A model generated the notes under the pieces. That model had not been told where the DNA came from, ran no database searches, and saw nothing but the letters and a program-made list of their open reading frames with translations. The translations under genes and the position numbers were made by a program. DNA of 64,000 nucleotides from Phycisphaerae bacterium (GTDB lineage Bacteria > Planctomycetota > Phycisphaerae > UBA1845), in assembly GCA_963666835.2 (NCBI GenBank), contig CAXXGO010000006.1, positions 1 through 64,000 on the forward strand. Reading direction: 5' to 3'. Positions 1 through 64,000 of this stretch are shown here, one piece after another. Numbering within the stretch: the first letter of the stretch is position 1; every line of letters begins with the position of its first letter.

Positions 1-234
1 CAAGTTCGCGTCGACCGGGGAGTCCGCCGCACCAATAGGCCGACAACCCCTCCGACGAGGCGGTTCTACCGGGTCTTACGCAAGCGGCCGCCCGGGTATG
101 TCAGGTTAAACGTATACCCACGATTCCCGGTCTGTGCAACGGATGCGGGCCCCACCGCCTTGGCAGCCTGTCGGAGCTCGTTTGACGGCTCCCCGTGACA
201 AGCCAGAGGCGAAGGCACGGTTTGTAACGGCAGA

Positions 235-1041
235 TCACCCGAGTCGGTGAACGCGGTAAAGGAATGAGTGGATTTGCTCCAGAAGCTCGGGGGCATCGGG
301 TTCGTGAGGTAGAACGTGCCCGGACGACGGGCACTCTACGAGTTCGCATTCGGCGTTGACGGGCCGGCAGGCAACGGCAACGGTCGCCTCCCAGGACGTG
401 TACGGATCCTGTCGGCCACCGGCGACTAGCATCGGCACGGTCAGCTCGGCCAATCTGGAATGAACCGCCGCACCGAGCTTCTGAAGCTGCATGAGAGAAT
501 CCAGCGGATACCGATCGTAGCTGTACAGGCCTTTCACCCGGTGGTTCTCCAAGGACCGGGCGCTCTTTTTTGCATAGGGCTTCACGAAGCGGACGAACGG
601 GATCAGCCACCGCTTCGCACCGGTTAGGTTGAACATCGGAGACAGCATCACAACCGATTCGACACGGGGATCGGTTATCCCCGCGCGGGCGGCCAGCACC
701 GCCCCCATAGAGACCCCGATGATCGCGATCGACCGGCAATGCTCGGCGACCCGGTCGATCTGATCCGCCACCGCATCCGTCCAGTCGACCGCCGTCGTCC
801 GGCGAAGCCGCGCGACCGATGTACCGTGCCCCGGCAACAGCGGAGAGGACAGCGTCAGTTCGGGTTGAACCTGCTCCAGATATGCCGCAATCGGCTCAAC
901 CTCCGTAGGTGAGGCAGTCAAGCCGTGGAGCATAATGACCCCCAACCCGCCGGCATTGCCTTCGCGATACCGCGGAGCCGCCGCCGGCGCGATTGGTTCA
1001 TCACCGCCGCAGTTAACGCCGACCTTGCCCGGTGACATCAT
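235..1041 (-). CDS. Alpha/beta-hydrolase (carboxylesterase / monoacylglycerol lipase-like)
   Basis: HGLTASP oxyanion region, GVSMG nucleophile elbow, GRQDP and SGHVL complete a Ser-Asp-His triad; 4-nt overlap with the upstream kinase gene. Confidence 0.85.
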   Translation of the reverse strand: MMSPGKVGVNCGGDEPIAPAAAPRYREGNAGGLGVIMLHGLTASPTEVEPIAAYLEQVQPELTLSSPLLPGHGTSVARLRRTTAVDWTDAVADQIDRVAEHCRSIAIIGVSMGAVLAARAGITDPRVESVVMLSPMFNLTGAKRWLIPFVRFVKPYAKKSARSLENHRVKGLYSYDRYPLDSLMQLQKLGAAVHSRLAELTVPMLVAGGRQDPYTSWEATVAVACRPVNAECELVECPSSGHVLPHEPDAPELLEQIHSFLYRVHRLG

Positions 1042-2009
1042 CGGCCCTTTGCCGCCTTTGCGAGGCCAGCGGTCTTACCGGAGCTCTTTCCATCTTTCGG
1101 CACAAGCACCCGAAGTGCCCGGCGCGCGACGCTTATATCCACGGGAGTGCCGGCAATGAACTCGCCGTCGGCCCACACTTCCAACTCCTCGTCGGACTCG
1201 ATCCGCAACTGTTTCGTCTGGGTGAAATGCACGAACTCACTCGACGTGTGCCGGCGCATCAAGACCATCGGGAGAATCGAGAACGCCCGCAACTTCGAGA
1301 CCCGATCGATTATGCAGAGATCCAGCAGTCCGTCGGTAGGAACGGCATCGGGGGCTATCTCGATTGCTCCGCCGTATGTCGAAGTATTGGCACTCGATGC
1401 AAGAAACACCGCCTGCTCTATTGTTCCGAATTCAACCGTTATGCGCAAATGGCGCGGGCGATACCGAGCGAGTACCCGCAAAGCCGCGTACACGTAAGCC
1501 AGCGTGCCCTTCAAAGGCATGCGCATCGTATCGACGTAACGCGAGACCTCCGCATCAACGCCCAACGTAGCCACGGTGCAGAAATACCGCCCGTTGACGC
1601 AGCCCAGGTCGATCGGCCGCACCGCTCCGCCGTCCAACACGTCCACAATTGCCTCGACGTCGGTAGACACGCCCAGAGCGCCCGCGAAATCGTTGCAGCG
1701 CCCCACCGGCGCCAGCCCCATCGTCGGACAGGCGTCCCCGAGCGTCTTGCGCAGATCGGCCAGGGCGTTGGCCACCTCCTGCATCGTCCCGTCCCCGCCG
1801 CACCCGACCACGCACGTCACCGAGGAACCGAGGGAGCCGCATGCCGCCCGAACAATCCGCTCAGCATCACCCCTGCCTGCGGTCTCGCTGATCATCGTGT
1901 AAGCGCCGCGTTCCCGCAGGCGGGCGGCGACCGCCACGGCCGTACGCCGCCCTCGCCCCCGCCCCGACGTGGGATTGAAGACAATCAGGAATTCACGGCG
2001 CTTGGCCAT
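1038..2009 (-). CDS. Diacylglycerol/lipid kinase, YegS/BmrU family
   Basis: NPTSG, GGDGT, GxxNDFA, YGG and ADGE motifs. Confidence 0.92.
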   Translation of the reverse strand: MAKRREFLIVFNPTSGRGRGRRTAVAVAARLRERGAYTMISETAGRGDAERIVRAACGSLGSSVTCVVGCGGDGTMQEVANALADLRKTLGDACPTMGLAPVGRCNDFAGALGVSTDVEAIVDVLDGGAVRPIDLGCVNGRYFCTVATLGVDAEVSRYVDTMRMPLKGTLAYVYAALRVLARYRPRHLRITVEFGTIEQAVFLASSANTSTYGGAIEIAPDAVPTDGLLDLCIIDRVSKLRAFSILPMVLMRRHTSSEFVHFTQTKQLRIESDEELEVWADGEFIAGTPVDISVARRALRVLVPKDGKSSGKTAGLAKAAKGR

Positions 2010-2052
2010 TATCCTCTCATCCTGCCACCCGCAATGCCCGGCCTACGGACGA

Positions 2053-3288
2053 TCACCTTTCGTTCACCGCGAAAACAGTCTTGACCGTCTTGCTCCGACC
2101 GGTGTTCAACGCGCCGGCGAACGCTGCCCGGTAATCCGCCAGCTTGAACGGCTCACCGGCCAGCGGCGCGATCTTCGGAGCCCACTCGCGCAACAGATCA
2201 ACGGCCACATCGAAGGTCTCACGGTGCCCCTCGCTCGTTTCCTCCGGTCCGTACGCGTAAGCCGCACACAAGGTCAATTCTTTGAACCATAGCGGCGTCC
2301 AGTCGATCCCTCGAGGCATCCCCGGCATCCCCACCAGTACGAAAGTCCCGCCGGACCTCGTAAAACGGATGCCGTCATCGATAGTAGTCGCCGACGCCGC
2401 ACAATCGAACGTCACCGACGCCCCGCCGACCACCAACGGCTTACCCAGCTCCGGCTTCAGTACTTCCGCATCAAGCGCCTTGGCCCATAGGGCGTAGCGT
2501 TCTCGCACTCCCGGCGGAGACTCCAGCAGTTCGCTCGCCCCCAGCCGCAGAGCATGCTCCTGCTGATGAGCGTGCCGAGCGACGGCCACTATCCGCGCTC
2601 GGCAGCCCGTGGCGCGCAGCGCCGCAATCGTCAACAGCCCGATCGCCCCGCACCCGATTACCAACGCCGTGTCCCGCTCGGTCAGCGAAACTCGCAGGGC
2701 ACCGTGCAGCGCACAGGCAAACGGCTCGGTCAGCACGGCCGCCCGATCCGGAATGTCGTCCGGAATGCGATAGACCTGCGAACGATGGGCCACGAGATTC
2801 GTGCCGAACGCCCCACCGGTATCCCGGCAAAAGCCGGTCTGCAGGCCGGGGGAGACATCCCCGCGAGTCAAGTTCCGGCACAGAGCATCGCGCCCCGCAG
2901 CACACGCGTCGCACAGCGGCTCCAGCCCCCGAGCTCGACAGCCCAGCGCCGGGTGCAACACCACCCGATCGCCGACCGATACGTCCCCCGCGTCAGGCCC
3001 GACTTCCGTAACATGCCCGACCAGTTCATGCCCAAGCACAAAGGGCAGCGACGTCACCGGCGCCAGATACGGAGAGTTCATCGCATACACCGTTGCCAGA
3101 TCCGACCCACAGACACCGGCCAGACGCGGGGCAATCCGAACCCACTGATCAGTGGGCAGAACGGGGTCCGGCATTTTCTTCAAAGTCAGCGGCGGCAGGC
3201 TCCTCCAGCAAGAGCCGCGCGCCCGTCGCCCGAGCAGCTTCAAGGCAAGGTAGCGCGGGATACTCTTGCGGTACTCGAGCGCTATCAT
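2053..3288 (-). CDS. Zn-dependent medium-chain alcohol dehydrogenase
   Basis: GVCGSD, GHE, structural-Zn cysteines (C..CDAC..C), EPxxC and GCGAIG Rossmann motif. Confidence 0.9.
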   Translation of the reverse strand: MIALEYRKSIPRYLALKLLGRRARGSCWRSLPPLTLKKMPDPVLPTDQWVRIAPRLAGVCGSDLATVYAMNSPYLAPVTSLPFVLGHELVGHVTEVGPDAGDVSVGDRVVLHPALGCRARGLEPLCDACAAGRDALCRNLTRGDVSPGLQTGFCRDTGGAFGTNLVAHRSQVYRIPDDIPDRAAVLTEPFACALHGALRVSLTERDTALVIGCGAIGLLTIAALRATGCRARIVAVARHAHQQEHALRLGASELLESPPGVRERYALWAKALDAEVLKPELGKPLVVGGASVTFDCAASATTIDDGIRFTRSGGTFVLVGMPGMPRGIDWTPLWFKELTLCAAYAYGPEETSEGHRETFDVAVDLLREWAPKIAPLAGEPFKLADYRAAFAGALNTGRSKTVKTVFAVNER

Positions 3289-4001
3289 CGATCATGCCCC
3301 TCCGCAGTCGTCGCCACCGTCCATCGATGCACCGGCCAGCCACGGGACCGTGCAGTGGCTGCCAGAGCGTTGTCAGGATTAACCGCATGGGGGAACCCTA
3401 CACACTCGAGCATGGGCAGATCGGCAATGCTGTCACCGTAGGCGTGCGACTGCGCCAAGTCGATCCCGTGTTCCGCCGCAAACTGTCGAATGCGCCGGGC
3501 CTTCTCTTCGTCTCCGATCGGCGGGCCGTCCAGCGACCCGGTGAACCGACCGTCGCTTTCCAGCAGAGCCGGGGCCAACACATGGGTGACGCCCAGGACC
3601 CGCGCCAGCGGCGCGATAATGAAGTCAATCGATCCGGTCACCAGAACGACATCGCATCCCGAATCGCGGTGCTCCTGCAAGCAGGCCTCGGCCTCCAAGA
3701 ACCGGCGGGGCCGGATCACGTCGCGGTAACAGTCCTCGGCCTGGCTCTTCACATCGGCTGCCGACAGACCGCGATAGCTGCGGTAGAACACGATGTTGAG
3801 CCGACTGCGGTTGATCTTGTCCAAGACCAGGTACAGCACGCACTTGAGCATGAAGGCGACGTGCCAGAGCCTTCCGACCAGCCGGGACATCCGGCGGCGG
3901 CGGAAATAGTCATAGTAATGCACAATCGTAGTGTGAATGAGCGTGCCGTCTACATCGAAAAAGGCGGCGGCCTTTTCCGCGGGCGCGGCGATGTCGGTCA
4001 T
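3285..4001 (-). CDS. HAD subfamily IB hydrolase (SerB-like; candidate lipid phosphatase)
   Basis: FFDVDGT motif I, VTGS motif II, AYGDSIADL motif IV; ATG at 4001 overlaps the upstream stop (ATGA). Confidence 0.9.
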   Translation of the reverse strand: MTDIAAPAEKAAAFFDVDGTLIHTTIVHYYDYFRRRRMSRLVGRLWHVAFMLKCVLYLVLDKINRSRLNIVFYRSYRGLSAADVKSQAEDCYRDVIRPRRFLEAEACLQEHRDSGCDVVLVTGSIDFIIAPLARVLGVTHVLAPALLESDGRFTGSLDGPPIGDEEKARRIRQFAAEHGIDLAQSHAYGDSIADLPMLECVGFPHAVNPDNALAATARSRGWPVHRWTVATTAEGHDR

Positions 4002-7000
4002 AATGACACCGCCTCGGCACAAAGGGCGGCCACCGACTTCTCGACCTTCTCCGTCAGTTCGCGGAACGCTGCGTAATGGTCGGCGCCGGCGCCGAGCTTA
4101 GGAGGATGGATCGGCGCGCCGAAAAACACCGTCGCCCGCCCGGGGCGTACGAATCGCTGCCCCTTACGGAACAGGCTGTATGTATTGTGGATATAGACCG
4201 GGATGATCGGCACATTCCGCTCGATCGCCAGGACCGCAACTCCGATCTTGAAGGGCTGCAAAGCCCCGTCCAGAGAGCGCGTGCCCTCGGGGAACATGAG
4301 CACCCCTTCGCCGCGGCCCAGAGCGTCTCCACACCGCTTGAGCCCGCGAATGCCGTCCGCCTGACGGTCGAAGGCGATCGTATCGAACACCCTGCCGAAG
4401 ATGAACCGCTTGAGCCGCGTATTGAAGAAGTAGTCCTCGGCTCCCGCTACCCAGATTCGTCGCCGCCCGGCCACCGCCGTCAGCACCGAAGGAGAATCGA
4501 GGTGTGAAGAGTGGTTGGGCGCTACGACAAAACCGCCTTTTTCCGGGATATTTTCGCGATTCACAGCATGCACCCGAACATAGGTGTTCATGAACACCCC
4601 GACGCCGCCGCGCATGAGAAAGCGAATCGGCAACAGCGAAGCCGAGACCTTCCCGTTAAGCCCGGCTGCCGCTTCGCCCGATTCACTCAGGCGCCGTTGC
4701 CAGGCGGACTCGTCGCGGCGCGCCGCGGCCACCGGCTTGCGCTCGCCGATCAGATTGAACAGGTCTTGGACCCGATTCACCTTGGCCGCCGCTTCGTCTC
4801 CGATATGCATGCGGAAACGGGCCTCGACCACGCCCAACAGGTCCATCTTACCGATACTGTCGATCCCCAAATCCAACAGCAAGTGCATGTGCGGCTTGAC
4901 CGACTCTGCGGGCCGGCGACATTGAGCGGCGATCACGTCGCGAACCACCGCGGCGGCCTCCGTGTTCGACCGGGTCGCTTCGAACGAGACGCCTTCCGCC
5001 TGTTCCGCTGCCAGCAACCGCAGGCGCTTATCAGACGCGGATGGCTCTTCCGCCACCACGGTTTCGCGAATCAGATTGCGCTTGGCCTTAAGCGTCGAGG
5101 TCTTGGGCAACTCCCGGTCCCAGAAGTGTAAAACGGCTATGCGTTGATAGGGCGGCAGCGTCTCGGAGATCGACTCGACCGCAACGCGAACCTCGCGCTC
5201 CGCAGACGAAGGGTCGAGATCCGGGTGTCCCGCACAATCGAGGACCACCACGGCATGCACCGCGTCCCCCAAGCCGTCGGCCGAGGGCATCCCGAATACG
5301 CATACCTCGCTGACATACGGCAGATCGCGATAGCGCGTCTCCACCTCGTCGGGATATACGTTCTTGCCCGCCCCGGTGATGATAAGGTCCTTAGATCGCC
5401 CGGTCAGATATAAATACCCGTCTGCGTCCACCCGCCCGAGGTCCCCAGTTCGGAACCAGCCATCGACGAGTACCGCCCGCGTCGCCTCCGGACTGTCCAG
5501 ATAGCCCGACATCACACTGGGTCCGCGAGCCCAGACCTCACCGACGCCTTCTGCGTTGGGATTGCGGATCTCGAGTTCGACGTTCGGCAGCGCCGGTCCC
5601 ACCGACGACGCCCGCCCCGCCCCGGGCGGGTTAACCGCAAGCACCGGCGCCGTCTCGGTCAACCCGTAACCTTCATAAACCGGAAACCCCAGCCGGGCGA
5701 AGGAACCGAACAGTTCCGGATCGAGTCGGGCACCGCCTGAAACGAACAGGCGCAGCCGACCCCCGAACTCCCGATGAACCATGCCGAACAACCGGCGGGC
5801 ATAGCGATGCCCGGTCAAATCGGACAACATCCCCAGCAGCCGGAAAGCCCCGCGCTTCACCACCCCTCCCGCTGCCACGGACTTGGCAATCGAGTCGTGG
5901 AACATGCGAATCAATCGCGGCACGACCAACATGACCGTGGTGCCGGTGGCCTGCATCGCCCCGCGAATCTCCGGCCCTTTCAGATGCTCGACGTAGGTAA
6001 TCGTCGAACCTGCGGCTAACGGCACCAGGAACCCCCCGGTGAACTCGAAAGCGTGATACATCGGCAGAACCGACAGAAACTCGTCCGACGAGTAGACCGG
6101 GTGGACCTGCAATAACGCCGCCGCGTTGGCGATGAAATTGCGGTGGGTCAACTGGACCGCCTTGGGCGCCACCGTCGTTCCCGAGGTAAACAGTATAGAT
6201 GCCAAAGCCTTGTCATCCGCACGCACCGGATCGGGCAAGGCGTCCCGTGACGCCGCCGGCGGCGGAACGAACGGCTGGGCCATCACGACAATCTCAGGAT
6301 CCCCCGCGGCCCGCGCCGAGGTCAAACCGTCCTGGGTCGTCGATCCCGCCAACACCAGGCGGGCTCCGGCGAATCGGACCGCCCCCCATACGTCCGCCGG
6401 GGGCAGTTGCGGGTCGAGCGGCACGGCCGTCAGCCCCGCGCGCATGGCCGCCAAGTACGTTAAGCCCCATTCCGGTGAACTCTCGCCGCAGATTGCCACC
6501 CGATCGCCCGGCGCAAGCCCGCGCTCCGTGAAGCGTCGCATCAGCGTACCGGTCGCGCGCAGAGCCTCATCATAAGTGTACCGCACCCAGCGGTTCCCGC
6601 GCCGAATCTGAAGGGCGTGCTTCTCGGGAAAACGCTCTGCGGAATGCCGAAAGATCTCGAAAAGACTCCCGCTCTTGCGCACGTCCCGGGCCAGCGTCTC
6701 CTCGACTTCCTCCAGCTTGCCGACCGCTCGAATCCGGGCCGACGGCTCCCACCCCGTACCCAAGACGAAGGAACGCACCCCTGGCACGTGGCGGTTGACG
6801 ATATAGTCATCCCAATCCACCACACTCACATCAAAAGGGAACTCCTTGCGGTCGTCGGGATGGAGCCGTTCCGCGATCGCGATCAGGTGATCGTCGGCAA
6901 ACCGGCACTGCAGATGAGTGTACGGCGAGTAGATCTCCGCAAAGTAGATGAGCTGCTCGATCTGCCGGGCGGCACCGGCCAGTTTGCGTGCACGCCGCCT

Positions 7001-8257
7001 GGCGGTGTGAAACCGCTCAAAGAATCGCCGCAAGGACCGCACGCGCCGATGGCGCTGGCGCCAGCGCCTCACAAACGTGTCCGAGTCCATCAACTTGAGC
7101 GGCCGCACCGGGATCGGCTTGCCGTCATCGGAGATCATCGGGCGCTTCTGGAAGGCCCGCTTAACCGCGCGGCAGATCCTCGCAACGGTCGCCGGATGTC
7201 GATAGCTCGAAGCGCAATGGTAGACCGTGGGACGTTCCGCACATCCGTCCTCAACCGCCAGGGTCGCAACCATGGCATTGGCGACGAAATCCACCGGGAT
7301 CAGATCGAGAGGGATGTCCGGTAAACCGGGAAACTCGGTCAGCTTCCCGCGCCCGTAAGCCACGATAATCGGGTCGGCCATGCGCAACCCGTCGATCCAG
7401 CCGGGGGCCGGCTCATCGTAGCTGCCCTCGATGATGGCGGGGCGGAACACCTTGCAGGGGACATCCGCACAATCGCGAATAAGAAGCTGCTCGCCCAGCC
7501 ACTTTGTGAACGTGTAGGTGTCATTCCAACCGTAGGACCGCGCCCGCTGCATTCCAACATTGATCAGCTCAGTCCGACAGGCTTCGGTATCGGCACCGAG
7601 CTTCTCGCATACCGCTCGGGCTTCGGCCTGGAGCGAATCGACCAGCGCATCGAGGTCGAACTCGCCGTCGGCCTTGCGGGGCAGCTTGCCCTGAGCACCC
7701 GCCGGAGCGCTGAAGTCCTCATAGACGGTGTCGTCGCGCACTCCACACACGAAGCAGGTGGACACGTGCATCATCGGCACGTTGCCGCACGCCCGCGCGA
7801 AGGACATCAACCGGGAAGGACCTAACGTGTTCAATCCCACCGCCAGATCCAAGCGTTCGTCGAAGGTCACCGTCGCGGCACTGTTCACCACGAGCGTTAT
7901 CTTGCGGCTGAGATCATCATAGGCCTGCTCGCTGAGCCCCAACCGCGACTCGGTCAGGTCGCCGCCCACCACATGGAGCTTCTCATCGCAAAGGCGCTGA
8001 AACCGATCCCCCATCGTCGCCCGGAGACGATCGAACGCCGGAGATCCGAGCACCTCACGTTCGACTCGCTCCCGCGGCGATCTCCCCCCGGCCCGAGGGC
8101 GCACCAGCAGATGAATCCCCCCGATCGTCTCGACGCTGCGCAGCAGCTTCTCAATGAAAGCCTTGGCCAGAAAGCCCGTGGCCCCCGTTACCAGAATATG
8201 CTGCCCCGCAAGCGACTCGCTAATACGCGGCGTAGAGGAAGTCGTCTCGGAGTTCAC
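3998..8257 (-). CDS. Multidomain fatty acyl-CoA reductase / acyl-CoA synthetase / ACP / acyltransferase (ElbD-like architecture)
   Basis: In order: TGATGFLA and YTFTK (FAR-type SDR); FTSGTTxxPK, YGLTE and WFRTGDLG (adenylation); LGIDS (carrier Ser); NHSSHLD and FPEGTRS (PlsC-type acyltransferase). Confidence 0.92.
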   Translation of the reverse strand: MNSETTSSTPRISESLAGQHILVTGATGFLAKAFIEKLLRSVETIGGIHLLVRPRAGGRSPRERVEREVLGSPAFDRLRATMGDRFQRLCDEKLHVVGGDLTESRLGLSEQAYDDLSRKITLVVNSAATVTFDERLDLAVGLNTLGPSRLMSFARACGNVPMMHVSTCFVCGVRDDTVYEDFSAPAGAQGKLPRKADGEFDLDALVDSLQAEARAVCEKLGADTEACRTELINVGMQRARSYGWNDTYTFTKWLGEQLLIRDCADVPCKVFRPAIIEGSYDEPAPGWIDGLRMADPIIVAYGRGKLTEFPGLPDIPLDLIPVDFVANAMVATLAVEDGCAERPTVYHCASSYRHPATVARICRAVKRAFQKRPMISDDGKPIPVRPLKLMDSDTFVRRWRQRHRRVRSLRRFFERFHTARRRARKLAGAARQIEQLIYFAEIYSPYTHLQCRFADDHLIAIAERLHPDDRKEFPFDVSVVDWDDYIVNRHVPGVRSFVLGTGWEPSARIRAVGKLEEVEETLARDVRKSGSLFEIFRHSAERFPEKHALQIRRGNRWVRYTYDEALRATGTLMRRFTERGLAPGDRVAICGESSPEWGLTYLAAMRAGLTAVPLDPQLPPADVWGAVRFAGARLVLAGSTTQDGLTSARAAGDPEIVVMAQPFVPPPAASRDALPDPVRADDKALASILFTSGTTVAPKAVQLTHRNFIANAAALLQVHPVYSSDEFLSVLPMYHAFEFTGGFLVPLAAGSTITYVEHLKGPEIRGAMQATGTTVMLVVPRLIRMFHDSIAKSVAAGGVVKRGAFRLLGMLSDLTGHRYARRLFGMVHREFGGRLRLFVSGGARLDPELFGSFARLGFPVYEGYGLTETAPVLAVNPPGAGRASSVGPALPNVELEIRNPNAEGVGEVWARGPSVMSGYLDSPEATRAVLVDGWFRTGDLGRVDADGYLYLTGRSKDLIITGAGKNVYPDEVETRYRDLPYVSEVCVFGMPSADGLGDAVHAVVVLDCAGHPDLDPSSAEREVRVAVESISETLPPYQRIAVLHFWDRELPKTSTLKAKRNLIRETVVAEEPSASDKRLRLLAAEQAEGVSFEATRSNTEAAAVVRDVIAAQCRRPAESVKPHMHLLLDLGIDSIGKMDLLGVVEARFRMHIGDEAAAKVNRVQDLFNLIGERKPVAAARRDESAWQRRLSESGEAAAGLNGKVSASLLPIRFLMRGGVGVFMNTYVRVHAVNRENIPEKGGFVVAPNHSSHLDSPSVLTAVAGRRRIWVAGAEDYFFNTRLKRFIFGRVFDTIAFDRQADGIRGLKRCGDALGRGEGVLMFPEGTRSLDGALQPFKIGVAVLAIERNVPIIPVYIHNTYSLFRKGQRFVRPGRATVFFGAPIHPPKLGAGADHYAAFRELTEKVEKSVAALCAEAVSL

Positions 8258-8258
8258 T

Positions 8259-9017
8259 TTACGTCCCTTCCACGAAGGTCGTCGTGGTTTCGTCCGGGCA
8301 GGCCGCTCGAGCAGAGGACTCCAGCCCCGCGGATACGGCCGCCCGCAAGCGGTCGTGAAGTTCGGTGGACGCCATCGCCGCCGCTTCGTCCGCCGAAATC
8401 GGTTTGTTGAACGTCACCCGCACCGGACCGGGACGTACTCTAAACACGCCGCGTCGATGTACGGCCCGCGACCCGGAAATCGAAAACGCCACCACGTCCT
8501 GTCCCGCACGCTGGCATATCTTCATCGCACCCCTGCGAAATGGCAACAAGCCGCCGGTGGGACTGCGCGTTCCCTCCGGAAATACTACCACGGAGGACGG
8601 GGTACGCCGCAGATTCTCTATCATGTTGTCTACAGCCTCCAGCGCGACCCGAGTCCGCGAGCGATTGATCGGAATGTGCCCGAAATCCCTGATTACCCGG
8701 CCAAAAAAAGGTATCCGGAATAGGCTGTCTTTCGCCATAAAGCAGACCCGCTTCGGTAGCGTGGCGCATAAGATCGGAATATCGAGGGCACTCTGGTGGT
8801 TGCCCACGAAGAATAGCGACTTGTCGACGGAGAGGTGCTCGGCGCCCGCCACCGTCAAACGTACCCCTGCCACCGCCACGATAATGCGACCCCACGTCCT
8901 CATACACCACTGCCGCAAACCCGGCGCATCGAAGAAAAAGCCCAGCACGAGCCAGGGCACCCCCAGGATCGCAACCCCCAGTGCGGCTGCCAAAGTTGTC
9001 AACAACGCGCGAGTCAC
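8259..9017 (-). CDS. plsC: 1-acyl-sn-glycerol-3-phosphate acyltransferase
   Basis: NHQSALD (HX4D) and FPEGTRS motifs, N-terminal hydrophobic helix. Confidence 0.9.
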   Translation of the reverse strand: MTRALLTTLAAALGVAILGVPWLVLGFFFDAPGLRQWCMRTWGRIIVAVAGVRLTVAGAEHLSVDKSLFFVGNHQSALDIPILCATLPKRVCFMAKDSLFRIPFFGRVIRDFGHIPINRSRTRVALEAVDNMIENLRRTPSSVVVFPEGTRSPTGGLLPFRRGAMKICQRAGQDVVAFSISGSRAVHRRGVFRVRPGPVRVTFNKPISADEAAAMASTELHDRLRAAVSAGLESSARAACPDETTTTFVEGT

Positions 9018-9176
9018 CCTGTTTCGGACGTCCTAATGCCCATTCCCCAAACCCGACCATGCCTACGGTCCTCCATGCCACGATGGTCAGGCCACAGAAC
9101 AGAGGTGTCAAGCACTAGCAGATGTGCGCCGCCCCGGTGGTAAACCGGACGACGCCGTCATAACATAGAAGTAACG

Positions 9177-10808
9177 ATGCCGATCCTTCTGCGTAATGTG
9201 GTCCTTCAACTCGACGAGCCGGAAGACGTATTGGCACGACTCGTAGCGAGGAAGCTCCGCGTCCCAGAGACCGCGATCCGCAGCTTCGCCGTTACGCGGC
9301 GCGCGCTCGACGCTCGGAAGAAGAGAATCTCCTTCTCCTATCACATTGAGGTGGCACTTGAGGGGTCGGAACAGTCCCAACGTGCGCTCCTGAAGCGGAT
9401 GCGCCCGGGGGCGGCAATCTGGATTGAACCGGAAACAGATGCCGCCCTGGAGCCGGGGAACACGCCGTTGCCGGGCAGGCCGCATGTTATCGGGTTCGGA
9501 CCGGCCGGGATGTTCGCGGCGCTGCGTCTGGCCCAGCTCGGCTACCGGCCGGTCGTCGTCGAACGCGGTCGAGACGTGGAACGCCGAAGGCGGGACATCA
9601 CCGAACGCTTCTTTGAACGGGGCGATTTCGACCCCTCATCCAACCTGCTATTCGGTGAAGGCGGGGCGGGTACGTACAGCGACGGGAAGCTCTACACTCG
9701 CATCAACAACCCCCACTGCCGCCACGTGATCGAGACCCTCTACCAACACGGCGCCCCTCCCGAAATACTCGTCGACGCACGCCCGCATATCGGTAGCGAT
9801 CTACTGCCCCAGGTTTGCGCCAACGTCCGCCGGAGGATCGAGAAACTCGGGGGCGAGGTCCGCTTCGAGAGCCGGCTGGACGGTATTCGCCCGGGTGTTT
9901 CGCCGGAGACCCATCGAGGATCACGCCTGACGGCCATCAGGATCAACGAGCAGTGGCACGAGGCCGGACCCACGATCCTCGCCGTCGGTCACTCGGCGAG
10001 AGACACGATCCGCATGCTGGCGAGCCAGGGCGTAACGGTCGAGCCCAAGCCATTCCAGATCGGAGTGCGGATCGAACATCCGCAGGTGATGGTGGACCGT
10101 TGGCAATACGGCAAGGCCGCCGGGCACCCGCGGCTCGGACCGGCCGAGTACAACATGGTGGCGAAGGACGCCGGCGGAGAATTCGGCAACGTATTCAGCT
10201 TCTGCATGTGCCCCGGTGGGCGGATCCTCCCGGCCAACGAGTCGCCCGGGTTGATCGTCACCAACGGGGCCAGCAACTCGCGACGATCCGGACCGCTCGC
10301 CAACAGCGGATTCGTTATAACCGTCGACCCGGCCAGGATGGGAATGACCGCCGCGGACGGTTTCGCGTTCCAGGAACGATGGGAGCGGAAGGCCTACGAC
10401 CTGACCGAAGGCACATATCAGGTTCCGGCTCAACGAATCTGCGACTTCCTTGATAAGAAGGGTTCAGATGGGGCCCTGAACATCAGCCATCCGATCGGTG
10501 GCCGATGGGCCGACCTCCGCGCCGCCATGCCCGACGTCGTAATCTCTGCCATGGAGCAGGCGTTGCCGATGTTCGGCGCTCGATTCCCAGGGTTTTGCGG
10601 AAGCGAGGGAATCATGGTGGCACCGGAGACGCGGGCCAGCAGCCCCGTCCGCATCGTGCGCGATCACGTAACCCGCGAGTCTGCATCCATCGCCGGCCTG
10701 TTCCCGGTGGGCGAGGGGGCCGGGTACGCGGGCGGAATCGTCAGTAGCGCCGTCGACGGCCTGAAATCGGCGGACGAGATCATCCGCCGATACGCCCCAC
10801 CCGCGTAG
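9177..10808 (+). CDS. Uncharacterised FAD-dependent oxidoreductase (COG2509-like)
   Basis: IGFGPAG, GEGGAGTYSDGKL, FSFCMCPGG and GEGAGYAGGIVSSAVDG family motifs. Confidence 0.88.
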   Translation: MPILLRNVVLQLDEPEDVLARLVARKLRVPETAIRSFAVTRRALDARKKRISFSYHIEVALEGSEQSQRALLKRMRPGAAIWIEPETDAALEPGNTPLPGRPHVIGFGPAGMFAALRLAQLGYRPVVVERGRDVERRRRDITERFFERGDFDPSSNLLFGEGGAGTYSDGKLYTRINNPHCRHVIETLYQHGAPPEILVDARPHIGSDLLPQVCANVRRRIEKLGGEVRFESRLDGIRPGVSPETHRGSRLTAIRINEQWHEAGPTILAVGHSARDTIRMLASQGVTVEPKPFQIGVRIEHPQVMVDRWQYGKAAGHPRLGPAEYNMVAKDAGGEFGNVFSFCMCPGGRILPANESPGLIVTNGASNSRRSGPLANSGFVITVDPARMGMTAADGFAFQERWERKAYDLTEGTYQVPAQRICDFLDKKGSDGALNISHPIGGRWADLRAAMPDVVISAMEQALPMFGARFPGFCGSEGIMVAPETRASSPVRIVRDHVTRESASIAGLFPVGEGAGYAGGIVSSAVDGLKSADEIIRRYAPPA

Positions 10809-10875
10809 GGCATGGTGTAGACACAAGACCTGCCGAAAAACGAGTATCGCGAGAAGACTATGGCCACTCAGCCCG

Positions 10876-10952
10876 TCGGGCAATTCCTGAAACGGGCGCC
10901 GGCCCTTCGGGACGGTTGCCCGCATGCCCGCCCGACAGGGTCCGCACCGTCG
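10876..10952 (-). mobile_element. Decayed fragment of the MITE family (see 16472, 17969, 19738, 47400)
   Basis: CCCTTCGGGACGGTTGCCCGCATG...GACAGGGT resembles the right end of copy C (20284-20334); the upstream part matches an internal segment of copy A in reverse. Confidence 0.5.
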
Positions 10953-11009
10953 GACACACACGGCCAACCCACTTCGGCGGGCCAAGCGACTGCGTTCGCC
11001 GCTGACGTG

Positions 11010-11038
11010 TTGCCCGATCATGTTTCCCAGGGCATAGT
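11010..11038 (+). promoter_or_regulatory. Putative sigma70 promoter giving a leaderless repressor mRNA
   Basis: TTGCCC-N17-CATAGT followed by the GTG start after a 6-nt gap; no Shine-Dalgarno. Confidence 0.4.
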
Positions 11039-11044
11039 GGTCGC

Positions 11045-11713
11045 GTGGCCACCAGGGATGACGATTCAATTATCAGAAAGCGGGCTACCGAATCTATCGG
11101 GGCTCGGATCCGGCGGAGACGGCGGGAGCTGGGCATGTCGCAGACCACCCTGGCCGAGACCGCCGGCGTCAACCAGGGTTACATCTCCGAGATCGAGCGG
11201 GGGTTGGCCCACCCTCGTCCGCGGACCATCGACGCTCTGGCCATCGCGCTCAATCTGCCGCAAGGCGTGTTGATCGGCGGAGGGGATGACCACGACTCTC
11301 CTCAACCGCTGGAAACGCGCGAATTACCGCTTTTCGGTTCGATCCCGGCCGGAGCGCCGAGCGAATCGCAAGAGCAGTTCGAGTTGTTCCCCGTACTGCG
11401 TCACCAATGGTCCCCGGAGCACTACTGCCTTCGACTGTCGTTCGACAGTATGGAACCGACCCTCAAGCCCGGGGACATTGTACTCGTTCATTACCGTCCC
11501 GACGTCGATCCCGCGCACATTCAAGGTCGGGTCTGCGCGTGCCTAGTCGACGGCCAGCCGACCCTAAAACGGGTCACCTTGGAATGGAGTGACGGCGAGC
11601 CCGTAATCATCCTCCGCGGCGACAACCCGCGAACGCCCCCGTTGCTGATCGATCAATCCCGCGAATTCGCCATCCAGGGCATCGTCATCCGCCTCGTCTG
11701 CCGGGACCTATAG
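11045..11713 (+). CDS. XRE-type HTH plus S24 peptidase repressor (LexA/CI-like)
   Basis: Cro/CI HTH (SQTTLAE...YISEIERG), PAG cleavage site, SMEP catalytic Ser, TLKR catalytic Lys. Confidence 0.9.
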   Translation: MATRDDDSIIRKRATESIGARIRRRRRELGMSQTTLAETAGVNQGYISEIERGLAHPRPRTIDALAIALNLPQGVLIGGGDDHDSPQPLETRELPLFGSIPAGAPSESQEQFELFPVLRHQWSPEHYCLRLSFDSMEPTLKPGDIVLVHYRPDVDPAHIQGRVCACLVDGQPTLKRVTLEWSDGEPVIILRGDNPRTPPLLIDQSREFAIQGIVIRLVCRDL

Positions 11714-11716
11714 CGT

Positions 11717-11803
11717 AAAAAGGGTCGGGAGTCTTTTTTGGAAACAGGAGAGGATCCGTTCCTGGGGCGAGAGAACGACAAAAAAGACTCCCGACCCCTT
11801 TTT
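11717..11803. repeat. Palindromic element family P (arms AAAAGGGGTCGGGAGTCTTT / AAAGACTCCCGACCCCTTTT)
   Basis: Two inverted arms between convergent genes; the right arm abuts the DUF481 stop codon. Confidence 0.85.
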
Positions 11804-12872
11804 ACTTCAATGACAACACTATGCTCGTGTAGTACAGGTTGTCCAGGCGGTCGAAGCCCGGTTGAGGCCTGGAGTTGTAGTCATTCCGCATGCCGAGCTT
11901 CCAGGCCCATCGATCATCCTTGAAAGGAAAGACCAGCGCCGTGTCCAGTTTGAGCCGGTAATCTTCAAACTCCAGGAAATCCGGGCTATACACCGTCGAG
12001 TGAGTGAACTGCGCCCACGGGGTAAGGTCCACGCGATAGTCTAACCCTAAGTCCAGCACGGCGTCGTCCGACGAACGCCCGGTGTCGTACGATTCATGCC
12101 GGTAGCCCACGCCCGCACTGGTTTTCAGCTCGTGTTCCGGCTTCTTCAACCAGTAGTATCCTGCACCGGTCGCAACAGTAGCGCGGAGGTCTATGCCCTC
12201 GAACTCATCGAATTCCAGCTCGGTTCGCGCATACCAGTACCAGCGGTCGGTAATCTTGTTCTCGTAACGGATACCACCGAAATACTCGTTCGCCGTGCGC
12301 CGGTCGTTATCGTCGGCATACTTGCCGGCCAAGTAGAAATGCAGCAGATCGTCCTTCGTTTTTCGCTTCGCGTCGAACCGGCCGTGCCCCTCCAACGTAT
12401 CGGTGTTGCCGTCAGTAGCACTGGCGCCGGCCTCCAACGCGACCGTCCACTTGGGCTTGGCCGCCGCTATTTCCTCATCCGCCTTCTTGCGAATGGCGAC
12501 GATCTCCGGGCTCTCCGTTCCTTCCGGCCAGAGCATCGTAACGGTGTCCGGAGAAATCGGTATGTCGCCCAGCGCAGACCGGACGACACTTGTATCGCCG
12601 GCCGGCGACGAATCGATAGCACCTACCAGTTTATCGCCGCTGCTTACCGCGACATTAACCGGCTTATCCGTCGAGATTCCCGTAATCTTAGATGCGTCGA
12701 TCTCTAATCTGCCGGCTATCTCGGTTTGGATGACGAGCTTCCCGCCGGAGATCTGTTCGACCGTTCCGACAAGCCTGGTTCCGTCGGAGGTTGTAACGAC
12801 GTCGGCCAACAACGTCACCACCGGGAGGAACACGATGCCAACGCTTAACACCTGCAACCGGAATTTTCTCAT
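11802..12872 (-). CDS. DUF481 (YdiY-like) outer-membrane beta-barrel with N-terminal extension
   Basis: Signal peptide, ATDGNTDT start of the barrel, alternating aromatic beta-strands, GAGYYW and GYRHESY; start moved to the ATG with a GGAAGG/AGGA RBS. Confidence 0.8.
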   Translation of the reverse strand: MRKFRLQVLSVGIVFLPVVTLLADVVTTSDGTRLVGTVEQISGGKLVIQTEIAGRLEIDASKITGISTDKPVNVAVSSGDKLVGAIDSSPAGDTSVVRSALGDIPISPDTVTMLWPEGTESPEIVAIRKKADEEIAAAKPKWTVALEAGASATDGNTDTLEGHGRFDAKRKTKDDLLHFYLAGKYADDNDRRTANEYFGGIRYENKITDRWYWYARTELEFDEFEGIDLRATVATGAGYYWLKKPEHELKTSAGVGYRHESYDTGRSSDDAVLDLGLDYRVDLTPWAQFTHSTVYSPDFLEFEDYRLKLDTALVFPFKDDRWAWKLGMRNDYNSRPQPGFDRLDNLYYTSIVLSLK

Positions 12873-12973
12873 CGTTCCTGCCTTCCCGTGCATATCACAT
12901 CGCATCGTGGCGCCGAACCGTGCAGTGCGGCCGACCCTTGAGCCTGGCGCCACTTAGCGGCAGCCGGTTCCGT

Positions 12974-13198
12974 CTAGTCGTCGTCCACATCAAACATATC
13001 GTTTACGGCGTCGGTGATGTAAGCGTCCAACGGCGTGAGAATGGCACCGCGGATCAGTTGGATGATCGCCTCGCGTCCATCCAGCGTCTGGGTTATCGTA
13101 ATCGTGCCGAGGTCGCACCCGCCCAATTGACAAAGCACGCCCAAACCGCATAGCAGCCCCAGTGACTTCGCGCGCATTTTGGCCAGCCGAGATCGCAT
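12974..13198 (-). CDS. Small lipoprotein-like protein (74 aa)
   Basis: GGAGAG RBS, basic N-terminus, hydrophobic core, QLGG-C lipobox, 47-aa mature part with acidic tail. Confidence 0.7.
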   Translation of the reverse strand: MRSRLAKMRAKSLGLLCGLGVLCQLGGCDLGTITITQTLDGREAIIQLIRGAILTPLDAYITDAVNDMFDVDDD

Positions 13199-13302
13199 CA
13201 CGTTGACTCTCCATTTGCTCAAGAACGCCATGACCTAACACAAGAGACAGCAAAAGGACCGTAGCAACCGCGTCCGCCCTCGTCAACACACAGAAAAGAC
13301 AG

Positions 13303-13394
13303 AAAAGGGGTCGGGAGTCTTTTATTAGGGGGCAGAGGAGGGAGTGCCTCGGGGGCAGCAGCCCCCCCCTAGAAAAGACTCCCGACCCCTTTTT
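13303..13394. repeat. Palindromic element family P
   Basis: AAAAGGGGTCGGGAGTCTTTT ... AAAAGACTCCCGACCCCTTTT. Confidence 0.85.
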
Positions 13395-13564
13395 GCCATT
13401 GACTTGCGAGCGGCCAACATCGACGATCATGGGGCGGTACCGGTCGAGGAGTTGCCTGCACCCGGGCGAAGAGCGTAAACGAAGGCGGCCGCTCACAGCA
13501 GGCGGCCGGGCTGCACCTCGGCAACGGCAGCTCGGTACACCACGACGATCGGCGGAGTCTGAGA

Positions 13565-14719
13565 ATGGCCGAATCGCAACGGCAAGAGTTGATGGGCAGC
13601 GGAATGGACGTCAGCCGACCAGCGGACGATACCGTGCATCTGCGGCTGTACGGAAGCTGGAAGATGCACGCCGGGTTACCGCCGTCCGCTGATGTGCTCG
13701 AACTACTGACGACCGACCCCGCGATTCGGCGTCTCACGTTCGATACAACGGGGCTGACCGGCTGGGACTCCGGCTTGCTGACCTTCCTACTGCGGATCCT
13801 CGACTACTGCACCGACCACAACCTCGAGGCGGATCGATCCGGTTTGCCGGACGGGGTCCGGCGCCTGCTGACTCTGGCTTCGGCGGTACCGGAAAAGACC
13901 GACACTAGGCAGACAACGAAACGCCCGTCACTCGTCGCGCGATTGGGTGAACAGGCCCTCAACGTGGGCACCGCCGCCGCGGATATGCTCCGCTTTCTTG
14001 GTGAATCCGCCCTTGCGGGCGCGGCGCTGGTGCGCGGCAGGGCGCGGTTTCGCCAGTGTGATTTCGCCCTGACGGTCCAGGAGTGTGGAGCCCAGGCCCT
14101 GGGTATCGTTTCCCTGATAAGTTTCTTGATCGGTCTGATCCTCGCTTTCGTCGGAGCAATCCAACTGCAGCAGTTCGGGGCCCAGATCTATGTGGCGGAT
14201 CTTGTGGGAATCGGCATGGCCCGCGAAATGGGTGCCATGATGACGGCAATAATCATGGCCGGGCGTACAGGCGCGGCCTTCGCCGCCCAGCTCGGCACGA
14301 TGACCGTCAACGAGGAAGTCGATGCCCTCAGGACGCTGGGGATTTCGCCGATGGAGTTTCTGGTCTTGCCGCGGATGTCAGCCCTGGCGTTGATGATGCC
14401 ACTTCTATGTCTCTACGCCGACCTGGTCGGCATGCTGGGCGGATTGGTCGTTGGAACCGGGATGCTCGATCTGTCTTTCACACAGTACGTCAACGAAACC
14501 ATCGCGGCCGTGAGCCTGGCGGATATCGTGGTCGGAGTGTCTAAGAGCGTGGTGTTCGGCATTCTGGTAGCTCTCTCGGGCTGCCTGCGCGGGATGCAGT
14601 GCGGGCGCAGTTCGGCCGCGGTCGGCATTGCCGCCACCTCGGCCGTGGTGACGGCCATCGTATTGATTATCATGACCGATGCGGTATTCGCCGTCGTGAC
14701 GAACGAGATCGGAGTCTAG
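13565..14719 (+). CDS. mlaE: MlaE-family ABC permease with N-terminal STAS-like domain
   Basis: REMGAMMTAIIMAGRTGAAFAAQLGTMTVNEEVDAL signature; WDSGL STAS-like N-terminus. Confidence 0.92.
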   Translation: MAESQRQELMGSGMDVSRPADDTVHLRLYGSWKMHAGLPPSADVLELLTTDPAIRRLTFDTTGLTGWDSGLLTFLLRILDYCTDHNLEADRSGLPDGVRRLLTLASAVPEKTDTRQTTKRPSLVARLGEQALNVGTAAADMLRFLGESALAGAALVRGRARFRQCDFALTVQECGAQALGIVSLISFLIGLILAFVGAIQLQQFGAQIYVADLVGIGMAREMGAMMTAIIMAGRTGAAFAAQLGTMTVNEEVDALRTLGISPMEFLVLPRMSALALMMPLLCLYADLVGMLGGLVVGTGMLDLSFTQYVNETIAAVSLADIVVGVSKSVVFGILVALSGCLRGMQCGRSSAAVGIAATSAVVTAIVLIIMTDAVFAVVTNEIGV

Positions 14720-14743
14720 CGCCGAGATGGGTATGGACGAGCT

Positions 14744-15802
14744 ATGAGCAGGAAAGCAAACCCGACGGTTATTGGCGGATTCATCCTCGGCGCCGTAGCT
14801 CTGGGCGTTGCCGGAGTGATCTACTTCGGCAGCGGGCAGTTCATGGCGAAGACCAGCAGCTTCGTTCTTTACTTCGACGGCTCGCTGGCCGGGCTCTCCG
14901 CCGGAGCGCCCGTGAACTTCCGCGGGTTCAAGATCGGCACGGTGACTGATATCGTGGTCCGCTATGACCGGCGAGATCACAGCGTACGGGTCCCGGTGTA
15001 TATCGAGATCGACTCGAGCCGCATCGAAGAGGTGCGCGGCGGGTATCAGCCGGACGATCCGCGGGAGATTGTCGATGCGATGGTCGAGCGGGGGCTGCGC
15101 GCCGAGCTCGTCCTGCAGAGCCTGGTAACCGGGCAGATGGCCGTACAGTTCGACTTCCACAAAGATGCGCCCATCAACCTGACCGGGGCGGACCCTACTC
15201 ATGTTGAGCTTCCCACCATTCCCAACTCCATCGAGGAGCTGACCAAGACGATTGCGAATCTGCCTATCGATGAACTCACCGCGGAACTTCGCAGCGTGGT
15301 CCAGGGGATCGACCAGCTCGTTCACTCTGAAGAAGCGCAAAACGCGATCCGTTCTCTTAACCAGACCCTCAAGGATTACGGGGAGTTGGCCCGCCATTTG
15401 GACAGCAAAGTCGATCCGATCTCGCAGAATATTGAGACCAACGTCACCGCTGCGGTCGACGCCGTCCAGCAGGTGGCCGACTCGATCACCGCGGCCGAGG
15501 TCGCTTTGTGCGAGACCCTCGACGATGCACGGAAACTGATCCGGAACGTGGACGGTCAGGTCGAACCGGCGGTGGCGAGCTTCGAGGCCGCCGCGGAGGC
15601 GGCGCGGAGTTCACTCAACCGAGCGGAGGAGCTGCTCAAAACGGCGAACGAGGTGATCGGTCGGGACTCCGAGCTGCACTACAAGCTCACCGCGGCCCTT
15701 GAGGAGCTTTCAGATGCCGCCCGTTCGATCCGGTCTCTGGCGGACTATCTTGAACAGCATCCGGAAGCCTTGCTCCAAGGCAAGCGGGGCATGGGAGGAT
15801 AA
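14744..15802 (+). CDS. mlaD: MlaD/MCE-domain protein (PqiB-like)
   Basis: N-terminal TM helix, GLSAGAPVNFRGFKIGTV, coiled coil, C-terminal YLEQHPEALLQG. Confidence 0.9.
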   Translation: MSRKANPTVIGGFILGAVALGVAGVIYFGSGQFMAKTSSFVLYFDGSLAGLSAGAPVNFRGFKIGTVTDIVVRYDRRDHSVRVPVYIEIDSSRIEEVRGGYQPDDPREIVDAMVERGLRAELVLQSLVTGQMAVQFDFHKDAPINLTGADPTHVELPTIPNSIEELTKTIANLPIDELTAELRSVVQGIDQLVHSEEAQNAIRSLNQTLKDYGELARHLDSKVDPISQNIETNVTAAVDAVQQVADSITAAEVALCETLDDARKLIRNVDGQVEPAVASFEAAAEAARSSLNRAEELLKTANEVIGRDSELHYKLTAALEELSDAARSIRSLADYLEQHPEALLQGKRGMGG

Positions 15803-16410
15803 TGATGCAGACACTCTTGTTAAGAACGATCGCTCTTGGTGCCATTATGGTGGCTCTTGGTGGCTGTGCCCGGTCTGAAAACGCGCGGTTCTATACGCTG
15901 CAGAGCACGGCGACACCGACGGTCGGGGAAGCGGCTACCGGCTCGAAACAGATCACGGTGGTCGTCGGGCCGATAGAGATCCCGGAGTATCTCGATCGCC
16001 CGCAGATCGTCACCCGCAGCGGTTCCCACCGACTTACACTCGCCGAGTTCGATCGGTGGGCCGAGCCGGTGAAGCAGCGGTTTCCCCGGGTTCTGGCGGA
16101 GAATCTCGCCGTTCTTTTGGCCACCGATCGCGTGGTGGTGGCTCCCTGGCAAAGCGCGGCCTCGCTGGACTACCGGGTGGCCGTAGACGTGATCCGCTTT
16201 GAAGGCGCGCCGGGCGGCGAGGTGGAACTGGTGGCCCGCTGGATGGTCTTGGGCTCGGAAGGGGACGAGATTGCCCCGATGAAAAAGTCGAGCCTTGTCG
16301 TTAGAGCAAACTCCCCCGGCTACGACGGCTTAGCCGCGGCAATGAGCCAAGCCATTGCAGACCTAAGCCGCCACATAGCCGCGGCGATCAGAACGGCGAA
16401 GTGCAGATAA
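15802..16410 (+). CDS. pqiC: PqiC-family lipoprotein
   Basis: LGGC lipobox, IPEYLDRPQIV and RWAEP motifs. Confidence 0.9.
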   Translation: MMQTLLLRTIALGAIMVALGGCARSENARFYTLQSTATPTVGEAATGSKQITVVVGPIEIPEYLDRPQIVTRSGSHRLTLAEFDRWAEPVKQRFPRVLAENLAVLLATDRVVVAPWQSAASLDYRVAVDVIRFEGAPGGEVELVARWMVLGSEGDEIAPMKKSSLVVRANSPGYDGLAAAMSQAIADLSRHIAAAIRTAKCR

Positions 16411-16431
16411 AAGGGGTCGGGAGTGGTTTTT
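16409..16431 (+). repeat. Left arm of a family P element (partner arm at 20381-20401)
   Basis: TAA-AAGGGGTCGGGAGTGGTTTT begins inside the pqiC stop codon. Confidence 0.75.
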
Positions 16432-16471
16432 GGAGCAACTGCCTCGGGAGTATGGTAGATTGGGCGCTGCC

Positions 16472-16846
16472 AAATGCCACTAACCATGTCAGGCCACCAT
16501 GCGGCTAACCGTCCCGAAGGGACGTAGGCGTGTAGCCACGGGTGCAGTGCAACGGAACCCGTGGGTGAGATTCGCTCCCCACGTACTCCCGTCCCGAAGG
16601 GCCGGCGGACGGTTTGAGAGATTGCTCGAATGGCTACAGACCGCGGACGGCAATCGGCTTCGGAGGCTTCGCCACCACGCCACAACCCTCGATGGGGTTG
16701 ATCTTTGATGTGACCGTAATCCCAGGGTAGCCGCTGCGCGGCAACCCTGGGCTGCAGGACGAAACGCCGTTGGCGTACTCGGACGGGACGCAGTCCGCAC
16801 ATCAGAGAGAACTCTCTCGCCTCGCCTGCCAGGGTTAGTGCGATTG
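16472..16846 (+). mobile_element. MITE copy A (non-coding, degenerate TIRs)
   Basis: Ends AAATGCCACTAACCATGTCAGG / CCTGCCAGGGTTAGTGCGATTG; internal homology to copies B, C and D; flanked by REP halves GTAG..GGGCGCTGCC / GGCAGCGCCCGACCTAC. Confidence 0.7.
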
Positions 16847-17053
16847 GGCAGCGCCCGACCTACTCGGCTGTCTTCGGTTTTGCCCTGCGGGATCTTCATG
16901 CAGGCCGCGTAGGCGGTTGGTCAGGGGGGGGCGACGGGGCACCCGCTCGGGTAACTGCTGTTTGGACGGATGCATACCGTGGATTCAAGAGTCACCAGAG
17001 GGCTATAGTATGATGGGCGATGGGCTCGGCAAGCGTTCTTGAGGTCAGGCGAT

Positions 17054-17917
17054 ATGGACGGCTCAGCTCAGTCAGATGGACAGAACTGCCGGCATGACGG
17101 CGCCATCACCCGCGATCTGCGGTGCCCCGGTTGCCGCTACTGTCTGCTGGGCCTGCCGATCGAGGGGCGGTGTCCCGAGTGCGGCTTTGCGTATGTTGCG
17201 CAGCATCCGAATGCAGCGAAGACAGTCGATTGGTTCAGCCGGCAGATTCCGGCCGTATGGCGATGCGGTATCTCGCCCCGGCTTGCCGTTCGGCATCCGG
17301 TTGTTCCGTTTGTGACAGTACTTCTGACGGCGTGCGTCAGTTCGGCGTTAGTAGTTGCCGGCTTCTGCCTCGCAACCAAGTTCGGATTCATGTTTGCCAC
17401 ACCCGAATACCCGCCTCGGGAGAACGTTCTTGCGTCCTTCGGCATCTATGGTGTTCGCGGCGGTCTCTTGCGATGGAAGCTCTATGGGATTCGGCATTAC
17501 GCCACATTGTGGTTCTTCGGTCAGACCCTCGTGGGTATGGGTGTTTGGTGCTTGTATGCGATAGGGAGTAGATCCGTCGGCAAGAATGGGCGCATTCTCC
17601 GTCGTCTCGGTCTGCTTGCGGCCTGCAGCTCCACCCCGGTGTTGCTCTTACCGGGGCTCATCGTTTCGTTGTGGCAAATCCCGAGCGTGATTGCGCCCAA
17701 AGCGTGGTCTACCAATATCGACTTGCCACTGGTGTATCGTATGCGATTCCAACTAGCCCTGGATTTCGTCCAGGCGACGGGCACGGTTCTCCTTATGCTC
17801 ACATCAGTCTGGATCACGACACGGATAATGCGGCGCCACAGCGCCTTTGCGCGACGGCTGCGACAAAGCCTGGCAAACGTGCGCGCCGCCGATGGACCCG
17901 GCGACAGTGCCACATAG
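17054..17917 (+). CDS. Hypothetical membrane protein with N-terminal Zn-ribbon
   Basis: CPGCRYCLLGLPIEGRCPECG followed by about four hydrophobic segments. Confidence 0.7.
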   Translation: MDGSAQSDGQNCRHDGAITRDLRCPGCRYCLLGLPIEGRCPECGFAYVAQHPNAAKTVDWFSRQIPAVWRCGISPRLAVRHPVVPFVTVLLTACVSSALVVAGFCLATKFGFMFATPEYPPRENVLASFGIYGVRGGLLRWKLYGIRHYATLWFFGQTLVGMGVWCLYAIGSRSVGKNGRILRRLGLLAACSSTPVLLLPGLIVSLWQIPSVIAPKAWSTNIDLPLVYRMRFQLALDFVQATGTVLLMLTSVWITTRIMRRHSAFARRLRQSLANVRAADGPGDSAT

Positions 17918-17968
17918 ATCGGTCTCAGTCGTTACATAACTACATAGTGCGGCAGGTTTGGCTCTGCC

Positions 17969-18247
17969 CAACGCCGCTAACCATGTCAGCCCGCCGTGCG
18001 GCTAACCGTCCCGAAGAAATGCAGGCATTCGGCCCCCGGGGGGGCGTCTCGTTGTTCGGCACATCTCTGCCCAACGAGTGAAGCGTATCCGTCCGACTCC
18101 GCGGCGCCGTATTCCTCAACCTGACAAGCCGCAGGCCGGCTCGGTCCTCAGGCTGGAGGACGAAACGCTCTTGGCGTACTCGAACGAAACGCAGTCTGCA
18201 CATCAGAGAGAACTCTCTCGCCTCGTCTTCCAAGGTTACTACGATTG
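17969..18247 (+). mobile_element. MITE copy B (more degenerate)
   Basis: CAACGCCGCTAACCATGTCAG ... CCAAGGTTACTACGATTG; shares CACATCAGAGAGAACTCTCTCGCCTCG with copy A. Confidence 0.65.
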
Positions 18248-19558
18248 GGCGAAGTCCGACCTGCTTCGCCAGGTATTCCCGTCCAATACCGCGTTCCCGG
18301 GCGGCGGGGCATTCATACACGGTGAGGCATTCCCGCCCGGTGGCGTGCAGCCTTCTTCGCCGGGACTTGCCAGAGCCGAGAGATCCCAAAATACAAACTT
18401 AGCGCCATGCGCCTTCCCGCTCGGCCCGTCCGCCTTTGTAACTGACGCAACCACCGTGTTGCCGGTGGGCGAAACCGTAATCCGATGCGGCTGCCCCGGA
18501 AGAACATCAGCAGGGAAGGCCAGGTCGGCGAGCCAAGCGCCATCGCGCATACTTGCGACACTAATGCGGAACCTCGAGCCTCTCGGCGCGTTGCGATCGA
18601 TCATCAAGCTGAAGATGCGGTCAAAGTTGCAGTCGTACACAGGGTAATCGCGCAGCCAACCCGGCGGACCGCCAACAAGCACAGTCGTCTCGGTGCCCGT
18701 TCGGAAATCCCACGTCGTGCGATTCACCATAAACACTTGGCCGTCTTCGCTGACCCAGCACGGCCTCCCGGCATATGACACCGAGAGCGTACGCGCGGGC
18801 TCGCAGGGCGGAGTGACGTCGTGCAGCGTCATGCCGTGCGAAGGTTGGTTCCATTTTGGACGAGTCCATTCGAGAAGCATACTCTCGGCGCCCGGGATGA
18901 TGAGGAAGTCGCGACGGTCCTCTCGCCCGGAAGGCTGCCCGATATCGACGCGGACCGTAATCTCCCCGCTTTCGAGATCCAGGCCAACCACTTCCGTGTG
19001 TCCTACAGCTTCGTCCGTCTCCTGTCGGAAAAAGGCTGTTCGTCGGTCAGAAGAGAATCCTATGATGCGCGGCCGGTCCGCGCCATCGGCACTCACCGAG
19101 AAGCTGACCCTTCTTACAACCTCACCGGACATCGCGTTGATGACGACGAATTCGTGGGGAGGGGAACAGACGATGATCAACGCATCGCCATCACGCGTCA
19201 ACGTAGCCAAGCGATTCTTTCTACCGCAATCGGCCAAGAGCGTCCACACTACCTTGCCCGTCAACACATCGACTGCCAGGATTCTGTCGGTGAAGCGTCG
19301 GGAGGGGCAGTCGTCGGTGCGCTTTGCAGCCTCATTGGCAATCCGAGACTCGACAAAGAGCGTTGCTCCATCCCTTGAGAATAACGGAGTTTGCGTATAC
19401 GTGTACTTTCCCAGGTCTAAGGTACGGCACGGCAGAATCGCAGACCGAACGGGTCCCAACGAACCTCTGAGGGTGTTCGGTTCCGCCGCGATGCCGGTGT
19501 GCGAGAGGGTGACGACGAGCAATATCAGGGCCTTCGGTTTGCCTATCGTAAACATCAT
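18239..19558 (-). CDS. Secreted hypothetical protein, probable beta-propeller
   Basis: Signal peptide; repeated blade-like motifs FSRDG, DVLTGKVVW, FSSDRR, LDLESGE, VSEDG, VSPTG; stop codon lies in the MITE B end. Confidence 0.65.
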   Translation of the reverse strand: MMFTIGKPKALILLVVTLSHTGIAAEPNTLRGSLGPVRSAILPCRTLDLGKYTYTQTPLFSRDGATLFVESRIANEAAKRTDDCPSRRFTDRILAVDVLTGKVVWTLLADCGRKNRLATLTRDGDALIIVCSPPHEFVVINAMSGEVVRRVSFSVSADGADRPRIIGFSSDRRTAFFRQETDEAVGHTEVVGLDLESGEITVRVDIGQPSGREDRRDFLIIPGAESMLLEWTRPKWNQPSHGMTLHDVTPPCEPARTLSVSYAGRPCWVSEDGQVFMVNRTTWDFRTGTETTVLVGGPPGWLRDYPVYDCNFDRIFSLMIDRNAPRGSRFRISVASMRDGAWLADLAFPADVLPGQPHRITVSPTGNTVVASVTKADGPSGKAHGAKFVFWDLSALASPGEEGCTPPGGNASPCMNAPPPGNAVLDGNTWRSRSDFAQS

Positions 19559-19737
19559 CCGGCAGCTCCAAAAAGCAAGTTACCAACCCGCCCGACTGCG
19601 TCGCACAGGTGCCCAACGCCAAACCACCGTGAGAAAGTGGGCCCCGCCGTCCTCACGCCATCGAACATGATTCAACATACAAGAAGCATACTCCACCTGT
19701 GAAGGCAAACCAACCCCGGGCTGCGTCGGGCAGAGCC

Positions 19738-20334
19738 CAATGGTACTAACCTTGGCAAACGAGAGAGTCCTCTCTGATATGTGGGCTGCATCCCGTCCGA
19801 GTACGCCAACGGCGTTGCGCCCTCCAGCCCGGAGGGCTCACATGAAGTAGCCGGGGGCAAGGCCGCGCAGCGGCTGCCGCCCCCGGACCCGGTCCCCACA
19901 ACCTGCCTAACCCCGCAGGGGGTCAAACAGCCCCGGTGAATGCGCTTTGCCACTGTTTTCGACGCATTCTCAATAAGGACGGGCAGCCGAAACAAACTCG
20001 CGGTTTCTCGCCGCCGTCTCTTTCACCCTGTCAGGGTGATTGGGATTGTTGGGACCCCATCCGGGGGCGGCGGCCGCTGCGCGGCCTTGCCCCCGGCTAC
20101 TATCTTGCAGGCTTTCAGCCTGAACACCGAGCCGGCCTGACGCCGTTCGCTGAAAAGGAAGCCGCGCCTTGCGGCCTCTGAGACTGAGGATTGGGCCACC
20201 GCGGAGTCGGACGGATACGATTCGCTCGCTCGGCAAAGACGGGTAGAACAACGAGGAGCTCCGCCCGCGGCTAAATGCCTACGTCCCTTCGGGACGGTTG
20301 CCTGCATGGCAGCCTGACAAGGTTAGTACCATTG
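19738..20334 (-). mobile_element. MITE copy C (best preserved, inverted relative to A and B, with nested REP pair)
   Basis: Perfect 17-bp TIR CAATGGTACTAACCTTG; flanks GGCAGAGCC / GGCAGAGGC (8/9 match, candidate 9-bp TSD). Confidence 0.8.
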
Positions 20335-20380
20335 GGCAGAGGCCGACCTACTTGGCTCCACCACCGGCAAACGACCCAAC

Positions 20381-20401
20381 AAAGACTCCCGACCCCTTTT
20401 T
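20381..20401 (-). repeat. Right arm of a family P element
   Basis: AAAGACTCCCGACCCCTTTTT directly abutting the gspE stop codon. Confidence 0.8.
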
Positions 20402-22090
20402 CTAGGTGCTGGCGAGGGCGTCGATTTTGGTGACGCGGACGACTTCTTCGATGGTGGTGATGCCGTTGCGGACTTTGGACCAGCCGTCTTCGCGCATCAG
20501 CTTGAAACCCTGGGCGCGGGCTGCTTCCAGAATCTCCGTCGCGGACCTGCGGGCCAAGATCATGTCACGAAGGTCGTCGTTGACCATCAGCAGCTCGAAG
20601 ATACCCAACCGGCCGCGGTAGCCGCTCTGCCGGCATTCCCGACAGCCCGTACCGCGGTACACCTTCTGGCCCGGCTCGAGTGCGAAGTCGGGCGGGAGAT
20701 CGCGTTTGTCCGGTACGTACTCCTCCCGGCAGTGTTTGCAGATCTGCCGGACCAGACGCTGCCCGAGCACGCCGCTTATCGCGCTGGAAACCAAAAACGG
20801 TTCGACGCCCATGTCCAGCAAACGGGTCGTGGCCGTGACCGCGTCGTTGGTGTGCAAGGTGCTGAAAACCAGGTGGCCCGTGAGTGACGCGTTAATGGCA
20901 ACCTCGGCGGTTTCCAGGTCGCGAATCTCGCCGACGAGAATCACGTCCGGGTCGTGCCGCAGAAACGCCCGCAATCCGGAGGCGAAGGTCAACCCAATGT
21001 GCGGCTTGATCTGCACCTGCTGAATGCCGTCGAGGTAGTACTCGATCGGATCCTCCACGGTGAGGATCTTGATAGTGTCGTTGCGGATCGTGTTGAGCGC
21101 CCCGTACAGCGTGGTGGTCTTGCCGGACCCGGTCGGGCCGGTTACCAGGATGATTCCATAGGGCTGGGAGATCAGGTGGTTGACGCCCTTGTTCGCCTCG
21201 TCAATCAACCCCAGTTGATCCAAGGAGAAGAGCACCGATTGTTTGTCGAGAATACGCATCACTACCGCCCCGCCGAATGCGGTCGGAATGATGCTCACGC
21301 GCAGGTCGATATCCCGGTTCTGGGCCTTGATCTTGAAACCGCCGTCTTGCGGCAGACGCTTCTCGGCGATGTTCAGGTTCGACAGAATCTTGATACGGCT
21401 GACGATTGCCGAGTGGAACCGGCGAATCTCCGGCGGAACGTTCGTCGTGTGCAATACGCCGTCGATCCGATACCGGATCTTCAGGTCGTCTTCGTACGGC
21501 TCGATGTGGACGTCGCTGGCACGATCGCGAATGGCCTCCAGCAGAATCTCGTTGACCAGCTTGACGACCGTGGCCTCTTGGGCCTGTTCGATCAAATCAG
21601 CGTTGTCGACGTCAATCTCGCTGACGACTTCGACGGAGTCGTCCTGGCCGATCATCTCCTCGACGGTGCGGCCACCGACGCCGTAGTACTGCTTGATGAT
21701 GCGCGAGATTTCCTCGCTGGTGGCCAGCACGGTCTCGATCTTCGCGCCCATGAGCATGCGCAGCTCGTCGAACGCGTACAGGTTGAACGGGTTGTTCGTG
21801 GCGACCCGAATCGACCCGTTGGTTCGGTCGATAGGGATGACCCGATCGCGATGCACGACCTTGGACGGGGCCAGCTTGAGCAGCTCGGGGTCGATCTCGA
21901 TTTCACTGAGATCAACCAAAGGAATCGAAAGCTGTTCGCCGTATAGCTCGAGGTAGTCGTGCTCGGAGATAAAACCGAGCCGAACGAGACAATGCTCGAT
22001 CCGCTCGTTGGACTTGCGGATCTCGACCGCTTGCTGCAACTGAGCGGCCGTGACCTTCTGACGCTGGACCAGAATATCGCCCAGGCTCAC
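20402..22090 (-). CDS. gspE: Type II secretion / type IV pilus assembly ATPase (GspE/PilB family)
   Basis: MshEN-like N-terminus, ASDVHIEP, RLPQDG, GPTGSGKTT, DPDVILVGEIRD, TGHLVFSTLH, tetracysteine motif. Confidence 0.93.
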   Translation of the reverse strand: MSLGDILVQRQKVTAAQLQQAVEIRKSNERIEHCLVRLGFISEHDYLELYGEQLSIPLVDLSEIEIDPELLKLAPSKVVHRDRVIPIDRTNGSIRVATNNPFNLYAFDELRMLMGAKIETVLATSEEISRIIKQYYGVGGRTVEEMIGQDDSVEVVSEIDVDNADLIEQAQEATVVKLVNEILLEAIRDRASDVHIEPYEDDLKIRYRIDGVLHTTNVPPEIRRFHSAIVSRIKILSNLNIAEKRLPQDGGFKIKAQNRDIDLRVSIIPTAFGGAVVMRILDKQSVLFSLDQLGLIDEANKGVNHLISQPYGIILVTGPTGSGKTTTLYGALNTIRNDTIKILTVEDPIEYYLDGIQQVQIKPHIGLTFASGLRAFLRHDPDVILVGEIRDLETAEVAINASLTGHLVFSTLHTNDAVTATTRLLDMGVEPFLVSSAISGVLGQRLVRQICKHCREEYVPDKRDLPPDFALEPGQKVYRGTGCRECRQSGYRGRLGIFELLMVNDDLRDMILARRSATEILEAARAQGFKLMREDGWSKVRNGITTIEEVVRVTKIDALAST

Positions 22091-22408
22091 TGGCTGTTCC
22101 CCGCTTAATGACCCTCGGCGGCGAGCCGATGGTCCCTGTTTGTACCGAGATCGCGACGGTCAACGCAGACCGCCCCTGCCATCTTATACAGTAGATCGAG
22201 TCTTGGGATTCGCCTAATGCGGTAAATCGTAAACAGTTTATATGACATAGGTTATGTGCTGTTTGGCGGTCGGTTACGGCCATTTTCCGCACTTGTCTGA
22301 GGCCGTAAGCGGCGTTATGGTTCGCGCAGCGGGTGTTCGGGCGGTTTACGACCGTCCGCCGCGTGGGGATGTGACGGGCGCGGGTGTTGCAATAACGGAC
22401 GTAAGCAG

Positions 22409-23845
22409 ATGAACGAGAGTGGCGGTATCGAATCGCGTTATCAGACTTCGAAGGCTCTGCTTCAGCGGAGGGGCCAGGGGCACGTCTTGCGCTGGTGGGA
22501 CGAGTTAGACCAAGCCAAGCGCGAGGCCCTGCTAGCCGACATCGAAGCGGTGCCGTGGGAGGTGTTGGATCCGCTGATTCCGGCGTTGGTGCTCAATCCG
22601 AAGGCGCGCGCGGTGCCGCACGACCTGGCGCCGCCGAAGGTGTACCCGCACGTGCCCGAGCCGAGTCAGGTGGACTTCTACACTGACAGCATCGCCACGG
22701 GGCGGGAGATAATCCGAGCGGGAAAGGTCGCGGCGCTTACCGTAGCGGGCGGGCAGGGCAGTCGGCTGGGGGTCGACGGACCGAAAGGGGCGGTAGTGGT
22801 CACGCCGGTGGGGGAGCGTACTCTCTTTCAGTTGTTCGCCGAGGCGCTCGCCGCGACATGCCAGCGATATGACACAGTAATACCCTGGTACATCATGACC
22901 AGTCCGGCCAACCACGGGCAGACCCTGGACTTCTTCCGCGCGCACGATTACTTCGGCCTGCCCGAGGCGGACGTCATCATGTTCACCCAGGGTGTGTTGC
23001 CCGCGATGGATCATGACGGGCGTTTGCTGCTGCAGGAGAAGCACCGGTTGGCCCTTGCTCCGGATGGGCACGGGGGGACGCTCAAGGCGCTGGTGGCCGG
23101 TGGGGCTTTGCGGGATATGCAGACTCGCGGGGTGGAGGTGATCTCTTATTTCCAGGTCGACAACCCGCTCGTTACCGCCGTGGATCCGCTGTTCATCGGC
23201 TTGCACGCCAAGACCGGATCGGAGATGTCGACGAAGGTGACTCCGAAGGCCGACGATGTTGAACGGGTCGGCAATGTGTGCCTCTGTGACGGGCGGGTGA
23301 CGATCATCGAGTATTCCGACCTGCCGGACGAACTGGCTCACGCCAGAACCGCGGAAGGCCACCGCAAGTTCAACGCGGGCAATCTCGCCATTCATCTTCT
23401 TGACGTGGCGTTTGTCGATCGTGTCATTGCCCAGTCACTACAGATGCCGTTCCGACGAGCGGACAAGGTAGTTCCGTATGTCGGGGCTGACGGATCCGTG
23501 GTCAAGCCGACCTCTCCGAACGCGGTGAAGCTGGAGGCTTTCGTGTTTGACGTGTTGCCTCTGGCGCAAAACGCGTTGGTCTTCGAGGTGGATAGGGCCG
23601 AGGAGTTCTCGCCGGTTAAGAACGCCACGGGGGTGGATTCGCTGGAGACGTCCCAGCGGGACCAGGTACGCCGAGCCTGCCGATGGTTGGAATCTGCAGG
23701 GGTGGAGGTTCCGCGCGACGGTAACGGAGAGCCCGCGGTAACCGTGGTGATCGGCCCGTCGTTTGCGCTCGATGCGGAGGGGGTCAGGACACGAGTTGCC
23801 GAGGTTCCCCGACTGAAGCCAGGCGATGCGATCTACTTAGCGTAG
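22409..23845 (+). CDS. UDP-N-acetylhexosamine pyrophosphorylase (UDPGP type 1, eukaryote-like)
   Basis: AGGQGSRLG..GPKG, PDGHGG, QVDN, KLEAFVFD and EEFSPVKN motifs. Confidence 0.9.
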   Translation: MNESGGIESRYQTSKALLQRRGQGHVLRWWDELDQAKREALLADIEAVPWEVLDPLIPALVLNPKARAVPHDLAPPKVYPHVPEPSQVDFYTDSIATGREIIRAGKVAALTVAGGQGSRLGVDGPKGAVVVTPVGERTLFQLFAEALAATCQRYDTVIPWYIMTSPANHGQTLDFFRAHDYFGLPEADVIMFTQGVLPAMDHDGRLLLQEKHRLALAPDGHGGTLKALVAGGALRDMQTRGVEVISYFQVDNPLVTAVDPLFIGLHAKTGSEMSTKVTPKADDVERVGNVCLCDGRVTIIEYSDLPDELAHARTAEGHRKFNAGNLAIHLLDVAFVDRVIAQSLQMPFRRADKVVPYVGADGSVVKPTSPNAVKLEAFVFDVLPLAQNALVFEVDRAEEFSPVKNATGVDSLETSQRDQVRRACRWLESAGVEVPRDGNGEPAVTVVIGPSFALDAEGVRTRVAEVPRLKPGDAIYLA

Positions 23846-23893
23846 GTTGACGGCGTTGGGTTTGCCTTCGGCCAGCGCCCGGAAAATGAGTAG

Positions 23894-24472
23894 ATCATCG
23901 GGTCCCCCACCTCTAAAGAGGTGGGGCACCCAGCCGCTGAAGCGATGGGCCACCCGTCCATTGGACTCTACTCCGCTTCGCGCAACGCAGGCATCGTACG
24001 TGCAGCATGTCGCACGACACGGTCGGCATGGGTAGGGCACGGTCGAGGCACGAGACCTGCCGCGGAGTTCGCGCGCCCTCTTATAGCGGTCCGACTCCCC
24101 CACCTCTGAAGCGATGGGCCACCCATCCTTGCACGAGGCGTGCCGTTGCGGCAGGTCTCGTACCTCGACCTGCCCTACAACTGGTGCCACTGGGGTGTCA
24201 TGCGGCAACTCGTTGACCCGTGTAGTGTCCGGACGTTGGCATCTCTCGTACGCAATGCGTCCGCGCGATCTTGTACGTGGATCATCGGTTTCCCCACCTC
24301 TGAAGAGATGGGCCACCCATCGGCTGACTCTACTCCGCTTCGCGCAATGCGGGCATCGTACGTGCAGCATGTCGCACGACACGGTCGGCATGGGTAGGGC
24401 ACGGTCGAGGCACGAGACCTGCCGCGGAGTTCGCGCGCCCTCTTATAGCGGTCCGACTCCCCCACCGCTAAA
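23894..24472. repeat. Mosaic REP cluster with about 140-bp direct repeat (23964-24104 / 24326-24466)
   Basis: Several CCCACCTCT(G/A)AAG(C/A)G(A/G)TGGG hairpins plus GTAGGGCACGGTCGAGG-ACGAGACCTGCC REPs; direct-repeat offset 362 bp. Confidence 0.85.
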
Positions 24473-26320
24473 GGGCCTGTCGGTTTAGTCGCAGCAGACG
24501 GAGTATGGGTGAGCGATCTCCGTGCGGCTCGCGCTGTTGCACGGCTACGTTCTCCTCATCCAATCCGTGTCATCGTGGGCGTCCCTGGCAGATCAGACTC
24601 CCTATCTTCCCTAATAGAACGGTTTTTCCTGCGCGCAAGCCTTTTTAGGCCTCTTACATGGCTTTCACCCGACCCTCGGCGCGCAGAGCTCCCACTATCG
24701 CTATCAGTTTCTTTATGTTGAAGGCTGTGCATGCCCATAACCACTCGGTTCGGACCTTGTCCAATCCACGTAGCAGAAACTGCCGAAGCCCCATTGCATG
24801 CTTGATGACTGCGTTGGGAGTCTCCGCCAGATGCGCCCGCCGTGCGTAGTCCTTCTTACCGGATGCCGTCTTCAGCCGCGCCGCAACCTTCTGGCGAAGC
24901 GGTTCATGTTGATCATGTGAAACCGTTCGCCGCTTGCACTTGCCGGATAGACAATCTTCCGCCAGCCTGCAACCCTCACATGACAAACACCGATAGACCC
25001 GGTATTCCGAATCGGCGCCGTTCTCACGACCCTTCGTCTTGACTTGATCAAACGTCAGCCGGCGACCCTGTGGGCAGTAATAGCAGTCTTCTTCCCGCTG
25101 ATAAACGAAGGCGGCGCGGTCCAGCTTTCCCGTCTGACGACGACGAGGAAGCTTAGCCCAGTCCGCCTCCGGCACCGGGGTACTCGGGTCCGAACGTTCC
25201 GCCGGATTGTCATCCGGCAACCGCGAAGTCCCCGTAGGCATCAAAGGTTCAATCCCGCGATCCACCAACGCCGAGAGGTTGCCACCTGTGCCGAACGTCG
25301 AATCTGCCACCAACTGCTCGGGTTTCTGACCAAAAGCGGATTCAATACGCTCGGCCGTGGGGATTACGGCCTCCGCTTCGTTAATCTCGTTGAGCACGTC
25401 CCCATCTACGATCATCCCGCACTCATCATCCGCAGCGGCTACCGGATTGTAATTCGGACCATAGCCGCCTTCTTTGTTGGGCATGATCGTCGAATCCGGA
25501 TCGGCCACCGGAACCTTGGCCTTACGTTTCGAAGTGTTTTGGGACTTGCTATGCTTGGCGTCGATCTTCTTCGCAGCCTCCAAGGCCTTATGAAGTTGTT
25601 TCTGACGCTTCTTCAGATCGCCCAACTCCGACGGCAGGGTGTTGACCGAAACGCTGTCGCCAAACAGATCCTTCTCGCGACGATCTATCTGATCCGCCTC
25701 GGCCAGCAACTTATCGATCTGTTCGTCCAGAACACGTAATCGTTCTTCAAGCGTCTTGGCAGTGGCCGTCGCGTGTGGACTGCTATTCGCTTTAACCCGA
25801 GTCCCGTCCAACGCCACCTGATTCAGGCGTATCAATCCCATTTGCATAGCCACGCGGCCGATCTGTCGGAACAGATCCTTCAGTTCTCGTTTGAACCTCG
25901 TGCGGAAATCACAGAATGTCGAATGGTCGATGATCCGTCCTTCCGTCAGCCACATGAAGTCAACAGCGTTACCACACGCCCACTCCAGACGCCGACTCGA
26001 TCGAATCTTGTTGGTCAGACCGTATAGAATCGCCCCGGCCACGATCTTGGGGTGAATCGGCGGCTGCCCCACCACCAGAACGTAATGTTGTTCCCAGCTT
26101 GCCCAATCCAGTCCATCGAGGATTTCCATCAAGAGCCGCACCGAGTGATTCTCGGGGATGCGGTCTCCCAACGTCTCGGGAATCAGGAGTATTTGGTCTC
26201 TGGGCAGCGGGGCTCGGTTCCATCTGCTCATGCTCGTTGCCTCCCTGCGACGCCTCTCTTCCTGACGCTCGGCCACGAACACCTGCCATCAAGAACCATG
26301 CCAATTAAATCGACAGGCCC
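24473..26320 (-). mobile_element. IS1182-family insertion sequence
   Basis: TIRs GGGCCTGTCGGTTTA / TAAATCGACAGGCCC (1 mismatch) enclosing a single transposase; flanks TAAA / TGAA. Confidence 0.85.
24654..26231 (-). CDS. IS1182-family transposase
   Basis: GQPPIHPK, IRSSRRLE, DHSTFCDFR, LDGTRVKAN, DPDS, ADS, YYCPQG, ETPNAVIK, FLLRGLDKV. Confidence 0.93.
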   Translation of the reverse strand: MSRWNRAPLPRDQILLIPETLGDRIPENHSVRLLMEILDGLDWASWEQHYVLVVGQPPIHPKIVAGAILYGLTNKIRSSRRLEWACGNAVDFMWLTEGRIIDHSTFCDFRTRFKRELKDLFRQIGRVAMQMGLIRLNQVALDGTRVKANSSPHATATAKTLEERLRVLDEQIDKLLAEADQIDRREKDLFGDSVSVNTLPSELGDLKKRQKQLHKALEAAKKIDAKHSKSQNTSKRKAKVPVADPDSTIMPNKEGGYGPNYNPVAAADDECGMIVDGDVLNEINEAEAVIPTAERIESAFGQKPEQLVADSTFGTGGNLSALVDRGIEPLMPTGTSRLPDDNPAERSDPSTPVPEADWAKLPRRRQTGKLDRAAFVYQREEDCYYCPQGRRLTFDQVKTKGRENGADSEYRVYRCLSCEGCRLAEDCLSGKCKRRTVSHDQHEPLRQKVAARLKTASGKKDYARRAHLAETPNAVIKHAMGLRQFLLRGLDKVRTEWLWACTAFNIKKLIAIVGALRAEGRVKAM

Positions 26321-26389
26321 TGAAGCGATGGGCCAGGCGCCCACCGGCAGTTCCTGCGGCTCGGAAGCTACCAGAAGCGCGGCATCTTC

Positions 26390-26479
26390 GTAGGGCACGG
26401 TCGAGGAACGAGACCTGCCGTGATCCTCGCACGACATTCGTTGTTATTGCGGCAGGTCTCGTGCCTCGACCTGCCCTAC
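26390..26479. repeat. Inverted pair of GTAG-type REPs
   Basis: GTAGGGCACGGTCGAGGAACGAGACCTGCC ... GGCAGGTCTCGTGCCTCGACCTGCCCTAC. Confidence 0.85.
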
Positions 26480-26499
26480 AACTGCTGCCGGCGCGCGGA

Positions 26500-28491
26500 T
26501 CAGTCGGGAAGAGCAACACCGAGGTACGCGTCGTATTCGTGAGCGCCGTTCAGCAGGTCGATCAGGCGGAGGATGTCTTCCGGGCTATCGCTGCCGCTAC
26601 GGTTGATGTCGGTTGACCATTCGTCGTACGGGCCGCCGGAGCCGTCGAGCCAGTCGATCAGGTCCTGGAGATCCGCGGCGTCGGTGGTCCCGTCGGCGTC
26701 GACATCACCCGGGAGGTTCCCCAACCGCACCGTCATGTTGCTGTCATTGTGGCGGATCGTGGTCCACGCTCCGTCCGGAATGACCATGTTGAAGTCCAAC
26801 GTCACGGTGTCGCCGTCCGTGGTAACCGCAGTAATGCTCGGAGTGGTACCCGCGGGATCCACCGTAATGGTGAAGTCGGCGGCGGTCATCCCGGCGGTCG
26901 CACCGTCGAACGTAATATCGATCGAGTCCCAGCCGGCCGGGTCGGTGCCGTCCGGATTGTAAGGCTGCCGAGCGTCGATCGCGCCGTCCGGCGGAATACT
27001 GCTCTCAATCATCAGGCTCGGGGTTATGGACGAAAGCGCGGCGTAGGCGTTGATCCGCCCATAGCCGAACAGCTCGTCAAAGCCCGCATCGCCCAGATCG
27101 TCGGCCGTACTGGTCAGGACGGTCCGAATCTCATCGTTGGTCAGATAGTACGCATACGATTTGATCAACGCGGCCAGCCCGGCGACATGCGGCGACGCCT
27201 GCGAGGTACCATGCATTTCGTCGTACCCGCTAGTGCCTATTGTCGAGTAGATTTCGTAGCCCGGTGCGGCAACATCCACTTCGGGGCCATGGTTGGACAC
27301 GGTGTAGAAGCCGTCGTCGCGGTTGGAAGCGCTCACCGCCACACAGTTGGCGTATTTGGCGGGAGCAGCTACCGGATCCGCCGGATCGGGGTTCATGTTC
27401 GTATTCCCGGCCGCGGCGATTACGATCACGCCCATGCCATGCGCATAATCAACGGCCGCTTCGAATATGGTCTCATTGGCGTCCGACAGTTGGTAATACT
27501 GCAGACTCAGGTTACAGACTTCCGCGCCGTGATTAGCCGCCCAGATCAAACCGGAGGCCGCTGCTACGACTGTACTGTAGCCAGCGGAGTTGGTGACGCG
27601 GACCGGCAGGATACTCGCACTCCAGTGGACTCCTGCGAAGCCGATCGCGTTGTTGCCCGTTGCGGTGGCGATTCCGGTAACGTGAGTCCCGTGCCCGTGT
27701 AGGTCGGACGTGGTTGTTCGATAGTCGCAATATCCGCCGGGACAATCCTCCTCATCCCAGCAGGTGTATCCATCCTTACTCCCGCCGTGGCATACTCTCG
27801 AAGAGTACGTATCCACGCCCGGCAGCAGCCGTGTGGCGAGATCGACATGCGGGTCTACGCCGGTGTCCAGGATAGCAATGGTGACCGTTCCAGGGTTGCC
27901 GGTGTGCAACTCCCAGGCCTCGGGCGCGTCGATGTCCGCATCATAAGTCCCGCCATTCTGGCCCGTGTTATGCATGCCGTACTGCAAGGAGAACCACGTG
28001 TCGTCTGGTATGAGCTGCGCGAGGCTGCCGATCGAGCTTGCCCCGGCCGCCTCGATGTCTTCGGCGCACTCCTGCAAGTCGGCGGCCATGGTTGGCGTGT
28101 CGGTGCCCGGCGGGACATCGACCACGTAGATTCGATCCAGGCCCAGCTCTGCGGCCAGTTCCGGGTTGCCGAACTCATTCGGATAGAGCGGACGAATTCG
28201 CAAGGCACCCCACTTGTGGGAGACCTCCCGCACTTCGGCGCCGACGGCTTCTTCGACGCTTGCGGCCGCACCCGATCGACGAAGTCTCCGGGCGACCTTT
28301 GCCCGGCGCGACGCCTCCGGCCGGAGCTTCATAACGACCTGCTCGGAAGAGTATCCGCCCGGTTTATCGGCCAGAGCGCTGTTTGGGGTCGAACGGACCT
28401 GTGCCTGCGCCGCCGAGGAAGCATAGACGGCCAGCCCCAGACCCAACGCAAACAGCCGGACCATTACCGTTAACCGGTTGACATAAGGCAT
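26500..28491 (-). CDS. Secreted S8 (subtilisin-like) serine protease with C-terminal Ig-like and dockerin-like domains
   Basis: ILDTG, HGHGTHV, AAAGN, GTSQASPHVAG; GDVDADG and DINRSG EF-hand-like repeats; signal peptide; GGAGGGG RBS. Confidence 0.92.
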   Translation of the reverse strand: MPYVNRLTVMVRLFALGLGLAVYASSAAQAQVRSTPNSALADKPGGYSSEQVVMKLRPEASRRAKVARRLRRSGAAASVEEAVGAEVREVSHKWGALRIRPLYPNEFGNPELAAELGLDRIYVVDVPPGTDTPTMAADLQECAEDIEAAGASSIGSLAQLIPDDTWFSLQYGMHNTGQNGGTYDADIDAPEAWELHTGNPGTVTIAILDTGVDPHVDLATRLLPGVDTYSSRVCHGGSKDGYTCWDEEDCPGGYCDYRTTTSDLHGHGTHVTGIATATGNNAIGFAGVHWSASILPVRVTNSAGYSTVVAAASGLIWAANHGAEVCNLSLQYYQLSDANETIFEAAVDYAHGMGVIVIAAAGNTNMNPDPADPVAAPAKYANCVAVSASNRDDGFYTVSNHGPEVDVAAPGYEIYSTIGTSGYDEMHGTSQASPHVAGLAALIKSYAYYLTNDEIRTVLTSTADDLGDAGFDELFGYGRINAYAALSSITPSLMIESSIPPDGAIDARQPYNPDGTDPAGWDSIDITFDGATAGMTAADFTITVDPAGTTPSITAVTTDGDTVTLDFNMVIPDGAWTTIRHNDSNMTVRLGNLPGDVDADGTTDAADLQDLIDWLDGSGGPYDEWSTDINRSGSDSPEDILRLIDLLNGAHEYDAYLGVALPD

Positions 28492-28785
28492 GAACACAAT
28501 CCCCTCCGAAGAGAAGCGCGGCCGCCCTGCCGACGGCTCGTCCTCTCGCGAAACGCCACCATTCTGGCACCCCGTACGGCCCGCGCTCCCTGAGTGTACG
28601 TCAGTACCGAATATTAGGGAAGGCAATTTCGCTCTTCAAGCCCGATAACCATGGCGGATGGATCGCGGCGGGCTTTGTCGCTTCCGCTCTGGTGCCGCCA
28701 CCGTAAAGCGGCACCATAAGCCGGCCCTCATTCGTTCACCGACAGATGAAAGCCCGGCTTGGCCAAGCGTCGCGTCCAGCGGGCC

Positions 28786-29538
28786 GGGTGGCCCACGTCC
28801 TTTTGTTTTTGCCTTGCGTTCCGAACCTCCGCGGGTCGTTCAAGGCCCATTCCGCCGGACGTGGGGGAGCCGATGATCAGTGTGCAGGTCGAGGCACGAG
28901 ACCTGCCGCGGTCTTCGCGCGAAACGCGCATTTGCGGCAGGTCTCGTTCCTCGACCATGCCCTACACCCGCCGACGCTGCCCTGCAAAGAGGCCGTCGTA
29001 ATCAGTCTTCGGGCGACCACTGGCAAGCTGCAGCAGCCCATACTTGTGAGGCGAGATCGAATAACGGACGGTACTTCCCCGTGCAAGTCGGCAACGCTTG
29101 CCCATGCCACCCTCGATGGCAGGTCTCGTACCTCGACCATGCCCTACAGATCGCCGACTGATTGCGGAATGCAAGGTGGGTGGCCCATACCTTTTGTCTT
29201 TGCCTTGCGTTCCGAACCTCCGCGGGTCGTTCAAGGCCCATTCCGCCGGACGTGGGGGAGCCGATGATCAGTGTGCAGGTCGAGGCACGAGACCTGCCGC
29301 GGTCTTCGCGCGAAACGCGCATTTGCGGCAGGTCTCGTTCCTCGACCATGCCCTACACCCGCCGACGCTGCCCTACAAAGAGGCCGTCGTAATCAGTCTT
29401 CGGGCGACCACTGGCAAGCTGCAGCAGCCCATACTTGTGGCGCGAGATCGAATAACGGACGGTACTTCCCTGTGCAAGTTGGCAACGCTTGCCCATGCCA
29501 CCCTCGATGGCAGGTCTCGTACCTCGACCATGCCCTAC
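28786..29538. repeat. Tandem duplication, period 391 bp, built from REP units
   Basis: Copies at about 28786-29147 and 29178-29538 are nearly identical; inverted end motifs recur at about 29616-29704. Confidence 0.9.
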
Positions 29539-29756
29539 GGCTGTCTGCCCGCAGAACGCTGCGCAACGCCCGGGTCGACGACTGCGCGGGCGGCGCTCAT
29601 CGGCGCGCCTGAAGACCATCGGCTCCCCCACGTCCAGGCAACATGAGTTCGCGTGATTCTCGACAGACTGAAACATGCACAAAAGTCAAAAGGACGGGCC
29701 ACCCAGCCGCCATGCGCGGAAGTCAGGAAAGGCATGGGACACCAAGCCGGTATTGG

Positions 29757-31862
29757 TCATGCCGACCACAGTTTGTTCAAGCGGGTGCGGAGGGCCTCCA
29801 CGCCGGCCGGTTCACAAGATGCCGGTTCTTCGGCCGAATCGCCGTTCACCCCGGGGGTCCGCTCTTCGAAGTTCGCCCGGACCGTCCGGGAGAGGTATCG
29901 GCTGATTTGGGCGTAGCCGTGGGCGTCGTGGCCACCGAAACGATGGTGGTAGTACCGCAGTGGGAAGTACACGTAGAGGTCGTCCTTCGCCCGGGTCATG
30001 GCGACGTAGAGCAGGCGCCTTTCCTCGTCGATCCCGGCCTCATCGCGCACGGCCATATCCGACGGAATCATACCGTCGGCCACGTGAATGATGTGCACCG
30101 CAGTCCATTCACAACCCTTGGCAGAGTGAATGGTGCTCAGGACGAGGTAGTCATCATCCAAATGAGGCGGCTGAGCCAGGTCGGACGTAGCCGACGGCGG
30201 ATCGAGAGTCAGATCCGTAACGAACCGGGCTCGCGAGCGATATCGACCTGCAATCTGCTCGAGCTGCTCGAGGTCCTTCAGCCGGACGGCGGCGTTGTCG
30301 TACACGCACTCGAAGATGGGCTGATAGACCCGGGCGATGCGTTCGATCTGGGATGCCAGCGGCGGCTCGGCTGTTGGTGTCTCCTCTGTGTCATCTAACT
30401 TCACTCCGCAACAATCCGCAAGGGCGGCGCGCAGCTCGCTGAACTGTTGCCGGATTGAAGGAGAGACCACCGGCGGCTCGGTGAACAGACGCATCAACGG
30501 CGAGAGCATCGCCGACTCGCTATCAGCGGAGTCCGCAACAGTCGGATCGGAACTTACCGCCAACGACTCCATAATCCGTTGAGCGGTACGGGGTCCGACG
30601 CCCGGCAGAAGCTGTAGGATGCGGAACCAGCTTATTTGATCGTACGGGTTCTCGAGCACGCGGAGGAAGGCCAGCATGTCCTTGATGTGAGCGGTTTCGA
30701 TGAACTTCAACCCGCCGTATTTGTGGTACGGAATATTCCGGCGAGCCAGCTCGATCTCCAGATCGGCACTATGATGGGCGGCGCGGAAGAGAACCGCCTG
30801 CTCCCGCAGCGGGATCGACTGTTCGTACTGCTCCAGGATGTTCCGGCAGACCTCGGCGGTTTGCTCCGCTTCATCCTGACAGTGAACCAGAACCGGCTTC
30901 TGTTCCGCTTCGCGCTGGGACCACAGGCTTTTCGTGTAACGCTCCCGGGCTTGCTCCATCACCGCGTTGGCTGCGGTCAGAATCGGTTGGGTCGAGCGGT
31001 AGTTGCGATCAAGTGTCACCGTGGTAGCACCCGGGAACTCCTGCGGGAAGTCCAGGATGTTGCGGATCGTGGCCGCCCGGAACGAGTAAATCGATTGCGC
31101 ATCATCCCCCACAACGGTGATGGCATCATACTTACGGCGCATCCCGCGCAGGATCCGCGCTTGAACGGTGTTAGTGTCTTGATACTCATCGACCAGGATA
31201 TGCTCGAACCGATTCGCCAGCGCCGCTCCGGTTTCCGCCGTGGAACACAACTCGTTCCAAAAGAGGAGCAAGTCGTCATAATCGAGCAGATTCTGGGCGG
31301 CTTTGCGTTGTATGTATCGCTCGAAGATCGGCCGGATCTCATCCAGATCGTCGGCGCACCACGGGAAGTGCGTCTCCAGCACTTCGCGCAGCGGCTGCTG
31401 GGCGTTGACCGTGTGCGAGTATATTTTGACCAGCGTCGTTTTCTTGGGAAAACGCTGATTCCGCTTGGCCGGCCCCAGTTCGCTACGGATCAGGTTCATC
31501 AAGTCGCCCGCGTCGCCCTCGTCCATAACGGTGAAGCCGTCGGCCAGTCGGATAGCCTTGCCATAGATTCTCAGCAGGCGGTTGGCCACCGCGTGAAACG
31601 TACCGCCCCAGACCTTTCCCGCCCCGGCGGTCCCGCAGAGATGGTTCGCCCGGCCGATCATCTCGGCCGCCGCCCGGCGGGTAAACGTCAGCAGCAGGAT
31701 TCGACTGGGATCGACCCCCTGCTCGATCAGATACGCCACCCGGCAGGCGAGGGTTTTGGTCTTGCCGGTGCCCGCACCGGCGATGACGAGCAAAGGCCCA
31801 CCGTCGTGAGTTACCGCCGTTTTCTGGGCGGGATTGAGTTGATCGAGCCATGAATCCGCCAT
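29757..31862 (-). CDS. uvrD: UvrD/Rep/PcrA-family ATP-dependent DNA helicase
   Basis: AGAGTGKT, TFH, VDEYQDTN, VGDDAQSIYSFR, NYRS, STIHSAKG, EERRLLYVAMTRA. Confidence 0.92.
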   Translation of the reverse strand: MADSWLDQLNPAQKTAVTHDGGPLLVIAGAGTGKTKTLACRVAYLIEQGVDPSRILLLTFTRRAAAEMIGRANHLCGTAGAGKVWGGTFHAVANRLLRIYGKAIRLADGFTVMDEGDAGDLMNLIRSELGPAKRNQRFPKKTTLVKIYSHTVNAQQPLREVLETHFPWCADDLDEIRPIFERYIQRKAAQNLLDYDDLLLFWNELCSTAETGAALANRFEHILVDEYQDTNTVQARILRGMRRKYDAITVVGDDAQSIYSFRAATIRNILDFPQEFPGATTVTLDRNYRSTQPILTAANAVMEQARERYTKSLWSQREAEQKPVLVHCQDEAEQTAEVCRNILEQYEQSIPLREQAVLFRAAHHSADLEIELARRNIPYHKYGGLKFIETAHIKDMLAFLRVLENPYDQISWFRILQLLPGVGPRTAQRIMESLAVSSDPTVADSADSESAMLSPLMRLFTEPPVVSPSIRQQFSELRAALADCCGVKLDDTEETPTAEPPLASQIERIARVYQPIFECVYDNAAVRLKDLEQLEQIAGRYRSRARFVTDLTLDPPSATSDLAQPPHLDDDYLVLSTIHSAKGCEWTAVHIIHVADGMIPSDMAVRDEAGIDEERRLLYVAMTRAKDDLYVYFPLRYYHHRFGGHDAHGYAQISRYLSRTVRANFEERTPGVNGDSAEEPASCEPAGVEALRTRLNKLWSA

Positions 31863-32161
31863 TGTCCGAGTCCCTCTCGCCGCGAAAACCGCGTTGCGGG
31901 TCATACCGACCAAAAGCCTACCGGTTCGGCCTTGGTTTGGGTAGCACGATTGCCGAAATCGCCCTTTTTGACGGGCAATTCCAGGATAGCCCATCTCCGG
32001 CAAAGCCGATCAACATGCCCGTCATCGCACCGGCTCGACCCGCCGGGCTCCCCGTGATACTGTGGGTGGAGGACATCGATGAGTTCAGCCGGCCTTGGAT
32101 AACCGGCGAATGCAAAGCGGTTGACCGTCGTTGTTGTCAGCCGGATCGGTGAGGGCAGCGG

Positions 32162-32776
32162 TTGAGTCGCTATCGGATTCCTAAAGGACGCTTTCGGACA
32201 GAGCTGCGGGTCTCGAACTCGCGGTTCATCTCGACGGCGGCGCCGGCTTTCTCAGTGAAGGAGGCGCAGGATTTTATCCGGTCGATCCGGGCCGAGATGC
32301 CGGATGCCAGCCATCACGTCTACGCCTTCAAGGTCGGCTACGGAGCCAGCGTGTCCGAGGGAATGAGCGACGACGGAGAGCCTTCCGGCACTTCGGGCCC
32401 GCCGGCGCTGGCGGTCCTTCGCGGAACCGATCTGGGAGACGTCGTTCTGGTCATCACGCGGTACTTCGGAGGAACGAAGCTCGGCACCGGTGGTTTGGTT
32501 GCGGCCTACACCAAGGCGGCTCAGATGGTGTTCGAAGACCTGGAGACGGAAGAGAAGGTCACGCGCTGCCGGGTGGCGATCGACGTTCCGTACGCCCTTC
32601 TCGAGCAGGTTCGCCGCTTGTACGCAGAGCACGAGTGCATTCTCGAAGACGAGCAGTATGGGGCCGAGGTGGCGATGCGGTTTCTCGTTCCGCAGGAGCA
32701 GGTGCCGGCATTCGGCCAGGCTCTGGCCAATCTGTCCGCGGGTAAGATCGTATTGAAGCCCGTGGACGATGATTGA
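32162..32776 (+). CDS. yigZ: IMPACT/YigZ family protein
   Basis: SRFI, SDDGEPSGTSG and TRYFGGTKLGTGGL motifs. Confidence 0.92.
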   Translation: MSRYRIPKGRFRTELRVSNSRFISTAAPAFSVKEAQDFIRSIRAEMPDASHHVYAFKVGYGASVSEGMSDDGEPSGTSGPPALAVLRGTDLGDVVLVITRYFGGTKLGTGGLVAAYTKAAQMVFEDLETEEKVTRCRVAIDVPYALLEQVRRLYAEHECILEDEQYGAEVAMRFLVPQEQVPAFGQALANLSAGKIVLKPVDDD

Positions 32777-32854
32777 AAAAGGGTCCAGGCACCTCGCGGA
32801 AGGCGTCTCTTGATACCGTAAGTGGGAATCGGCTCTGAGCCAGTCTCCTTTTTC
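32776..32854. repeat. Variant family P-like palindromic element
   Basis: TGA-AAAAGGGTCCAGGCACC ... GAGCCAGTCTCCTTTTT between convergent genes. Confidence 0.5.
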
Positions 32855-32866
32855 AACCGCCTGCGC

Positions 32867-34216
32867 TTAGCCGACCGCCTCCAGCCAGGGCTCTACCGGG
32901 AAGGTCTTGACCTCGATCATAACGCCCAGATCCTTCCAATGGTCGATAATCGTGTTGTATACCTCGGGGCAGTCCTCGCGGGCTATGCCGATCTTCTCGG
33001 CCCGATCCTTAATGGCTTCCTTCATGGCATCGTTGATGGGCTTGCCCGGCTCCTTCATGGCCGTCCAGATTAGCTCCGTCAGGAACAGCGCCCGGGCCAG
33101 GTCCCGCTCCAGAGTGCCGGGTGGCAGGAACTGCTCGTTGTCCGGCTCGCTCTGATAGAGTACCGCCTGCCAGAAGAACTCCGGCAGGCCCCATTCGGCC
33201 ATCATCTCCCCGGCGAGTTCGTTGTGATCGATGCGAAGGGTGTGGTGCTCCAGACTGAGCAAGTGCTTCGGATCATCCGAGCCAGCGCAGGCCAGGAGCT
33301 CGGCGTATTCCTTCGGTATGGCCGTGGCGAACGCCAGCCGGCCGATCTGGCACAGAAGTCCGGCAGCGAAGGCGGTGTCGGGGTCGCAACTTCGCCTCTT
33401 CAGGGTGAACAGGTATCGGGCCGTGGCCGCCCGCGCCGCGCATTCCGTCCAGTACTCCTCGTAGTCGAAGGCCGGGCACCCACCCTTCCGGCTTCCGGAT
33501 ACCAACGAGAACGCCAGGATCAAGCTCTTCAGCGTCCTGTACCCCAGAGGCCGGACGGCTTCTTCGACCGACTTCGCGGGGCGCTGCAATCCCACGAAGG
33601 CCGAGTTGGCGTATTTCATGATCCGCGCCGAGATCGCGGGATCGTTCTTGATGACATCAACAGCCTGCTGAATACTGGCGTTCGGGTCGTCGGCGAGCTT
33701 CATGATCTTGAGAGCAATACCGGGCGGGGACGGCAAGTTTGTCGTATCCTTAAGTTGCTCGAACGCGATCTTCTTGCCCATCGCGGCCAACTCCGGGTCG
33801 TCGGGAAACTCGCATGCCGCCTGCTCGATCTGCCGCTGCAAGATACCGTCTGGCAACCCGATTACTCCGCCCTTCTCGCGGATGTTCTCGGCGGCACGTT
33901 CCACTTCCCGGACCGCATTGTCGACCGGATCCGGCTCTTGCGGGGAGGGCGCTGCGGAGGTCTTTGGATGATTGCCCAAGTGGAGCCCGATCTCGAGATC
34001 TACTCTCAGGGACTTCATCAACTCGTAAACTGTCGCAGTGGCTTGACGGGCGTCGTCGATTCGAAACTTGACGAACCTGATCAGGAGGCGTGCCGCCTCG
34101 CACAGGAAGGCCCTTAGCTCGCTCCGGCCGTCTGTCAAGGGATCGCGATTCAATCTACCGCGATAGCGTTCAACTTCGTCGCCGCCGTATTCTGCGTTCA
34201 TGCCGGCTCCGGTCAT
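32867..34216 (-). CDS. HDOD-domain protein with unrecognised N-terminal region
   Basis: LPSPPGIA, DPAISARIMKYANSA, AFAAGLLCQIGRL, DHNELAGEMMAEWGLP. Confidence 0.88.
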   Translation of the reverse strand: MTGAGMNAEYGGDEVERYRGRLNRDPLTDGRSELRAFLCEAARLLIRFVKFRIDDARQATATVYELMKSLRVDLEIGLHLGNHPKTSAAPSPQEPDPVDNAVREVERAAENIREKGGVIGLPDGILQRQIEQAACEFPDDPELAAMGKKIAFEQLKDTTNLPSPPGIALKIMKLADDPNASIQQAVDVIKNDPAISARIMKYANSAFVGLQRPAKSVEEAVRPLGYRTLKSLILAFSLVSGSRKGGCPAFDYEEYWTECAARAATARYLFTLKRRSCDPDTAFAAGLLCQIGRLAFATAIPKEYAELLACAGSDDPKHLLSLEHHTLRIDHNELAGEMMAEWGLPEFFWQAVLYQSEPDNEQFLPPGTLERDLARALFLTELIWTAMKEPGKPINDAMKEAIKDRAEKIGIAREDCPEVYNTIIDHWKDLGVMIEVKTFPVEPWLEAVG

Positions 34217-34587
34217 ACGAGCACCGCCTCTCGCTCGAAGGTGAGCCCTTTCCCACCAAGCGCAACGTTCAAGTCGCTAAGAGCATCAAAAAGAGCCTGA
34301 ATGTCGGCGTCGTCAGCGGAGCCGCGCATGATCAGAACATCGAGATAAGCATCTTCCGCAGGCAACTCTTCGAATGCCGAGTTGCTGAACTCCCACCTCA
34401 GGACCGGAACTCGCGGAGTAAGATCTGCGAGACGGATCAGGTCGGGCCGGGTCGGATGGAGCGGAATCGCCACGAGCCGGTCGGCGTTGTCGACAAAGAA
34501 GACGGTATCCCCCGTAGAGTGGGTCAGTTTCCACCCCTTTCTCTCCATCAACTCCCGCACGTAGGATGTTCTAAGAACTCTGGCCAT
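34213..34587 (-). CDS. Hypothetical protein, N-terminus HicA-like
   Basis: ATGA-coupled to the HDOD gene; ELMERKGW...G..F...RLVAIPLHP pattern resembles the HicA fold. Confidence 0.55.
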   Translation of the reverse strand: MARVLRTSYVRELMERKGWKLTHSTGDTVFFVDNADRLVAIPLHPTRPDLIRLADLTPRVPVLRWEFSNSAFEELPAEDAYLDVLIMRGSADDADIQALFDALSDLNVALGGKGLTFEREAVLV

Positions 34588-35224
34588 GTGTGCTACCCTT
34601 CGCATGCCCATGCCAAACGGGCCAAGCCCCCCACTCGCCTTGAGACTGCCTGGAGGACCCGCACCTTGGCACGGTATCATTCGTAATTCGTCGGCTCCTC
34701 GGAAAGGAGGGGAGCCCAAACGCAACTTCACGTGTACGGATTCCTATCGGCAAGGCCGCCGGGACTGTGTAGCTGTCAAGCGGACTCTCTGCAAAACCCG
34801 TGGGCAAACACCGAACCGTGCCGCATAGAGCGGACCACGGGAGAGGTGCCAGTTGTGCGACAGTGAATCCCCGATACAGGAATACCTTGTGGGATAAACC
34901 CGCATCGTGGATGGAAGCCGGCAGGTGCGCTACTGCTCACCGGCAGTGCAGGGACTCGGTACGGTCGGGATCGGCCCCGATCCTCTACGTATGACAAAGC
35001 GCCGGGTACGCTTGCCGAGGATGCCATGATCGGATACCGCTGGGTTGAAACGTCGTGTCGCAACCTTGTCGGCAAAATCGACTGCTGAGAGATGCTACCC
35101 CGCGCCTCAAAATGGCCCGACGTTTTCGATTGGCTCGACGGGTGCAGGTCGATACAATAAACACAGCCGATCGGTGGTAGTTCCGATGGCATTGCCGGTC
35201 ACATCTGGAAGAAGGGACGGAAAA

Positions 35225-36049
35225 GTGAAAGCGCACCCAGCCCGCTCGGCACTTCTGCTCGTTGTCGTTCTTACCGTATCGCTAGCCTTGGGTGATCCCG
35301 TTGGGCCGGGTTGGCCTCCGCCCGGTGGCGCCGACTGGGCCGGTTCGGGTGAAAGCCCGGGCCACACCGGCGGGCTGGTCTGGCAATACAGCAACCTCGA
35401 TCCGGTCGGCGGCGGTCTCGCCGATCTGTGGTGGGGAACAAGCGCGAACTCTATGCGCATCTCCCTGGATAACGGCGAGAACTACTCCGGTGCGGAGATC
35501 CTGGTATTCTCCGCAACGCACAGCACGTCCACGACAGCGTATTGGACGGGCTATTCACACTTGACGTGGTATCATCGAACTCAAGGCCGGCGGACCGACC
35601 AGATTAGCGTCAGGTTCTCGATCGCTCTAACGGGCGGTGCTACCTGGGTGGATCCGGGTTCGACGGGGGTCACCGGCCATAGCGGCACTATCGCGGTGGT
35701 CACCGGTGACTTCGTCGCGATCTTGTTGGCGGAGGGTTACATGCCAAGTAGTCCCAACGGAGACTGGGCATGGCAACCGATCAACGTCGGCTTTGATTCA
35801 GTCTCCACCGAGGGAGGGACGGGGATCTCCTTCAGTACGGGATTCTGGTGGCAGTTTCCGCCCGGGTTCGGCGACCTGGACGGCGATTACGACGTCGATC
35901 TTGACGACCACGCCCTGTTCGCCGGCTGCATGGACGGGCCCGGCGTCGCCTATCCGACCTCCTCCTGCGAGCGCGGAGATCTGGACGACGGCGACGTTGA
36001 CCTTGGAGATTTCGCCGAGTTTCAGAACGTCTTCGGTACTACCGGTTAG
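35225..36049 (+). CDS. Secreted protein with C-terminal dockerin-like EF-hand repeats
   Basis: Signal peptide from GTG 35225; GDLDGDYDVDLDD...GDVDLGDFAEFQ. Confidence 0.8.
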   Translation: MKAHPARSALLLVVVLTVSLALGDPVGPGWPPPGGADWAGSGESPGHTGGLVWQYSNLDPVGGGLADLWWGTSANSMRISLDNGENYSGAEILVFSATHSTSTTAYWTGYSHLTWYHRTQGRRTDQISVRFSIALTGGATWVDPGSTGVTGHSGTIAVVTGDFVAILLAEGYMPSSPNGDWAWQPINVGFDSVSTEGGTGISFSTGFWWQFPPGFGDLDGDYDVDLDDHALFAGCMDGPGVAYPTSSCERGDLDDGDVDLGDFAEFQNVFGTTG

Positions 36050-36133
36050 CAGGACCACCAACCTGTTAACGCTTGCGGAGGATCAGTGCGGTAACCATTA
36101 CGGCGGGGCACCCGCGTTATTCCGGGACCGGCA

Positions 36134-36502
36134 CTACCGATTCTCTTTGGAGAGGTCTTGGTCGTCCGTGATGATGCGCTGGATAGCGCTTTTGAGGAAC
36201 GTCATCTTCGTGTTAGTCGATTCATCGACCTTGACGACAACCTCGTTGTCCTTCACCGAGATGATCGTGCCGAACACACCGCCAACAGTAAGAACCCGGT
36301 CGTTCTTGGCCATGCTGGCGTACATCTGGTCACGCTGGCGCTTCTCGCGCTTGCGCTGGCTCCGCGAGGTGAGCAACATGAACGCCACCAGGGCTATCAT
36401 TATGGCCAGGAAGAAGAACGGGTTACCCGGCTGTGGGCTTGGGGTGGTCGGTCCGGGTGCCGCCGGAGCCGCCTGGGCGATGACTGCAAGCCATGAACTC
36501 AT
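36134..36502 (-). CDS. yajC: Preprotein translocase subunit YajC
   Basis: Single TM helix, KNDRVLTVGGVFGTI, KSAI; directly follows tgt. Confidence 0.95.
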   Translation of the reverse strand: MSSWLAVIAQAAPAAPGPTTPSPQPGNPFFFLAIMIALVAFMLLTSRSQRKREKRQRDQMYASMAKNDRVLTVGGVFGTIISVKDNEVVVKVDESTNTKMTFLKSAIQRIITDDQDLSKENR

Positions 36503-37632
36503 GTGGTTTCCTCGTTGTTGTCGGTAGTAGTCGTCGCCATCGCGGCGATCGGATATTCCTGCAAGATTCTCGCGAGTTCGCCCTCACGAATCAAATCTCG
36601 AATCCTCGTCATAAACCTCTGATAAAAACGGAGGTTATGAATCGAAGTCAAAGTCGGCCCCAGCATCTCGCCCACGTTGAACAGATGCCGGATGTACCCG
36701 CGTGAGAACCGCGCGCACGCCTCGCAATCACAATCACCCTCGAACGGACGATCGTCGAGCCGATGCTGCTCGTTTCGCATCTTCAACGGACCCGATCGGG
36801 TGAACGCGTGACTGTTGCGACCGTTACGCGTCGGCAGCACGCAATCGAACATGTCGACCCCCGCCTGCACGGCCGCCAGGATGTCCCGCGGCATGCCCAC
36901 CCCCATCAGATACCGTGGACGGTCGACCGGCAGGAAGCCCGCCACCGGACCCAGCACGGCCGCCATCTCCTCGTGTGTCTCCCCGACCGACAATCCGCCG
37001 ATTGCATACCCGTCGAATCCAATCTCAATGAGCTTCTCCGCACAGCGCTGCCGCTCGCTAAGATCCAGCCCGCCCTGGACAATGCCGAACAAAGCCTGAT
37101 CGCTCCGCGCGTGGGCCTGTTTGCACTGACCCGCCCAGCGGATGGTGCGGTCCACGGCCGTCACCAGGGTCGATTTATCGCAAGGCAGCGGAGGACACTC
37201 ATCAAAGGCCATGATCACATCGGCCCCAAGCTTGTTCTGCACGTCGGTCGCGATTCGCGGATCCAGCCGCATCGCTGCCCCGTCGATGTGCGAGCGAAAC
37301 TCGACGCCGTCGTCGGTGATCCGGTTAATCCCGGCCAGCGAGAAGACCTGATAGCCACCGCTGTCGGTGAGTATCGGACCATCCCAGCCCATGAACCCGT
37401 GCAGCCCGCCCAGGTCTCTAACCACCTTGGCCGTGGGTCGCAGTTGCAGGTGATAGGTGTTGGCCAGGATCATCCCGGTGCCGGTTTCGCGTAATTGTGT
37501 GGGCGTTACGCCTTTCACCGAGCCGGACGTGCCCACCGGCATGAAGACGGGCGTCTCCACCGCGCCGTGCGGCGTGCTCAGCGCACCGGCTCGTGCTGAA
37601 CCATCGGTGTTGGTTACTTTGAAAGAGAACAT
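36499..37632 (-). CDS. tgt: Queuine tRNA-ribosyltransferase
   Basis: TPVFMPVGT, TDSGGYQVFSL, GIVQGG, DMFDCVLPTR, CxCxxC..H Zn site. Confidence 0.97.
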   Translation of the reverse strand: MFSFKVTNTDGSARAGALSTPHGAVETPVFMPVGTSGSVKGVTPTQLRETGTGMILANTYHLQLRPTAKVVRDLGGLHGFMGWDGPILTDSGGYQVFSLAGINRITDDGVEFRSHIDGAAMRLDPRIATDVQNKLGADVIMAFDECPPLPCDKSTLVTAVDRTIRWAGQCKQAHARSDQALFGIVQGGLDLSERQRCAEKLIEIGFDGYAIGGLSVGETHEEMAAVLGPVAGFLPVDRPRYLMGVGMPRDILAAVQAGVDMFDCVLPTRNGRNSHAFTRSGPLKMRNEQHRLDDRPFEGDCDCEACARFSRGYIRHLFNVGEMLGPTLTSIHNLRFYQRFMTRIRDLIREGELARILQEYPIAAMATTTTDNNEETT

Positions 37633-37671
37633 GCGTCGCTGTTGTGATTCGTTACCGTCTGTTGCGCGGGA

Positions 37672-38229
37672 TCAGGCCGCGCCGGCTTGCCCCTCGGTGA
37701 GGGCGGCCCGGACGCTCTCGAGGACCTGACAATCGCAATAGGCCCCATGGCGAATGAACACCAGCCGGGCATCGCGGATTTTGAGGTCGGAGTATTGCTT
37801 GGCAACGAGAACCTCGACGGACTTGGCAAATCCGCCGGTGCAGGCTGTCTTCGGTGACGACCCCAACGCTTCGCGCAGGGCGTCGAAAAAGCTGATTCGA
37901 ACCAGCTCGGCGTGGATGCTGGCCTCCTTGTCGGCCATGTCCTCGCTACGCGGCTCGCGCAGGAAATCGTCAATCGTCTCGCCGGGGGCCAGCTCCAGCC
38001 AGATGAACCCATCGAGGCGCGTCTGGCGGTATTGCTCCGGGATAACGCAAACCAGACGCTGGAAGCGTTCTTCGGGCAACAGGCCCGCGAAGCCCGGCCA
38101 GCGGAAGGTCACGCACATCCGATCCCAGCGGTCGCTGTGGCCCACCTCGACGGTAAGCCCGGGGAACGACCGGGCGAGCATCGTAACGAGGTCCATCTCC
38201 AGCTTGCGGTTCTCTTTGCTATCGCTCAT
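37672..38229 (-). CDS. Hypothetical protein, BolA-like N-terminus and DUF2695-like C-terminus
   Basis: FAGLLPEERFQRL resembles the BolA helix; C...HGAYCDCQVL resembles the GGYCDCEVL motif. Confidence 0.55.
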   Translation of the reverse strand: MSDSKENRKLEMDLVTMLARSFPGLTVEVGHSDRWDRMCVTFRWPGFAGLLPEERFQRLVCVIPEQYRQTRLDGFIWLELAPGETIDDFLREPRSEDMADKEASIHAELVRISFFDALREALGSSPKTACTGGFAKSVEVLVAKQYSDLKIRDARLVFIRHGAYCDCQVLESVRAALTEGQAGAA

Positions 38230-38340
38230 ACCGTAGCAATGTCTCCAGGACGGCTCGGATGTCAAGACAGCGCGGCCCTGAGGTTTGCAGTTGCCGGTTT
38301 GCCCCGCTTCTCAGTACCATGGGTCCCATAATTGCCATGC

Positions 38341-38420
38341 AAAAAAGGGGTCGGGAGTCTTTTTTATCGGAGAATGGGTTCGCCTCAGAGGCGACAGAAC
38401 CGCAAAAAAGACTCCCGACC
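38341..38420. repeat. Family P element whose right arm is split by IS4 (remainder at 39900-39914)
   Basis: AAAAAAGGGGTCGGGAGTCTTTTT ... AAAAAAGACTCCCGACC | IS | CTCCCGACCCCTTTT. Confidence 0.9.
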
Positions 38421-38572
38421 CAATAGTGTTCGGCACTCAGATTGCGTATGGCGATGGATGCCGCAGAGGAGGGGCGCGGCCTTGTTTCGGTAGTGGGCGT
38501 CTTTTGGAGGAGCGTACCGAGAGAAATCCGCGCATGCGCAGCGGCCGGTTCCGTGCGGGCGCCACGACGCGG

Positions 38573-39778
38573 CTATGCTTGTGGTTTCAGTTTTTCGATG
38601 TGGGCGAGCAACTCCTCATCGTCCGCCAGGCCGCTCATGTGGAAGCAGAGCATTTCGTACGTGCGAAGAGTCGGCTTTCGCGCCGTCCATAGCGCGATCA
38701 ACAAGCATGCGATGATCGCGACATAAGTCTGTATCTCGATTCCATTCTCGCAGTGGCTCAACAGATGTCGACAGCCCAGTATGTGCTTGAAAAAACGAAA
38801 AAACGTCTCGACTGCCCAGCGGTTCTTGTAGATCAGAGCGATGACTTCCGGCTCGACGTCCATGATGTCGGTAGCCACCAGAAGCACTTCGCCCTGTTCG
38901 GGGCCGCCTCGCCCGTTCTTGTGGGTGTGCCGGTGGGGGTTGCACACGATCTTGACCAGACGCAGGGGCTGATTCAGCCCAGCTCTGGCGGCCTGGCCGC
39001 CAGTGAATCGAACAGTTAGATCGCTTTGAACTTCGCCGGCCTTGGCCACGTGGTCCGCTGAGGACGGGGTCCTGTCCTCAAGAACCTCGTACACGCTGTT
39101 GTCACGGACGCGGCACACGAAAGAGGACTTCACCTTAAGAATGTCGGCGAACAGCTCGAACTTGGCGTACCCTCGATCCATCACGTACACCCGATCGGGC
39201 AGTAGGCTTCTTTGGAGCGCAGCCCGTTCGTTGCCATCGCCGTCCGTGAGGTCCATGCGGGTTGGCACCCCCTTGAGCAACTCGAAGTGCGTGTGCAGTT
39301 TGAGGCCATGCGCACCCTTCACATCGCTCCACATCGCTTGCACGAGCTTGGGAAGGGCGGATAACACAGTTCCGTCGATCAGCGTGATAATGCCACGGAT
39401 GTCCTTGAATTCCCGGTTACCCGCAAGGGCCGGCAGTTCGTCGACCACCTCTTGGATGATGCCGCGAAGCAGGTCGGCGTCAAACACGCGAGCCGCTTCG
39501 GAGAGTGAACCGAGTGAGGCTCTCGAGCACCCGAGATTCTTTTGAACTTTCTTGAGTTCGCTGGTCTGCTGGATCCCGCGCAGGCTCGTCACGATCGGGT
39601 TGAAGAAATACAGCAGGATGAGTGCGGCGTACTGGTCGTAGTGCAAATCGCGGTTGCCGGCCCGATCCCGTTCACACGCCGTATCGTGCAGCCGCTCCAG
39701 AATCCTGTTGAGGAACTTGAAGTGCTTGAAGCCCCTCAAGTCAGGCTCCTCGATCTTCTTCTTGCGCCTTCCCGCCAT
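38573..39778 (-). CDS. IS4-family DDE transposase
   Basis: IDGT, DRGY and YKNRWAVETFFRFFK (YREK signature). Confidence 0.95.
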   Translation of the reverse strand: MAGRRKKKIEEPDLRGFKHFKFLNRILERLHDTACERDRAGNRDLHYDQYAALILLYFFNPIVTSLRGIQQTSELKKVQKNLGCSRASLGSLSEAARVFDADLLRGIIQEVVDELPALAGNREFKDIRGIITLIDGTVLSALPKLVQAMWSDVKGAHGLKLHTHFELLKGVPTRMDLTDGDGNERAALQRSLLPDRVYVMDRGYAKFELFADILKVKSSFVCRVRDNSVYEVLEDRTPSSADHVAKAGEVQSDLTVRFTGGQAARAGLNQPLRLVKIVCNPHRHTHKNGRGGPEQGEVLLVATDIMDVEPEVIALIYKNRWAVETFFRFFKHILGCRHLLSHCENGIEIQTYVAIIACLLIALWTARKPTLRTYEMLCFHMSGLADDEELLAHIEKLKPQA

Positions 39779-39852
39779 GGACCCGATTATGCGCGACCGG
39801 CGGCGCGAGCGCAAGCAAAGCCTGGCGCGAATTTGTCGTGCCGAAGCGGGGC

Positions 39853-39881
39853 TTGACGGTATCGTCAATCAAACGCAATCT
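39853..39881 (+). promoter_or_regulatory. Putative outward-facing promoter in the IS4 end
   Basis: TTGACG-N17-CAATCT pointing at the ORF starting at 39928. Confidence 0.35.
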
Positions 39882-39927
39882 GAGTGCCGAACACTATTGC
39901 TCCCGACCCCTTTTGGGGGTAAGGACC

Positions 39928-41010
39928 ATGGAACGACGACCCGACAGCGCACCACCGAGCACGGTCCGGGTCCGGCGGATCTGGATCCCGTATCGCAAGC
40001 GCGGGATCGTCGGCGCTGCGGTTCTCGGCGGCGGGATCTTCGTGGCCTGGACAGCGGTTGCGGTGTTCTTCCTGTTGACCGGAGAGATCCTCTTCGACCG
40101 CTATATAAATCAACCTGACTGGTATGTTGCATCTTCGTTGTTCGCCGGTGCGGGCGGGGCGGTGGCTTGGGTTATGTACGAAGCCCGCTGGCATCACCGC
40201 GTGATGATGGCGCCTTCACAGGGGCGAACCAGGCGGCTGATGAAGCTGGCGGAAGACGCGCGGTTTCGGAGCCGGCTCCCGCACCGCGTCTTGGAATTGC
40301 AGCTTCGCACTTTCCACTGCCGCGAGTATGCGGGGAAGGATGTCATCCGGCGGATTGCCCCCGGGGAGTTGATCGTCGTGGATGGTCCGAGGATTCTCGA
40401 TGCGCCCCGGCCGGTCCCGTGCGATCTGCCCTTCGAGCCACTCGACATCGCCGAGGAATCCGAACAGCTGTGGGGGCTTATTGCCTATAATGCCGAGCAG
40501 CAGGGCATTCCGATCGCCTGCGCGGACGACGTGGATGACGATACTGCTGATCAGATCAAACACCGCGAATCGAGACGCAGGCTTCGTCGATGGGGCTCGA
40601 TACTGTTGAACTCATTCTGGTTGGTCTACTTTATCCAGAATTGTATCAGAGACGGCTGGACGAGTACGTCGCAGATACTATGCGTGTCCGTGCTCGTGAT
40701 CGGCGGGGTAGCGCTGGTGATTATGATGTTCGCGCGCGGCTGGTGGTTGGTGCCCGGCGGGCTCATCTGGCGCCGGCACCACCTGTGGCGTCGGGTACTG
40801 AAGGTGCATCTCTTCACGCCGGAGAACACGCCGCTCATGCTCGATATGAGAGCACGGACCGGCATGGTTGTGCGCGGTGATAAGGTACAGTCGTTCACAT
40901 TCCACGAGTCGGCCGGTTGGCCGATCATCGCCGGCTGGATCAGCACCGCCCGACGAACCACCGAGCAAGAAGCCCTCGCCTTCATCGGCCCCGATGCTGT
41001 CTGCGCCTGA
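39928..41010 (+). CDS. Hypothetical membrane protein (paralog of 48781-49866)
   Basis: AAGGA RBS, two pairs of TM helices, long blocks shared with the second copy. Confidence 0.8.
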   Translation: MERRPDSAPPSTVRVRRIWIPYRKRGIVGAAVLGGGIFVAWTAVAVFFLLTGEILFDRYINQPDWYVASSLFAGAGGAVAWVMYEARWHHRVMMAPSQGRTRRLMKLAEDARFRSRLPHRVLELQLRTFHCREYAGKDVIRRIAPGELIVVDGPRILDAPRPVPCDLPFEPLDIAEESEQLWGLIAYNAEQQGIPIACADDVDDDTADQIKHRESRRRLRRWGSILLNSFWLVYFIQNCIRDGWTSTSQILCVSVLVIGGVALVIMMFARGWWLVPGGLIWRRHHLWRRVLKVHLFTPENTPLMLDMRARTGMVVRGDKVQSFTFHESAGWPIIAGWISTARRTTEQEALAFIGPDAVCA

Positions 41011-41108
41011 AAAAAGGGGTCGGAGGCAATCCTGTTCGGTACAGCATTTGCTTCAGTGCAGTTTCGCCTCAAGCGACTTGAGTACGGAACAGGATTGCGC
41101 CCGTTTTC
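41010..41108. repeat. Variant family P-like palindromic element
   Basis: TGA-AAAAAGGGGTCGGAGGCAATCCTGTTCGGTAC ... GTACGGAACAGGATTGCGCCCGTTTT. Confidence 0.7.
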
Positions 41109-41345
41109 TCAAGGCAAAAACAGGAAACGGGCGGTCCAGCCGCTTGACGTGTGTGACAGCGTGCCGACTGTACCGCCGTTTCCTTTGCTCCCATCCCTCC
41201 GCGATCGTGCTTCAATCCCTCGCGAGTACTCCTTCCCCCGACGCCTGTGCCTCGTTTCCTCGCCGTCGCTTCTCTTACCTGCCGGGCACACTACAACTGT
41301 CCGGTTAAGGCGGTATAAGGGCGGCATTAATCCTGTGTTAAGTTG

Positions 41346-41402
41346 AAGGAACGGGGCAGGAGTCTCTACGGTTCCGCGCGAAAAAGACTCCCGACCCCTT
41401 TA
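41346..41402. repeat. Family P element overlapping the 3' end of the 4Fe-4S gene
   Basis: AAGGAACGGGGCAGGAGTCT ... AAAAAGACTCCCGACCCCTTT. Confidence 0.7.
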
Positions 41403-42541
41403 TTCGGGAATCCGTAGCGAATGGCGTCTTGCGGGCAGGCGTTGAGGCAGCGCGCGCAGCTTGTGCAGTCGGCCGGGAACCGGCGTCCCTCCACAATGCC
41501 CATCGCGGCCTGTGAGGGGCATGCCTTGATGCACGCTCCGCACTTGGTGCAGTTTGCACGATCAATTCGCACGCGCGCTAGGCTTAATCGCTCCGCCAAC
41601 CACGAAAGGAAGCCGAAAGGGCAGATCACAAAGCAGAACGGGCGATACACAAACAAAGCCAGAGCAATCGACACGATGATCGTAACCAAAACCACCCACT
41701 CGTCGAAATCGAGATCGAAGAGGTTGAACGGGTTGAGGGCGTGATAGACGACGAAGCCCTTCCTTCCACCGACAATCCCAAACAGAAGCACGAGCATTGC
41801 GATGAACAGCGCGCCGCGAATCGTGTTACTCAGCCAGAACGGCAGCTTCCATCGCTTCAGCTTGCGGAGGATCGGGAGACTGTAAACCAGCTCTTGTATT
41901 GCGCCGAACGGACACGCCCAGCCGCAAATGAGTTTGTTACCTATAATCGCCAAGGCAATGAAGAAGGCAAAGGCAATGGTCTTATCCGCCACCGATGGAT
42001 ATAGCCCCACCAGAGACTTGAAGAACTTGACGGCTCCTTCCATCGGGTTGGGAGACTTACCCAAAACGAATCCGCAGGCAATTACACTGACGACCAGAGC
42101 AATGAGATACGGCAGGCGAGGATACCACATTCGGCGCTGCGAGACTTGCGTCTCGTCCGGCCGCCCGAGCCGCGTCAAGAAGACCAAACCAAACAGCGCC
42201 AAAGCTGCATAGATATAGTACTTCAATACCGCCGGCTCGTGCGAAAGCAGGTGGGCGGTACTGTGGTCAAGCTGGTCCTGCGATATGCCGAGTTCGATGA
42301 GCGGCTTCCCCTTGGGTACGTCGAGCGGCAGCCCCAACTCTCGGGCGAGTGCTCGCCCGGTTACGCCCAGACTCGGCGCGAGCTGTTTGATACTCATCTG
42401 GAGTTCAAACTGGAGGTCAGTCGACCCCGTTTGCTCGGGCTCGCACAGTATTCCAATTGCGACGATCAGAACCGCCCCCGCCAGCGAAGCGCCGAACCAT
42501 GCCTTCTGTCTCGAAGAAAGGCGTTGCCAAGTGTAACGCAT
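41366..42541 (-). CDS. Membrane 4Fe-4S-binding protein (NapH/MauN-like polyferredoxin)
   Basis: Multiple TM helices, CGWACPFG, CFVICPFG and two CxxCxxCxxxCP motifs. Confidence 0.88.
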   Translation of the reverse strand: MRYTWQRLSSRQKAWFGASLAGAVLIVAIGILCEPEQTGSTDLQFELQMSIKQLAPSLGVTGRALARELGLPLDVPKGKPLIELGISQDQLDHSTAHLLSHEPAVLKYYIYAALALFGLVFLTRLGRPDETQVSQRRMWYPRLPYLIALVVSVIACGFVLGKSPNPMEGAVKFFKSLVGLYPSVADKTIAFAFFIALAIIGNKLICGWACPFGAIQELVYSLPILRKLKRWKLPFWLSNTIRGALFIAMLVLLFGIVGGRKGFVVYHALNPFNLFDLDFDEWVVLVTIIVSIALALFVYRPFCFVICPFGFLSWLAERLSLARVRIDRANCTKCGACIKACPSQAAMGIVEGRRFPADCTSCARCLNACPQDAIRYGFPNKGVGSLFRAEP

Positions 42542-42582
42542 TCAATACCTCCGTCGCCCGGGACGTCAGTATCCCGCGCGAT

Positions 42583-42915
42583 CTACGTAGCTTCGTTCGA
42601 GGAGCCGGCAAGTCGCCGCAAGCCGTCTGCAAGCAGATCAACATCAGTGTCATTGGGAAGTTGCACCGATCGCTCGGCGGCTGTATGGCACGCTCCACCG
42701 CGGCGGATTTCGTCAGCAACTTCGGTTCGTCCGATCGCCTTGAGGATCGTGAGTCGGGCTTGCCGTATCGGTCCGGTCGATGAATCGGTCATGGTCAGCA
42801 GTAACCGCAGTCGGCTTCCAATACCGCGGTTCTCTCGGCGGAGGTCTTCCCCGTCTGCACGTGCAGCATCCAGCTCATTCAGAACCTGCCGGGCCATCTT
42901 GGCGACTTCAGACAT
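42583..42915 (-). CDS. Hypothetical protein
   Basis: Fills the gap between two co-oriented genes; ATG start; no recognisable motif. Confidence 0.4.
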   Translation of the reverse strand: MSEVAKMARQVLNELDAARADGEDLRRENRGIGSRLRLLLTMTDSSTGPIRQARLTILKAIGRTEVADEIRRGGACHTAAERSVQLPNDTDVDLLADGLRRLAGSSNEAT

Positions 42916-43072
42916 GTTATCATCACTTCCAAAGAGTCTTCGTCCGCGAACCGGATCGCCTTCTCACGCGTGAAGATCCGGGTCCAATCCACGCCGTACG
43001 CTTGTCTTTGCACTGCTCAAGAGCACTGGCACACTCGAAACCCCGGGGTGTGACGCAGCACTAATCCGGCAA

Positions 43073-44245
43073 TCACCCAAAGAACGATTCCATTCTATCA
43101 AATGCCTTGTTGATCTCTTCCTCTGAGACGCAGAATGACATCCGCAAATGTCCCTGGCCGGTCGGCCCGAATGCGATTCCGGGCGTCGTGGATACTCCAC
43201 CTTCCTTGAGTAACCTCTTGCAGAAGGCGGGCGAATCCTGCCCCTCTGGCGGCAGGATCTTCGGGAACATCAGATAAGAACCGTGTGGTTTTACATACGC
43301 GAAAGTGTCACCCAAACCGTCGAGTCTGCTACACATCAGGTCCCGCGCAGTCTGGTAGTGCTCCCTATATGCCGCTACACAATCCTGAGGCCCCTGCAAA
43401 GCGGCCAGCGCGGCATACTGAGATACGACCGGCGCACAGATCGCGAACGGAATATGTGCCTTCGTGATCTGCGGAATGAACTCCTCGTCCGTATGGAGAT
43501 AGCCAATCCTCCACCCGGTCATTGCATACGTTTTGGTAAAGGTATAGCAACTGACGGCATGCTTGCGCATTTCGGGTATCGCCGCTATGCTGAAGTGCTT
43601 GTGTCCATCGTAGACGAAGTACTCGTATGCTTCGTCGGTGATGACCGTCAAGTTGTTTTCCAGTGAAATATCGGCCAACTCTCGAAGCTGCGCCTCTGAA
43701 TAGACAGTGCCGGTCGGATTACACGGCGAGCAATACATAATGGCCTTGGTTCTCGGCGTAACAGCTTTTCGGATACCATCAATATCGAGAATGAAACCCT
43801 CCTCTTCCATTGCGGGCACGAGGACGGGTTTTCCGGAAGCGATAACGACCTGCCGAATATGCGTGGAATACGTGGGCGTTGGTAGGATGACTTCATCGCC
43901 GGGATCGATTGTGGCCATCACCGCGGCCGCAAGCCCCTCGATGGCCCCGACGGTAACCAGCACCTCGTTCGCCTTCGCGTCGACGTTGTTGTCCCTTTTG
44001 AGCTTCTTGACAATCTCCTCACGCAAGGCGGGCAGCCCGGACGTTTCCGAGTACCCGCCGGCAAACCCGCTTCGGATAGCAGTAATGGCGGCCTCCTTGA
44101 TATGCTCCGGCGTATCGGAGGTCGGCTTGGCCCAGGACAGAAACGCCACATCCTCCACTTCCTTTGACAGCCGGGTCATCTCATGAATGGCGGATTTGCC
44201 TATCTGTGTGACCCGCTGCGACGCTCTCCCGCTATCCCGCATCAT
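43073..44245 (-). CDS. PLP-dependent aminotransferase class I/II
   Basis: GLPALREEI, PCNPTG, DEAY, TFTKTYAMTGWRIGY (PLP lysine), PGIAFG. Confidence 0.93.
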   Translation of the reverse strand: MMRDSGRASQRVTQIGKSAIHEMTRLSKEVEDVAFLSWAKPTSDTPEHIKEAAITAIRSGFAGGYSETSGLPALREEIVKKLKRDNNVDAKANEVLVTVGAIEGLAAAVMATIDPGDEVILPTPTYSTHIRQVVIASGKPVLVPAMEEEGFILDIDGIRKAVTPRTKAIMYCSPCNPTGTVYSEAQLRELADISLENNLTVITDEAYEYFVYDGHKHFSIAAIPEMRKHAVSCYTFTKTYAMTGWRIGYLHTDEEFIPQITKAHIPFAICAPVVSQYAALAALQGPQDCVAAYREHYQTARDLMCSRLDGLGDTFAYVKPHGSYLMFPKILPPEGQDSPAFCKRLLKEGGVSTTPGIAFGPTGQGHLRMSFCVSEEEINKAFDRMESFFG

Positions 44246-44453
44246 ATCGTCTCCTTACGACGAATCGCGCCGGTATTCGATTGCCGCTCAACATGTATCT
44301 CGAGTTCGGATCGCAAGCGGCGGCGATTATTCTCCCGTTCGATCTGCGCGCGCTGCCACGACAAAGCACCTGACGTTATGCGGCTAAGAGAAAGCGTCAA
44401 GAGCTCGACATCTTAAACCACGACCCGCGACCTAGCGAGCCGGTGCGCGCGCC

Positions 44454-46919
44454 CTATTGGCACCCATCGAATTCCGGCGGCGAGTCGGTTTGGGGCAGGT
44501 CCGTGTCAAAGGTACATCCGGCCACACCCTGCCAGTTGCCGCCCAACGGGCCCTGGTAGTGGCGGTAGCACCAGTAGTGATACGACCATGACGTAAACTG
44601 CGGGCAAAGCCACTCCTGGGCCTCTTCCACCGAATCGAAGCCGCCCTGCAGCTCGGCCTTGGTGAGCAGTTCGGTGGGATCGATGCCGCCGCCGGACCAC
44701 GATGATCGCAGCTCCTCGGCCTCGAACCTGTCGCGATCTGTGATCTGGATATGCGGCGCCCCCCAACAGCAGACGTTGCTGGTATACCAGACGACATACT
44801 CCGTCGTCGGAGTAACCGGCGTGCAGGTGACGTCGTCGCAGCTTGTCGCGGGGCCCATAAAGTCGGTCGGCCCGAGGCTGGTGGTATCGAGTTCCTCGCA
44901 GTCCTCCCTGGAGGCCTCGGTGCATTCTCCGTCACTGGTGCAGCACGCGCCCAGCACTTCGCACTCGTCGTAGATGATGTCGTCGAGGCCGTGTTCCACG
45001 CCGTCGAGCGTGGCCGTCACCATGAACGCGGGGTCGTCCGTGAAGTCAGTCAATCCGACGCAGCATGCGGCGGCGGCCTCCTCGGCCGTGGCAAAGACCT
45101 GCCCGGACAGCACATCATCCGAGAAGAGCGCGGGCTCATCCGGGTCCGTGCCGCCGCCGGGGAACTCGCTCAGAAGCATGCCCGAGTCGATCGTATCGCA
45201 TGCGTCTTGAACCGTCAGATAGCGCGACGGCTCCGGGAAGTTGACGATCGTGTAACAGGTATACATCTCCGGACACGTGTCCGAATCGCAGTCGACGTCA
45301 AAGCCCTGATACTCGCCGTCGTTTACATCGCATTCGTCAACGGTTGTCTCCTCGCAACAGCCGTTCGGCGTGCAACACGCGCCGAGGCACTCCGTCGTTG
45401 CGCACTGCGTACCGACGCCGCCCGGAGTACCGGCCAGTTCACCCATTACATCGCCGCCGGTTGCGCAGACGTCGGGAGCAAGGTCCAGGCACGTTCCGTC
45501 CGGGAAGCAGCAAGCCTCCGGACAAGGCCGATCATCGCAGAATACGCCGGATGACTGCGGATCACCGCCGACTTCCACGCAGAACTCGAGCGGAGCGTCC
45601 GCGCAGTCGGGCCCAGCGGTTGCGGTCGCCGGAAGACAGCAGGCGTAGACGTCCGCGGTCAGGTCCTCCGATTGCCAGCAGGGCCAGGGGTCGCAGGCCA
45701 CTCCGAGGCCCTCGTACGTCCCGCCTTCCCATTCGCAGTCCGCCACGGTCATCGACTCGCAGCTTCCGCACCTCATCCGCCCTGTGTCGTCATCGATGAA
45801 GCAGACTCCGGGCAGGCAGCAGGCGCCCTTGCACTCGGTATCCGCACACAGCTTGTCCGCCCCGGCAGCTACGCCTTGTAGATCGGAGCACGACGACGAC
45901 GTCATGTCCAGGCAGGATCCGTCGGGAAGGCAGCAGCCCTGCTTGTCTTCGCCGGAGAAATCGAAGTATCCGCAGACAAGCTCGTCGTCATACCACAAAA
46001 CCACGGCCTGGAAGTCGCTTTGGTTGATAGCCGGGCAAGTGGCGGTGTCGAGCACGTCAGGCTCGGTGCAGCTCGCCGCGTCGGTTCCCGTTCCGTCGAT
46101 GCCGGTAATCAGATCCGTATAGTTCGGGCAATACACGGCCTGGAACGTGACCAGGTCGTTCATAGACAAGTTGTCGAAGTACTTCTGCCCGTGCATTCCG
46201 GGTGTCACCAGGTTGTCCTCGTCCGCTTCGTCACCCGGGGCGACGATGTGGACCCGGGTGGCGTCCGCGTTGATCAGCGTGAACCTGGCGGTCAGCCCGT
46301 CATTCGGTTCATCCTCCGACGGCCCGAAAATCACGTCGAGCCCGCCGATCTCCAACACGCCCGCGAAGTCGGACGTCATTTCGAGACACATGCTGATGTC
46401 GTTGGTCAAGAACAGGTTCAGGGCGGTCACGTCAAGGGCCAGCTCCTCGTCGACAATGGTAATAACCCCGTTCTCGCCGACTTGGATCTCGTACGTTCCA
46501 ACGCTGGAACCCGTCTGGCACGGGTCGGTCGCACCGGCGGAGTCCACGGCCACCTTGAGCCGAGCGGTGCCCGTGATAGTTTGGCTGGTTACGGGCAGCT
46601 TGCTGGACGTCGACTCCCGAAGTGTCACGCTTGAAGCACGCAGGCGCAACGTCCCTGACGAAGGTGTGTCGGTCGGGGTACCCCCGAGGAAGTTCGCCGC
46701 GTCAACGATCTTCTGGACAACGCTGGCCGTTGTCAGGTCGAAGACACCCGCGACACCCAAAGTCAGCGTGATGGTCTTACCGCCGATAGTAAACGAGGCG
46801 GAGCCTCCTCCGTCGGGACCCGGTTCGATGGTCACCGTGCAGCTCGTCAACCACACCCATGCGCCGGCCGCGATCACGGCGATTCCCAGAACTCGCGCGA
46901 ATTGTTTGTGATGCTTCAT
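44454..46919 (-). CDS. Cys-rich acidic surface lipoprotein with GACC repeats
   Basis: WLTS-C lipobox-like site; six (G/E/Y)ACC- or GCC-type modules such as GACCTPNGC and EACCFPDGTC. Confidence 0.8.
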   Translation of the reverse strand: MKHHKQFARVLGIAVIAAGAWVWLTSCTVTIEPGPDGGGSASFTIGGKTITLTLGVAGVFDLTTASVVQKIVDAANFLGGTPTDTPSSGTLRLRASSVTLRESTSSKLPVTSQTITGTARLKVAVDSAGATDPCQTGSSVGTYEIQVGENGVITIVDEELALDVTALNLFLTNDISMCLEMTSDFAGVLEIGGLDVIFGPSEDEPNDGLTARFTLINADATRVHIVAPGDEADEDNLVTPGMHGQKYFDNLSMNDLVTFQAVYCPNYTDLITGIDGTGTDAASCTEPDVLDTATCPAINQSDFQAVVLWYDDELVCGYFDFSGEDKQGCCLPDGSCLDMTSSSCSDLQGVAAGADKLCADTECKGACCLPGVCFIDDDTGRMRCGSCESMTVADCEWEGGTYEGLGVACDPWPCWQSEDLTADVYACCLPATATAGPDCADAPLEFCVEVGGDPQSSGVFCDDRPCPEACCFPDGTCLDLAPDVCATGGDVMGELAGTPGGVGTQCATTECLGACCTPNGCCEETTVDECDVNDGEYQGFDVDCDSDTCPEMYTCYTIVNFPEPSRYLTVQDACDTIDSGMLLSEFPGGGTDPDEPALFSDDVLSGQVFATAEEAAAACCVGLTDFTDDPAFMVTATLDGVEHGLDDIIYDECEVLGACCTSDGECTEASREDCEELDTTSLGPTDFMGPATSCDDVTCTPVTPTTEYVVWYTSNVCCWGAPHIQITDRDRFEAEELRSSWSGGGIDPTELLTKAELQGGFDSVEEAQEWLCPQFTSWSYHYWCYRHYQGPLGGNWQGVAGCTFDTDLPQTDSPPEFDGCQ

Positions 46920-47399
46920 GTGCTTTCTAGCTCCTGATCGGCATCCCTGCCGCAGGCCCACCGGGCTATCGGATTGGCCTACCCCGGAATCGTAAGTTCT
47001 TGCTATTACGCGACTTGCGTGCGCAACCGCAGTGAACGAGTGACCTTTACAGTCCGCATGTTGCGTTTCGTAAGCGCGATGCGTGCGCGATCTCCTGAGA
47101 TCTCGCTACGGCCACCGTCGTATTGTACCGTAACCGGTCGTTTGCGCAAACTGTTTTCAGGCGCCGGCGCTTTGATGTAACGGATAAGGGCGAACGCCCC
47201 CCTTCTGCCCCGGCAACTGAGTAGGTCGGGCTCAGGCCGACGTTCTGCCTGCCAGATGCGCAACTCGGGCGGGTGCCCATTCATTCCGGCGTCTGTTGCG
47301 TTGGAACAGCCGCGCCCACTCGCCGCCGGAATGGGTGGGGGATGAACGGGAATCCCAAGGGCACCCACCAAACCAACCCCGAAGGTGTCGGGCAGAGCG

Positions 47400-47687
47400 C
47401 AATGGTACTAACCTTGTCAGGCAGTCGTGCGGTAACTCGTCCCGAGGGGGCGAAAGGCGTGTAGCCACGGGTGGAGCGAAGCGGAACCCGTGGATGAGAT
47501 CGCTCCCCACATGCTCCCGTCCCGAAGGGCCGGAGGAGGGCGGACCTCGAGGCAGGCTGGAAGCCTACGCTACGGGGTGTCCCGAAGGGCCGGAGGACGT
47601 TTTCAGAGATTGCTCGAAGGCCTGAATGGCCACATACCGCCGACGACAATCAGCTTGGGAGGTCTCGCCACCACGCCGCAACCCCGT
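47400..47687 (+). mobile_element. MITE copy D, truncated on the right
   Basis: CAATGGTACTAACCTTGTCAGG end preceded by GTCGGGCAGAGCG; colinear with copy A up to GCCACCACGCC.CAACCC, then replaced by a transposase remnant. Confidence 0.75.
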
Positions 47688-47734
47688 CGGCAGAGGTTTT
47701 CTCGGGCGAGTTGATTAGGCTTCTGGGCTTCGGG

Positions 47735-48623
47735 TCACCGGAAGCGGAAGTCCAGTTTGAAACCGTAGAGCCAGGGAATGTTGGGGCTGATGTGCTCCTG
47801 TTTTAGTCGCTCAGGCAGGTGCTCATAGTGCGTCCGAAGGCTATTGGCGTCAGGGGCGTTGTAGAATGTGACGACAATGGTGTCGTCTCGGACGCGCACG
47901 TCACCTTCGAGACCAACCAACAGGGACTTGGCGAAGTGAGCGGCATCCCATGTGGAGAAAGGCCCCTCCAGTCTGCGGCGGAGCTGGTGAAGGGCGGCTT
48001 GTGCGAGCAAGGCCATGGTCATCTGTCCATAGCGAATATGCAGGTTGAGCGTCCCGGCTCGGTTCCAGCCGAGGGCCTGGTGCGTGTGAAAGAACTCTTC
48101 AACGCGCCATCGTTTGGGGTAATCCAAGGTGAGCGCCTCTGCTTCGGTACCGCCGCATCTGTCGCTTGCTGTAGCTGCGTATCCGATGAGGATCGATTGC
48201 CAGGAGCCGTGCTCTGTAATGATGCGAGGCTCGACGGATCCGTCCCAAGGCAACCTGAAGTCGTTGCCCTTGCGCTATAGTGCGCTCATCCAGTAGGCTG
48301 TGTATCGTCACATCGTTGGCCACGAATGGTAACCCGTTGGCCAACTCGAAGCCGCGTTGGCTGAGCGATCGACTCTGACGTAGGCCGGCGGCGCACAAGG
48401 CCGCCTCATGAACCATTTGAAGCGCCAAACGGGGTTCCACTCGCTCAGTGGGTTGACCGCTCCAGCCACAAAGCAGATCCCACGTACCCAAACGCAGATG
48501 CTCAGGGATCAGCAGCCACAGGCCAACCCGGTTGCCGGAGAGCCGCGGGATCGCGTCGCACGTCAATCCCAGCCCCGCCAGGGGCGGCACTTCGATACTC
48601 GAACAGGTTCCGGCGGTCGCCAA
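47735..48623 (-). pseudogene. Internally deleted, frameshifted DDE-type transposase
   Basis: An N-terminal frame (…LLAIDPH…) and a C-terminal frame (YPKRWRVEEFF…IPWLYGFKLDFRF) join near 48160; the expected central catalytic region is missing. Confidence 0.7.
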
Positions 48624-48780
48624 CGTATTTCTGTACGATGTTGAATTACCGGTGTTCGTTCCAAACGTTCATGCCCTATGCCGCCTCAAAGGGCCTGGCG
48701 CGAAACGTCCGAATGCTCTCCCAAGGCTCACGCGCTGAGCTGTGGGCGTACGTTTCGATACGATCGTCACCAAAAACATT

Positions 48781-49866
48781 ATGGAATGTCCACATGAGAA
48801 TTCAGCGCGGGTGGGAGTCCGGGGCCGGCGAATCTGGATTCCGACGCGGCCGCTCCAAGCCGGCCGTGCGGTAATCCTGGGTGGCGGGATCATCGTAACG
48901 TGGGTGACTACCGGCGTGATACTATCGCTAGTTGATGAGTTGCTTTTCGGTGGTTCTCCTGATGATAACTGGCTTCTCCTGTTGTTCTGGTTGGTGTCTG
49001 CGGCCGCACCGGTGGGTTGGACGCTGTTCTACGCGCGCGAGGATCACGAAACCGTGATGCGACCTACGGCCGGACGAACGCAGCGGCTCGCGAAGCTAGC
49101 CGGCGAGAGGAAAACGCTGCGCAGGCTGCCGCACCGCCTGCTGGAGCAGGCGTTAAGGACATTCGGCTTCTCCGAGGCGCGGATGAAGCAGGTGTTCCGC
49201 CAGATTGCCCCCGGCGAACTGGTCGTCGTTGATGGGGTGAGGATTCTAGATTCGCCGAGACCGGCCCGCAGTGACGTGCGTTTTGAACCGGCTGACGTTT
49301 CCGAGGATTCCGATCAACTCTGGGCGTTGATCGCCCACAATGTTGAGCAACAGGGCCTATCGGCGGATGGTTCTGAGGCTGTGCGGCGCGGCTCCGCTGG
49401 TCATAACGAATCCACCCGGGGGCGGGTCGAGATTCGAAAGTGGAGTTCCTTTGGTATGAAAGCGGTGTTAACAGCCTGGATCGTGTCGGTGTATTTCGGA
49501 ATCGGGTGGTCCGGGGCATCGGTGATAGCCGCAGCGGTCTTGGGCGGTCTCGGTGCTGCGTGGCTGTCTTCGACGCTGCGCGCACGGTGTTGGTGGTTGG
49601 TGCCCGGCGGGCTGATCTGCCGGCGACACCACGCGTGGCGCCGCGAACTCAAAGTGTCTCTGTTCACGCCGGCGAACACGCCGCTTCTGCTCAACATGAA
49701 GACGAACTGCGGCATGGTCGTGTGCGGGGGCGAGGTCTGGTCGTTTCCGTTCCATGCGTCGGCCGGTTGGGCCATTATCGCCGGTTGGATCAGTACTTCC
49801 CGACCGACCACGGAACAGGAGGCGCTTGCCTTCGTGGGTTCCGATGCCGTCCCGGTACAGGCCTAA
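48781..49866 (+). CDS. Hypothetical membrane protein (paralog of 39928-41010)
   Basis: Shared blocks RRIWIP, RLPHR, IAPGEL.VVDG, QLW.LIA.N.EQQG, WWLVPGGLI, IIAGWIST, TTEQEALAF. Confidence 0.8.
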   Translation: MECPHENSARVGVRGRRIWIPTRPLQAGRAVILGGGIIVTWVTTGVILSLVDELLFGGSPDDNWLLLLFWLVSAAAPVGWTLFYAREDHETVMRPTAGRTQRLAKLAGERKTLRRLPHRLLEQALRTFGFSEARMKQVFRQIAPGELVVVDGVRILDSPRPARSDVRFEPADVSEDSDQLWALIAHNVEQQGLSADGSEAVRRGSAGHNESTRGRVEIRKWSSFGMKAVLTAWIVSVYFGIGWSGASVIAAAVLGGLGAAWLSSTLRARCWWLVPGGLICRRHHAWRRELKVSLFTPANTPLLLNMKTNCGMVVCGGEVWSFPFHASAGWAIIAGWISTSRPTTEQEALAFVGSDAVPVQA

Positions 49867-49910
49867 CCGAGCCGGATGCCGAAGATAGAAGCCAGCTTGC
49901 AACCGTAATA

Positions 49911-50206
49911 GCGCAGCCTTGTAGGGCAGGTCGAAGCATGAGACCTGCCACAACGGCGACCATCGTGCGAAGACCACGGCAGGTCTCGTTCCTCGACGCT
50001 GCCCTACACCCGGGGTAACCGAGTCGAATGCCGGAAACGGCGACCGAGACGGTAGGGTGCGGCCCGGTCGCACCTCTTCTCTTCATGGCCACGCAAGCGT
50101 GGTACCCGGCGCAGCCTTGTAGGGCAGGTCGAAGCATGAGACCTGCCACAACGGCGACCATCGTGCGAAGACCACGGCAGGTCTCGTTCCTCGACGCTGC
50201 CCTACA
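49911..50206. repeat. 98-bp direct repeat (49911-50008 / 50109-50206), each an inverted REP pair
   Basis: Two apparently identical units, offset 198 bp. Confidence 0.9.
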
Positions 50207-50228
50207 AGAGGCCTTACGAGGCAAAAGC

Positions 50229-51575
50229 CTAACCTAGTCGAATGCCGAAGACGGCGACCAGTTTGCGGCCGTAGTGGCGCAGGCGGTGGAGCCAGAGGCG
50301 GTTGAGTAGCCGGCGGGCCTGTTCGTTGTGCGGGTCAAAGCGCAAAGCGCGGCGGAGCATGGTCTTGGCATCATACCATTGCGCGATTTGAACGTGAGCG
50401 ACGGCCGCATTATGCATGGCCACCACGTAATCCGGACGAAGCCGGATCGCGTCCAGACAATGCTCCAACCCGGCGTCGAATTGGTTCATCCTGAACAAGC
50501 AGACGCCCAGGTTATGATGGGCGTGGGGGCGCCGCGCGTCCTTAGCCAGGACCTTACGGAAAACGTCCGCGGCCTCGGAAATCTCGTCCGCCGCCAGCAG
50601 ACAGTCACCCAACAGCATAAGTACGTCCGGGTCGGAGTCGCTTGCCTCGACGGCACAGCGCAGGTGATCGCAGGCCTCGGAGAAACGTCGAAGCTGGAAT
50701 AGCGCCTCGCCCATTCGCAAATCGTATTCCGGGACTTCGTTACGATAGCCCGGGTGGCGTCCGATGCGCTTGATGCACTCGAGGGCTTGCGCGGGCTGCC
50801 CGCGGCGCAAAAGAATCTTGCCGAGCGCTAAACGAGCCCGAGCATGCGACGGTTCGAGTTCCAGGATCTGTGCGAGCTTAGCGGCGGCCGTCGCCGTTTG
50901 TCCCGATTCGAGAGTCAACTCGGCGAACTCGAAGAGCAAATCGGTATTGCCGGCGTCTTCGCGTACCTCGCGAAGGTAGTACTCCCGGGCACGGTCCAAC
51001 TTACCCTGCGCTCGATAGGCCCGCGCAATCCGCCGGTTCACGCCAAGGTAGTCCGGATCCAGCTCGAGCACCCGCCGCCAGCAGAAAACCGCCCGCCGGT
51101 GCTGACCCCGAGCCGCCAAAGACGCGCCGACATGGAAGAAGCAGTGCGGACACTCTTCGGTCAGTTCCTGGGCGAGGTAGAACATCTCCTCGGCCTGATC
51201 ATGCCGGCCGAGCTCCGCGTAAATGTGGATCCGATTGCAGTACGCCGGCTCGAAGTCGGGATAAGTCCGGGCAAGCCCTTCGAATACCTCCAAAGCGCGC
51301 GCGAAACGTTCTTGGCGGGCAAGAGTCACTCCGAATGCCGCGGCCACGTCACGATCGTCCGGATCGATCTTCAGGGCCTGCTCGTAGGCCTCCGCCGCCT
51401 CGGCGATTCGCCCCAGCTCTTCCAGGATGCAACCGCGGTGGGCATGCCACGCGGCATTATGCGGGTTGATGGACAGCGCCACGTCGATCTCGGCCAGCGC
51501 TTCCACCCACTGCATAGACTCCGAGAGCTGTTGCGCTCGTTCTACTCTCTGCTCTGCCTCAAACCAGTCGTTCAT
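50229..51575 (-). CDS. Tetratricopeptide-repeat protein
   Basis: Many TPR-like units (AL.I.P, AH.NLG); start MNDWFEAE. Confidence 0.9.
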   Translation of the reverse strand: MNDWFEAEQRVERAQQLSESMQWVEALAEIDVALSINPHNAAWHAHRGCILEELGRIAEAAEAYEQALKIDPDDRDVAAAFGVTLARQERFARALEVFEGLARTYPDFEPAYCNRIHIYAELGRHDQAEEMFYLAQELTEECPHCFFHVGASLAARGQHRRAVFCWRRVLELDPDYLGVNRRIARAYRAQGKLDRAREYYLREVREDAGNTDLLFEFAELTLESGQTATAAAKLAQILELEPSHARARLALGKILLRRGQPAQALECIKRIGRHPGYRNEVPEYDLRMGEALFQLRRFSEACDHLRCAVEASDSDPDVLMLLGDCLLAADEISEAADVFRKVLAKDARRPHAHHNLGVCLFRMNQFDAGLEHCLDAIRLRPDYVVAMHNAAVAHVQIAQWYDAKTMLRRALRFDPHNEQARRLLNRLWLHRLRHYGRKLVAVFGIRLG

Positions 51576-51935
51576 CGGTTGTCGTTTTGCCTGTATCTCG
51601 GCGCAAGCCGATTCCCCCAGATGCCACCGTCTAATTCTACCCCCCTTATCGGACAAGGGCAACAAAAATCGGAGCATCGAGCCGCCCAACCGGCGCAAGC
51701 GCGGGAAAGCCTGAAAACAGGCGCAAACCTCGGGGTATAGAGGCGCAGGAGCCTGCCAACGGGATCGCCTGACGCCGGGTTATCGCCCCTATAGGCAGGC
51801 ATGACCGGCCGAACTGGGATCATCAACGGCGTGTGTCAAAATAAGACATCGAGAAGGGCGGGGGGGGGTAAGACCGGCACGTCCCGGACTCGGTTGGAAA
51901 CCGAGCCCGGGACGAATCCGGTCGAGCGTGTAGCG

Positions 51936-52967
51936 TCAGAACGACCAGCCGATGGACATTCCGCCGTAGAACTCATCCTGAATGACGCCGTTGTCTTCCA
52001 TATTGCCCACGGCATCGCAGAAGTAGAGGAAGCCCGAGAGCGACACGGAGCCCCAACCGTCTGGAATCCGCAGGGCCTCGGTCAGGTCATAGGTCATGTC
52101 CAGACCCCACAACATTCCCGCGATCCGCGTGCTGTGGTCACGGACTCCACCGAAGTAATGCGTGAAGCCGTGATCAATACACAACGTCCAACTGGGCGTG
52201 ATCGTGAAGTCCGGCGCAACCTCAAACGGGTGGTTCAGACCGAAGGTCATGAACATTGAGCTGCCGGCGCCGAGCGCGACATCCTGATAGAAACCGAAGC
52301 TCGGATTGAGAACTCCGGCTTCGTTGTCGGGCCACAGCCCCTTCCACAACCACGCATCGTTATGCGCCAGGGAGAACCACCACTCCTGGGTGTTCGCCTG
52401 TTTGGCGTTGGGGAAAGTGTAGAAAATGTAGCCGAGCGAGAAGGTGGTGGCGATGGATTCGATGTCGTACGACCAGGTGAGATTGTAATCAACCTCCTGC
52501 AGATTCTGCCCCCCGCCGTCGGGGTTCAGCTTCTTCTGGTCTCCATACCACTCGAACCACGTCCCCACCTTGAACGTACCCAAGCTGCCGGCTTCGCGAT
52601 CGAAGAGCAGCCCGAGATCCACGCCTACCGACACATCCAACTGATGGTTGGGTTTCTCGCGTCCTTCTCCGCGATACTCGGAGAGGTTGATCCCGCGCCA
52701 AACGTAATCCGAATACAGTGCGTAGCTGATGTTGAAGCTCATCAGCTTGCCAGTCGACTCCTCGGCGATTGTGATATCAGTCCGTTCGGAGACCGGGTCA
52801 TCTTGCATCGACATTAGGGCCACGCCGCCCACGGCAGTCAGGTCTTCTTGGACGGTAACAGGCCTAAGTGTCAGCGACGAGTCATCAGCCGCGGCGACAC
52901 CCACCGCCAGCGACAGCATGACGACCACGCCGACGCCCCGGCTCCAGAACTGGGAGCGTGCAAACAT
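51936..52967 (-). CDS. Outer-membrane beta-barrel, TorF-like putative porin
   Basis: AGGAG RBS, signal peptide, SDYVWRG motif, EVDY, terminal GMSIGWSF beta-signal. Confidence 0.75.
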   Translation of the reverse strand: MFARSQFWSRGVGVVVMLSLAVGVAAADDSSLTLRPVTVQEDLTAVGGVALMSMQDDPVSERTDITIAEESTGKLMSFNISYALYSDYVWRGINLSEYRGEGREKPNHQLDVSVGVDLGLLFDREAGSLGTFKVGTWFEWYGDQKKLNPDGGGQNLQEVDYNLTWSYDIESIATTFSLGYIFYTFPNAKQANTQEWWFSLAHNDAWLWKGLWPDNEAGVLNPSFGFYQDVALGAGSSMFMTFGLNHPFEVAPDFTITPSWTLCIDHGFTHYFGGVRDHSTRIAGMLWGLDMTYDLTEALRIPDGWGSVSLSGFLYFCDAVGNMEDNGVIQDEFYGGMSIGWSF

Positions 52968-53024
52968 ACTTTATCTCCTTTTGGCACGACGTCCCTGAAT
53001 TACCAGCGCATCTGCCAATGCCGA

Positions 53025-53219
53025 TTAGTCATCCGGGTTCACAAGCTGTTCCACCTGGACCATCACGTAACCATCAACTACCGCCTCGACCGTGGAGTTG
53101 AGGATGTTTCCCCAGGCGTTCACCCAGAAGTCATCCGGCAGGCAGGCCCCGCTCCCGAGTAGCATGCCTCCGCTGAGCGCCAACGCAGCACATTTCGTGC
53201 GAGTTTTCTTCGTCTTCAT
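53025..53219 (-). CDS. Small lipoprotein-like protein (64 aa)
   Basis: AGGAG RBS, Lys-rich N-terminus, hydrophobic core, GSGA-C, 39-aa mature part ending in PDD. Confidence 0.7.
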   Translation of the reverse strand: MKTKKTRTKCAALALSGGMLLGSGACLPDDFWVNAWGNILNSTVEAVVDGYVMVQVEQLVNPDD

Positions 53220-53804
53220 TTGAGCAATCTCCTAACCAAAGAAGGAAAGACAGGCCTCTTGTCGAACTGCTTGAATAGCACCTGCTCCGTCCCCGTTGAC
53301 CGTCGGGCACACGGATCCTGCCAAGAAGCCAAGATTCTTCCTTATCGTACATATGCCGATCGCCTCATCACTAAGTGTCCGAGAAAAATCGAAGGCTCCA
53401 TCGGCGAAAACCGTAACAACCCGGTCCAGCGGCCTTCAAGAGGTCACGCCGATTACCGTCGACGGTGCTCTCACATACGGGCGCGCTGCCGGAACAGAAC
53501 GCCCGCAAAGAGCTCGCCAAGACAACGCCTCGCAAACGCCACCTTTGCATGCTCAGGCGACCCGTGACCTGCACACCAGTCAGGCGGCCGGCCTCTCTTT
53601 ATAAAGTATCGCCCATCGACTAACTGACGTGACACCGGTCCTCCAAAACCGGTGCTGCCCGCCAATCGGCCCTTGTGTCCGGCGCATGGCACGAGGGAAC
53701 GGCGTCTGCCGAATGACCGAATCGCGGGTGGGAATAACCCGCGGATTCCGGGATCGGCCCCCTCCCTGTCCGGCATTCTAGTGAACACCCCATTACAGGC
53801 GTGC

Positions 53805-53832
53805 TAAACCGAGTAGATGTGAACGCCGAGTT
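53805..53832 (+). promoter_or_regulatory. Possible sigma28-type promoter upstream of cheW
   Basis: TAAA-N16-GCCGAGTT, a partial match to TAAA-N15/16-GCCGATAA. Confidence 0.25.
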
Positions 53833-54048
53833 AACTGAAATACTGGTACCGGTATCGAATCGACCGGATTCCGACAATGTTCTCCGAACCGCTCGGAGGT
53901 TGCGCCGATTCTGGGTGACCAAGAGCTCGGCCAATGAAAAGCTGGTTCGGGAGGCCGGACGTAGGTTAGCACGGGGCCGCGCACCGCGGGCGGATACCCG
54001 CTCGCAACGAACGCGGTTCGTTCGAAACTGCTGGAAAGGCGGAAACAA

Positions 54049-54618
54049 ATGAGCACAGACGTGATGGAAAGGCCTCAGACTAGTACGACTTCTGCGGAGC
54101 GGAACTCCAACGACCTGGGCGGGAAGTACCTGACCTTCCAGTTGTCCAACGAGGAATACGGGGTCGAGATCCTCAAGGTCCGCGAGATCATCGGGGTAAT
54201 GGACATCACGGCCGTGCCCCAAATGCCCATCTACATGAAGGGTGTCATCAACCTCCGCGGCAAGGTCATTCCGGTTGTTGACCTTCGGCTGAAGTTTGGG
54301 CTTCCGGAGGCGGAGCACACTGAGGAGACATGCATCATCGTCGTCGATGTGGGCAAGGAAGTCGGGATTATCGTGGATACGGTTTCCGAGGTGTTGGATG
54401 TTATTAACGAGAACATCGAGCCTGCCCCGGCCATGGGCGGGTCGGTGGACACGGCATTCATCCTCGGGATGGGCAAGGTGGGCGAGGACGTCAAGATTCT
54501 CCTCGACATTGACCGAGTCCTGACCACAGACGAATTGGCGCGCGTGGCGTCTCTTACCGATACGGATGACCTGGAGGAGTCCGAGGGCCTCGTCGACGAG
54601 GGCACGCCGGGAGCCTGA
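54049..54618 (+). CDS. cheW: Chemotaxis coupling protein CheW
   Basis: KYLTF, YGVEILKVREII, GVINLRGKVIPVVDLR, GIIVD.VSEV. Confidence 0.96.
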   Translation: MSTDVMERPQTSTTSAERNSNDLGGKYLTFQLSNEEYGVEILKVREIIGVMDITAVPQMPIYMKGVINLRGKVIPVVDLRLKFGLPEAEHTEETCIIVVDVGKEVGIIVDTVSEVLDVINENIEPAPAMGGSVDTAFILGMGKVGEDVKILLDIDRVLTTDELARVASLTDTDDLEESEGLVDEGTPGA

Positions 54619-54841
54619 GCCGGGGCGACGGCGGAACTTGGCTCGTCCACCTCACGGGCGACACGTATAAGCCTGCCTGCCCGCAACGCAGTCGCGGGAC
54701 GCGGAGACGTTCTTGCGCCGGCGGCACGATTCCGGTGCTTCAAAAGTGGGGCAACGGTCTGACTACGACTGTCCCAATCTCGCCCAAGACGCAATGCGAC
54801 CCGCTTGACCGAGTTCGGGGCGGCGTATTATCCTCCGGGGT

Positions 54842-55435
54842 ATGATCCGCAAGCTGGTATTCTCAATGGTCGTCGTGGGCAGCGCGTTGATTACGGGTTG
54901 CTTCTCTCCGCAGCGCACCGATTACGCTGTTGCGCAGCAGATCGGAATCGCCTCTGATTCACCGCAGGCTGATCAGCTTTGGGAGGTGGTTCAGGACACG
55001 CTCCGTCGACACCGATTTCGTCTTGACCGGGTGGACCGGCGGGCCGGCGTGATAACGACGATTCCGGAAACCTCTCAGCACTTCTTCGAGTTCTGGCGAC
55101 ATGACGTAGACACATGGTCCGACCTGTGGGAGGCGACCTTGAACCCGATCCGCCGGAGAGCGGAAGTATCGCTGACGGCAAACGAAGACGAACAGGCTTG
55201 GGAGCAGATCTGTGTTGTGGTCCACAAGGAGCAGCTCTCATCGCCTGACCGGCAATTCAATAGTACCGGCGCCGCTTACCAGTTCTTCGGCGATAGCCTT
55301 CCCTCGACAACGGGACTGGCGCGGGTTACGGCGGAACACGACCGGTGGCTGGACGTGGGCCGCGACGCCGCGATGGAGGACCGCCTGCTGCGCTTGATGC
55401 TCGCCGGCGCAGGGCTGACCGCTCCCGAGGGATAG
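54842..55435 (+). CDS. Hypothetical lipoprotein
   Basis: ITG-C lipobox; upstream TTGACC-N18-TATCCT ends 7 nt before the ATG (possible leaderless mRNA). Confidence 0.75.
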   Translation: MIRKLVFSMVVVGSALITGCFSPQRTDYAVAQQIGIASDSPQADQLWEVVQDTLRRHRFRLDRVDRRAGVITTIPETSQHFFEFWRHDVDTWSDLWEATLNPIRRRAEVSLTANEDEQAWEQICVVVHKEQLSSPDRQFNSTGAAYQFFGDSLPSTTGLARVTAEHDRWLDVGRDAAMEDRLLRLMLAGAGLTAPEG

Positions 55436-55524
55436 TCCGGGCTTGAGCAAGAAGCACCGCGGGCCGGTTAATCCGGCGTCTTAGTCCGACGGGTACAGCG
55501 GCGGTGGCTTGAGGGTCGTGCCCT

Positions 55525-56721
55525 ATGCCGACGAGGAGTAGCCTCATGCCGTGGGTTCTACCTGCAGCCGTGCTCGTTTTGCTTGTCGGTCCGGAGGAGT
55601 CCGGCCTGCCCGAAGCGCACAACCCCACCGCGCACGATATCGCAGTCTCGGCCGCCGTGGCCATCCTCCCCGACCCCCTCGGTTCGTTCTTCGAATCCAA
55701 CCAGGCCGAGTTGACGGAATACGCCGGTGGTGCCCGGCGGACGGCCGATTCGAAGCACGGGCCGCGCGACCGAGCGGAATGGCACTATCTTATGTTGGAT
55801 GTAGGGGCGGTCGGCACCGACTGGGCAGCTCGGCACGCCGCTGCCCGGGAGTTTCCAATCCACCGCGCCGCTGCGCGGACGCTCTTTGAACAACACGGGA
55901 TTACTGCGGGGGGTAAGCTCCCTTGGGTGCTCAAAGATCACCATCATGATCTGGTTCGGGCGTTTGAGCGCGGCGACGAGCAGGCAGTTTTACGTGAAGC
56001 CGGCGTGACGCTGGGTCTGGCCGTGGATGCCGCATTGCCGTTCAACTCGACCGCCGACCAAGATGGTGTTCAAGAGGGACATCTGAAATGGGAGGCTTCT
56101 GGGGCGTCCCCCGAGGCGGGGCGGCATCGAACGCCCCGGCAGCGCCTCCAAGGTGAGCTTCTAAGGCGGTTTAAGATGCGTTTGGAGTACGAAGTACGCG
56201 TCTGGCCCGCGCGAATCGGCCGAATCGACCGACCAACGGAAGCGGCGTTCGAGGTGCTTCGAGAATCTCACGCATGCCTGGCGGACCTGCTGGCGATAGA
56301 CGCGGAGTCCGTTGCGCGGGCCGGAGCCACGGATGCGCACTCGTTCCTGGCGGCCTCCAATTGCTACTACGACCGCTTGGGCAAGTTTGCGCTGCCCATT
56401 ATGGAATCACGTTTGGAGGCTGCCGCGTTGCTCGGGGCGGGGCTGGTTAGATCGGCATGGGAGGCGGCGAACCGCCCGGATTGGCCCCCGCGTCAGGTGG
56501 AACCGCAGGCGGAGAGCGCCCAGCCTGCGCCGTCTCCGGCAGTCCAGTACATCGGCAGCCGCAATTCGCTGGTCGTCCATCGGGCCGGCTGTCCCCACGT
56601 TGCCCGGATCAAACCCGAGAATCGGATTGTCTTCCGGACATTTGCGGAGGCCTCAGCGGCAGGGAGGATCCCCTGCAAGGTATGCAAGCCGGACGCGCCG
56701 GAGCCTCCGGACAAACCCTAA
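55525..56721 (+). CDS. Secreted degenerate Zn-PLC/S1-P1-like domain fused to an Ada-type metal-binding domain
   Basis: WHYLMLD, GKLPW and DAALPFNST..DG resemble the PLC/P1 family; C-terminal YIGSRNS..HRAGC...GRIPCKVCKP. Confidence 0.65.
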   Translation: MPTRSSLMPWVLPAAVLVLLVGPEESGLPEAHNPTAHDIAVSAAVAILPDPLGSFFESNQAELTEYAGGARRTADSKHGPRDRAEWHYLMLDVGAVGTDWAARHAAAREFPIHRAAARTLFEQHGITAGGKLPWVLKDHHHDLVRAFERGDEQAVLREAGVTLGLAVDAALPFNSTADQDGVQEGHLKWEASGASPEAGRHRTPRQRLQGELLRRFKMRLEYEVRVWPARIGRIDRPTEAAFEVLRESHACLADLLAIDAESVARAGATDAHSFLAASNCYYDRLGKFALPIMESRLEAAALLGAGLVRSAWEAANRPDWPPRQVEPQAESAQPAPSPAVQYIGSRNSLVVHRAGCPHVARIKPENRIVFRTFAEASAAGRIPCKVCKPDAPEPPDKP

Positions 56722-56748
56722 TAGCCCAGTTTGCCCCATTCATCGCGT

Positions 56749-56791
56749 AAAAAAGATGGAAGGTGCCATCGTGGCGTCTGGCACCCTCCAT
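56749..56791 (-). terminator. Intrinsic terminator downstream of the histone-like gene
   Basis: Stem ATGGAAGGTGCCA / TGGCACCCTCCAT followed by a T6 run on the minus strand. Confidence 0.65.
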
Positions 56792-56903
56792 TCCAGTGAT
56801 GTCCTTAGTTGAACGTCAACGCGACTACGAAACCTCGCCGACCGCCGTGGCGTAAGCCGGCCGGCGCTGGGCCTCTCGCATCGACAGGCAAGGCATCTAC
56901 TTT

Positions 56904-57119
56904 CTACAATGCACTCTTCTTTGCGGTTCTCTTCTTGGCTTTCTTCTTGGCGGTCTTCTTCTTGGCTACCTTTTTCTTGGCAACTTTCTTCTTAGCTACC
57001 TTCTTCTTGGCAACCTTCTTCTTCGCTACTTTCTTCTTGGCAACTTTCTTCTTAGCTACCTTCTTCTTCGCTGTCTTCTTCTTGACAGTCTTCTTGGCCA
57101 CTTTGCGTTTCTTCGCCAT
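56904..57119 (-). CDS. Histone H1-like Lys/Ala-rich nucleoid protein
   Basis: AGGAGGTG RBS; seven consecutive KKKVA repeats with synonymous codon variation; own terminator. Confidence 0.85.
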   Translation of the reverse strand: MAKKRKVAKKTVKKKTAKKKVAKKKVAKKKVAKKKVAKKKVAKKKVAKKKVAKKKTAKKKAKKRTAKKSAL

Positions 57120-58243
57120 GCACATCACCTCCTTTCTTAACAAAATCCTACACTATCGTTGCGACGTGTCAAAAAGAAATTGCCGCTTGCTGCTCCTGGT
57201 CGGTTGTCACCGCGATACCCGCAAGCAAGGTCTCCATCGGTTGATCCTAAGTCAATCGGAGCCGTCAGAGCCGGACAACGACGCACATCTGTCATGACAT
57301 GATAACGGCACTTGCGCTTGACTCGAAGCCGTCCCGCGGCGTCGCGCCTAAGTGCTAATGCCCGATCGGACAGGTAGCGGCCGGGCCGAAACGCACTGCC
57401 GGACGCCCTCGGATTCCGAATCACGGCGAGCCTCATCCGGACGGCCCCTCTTCGAAAAATCGTCAAAAACAACGAGAAAAACCAGCATCCGACAGCCCGG
57501 CTTCCGGAATGCCTCACCCCCTTCCGGAGCACTCTCCCCGCTGCCCGGGTGCGGCGCGGTCACGATCGTCTCATCACACAACATCCGCCGATACGGTGTG
57601 CCACTATTGTGACAGTATGCCACACTTCCGTCATCTCTGGAACTGGTATGCGGTCGTGGATCCGCGGATCGGATCGCCTTCGGGACCGGTTGCGAAACGT
57701 TGCAATCGGCTCCCAAATACGCCATCCGAAACCACGAAAAAAATTTGAAAATTTTTTCGATTTTTCCCTTGCACCCGCGCAGAATCCGCCCCTCGTTGAA
57801 GCGTTTGGTGCAGACGTCCGCATGTAAGAGCGGGGGTCCGTCCCGGTGCCGCGGGGCGTCACAAGCTCCGTTTCGGGTCGTTGCGGACGAGTGCAAACGG
57901 TGAAAGAAAGCGCAAGCCCGATCGATACTCCCGTGGACCGGCGGCACCTCACCGCCGTTTCGCGCCGCCGGTCAATCGCCACGCCGCCGGTGCCGCATCG
58001 GCCCAACCAACGCGGGCGTCCAGTAGCGCAGACCTCCCGTAGCGCAGACATCCTGTCTGCAGACGGCGCGACACGGCGTTTTAGTGACGCGGCAAGTTCA
58101 CTCGGGAGGCGATAGCGGTCGGTCGGATGTCGCGCAGGGCGAACGGCTTGCCGGTACACTGACCTTACAATGGGAAAAGAGCACCCGGAGGCGCGGAAAA
58201 CACCCCAAGGATAATCCGGAGGCAACTAAACGAATTTGCCGGC

Positions 58244-58804
58244 TTACTTCGCCCGTTCGACGTACTCACCAGTTCGCGTGTCGACGCGGACTACTTCGCC
58301 GGGCGATAGGAACGAGGGCACCCGGATCTTAGCTCCGGTTTCCAGTATAGCTTCCTTTGGCTGGTTCGTGGCTGTAGCACCTTTGACGACCGGGGGGGTG
58401 TCCTCGATCCTCAACTCCACTACGTGAGCCGTTTCGAAAGAAACGATCTGACCTTCGAAGATCTCGACGGAGACCTTCTGGTTCGGGGTGAGCCACTTGG
58501 CCGCGTCCGCCACAATCTCGGCATCTACCGGAAACTGATCGTACGTCTCGAGATCCATGACGATGTAGTTCTCCCCTTCGCGATATAGGAACTCGTACGT
58601 CTTCGATTCTACAAACGGCACTTCCAGCAGGTCGTCTACCCGGAATCTGACCTCCGCGATGACCCCGCTTTTGAGGTTCTTCACCTTCGCCTGCATGTAG
58701 CTGCGCTTGTTCCCCTTGGCAACATGCTTGGCTTCATGAATAACGCTCAGTTGCCCTTCGTAGATGATGGTCCGCCCTTTGCGGAGGTCGACGGCCTTGA
58801 TCAT
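58244..58804 (-). CDS. efp: Translation elongation factor P
   Basis: DLRKG, YEFLY, MDLETYDQ, TPPVVKGATA, KEAILETG, VRVDTRTGEYVER. Confidence 0.95.
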   Translation of the reverse strand: MIKAVDLRKGRTIIYEGQLSVIHEAKHVAKGNKRSYMQAKVKNLKSGVIAEVRFRVDDLLEVPFVESKTYEFLYREGENYIVMDLETYDQFPVDAEIVADAAKWLTPNQKVSVEIFEGQIVSFETAHVVELRIEDTPPVVKGATATNQPKEAILETGAKIRVPSFLSPGEVVRVDTRTGEYVERAK

Positions 58805-59003
58805 TTCCCGCAGCTCCAACTCAACTTCCTAAGAAACTCCCGATCTCCATGGTGGCAAGAGTGGTTCTCCAGGTCAATAGCCGTGAGCCGGTGCGTTCGC
58901 AGCATCGGCGCCGGTCGCCGGTGGTTATCGGGACTCGCCGGTCCTACGATCGTCACGCGGCGTGTTTGGAATCCAGCGGACTCGAACCTAAGATGGGCTC
59001 ATC

Positions 59004-59816
59004 ATGAGTAAACCCCGGCGGTCACCCGTACAGAAATACCACGACAGAGTAGCTGGAAAGTACGACCACAGCTACGAAGACGCGTACTGGCGATGGCACG
59101 ACGCCCTGACGTGGGATTATCTCAAGCCTCATCTGCCGCGCGACATGAGCGCCCGGGTACTCGATTTGGGCTGCGGGACGGGCAAATGGGGCGCCAAAAT
59201 CTCCAAGAGCGGCTATGCGGTTACGAGCGTCGACATCTCGGGGAAGATGCTGAACCAGGCCCGTCGCAAAATCGAGGACGAAATCGGCGCCGACGATGCG
59301 TGCTTCCTGCAGGCGGATCTCTGTGACCTTTCCGAGCTGCCGTCCGCCGAGTTCGCCCTTGCCGTAGCGATGGGGGATCCGATCGGATGCACCAAGGCGC
59401 CCGCCAAGGCCTTGAAGGAAGTTCGGCGGGTCCTTACCGACGACGGCGTGCTGGTGGCCACGTTCGACAACCGCCTGGCAGCCGTTGACTTCTATCTGTC
59501 CGGCGGAGACCGGGCGGCATTCACCCGTTTTCTTCGCGACGGCAAAACGCACTGGCTGACCAGAGACGCCGACGAGCAGTTTCCGATTCACACGTACGGT
59601 CCGGGGGATCTTCGACGACTGATCGAGGGCACCGGCTTCGAAGTGCTGGACTTGCTCGGCAAGACTGTCCTGCCGATGCGCCATTATCGGGGCCTGCTGG
59701 CTACCCCGGCAGACCGACGAAGCTGGGCAAAGGTGGAAAAGAGCCTCTGCCGCGACGCCGCGGCGATGGGTAGAGCGTCACACCTGCAAGTTGCCTGTCG
59801 GGTTACCCGAGGATAG
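59004..59816 (+). CDS. Class I SAM-dependent methyltransferase
   Basis: VLDLGCGTG motif I, VDIS..ML. Confidence 0.9.
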   Translation: MSKPRRSPVQKYHDRVAGKYDHSYEDAYWRWHDALTWDYLKPHLPRDMSARVLDLGCGTGKWGAKISKSGYAVTSVDISGKMLNQARRKIEDEIGADDACFLQADLCDLSELPSAEFALAVAMGDPIGCTKAPAKALKEVRRVLTDDGVLVATFDNRLAAVDFYLSGGDRAAFTRFLRDGKTHWLTRDADEQFPIHTYGPGDLRRLIEGTGFEVLDLLGKTVLPMRHYRGLLATPADRRSWAKVEKSLCRDAAAMGRASHLQVACRVTRG

Positions 59817-59904
59817 CGAACCCCGGACAGCGTATCGCCCGTTACCGGAACGTTGCCCCGGAGGCCCCCCGCTTTGCCGGGATGCGCGGATTGGGCAGCT
59901 CCGG

Positions 59905-59933
59905 TTGCGAGACCACCCTACGCATGGCATAAT
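59905..59933 (+). promoter_or_regulatory. Putative sigma70 promoter
   Basis: TTGCGA-N17-CATAAT upstream of the Zn-ribbon gene. Confidence 0.4.
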
Positions 59934-60001
59934 GGATGGACTCGGATTCGTTCGACGTGACCGAGTCCGCTGATTCGGAACCGTTGTCCAACGGAGCAAC
60001 A

Positions 60002-60739
60002 ATGGGCGAGACATTAGAAGCCTTACGTCGCCTTCAGGATATAGAACTCCAGCTCGCGACAATCCGACGGAAGAGAGAAGCGAAAGCACGCCGGGCGGAC
60101 ACTCACGAACGAAAGGTCGCCCAGGCTGACGAGAAACTGGAAGCCCAACGGGCTTTACTGCGGGACCGGCAAGTCAGGCTCGACGCGCTCACCTTGGAAA
60201 TATCCGCTCGGGAAGAGTCCACAGGCAAACACCGCGAGGCCCTCAACAAGGCCAAGACCAACAAAGAATACAGCGCAATACTCGCGGCCATGAATACCGA
60301 AAAGGCCGACACGGCCAAGCTGGAGAACAGCATCTTGGTGCTCATGGAGGAGATTCAAGCTGCTCAGCAGGTATTGGCCGACCTGGAAGCCCAGAAGACC
60401 AAGTACGTCGAGGACGTCGGGGCTTCGCGGAAGACCCTGGCGGATTATGACGCCGAATCCAAGGACGAACGCGAACGGTTGGAGGCCGTGCATGACGAGC
60501 ATGCCAAGGGCATCGCTCCGGCGGTTCTGGCCTCGTTCTCGCGAGTGGCCCAGCGGCACGACGGAGAGGCGATGGCGATCGTCACCAGACTTCATCCCAA
60601 ACGGGAGGAGTACATGTGCGGGGGCTGCAACATGAAGGTGACGCTCGAAACCGTCAACAGCCTACAGACTCGCGATGAGATTCAGTTGTGCAGTTGTTGC
60701 GGCCGGATCCTGCATCTCGAGGCGGCGCCGGCTAAGTAA
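60002..60739 (+). CDS. Coiled-coil plus C4 Zn-ribbon protein (DUF164 / CT398-like)
   Basis: LQDIE start, KTNKEY, long coiled coil, CGGC..CSCCGRIL. Confidence 0.9.
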   Translation: MGETLEALRRLQDIELQLATIRRKREAKARRADTHERKVAQADEKLEAQRALLRDRQVRLDALTLEISAREESTGKHREALNKAKTNKEYSAILAAMNTEKADTAKLENSILVLMEEIQAAQQVLADLEAQKTKYVEDVGASRKTLADYDAESKDERERLEAVHDEHAKGIAPAVLASFSRVAQRHDGEAMAIVTRLHPKREEYMCGGCNMKVTLETVNSLQTRDEIQLCSCCGRILHLEAAPAK

Positions 60740-60945
60740 CGTGCGGAGAATCTACCGTTCGACCGGTGACAGGGGTGCGTAACGCATCGCGCGTCTTTGC
60801 GCGATGCCGCGGGGGGTGTCAGAACAAGTAGTCCCTCCTTGTCCGGTTGGAGTTTCGCTTGACGATCATCGGGGTTCTCGCCGATAACGTTCGTGAGGAG
60901 TATCGTTAACTCGCAGGGTAATTACGTCGGCCAGGAGGGTGACGC

Positions 60946-61647
60946 ATGCGAGATGTGGTATTGGTCGCCGTGATTCTCGCGGCGTGTGCGGGTGCGTGCG
61001 TGCCGGCAGAGAGTATCGAGACCCTTCCGCCGCAGCGCCCGCCGGTAACGTATCGAACTTCCAAAGCTGAGCCGTCCGTCGAAAAGCCGCCTCCGACCCC
61101 GCGCCGCAGTTACCGCAGCCCGGCTTGCAAACCTGCTATCGAAACGGGCCCCAGGTCTTGGATGCCGACCTGTCAGAGGATCAGCCCGCGGTGGACGACG
61201 ATCGTCATCCACCATAGCGCTACAAAGCACGGCAGTGCGTCGACCTTCGACCGGTATCATCGCCAACATAACGGATGGGACGAGCTGGGCTACCATTTCG
61301 TGATTGGTAACGGAACCGATACCCCGGACGGCCATGTTGAAGTCGGCCCCCGCTGGAACAAGCAGAAGCACGGCGCCCACTGTAAGACGCCGTCGAATTA
61401 CTTCAACGAACACGGTATCGGCATCTGCCTGGTGGGCGACTTCGATAAAACCCGCCCCACCAGCCGTCAGCTCGCCTCGCTCAATCGGCTGGTCAAGTAC
61501 TTGTGCGCGGCCTGCCGGATTCCCGTAAGTCGGGTGACTACGCACGGCGGGGTCACGCACAAGACCCGCTGCCCCGGACGCAACTTCGACATCGCCGCGG
61601 TCCGCAGGGCCATCACCGTGCCGGTGACGGCCTCGGTCCACCGCTAG
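60946..61647 (+). CDS. N-acetylmuramoyl-L-alanine amidase (Amidase_2/PGRP-like), probable lipoprotein
   Basis: IVIHHSA, GYHFVI, GAH, IGICLVG, H..K..CPG; AGA-C signal. Confidence 0.9.
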   Translation: MRDVVLVAVILAACAGACVPAESIETLPPQRPPVTYRTSKAEPSVEKPPPTPRRSYRSPACKPAIETGPRSWMPTCQRISPRWTTIVIHHSATKHGSASTFDRYHRQHNGWDELGYHFVIGNGTDTPDGHVEVGPRWNKQKHGAHCKTPSNYFNEHGIGICLVGDFDKTRPTSRQLASLNRLVKYLCAACRIPVSRVTTHGGVTHKTRCPGRNFDIAAVRRAITVPVTASVHR

Positions 61648-61899
61648 ATGGTCTGATAACTGTGCCGGCGGCTGGGAGGGCACGGAAATATCGGATGTAC
61701 TAAACCGCAGCCGCGGTCGGGCCGAAGGGGTATTAGGTAAGTAGAATAGCGGCCGGCCGGCACGACGCCGTAAACGGTGGACTCGTGCCGGGTTCCTGGT
61801 ATACCCGGATGGGCCGGGATGAACCCGTTGCCCTGCGGCCCTTGCTAGCGAGACCGAATCGGGCAGGTGAAGATCGCCCCGTGCTCAGGAGCAGACGAA

Positions 61900-62121
61900 A
61901 TGAACAAGAACTCCCGTTGGCAACGCGTTGTCCGGCTGACCATGGCATTGGCCGTAGGCGGATCGGCATTCCAGCTCAGTGGTTGTGATCCGGCCGTGCG
62001 CTCGACCGTGTTGACCGGACTAGAGACCACGACCCAGAGCCTGACATCAACCCTGATCTCGGCGTTCTTCCTCACCCTGGAGGATGATACCAGCAGCTCG
62101 AGCAGCCTGACCACTACGTAG
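61900..62121 (+). CDS. Small lipoprotein-like protein (73 aa)
   Basis: AGGAG RBS, basic N-terminus, QLSG-C lipobox, 45-aa Ser/Thr-rich mature part with EDD. Confidence 0.75.
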   Translation: MNKNSRWQRVVRLTMALAVGGSAFQLSGCDPAVRSTVLTGLETTTQSLTSTLISAFFLTLEDDTSSSSSLTTT

Positions 62122-63116
62122 CTCCGCCGTGTCCGCGTAAGACCCGGACATGTACGCGCCAGTTGATACTCGATATGCGCGATGGACCGCGCGCCGGCGG
62201 CACGCTCGCCGGCGCGCGGTCCTCTCTTGTGCGCTACCGGCATAGCGCAGGCATCCTACCTGCAGTACGTCGAATAACGCCGGCAGTGTGGGTAGAGCAG
62301 CGACGGCCGGTGTAGGGCACGGTCGAGGTACGAGACCTGCCATGAACTACTCGGCATAACCTCCGCAGCCCCGGCCTGAAAAACGGTGACTGTCCCCTGT
62401 TTTGAACCCTGATCTCGGCGTTCTTCCTCACCCTGGAGGATGATACCAGCAGCTCGAGCAGCCTGACCACTACGTAGCTCCGCCGTGTCCGCGTAAGACC
62501 CGGACATATACGCGCCAGTTGATACTCGATATGCGCGATGGACCGCGCGCCGGCGGCACGCTCGCCGGCGCGCGGTCCTCTCTTGTGCGCTACCGGCATA
62601 GCGCAGGCATCCTACCTGCAGTACGTCGAATAACGCCGGCAGTGTGGGTAGAGCAGCGACGGCCGGTGTAGGGCATGGTCGAGGTACGAGACCTGCCATT
62701 GACTACTCGGCGTAACCTCCGCAGCCCCGGCCCGAAAAACGGTGACTGTCCCCCGTTTTGAACCCTGATCTCGGCGTTCTTCCTCACCCTGGAGGATGAT
62801 ACCAGCAGCTCGAGCAGCCTGACCACTACGTAGCTCCGCCGTGTCCGCGTAAGACCCGGACATATACGCGCCAGTTGATACTCGATATGCGCGATGGACC
62901 GCGCGCCGGCGGCACGCTCGCCGGCGCGCGGTCCTCTCTTGTGCGCTACCGGCATAGCGCAGGCATCCTACCTGCAGTACGTCGAATAACGCCGGCAGTG
63001 TGGGTAGAGCAGCGACGGCCGGTGTAGGGCATGGTCGAGGTACGAGACCTGCCATTGACTACTCGGCGTAACCTCCGCAGCCCCGGCCCGAAAAACGGTG
63101 ACTGTCCCCCGTTTTG
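62049..63116. repeat. Three tandem copies of a 356-bp unit
   Basis: Units start at 62049, 62405 and 62761; copies 2 and 3 look identical, copy 1 differs at several positions. Confidence 0.95.
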
Positions 63117-63193
63117 CCGTCCCCCGTTTTGCCGTCCCCCGTTTTGCCGTCCCCCGTTTTGCCGTCCCCCGTTTTGCCGTCCCCCGTTTTGCC
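63104..63193. repeat. 15-bp minisatellite (GTCCCCCGTTTTGCC) x6
   Basis: Six perfect adjacent copies. Confidence 0.95.
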
Positions 63194-63369
63194 TCGAGTA
63201 TCGGTCAAGGGCGGGTCGCTCACGCTCGCCGCCTGATTGCGCAGATCTTCATGGCCACGCAAGCGTGGACCATGGCACCCGGCATAACCCGCGTTCTTCC
63301 GGCAGGTCTCGTTCCTCGACCATGCCCTACAAAACTCGTCGTACGTTGACCGGCTTGTTCGGCGGCTTT

Positions 63370-63495
63370 TGCAGGCACGATGCCTGCGTTACGGGATGCC
63401 TGTGCTATGGGTTTTGCAGACAGGATGTCTGCGTTACGGATTCTGCAGACAGGATGTCTGCGTTACGAATTCTGCAGACAGGATGTCTGCGTTAC
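63370..63495. repeat. Tandem REP-like units GCAGACAGGATGTCTGCGTTAC (29-bp period)
   Basis: Three near-identical copies plus one degenerate copy; the reverse form GTAGCGCAGACATCCTGTCTGC occurs near 58039. Confidence 0.85.
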
Positions 63496-63499
63496 TGGG

Positions 63500-64000
63500 T
63501 CAGCCCAATCCACCTTTGCGCCATAGATAATAGACCGGTCGGGTGGCGATCAGGCCGCGGAAGGTTTGGGCGAGGGTCCGGGGTGACTGCCGGGCGACGC
63601 GGGTACGCCCTCCGCCGGTGGTGCCGGCGTACCAATCATATACAACGCGGGCGACAATCTCCCGTATGCGACGCCGCCGTGACACCAAGGCCGGAAACCC
63701 CGCACTGTTGATGTCGACGTTCATAGCCTGCAGCTTCTCCAACGCAGCGCGCCGCCGGGCCGGGACCTCGTACTGCCCGATCCGCCGCATACCTGCCCGC
63801 TCGAAGACGGGATTGAACTCCCCCATCGCGGCTAAACACTCCACGTACTCCGTTCCCACCTGCGGCAGGGTTCGCCGCACGAGATAGTGCCCCAACCCGC
63901 ACCCGCGTACGTCCGGGTGAATGATCAGCCGCCGGAGAATCCGAAAACGCCGGTTGAGCAGCTTCGGATTACGCGAGAAACGCCGATCGGTGGCCTGGTT
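63500..64000 (-). CDS. 3' part of a GNAT-like protein (COG2401-type acetyltransferase domain), truncated by the window edge
   Basis: Frame is open to the window end: ILRRLIIHPDVRGCGLG...VECLAAMGEFNPVFERAGM. Confidence 0.75.
   Translation of the reverse strand, partial: NQATDRRFSRNPKLLNRRFRILRRLIIHPDVRGCGLGHYLVRRTLPQVGTEYVECLAAMGEFNPVFERAGMRRIGQYEVPARRRAALEKLQAMNVDINSAGFPALVSRRRRIREIVARVVYDWYAGTTGGGRTRVARQSPRTLAQTFRGLIATRPVYYLWRKGGLG

Follow-up and report, generated by a model that had tools for sequence, protein, structure and literature searches.

A planctomycete variant of the myxobacterial elb ether-lipid operon with a displaced ElbC-type gene, a candidate for the ether-bond step

Near the start of the window, by which is meant the whole 64,000-nucleotide stretch of Phycisphaerae DNA that was analysed, lies a six-gene operon that, judged by its genes, is a variant of the myxobacterial elb ether-lipid cluster from which one usual member, a predicted nickel-cofactor enzyme, has been displaced. 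That member, an ElbC-type homologue of LarA, is encoded on the same contig 2 Mb away, and the chances seem to us slightly better than even that operon and stand-alone gene together make 1-O-alkyl glycerolipids, with ElbC forming the ether bond in the place of AGPS. Taken separately, an ether lipid is the probable product, assignment of the ether bond to ElbC is an evenly balanced proposition, and the exact order of the steps set out below is doubtful. The distribution of these genes names ElbC as a candidate for the ether-bond step of the ElbD pathway, and the two natural ElbC types and AGPS look like swappable parts.

If this is true, C-O bond formation would be added to the repertoire of a cofactor whose known reactions are mainly racemisation and hydride transfer, and alkyl ether lipids would be predicted in 71 of the 101 genomes (about 70%) of a single uncultured family of Phycisphaerae. 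An elbD gene with a FAR domain, accompanied by ElbC or AGPS, would also mark ether-lipid producers better than elbD matches alone, a point of relevance to where ether-lipid biomarkers in the environment come from. If the ElbC step is wrong, the locus is an ordinary elb variant with a history of gene displacement.

Organization of the operon

All six open reading frames are intact and lie on the minus strand, spanning 235..9017. They encode a PlsC-type acyltransferase (8259..9017; PF01553, with TIGR00530 just over its cut-off), an ElbD homologue of 1419 aa (3998..8257), a HAD-IB phosphatase that is the ElbB counterpart (3285..4001; Pfam HAD, TIGR01490 over cut-off), a Zn-dependent medium-chain dehydrogenase (2053..3288; ADH_N and ADH_zinc_N), a YegS/BmrU-family lipid kinase (1038..2009; DAGK_cat and YegS_C, TIGR00147 over cut-off) and an optional serine hydrolase of the alpha/beta fold resembling monoacylglycerol lipases (235..1041). 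The plsC/elbD gap is 1 nt, and ATGA overlaps join elbD to HAD, HAD to ADH and DAGK to the esterase; the best start for HAD, at position 4001, is the one that gives the overlap with the elbD stop. ADH and DAGK are separated by a 43-nt spacer (2010..2052), the site of an operonic elbC-type gene in relatives. The arrangement is supported by one contig that spans 203-9400 with zero differences and by a contig from a second study that spans 1-8152, ADH/DAGK junction included. Promoter and terminator scans gave matches at chance level only. A divergent gene for an FAD protein (9177-10808) was not seen next to the operon in any related locus.

Comparison was made across the 101 genomes of this planctomycete's family (f1), 73 with elbD and 28 without. 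The elbD-HAD-ADH block is contiguous in 66 of the 72 other elbD-bearing genomes, cut by contig ends in five and separated in one, so the operon is not a chance grouping. The sequence-only reading had seen six co-oriented, mostly coupled genes with intact catalytic motifs and a four-domain ElbD order, and had proposed a possible variant lipid pathway and a probable planctomycete host, and each of these stands: the motifs are near-invariant in family alignments, and the named close homologues are MAGs of Phycisphaerae and Planctomycetota.

The 1419-aa protein has, by Pfam, NAD_binding_4 and Sterile (FAR), AMP-binding, PP-binding and acyltransferase domains in one chain, the FAR-ACS-ACP-acyltransferase order of ElbD; by this order and its intact motifs it is an ElbD homologue. 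Cluster look-ups for the protein named only Fervidibacterota and Binataceae. FAR occupies residues 1 to about 500, with 7EOZ, a fatty acyl reductase from a plant, as its best match (E 7e-87), followed by the acyl-adenylating domain (about 536-1055), the ACP with its serine at S1134 and the acyltransferase (about 1229-1356). In a 66-row family alignment Y248/K252 of FAR are kept in 65/65, S1134 in 63/63 and H1249/D1254 of the acyltransferase in 61/61.

The accessory genes differ in constancy. PlsC, with motifs NHxxxxD and FPEGTRS intact, is predicted to carry out sn-2 acylation, and its gene immediately precedes elbD in 37 of the 64 relatives whose upstream sequence extends for 1 kb or more. 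The DxD motif of HAD is kept in 70/70 and the Zn ligands of the dehydrogenase in 64/64 aligned sequences. Among PDB entries the latter best matches the NADP(H)-dependent ketose reductase 1E3J (E 1.5e-23), and orthologues at 53-71% identity occur in 71/73 elbD genomes and in 0/28 without elbD; it is predicted to take the place of the SDR ElbE as an NADPH-dependent ketone reductase. The kinase, its GGDGT motif intact, is predicted to re-phosphorylate alkylglycerol. The best PDB matches of the hydrolase are thermostable monoacylglycerol lipases (E 1e-19), and its gene is found in 9/101 family genomes, all elbD-bearing, adjoining the kinase in six. In the accessory set proposed earlier, the esterase is optional and plsC is often not adjacent. 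Nor is the set as unusual as had been thought, since most of it is already known: elbB itself encodes a HAD-IB protein, and PlsC, HAD and a COG1063 dehydrogenase are neighbours of LarAH group 14. A dehydrogenase paralogue (34-40%) in elbD-less genomes, considered because it might have pointed to another kind of operon with AGPS, had unrelated neighbours in 18 family loci.

An ElbC-type gene outside the operon

The LarA-domain gene elbC is absent from this operon, and no remnant of an operonic elbC-type gene was found at the 43-nt ADH/DAGK spacer. The conserved elbC-type gene, missed by the earlier reading, encodes a 515-aa Lar_N protein at 2051996-2053543 of the contig (C6, plus strand), outside the window. 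This protein is 35-41% identical to the operonic copies of relatives. It scores 504 bits against NF052592, under the cut-off of 740, with that model still its best match (E 3.5e-151); an operonic copy from a relative passes (776 vs 740).

Two clades, 35-43% identical to each other, are distinguished: the operonic O type and the stand-alone S type, as in this genome. Reciprocal searches in the family found 45 genomes with O, 27 with S and none with both. The operonic gene follows the dehydrogenase in 44/45 relatives with the O type, and the ADH-DAGK gap measures 1.6-4.4 kb in O-type genomes, where it contains the LarA-like gene, against -3 to 526 nt in 16 genomes of the S type. Mapping of the O/S label on the ElbD tree requires 14 changes, 12 of them forced by starred branches. 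In one case the footprint of a deletion is preserved: the ElbD of G036 (S) is 96% identical to that of G033 (O), and of a deleted O gene the two ends persist in G036, the only genome in which such a remnant was found. The S clade is operonic after elbD-HAD-ADH in other bacteria (loci L163 and L168). When four clades of the ElbD tree were tested on the S tree, one was rejected (p-AU 2e-5) and three were not (0.20-0.53), a result that supports wholesale horizontal transfer of the S type only in part. A pairing of G007 and G015 did not hold on retest.

Co-occurrence with ElbD

Within the family, exactly one copy of an ElbC-type gene is present in 71/73 elbD genomes and none in 27/28 genomes without elbD, the three discordant genomes being MAGs 72-89% complete. 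AGPS was found in none of the 101 family genomes, this one included, with a query that matched in other genomes. The DUF2229 domain of the Ger/PlsA type was likewise found nowhere in this genome, its positive control matching; searches for CarF and for a wax-synthase domain gave no match, but their controls were also silent. In a phylum sample of 300 genomes, all 11 with ElbC fall among the 15 with a FAR-bearing ElbD, and each of the remaining four has a true AGPS. In planctomycete family f52 eight related elbD genomes divide into four with ElbC only and four with AGPS only, both states occurring within genus g210 (one elbD, in G291, is broken by a stop). This alternation is as expected if both enzymes do the same job. 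Because families f61 and f25, like Myxococcus xanthus, contain both ElbC and AGPS-like genes, exclusivity is not general. In one genome with elbD-HAD-ADH (G013; 89% complete, 760 contigs) the searches found no ElbC and no AGPS. Three further candidates for AGPS were set aside: an FAD-oxidase match in G013 and a 528-aa gene in the g54 operon are not AGPS, and a weak match in G301 is a different paralogue. The co-occurrence suggests that ElbC is needed, without saying at which step. For members of the family a literature search returned one genomic survey and no biochemistry or lipid analysis. Counting against the reading proposed here, strains of Pontiella that have elbD homologues showed no ether lipids.

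ElbC as a putative nickel-pincer enzyme

The solved structures closest to the stand-alone protein are 9Q2U and 9Q3J. Residues D70, H114, K189, H205, Y347, H442 and H445, invariant in 117-118 of 118 ElbC rows (one row partial), align with D73, H115, K195, H211, Y307, H398 and H401 of cofactor-loaded LarA_Sp. The anchors include the cofactor lysine (K189), the Ni-binding histidine (H205), the ribose aspartate (D70) and the first catalytic histidine (H114); at the position aligned with the second catalytic histidine of canonical LarA racemases (His174) ElbC has none, the loop being shortened. The protein is predicted from these residues to carry the nickel-pincer cofactor. The genome has larB, larC and larE, all over cut-off, and M. 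xanthus an annotated larE; since larC occurs in 95/101 family genomes irrespective of elbD, the cofactor genes do not discriminate. A LarAH group-14 member from Frankia was inactive in all seven hydroxy-acid tests. A single-sequence structure model had a pLDDT of 36, too low to be of use.

Proposed pathway and alternatives

In the pathway that we favour, ElbD would adenylate a fatty acid and load its own ACP, as its intact motifs suggest, and the FAR domain would reduce acyl-ACP to fatty alcohol. The acyltransferase domain would acylate C1 of glycerol-3-phosphate or DHAP, and HAD would strip the phosphate to free a terminal CH2OH, much as the plant acyltransferase-phosphatase enzymes GPAT4/6/8 yield monoacylglycerol. 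ElbC would then swap acyl for alkyl, speculatively by hidden redox: a hydride passes to the cofactor, the fatty acid is lost via an enediol, the fatty alcohol adds to the enal and the hydride returns. We know of no direct counterpart in nickel-pincer chemistry to the FAD N5 adduct of AGPS. The Zn-dehydrogenase would reduce the C2 ketone with NADPH, as an SDR would do in the myxobacterial cluster, after which the YegS kinase would restore the phosphate and PlsC acylate sn-2, giving an alkyl-acyl phosphatidate for normal phospholipid synthesis; the optional lipase may clear leftover monoacylglycerol, sparing the ether. The scheme of the sequence-only reading survives as a lipid variant, but it contained no ether-forming step and overlooked ElbC. 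Because the elbC-type gene lies outside the operon, an expression test limited to the six genes would probably come out falsely negative. More broadly, and a little short of an even chance, ElbC-type proteins may be nickel-pincer ether synthases acting on a dephosphorylated glycerol backbone, a third route to the alkyl-glycerol ether bond in addition to those of flavin AGPS and Fe-S Ger/PlsA, able to substitute for AGPS and for one another, the stand-alone clade having repeatedly replaced the operon's copy in this family.

It is unlikely that ether lipids are made with ElbC needed only for a side step, another enzyme such as the acyltransferase domain of ElbD closing the ether. Such a step might be a redox shuttle, or an epimerisation in one direction only, with either the glycerol backbone or a hydroxy-acyl chain as its target; racemisation and epimerisation are the reactions for which the LarA family is known, its single-His members have been proposed as one-way epimerases, and ElbC coexists with AGPS in some genomes. 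Yet all four ElbC-less elbD genomes of the phylum sample carry AGPS, and no other conserved candidate gene was seen beside elbD. There is only a small chance that the cluster yields fatty alcohols, wax esters or neutral storage lipids in place of ethers, an outcome with which the plant-like FAR, the two acyltransferases, phosphatase and lipase, and the monoacylglycerol made by the plant acyltransferase-phosphatase pair would agree, whereas PlsC-type acyltransferases use glycerol backbones as substrates, wax synthesis offers no role for so tight a dependence on ElbC or AGPS, and the sole genetically tested member is required for ether lipids.

A smaller chance still attaches to the earlier view of the six genes as self-sufficient, in which the alkyl bond would be formed by the dehydrogenase together with ElbD, through reductive etherification of an aldehyde, for instance. 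In its favour, the lack of elbC leaves the operon intact and its genes coupled, G013 has no detectable ElbC, and an aldehyde was the proposed product of M. xanthus ElbD, according to the account in PMC9131029; against this, a stand-alone ElbC is present in every one of the 27 S-type genomes, with no operonic copy seen in their readable operons, and 27/28 elbD-less genomes have no ElbC-type gene. Aas-type lysophospholipid recycling or salvage of exogenous lipid is very improbable, even though acyl ligase and acyltransferase share one chain and kinase, phosphatase and lipase are close by: NF006386 scores 208 vs a cut-off of 1221 bits, and the FAR catalytic residues are invariant. In Aas the acyltransferase comes first, and FAR and ACP are lacking. 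The earlier preference for ElbD over an Aas-type protein is upheld.

Comparison with known systems

The M. xanthus cluster elbABCDE corresponds to MXAN_1531-1527 (Lorenzen 2014, via PMC9131029 and PMC13012113), with MXAN_1530 (elbB) annotated as HAD-IB and MXAN_1529 (elbC) as a lactate racemase-domain protein; MXAN_1676 is the AGPS of this organism. As reviewed in PMC9131029, disruption of elbD strongly reduces ether lipids, and ElbD in vitro adenylated a fatty acid and loaded its own ACP, neither acyltransferase activity nor fatty alcohol being detected in that account. In the parts of the review drawn on here no elbC mutant is reported and ether-bond formation in the ElbD pathway is described as unknown. 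By domains and annotation, the planctomycete set shares with that cluster the four-domain ElbD, a HAD-IB protein, whose gene adjoins elbD here as well, and a LarA-domain ElbC. It differs in that a Zn-dependent MDR replaces the SDRs ElbA and ElbE, no SDR elbE being present in the operon, in the extra PlsC, YegS kinase and lipase, and in an elbC of a divergent clade outside the operon in a genome without AGPS.

The context is also that of LarAH groups 14/15/16 (NF052592): group 14 occurs with PlsC, HAD, COG1063 Zn-dehydrogenase and thioester reductase, the first three at 88% association (Desguin 2020 Table S1, PMC7583248), whereas the copy in this genome falls under the NF052592 cut-off. The text and Table S1 of PMC7583248, in the portions used here, assign these groups no substrate or ether-lipid link. 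LarA_Sp and LarA_Bw (9Q2U, 9Q3K, 9Q3J; PMC12611868) have in common with ElbC the cofactor Lys, Ni-His, ribose Asp, catalytic His and C-domain Tyr/His, but the Asn185 loop of ElbC is four residues shorter, K76 and H306 are not kept, and their context is sugar metabolism (PMC12611868) in contrast to the lipid context here. In sponge symbionts, elb-like clusters have elbD and elbB cores neighboured by DAG kinases and G3P acyltransferases; their hosts, unlike ours, are Poribacteria and Acidobacteriota, and the portion of the preprint used names no Zn-dehydrogenase or LarA gene (bioRxiv 10.64898/2026.06.23.733905). Finally, the AGPS route (peroxisomal; MXAN_1676) has the same logic of FAR alcohol, acylated C3 backbone and ketone reductase; it differs in resting on an enzyme that the family lacks, and the phosphatase-kinase pair of the planctomycete operon suggests a dephosphorylated intermediate.

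Organization of the operon and its surroundings

The beginning of contig C6 of the host genome (G000; 6.0 Mb, 92% complete) is occupied at 235-9017 by six minus-strand reading frames, to which Pfam and NCBIfam assign PlsC, 1419-aa FAR-ligase-ACP-acyltransferase (ElbD), HAD-IB, Zn-dependent dehydrogenase, YegS-family kinase and alpha/beta hydrolase domains. Three of the junctions are ATGA overlaps, one is 1 nt and one, between the dehydrogenase and kinase genes, is 43 nt; catalytic residues are intact and near-invariant across relatives. The sequence-only reading of six co-oriented, mostly coupled genes with intact motifs, one encoding a four-domain protein, is thereby borne out, and its planctomycete host agrees with the closest named homologues, which come from Phycisphaerae or Planctomycetota MAGs. 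The operon stops 234 nt short of the contig end, and its assembly, including the 43-nt junction, is confirmed by contigs from two studies.

Elsewhere in the window, a permease gene with MlaD-like and lipoprotein genes (13565-16410) resembles, from the translations alone, an Mla-type lipid transport set. Two DDE transposase genes lie at 24654-26282 and 38573-39868, and long ORFs with no Pfam match at 18239-19558, 44454-46961, 48742-49866 and 51936-52967.

Core and optional genes

The elbD regions of all 72 other elbD-bearing family genomes were mapped. The elbD, HAD and dehydrogenase genes are contiguous in 66, cut by contig ends in five and separated in one. The kinase gene follows this core in most loci, and plsC lies directly upstream of elbD in 37 of the 64 loci whose upstream sequence extends for 1 kb or more. 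The esterase, most like monoacylglycerol lipases, is present in 9 of 101 family genomes, all elbD-bearing, and adjoins the kinase gene in six.

Of the 28 elbD-less family genomes, 23 encode a 34-40% identical paralogue of the operon dehydrogenase (loci L357-L374), whose neighbours vary; among elbD genomes, the threshold applied detects it in G013 alone. Genus g54, devoid of elbD and ElbC, has a different lipid operon (L282, G096:C45; L283, G099:C46) comprising an HAD-FAR fusion, a FAR/SDR-like gene, a polysaccharide-pyruvyl-transferase-like gene, two acyl ligases, enoyl-CoA hydratase, YegS kinase and PlsC; neither AGPS nor LarA was found within it. Ligase-ACP-acyltransferase proteins of 860-900 aa that lack FAR are encoded at L337 (G107) and L338 (G115), and ElbC had no match in these two genomes or in five others with similar match spans.

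An ElbC-type gene in trans

Behind the dehydrogenase gene, 24 of 58 related loci encode a 530-aa Lar_N protein of the ElbC type, and at that position the G000 operon has the 43-nt spacer alone. A stand-alone ElbC homologue of 515 aa, 35-40% identical to the operonic copies, is encoded at C6:2051996-2053543. When all 101 family genomes were searched with both the operonic (O) and stand-alone (S) types, O was found in 45, S in 27, neither in 29 and both in none. With elbD scored as present at a best E of <=1e-100 (73 genomes), elbD and ElbC occur together in 71 genomes and are both missing from 27, leaving elbD alone in G008 (72% complete) and G013 (89% complete) and ElbC alone in G026 (81% complete); as these genomes are kin, the figures do not represent independent events. 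Of the 45 O-type genomes, 44 carry the O gene no more than 3 kb behind the dehydrogenase gene; in S genomes other than G000, the dehydrogenase-kinase gap measures -3 to 526 nt in the 16 cases where both flanking genes could be seen.

The structures nearest to ElbC are 9Q2U and 9Q3J, described as single-histidine LarA enzymes (PMC12611868). Invariant in both types are K189 (cofactor Lys), H205 (nickel His), D70 (ribose Asp) and H114 (catalytic His), together with Y347, H442 and H445 of the C-domain; the second racemase His is missing. The NF052592 cut-off is passed by an O type and not by the S type of G000. A group-14 protein from Frankia was reported as inactive in seven hydroxy-acid assays. 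The cofactor genes larB, larC and larE are all present in G000, but larC occurs in 95 of 101 family genomes. G000 also has a weak AMP-binding paralogue with larC directly behind (C6:1434312-1436661) and a second LarA homologue (C5:259097-260374, L090), whose 425-aa frame has the two catalytic histidine motifs and scores best, though below cut-off, against malate racemase models.

Exchange of the two ElbC types

In the ElbD tree, which has 66 rows after the omission of seven genomes with pieces <900 aa, the S/O label requires 14 changes, 12 of them forced by starred branches. The exchange is illustrated by G036 (S) and G033 (O), in which ElbD is 96% and ElbC 36% identical: relative to G033, G036 has cleanly lost 1.4 kb from the interior of its operonic elbC-type gene (L246, about 9227-9400), and because both ends are retained, O was lost where S is present. 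ElbD identity correlates with ElbC identity at 0.78 among O pairs and at 0.48 among S pairs. Of four ElbD clades tested on the S tree, one was rejected and three were not. These results make one or more horizontal transfers likely, and part of the pattern can be put down to reciprocal loss from ancestors that had both types.

Among metagenome contigs, L163 and L168 carry complete elbD-HAD-dehydrogenase-ElbC operons with an S-clade gene, and in 16 of 78 metagenome loci an S-clade gene follows a dehydrogenase of this same family. From this operonic placement, the S clade is likely to be a working elbC type.

ElbC and AGPS

AGPS, the known flavin ether-forming enzyme, was not found in G000 or in any of the 101 family genomes, nor was the DUF2229 Ger/PlsA domain in G000. 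Among 300 other genomes of the phylum, with only two candidates scored per genome, FAR-bearing ElbD was found in 15; ElbC was found in 11, all of them among these 15. The remaining four (G152, G218, G291 and G320), whose LarA matches are canonical or distant only, carry true AGPS: the G320 protein matches 2UUU at E 1e-146, the others match the G320 protein at 78-80%, and in three of the four an SDR-like gene stands in front of AGPS. The four elbD-bearing relatives of these genomes in their own family encode ElbC, and all of them lack an AGPS orthologue. Against alternation, however, count the co-occurrence of ElbC and AGPS in families f61 and f25 and in M. xanthus, the interrupted elbD of G291, the missing dehydrogenase orthologue in G291 and G320, and the presence of neither ElbC nor AGPS in G013.

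In two planctomycetes without an elbD match, AGPS lies directly behind a PlsC-type acyltransferase (L381 in G298; L382 in G352).

A possible pathway

In alkyl-ether glycerolipid synthesis with ElbC in the role of AGPS, the FAR domain, which is closest to 7EOZ, would yield a fatty alcohol, and acylation would occur at C1. The HAD protein would then remove phosphate, a step with precedent in plant GPAT4/6/8 (PMC11127019). The Zn-dehydrogenase, a relative of NADP-type ketose reductase, would reduce a ketone, and re-phosphorylation and sn-2 acylation would complete the set. More speculatively, ElbC might replace the acyl group by an alkyl group through a transient oxidation with subsequent elimination and conjugate addition. 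The same logic is used by S-adenosylhomocysteine hydrolase. That the intermediate is a monoacyl or monoalkyl glycerol in free form is suggested by the core phosphatase, the adjoining kinase and the monoacylglycerol lipase of some genomes. For the ElbD of M. xanthus, ligase and ACP activity have been shown, and a genetic requirement in ether-lipid formation is reported (PMC9131029).

Relationship to published clusters

No link of ElbC to the nickel-pincer cofactor was found in the titles and abstract openings searched, a coverage outside which most subscription literature, including Lorenzen 2014, falls. Direct tests are made possible by the almost one-to-one pairing of elbD with ElbC, the interchange of two clades and the alternation between ElbC and AGPS.

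The accessory enzymes are less unusual than they had been taken to be: most of the set is already known. In the M. xanthus cluster, elbB is described as encoding an HAD protein, elbA and elbE SDRs and elbC a protein of unknown function (PMC9131029), and annotations list MXAN_1530 as HAD-IB and MXAN_1529, which occupies the place of elbC, as a protein with a lactate racemase domain (PMC11980068). According to Desguin 2020 Table S1 (PMC7583248), LarAH group 14 has PlsC, HAD and COG1063 neighbours at 88% and thioester reductase at 50%, and group 15 has SDR, HAD and acyl-CoA ligase neighbours. Because COG1063 is listed beside group 14, a Zn-dehydrogenase in place of the SDR is itself a published context, although the accessible part of that source does not tie it to ether lipids. 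DAG kinases and acyltransferases adjoin elbD in a 2026 sponge preprint, and ElbD homologues have been reported from Planctomycetota MAGs (PMC11868695).
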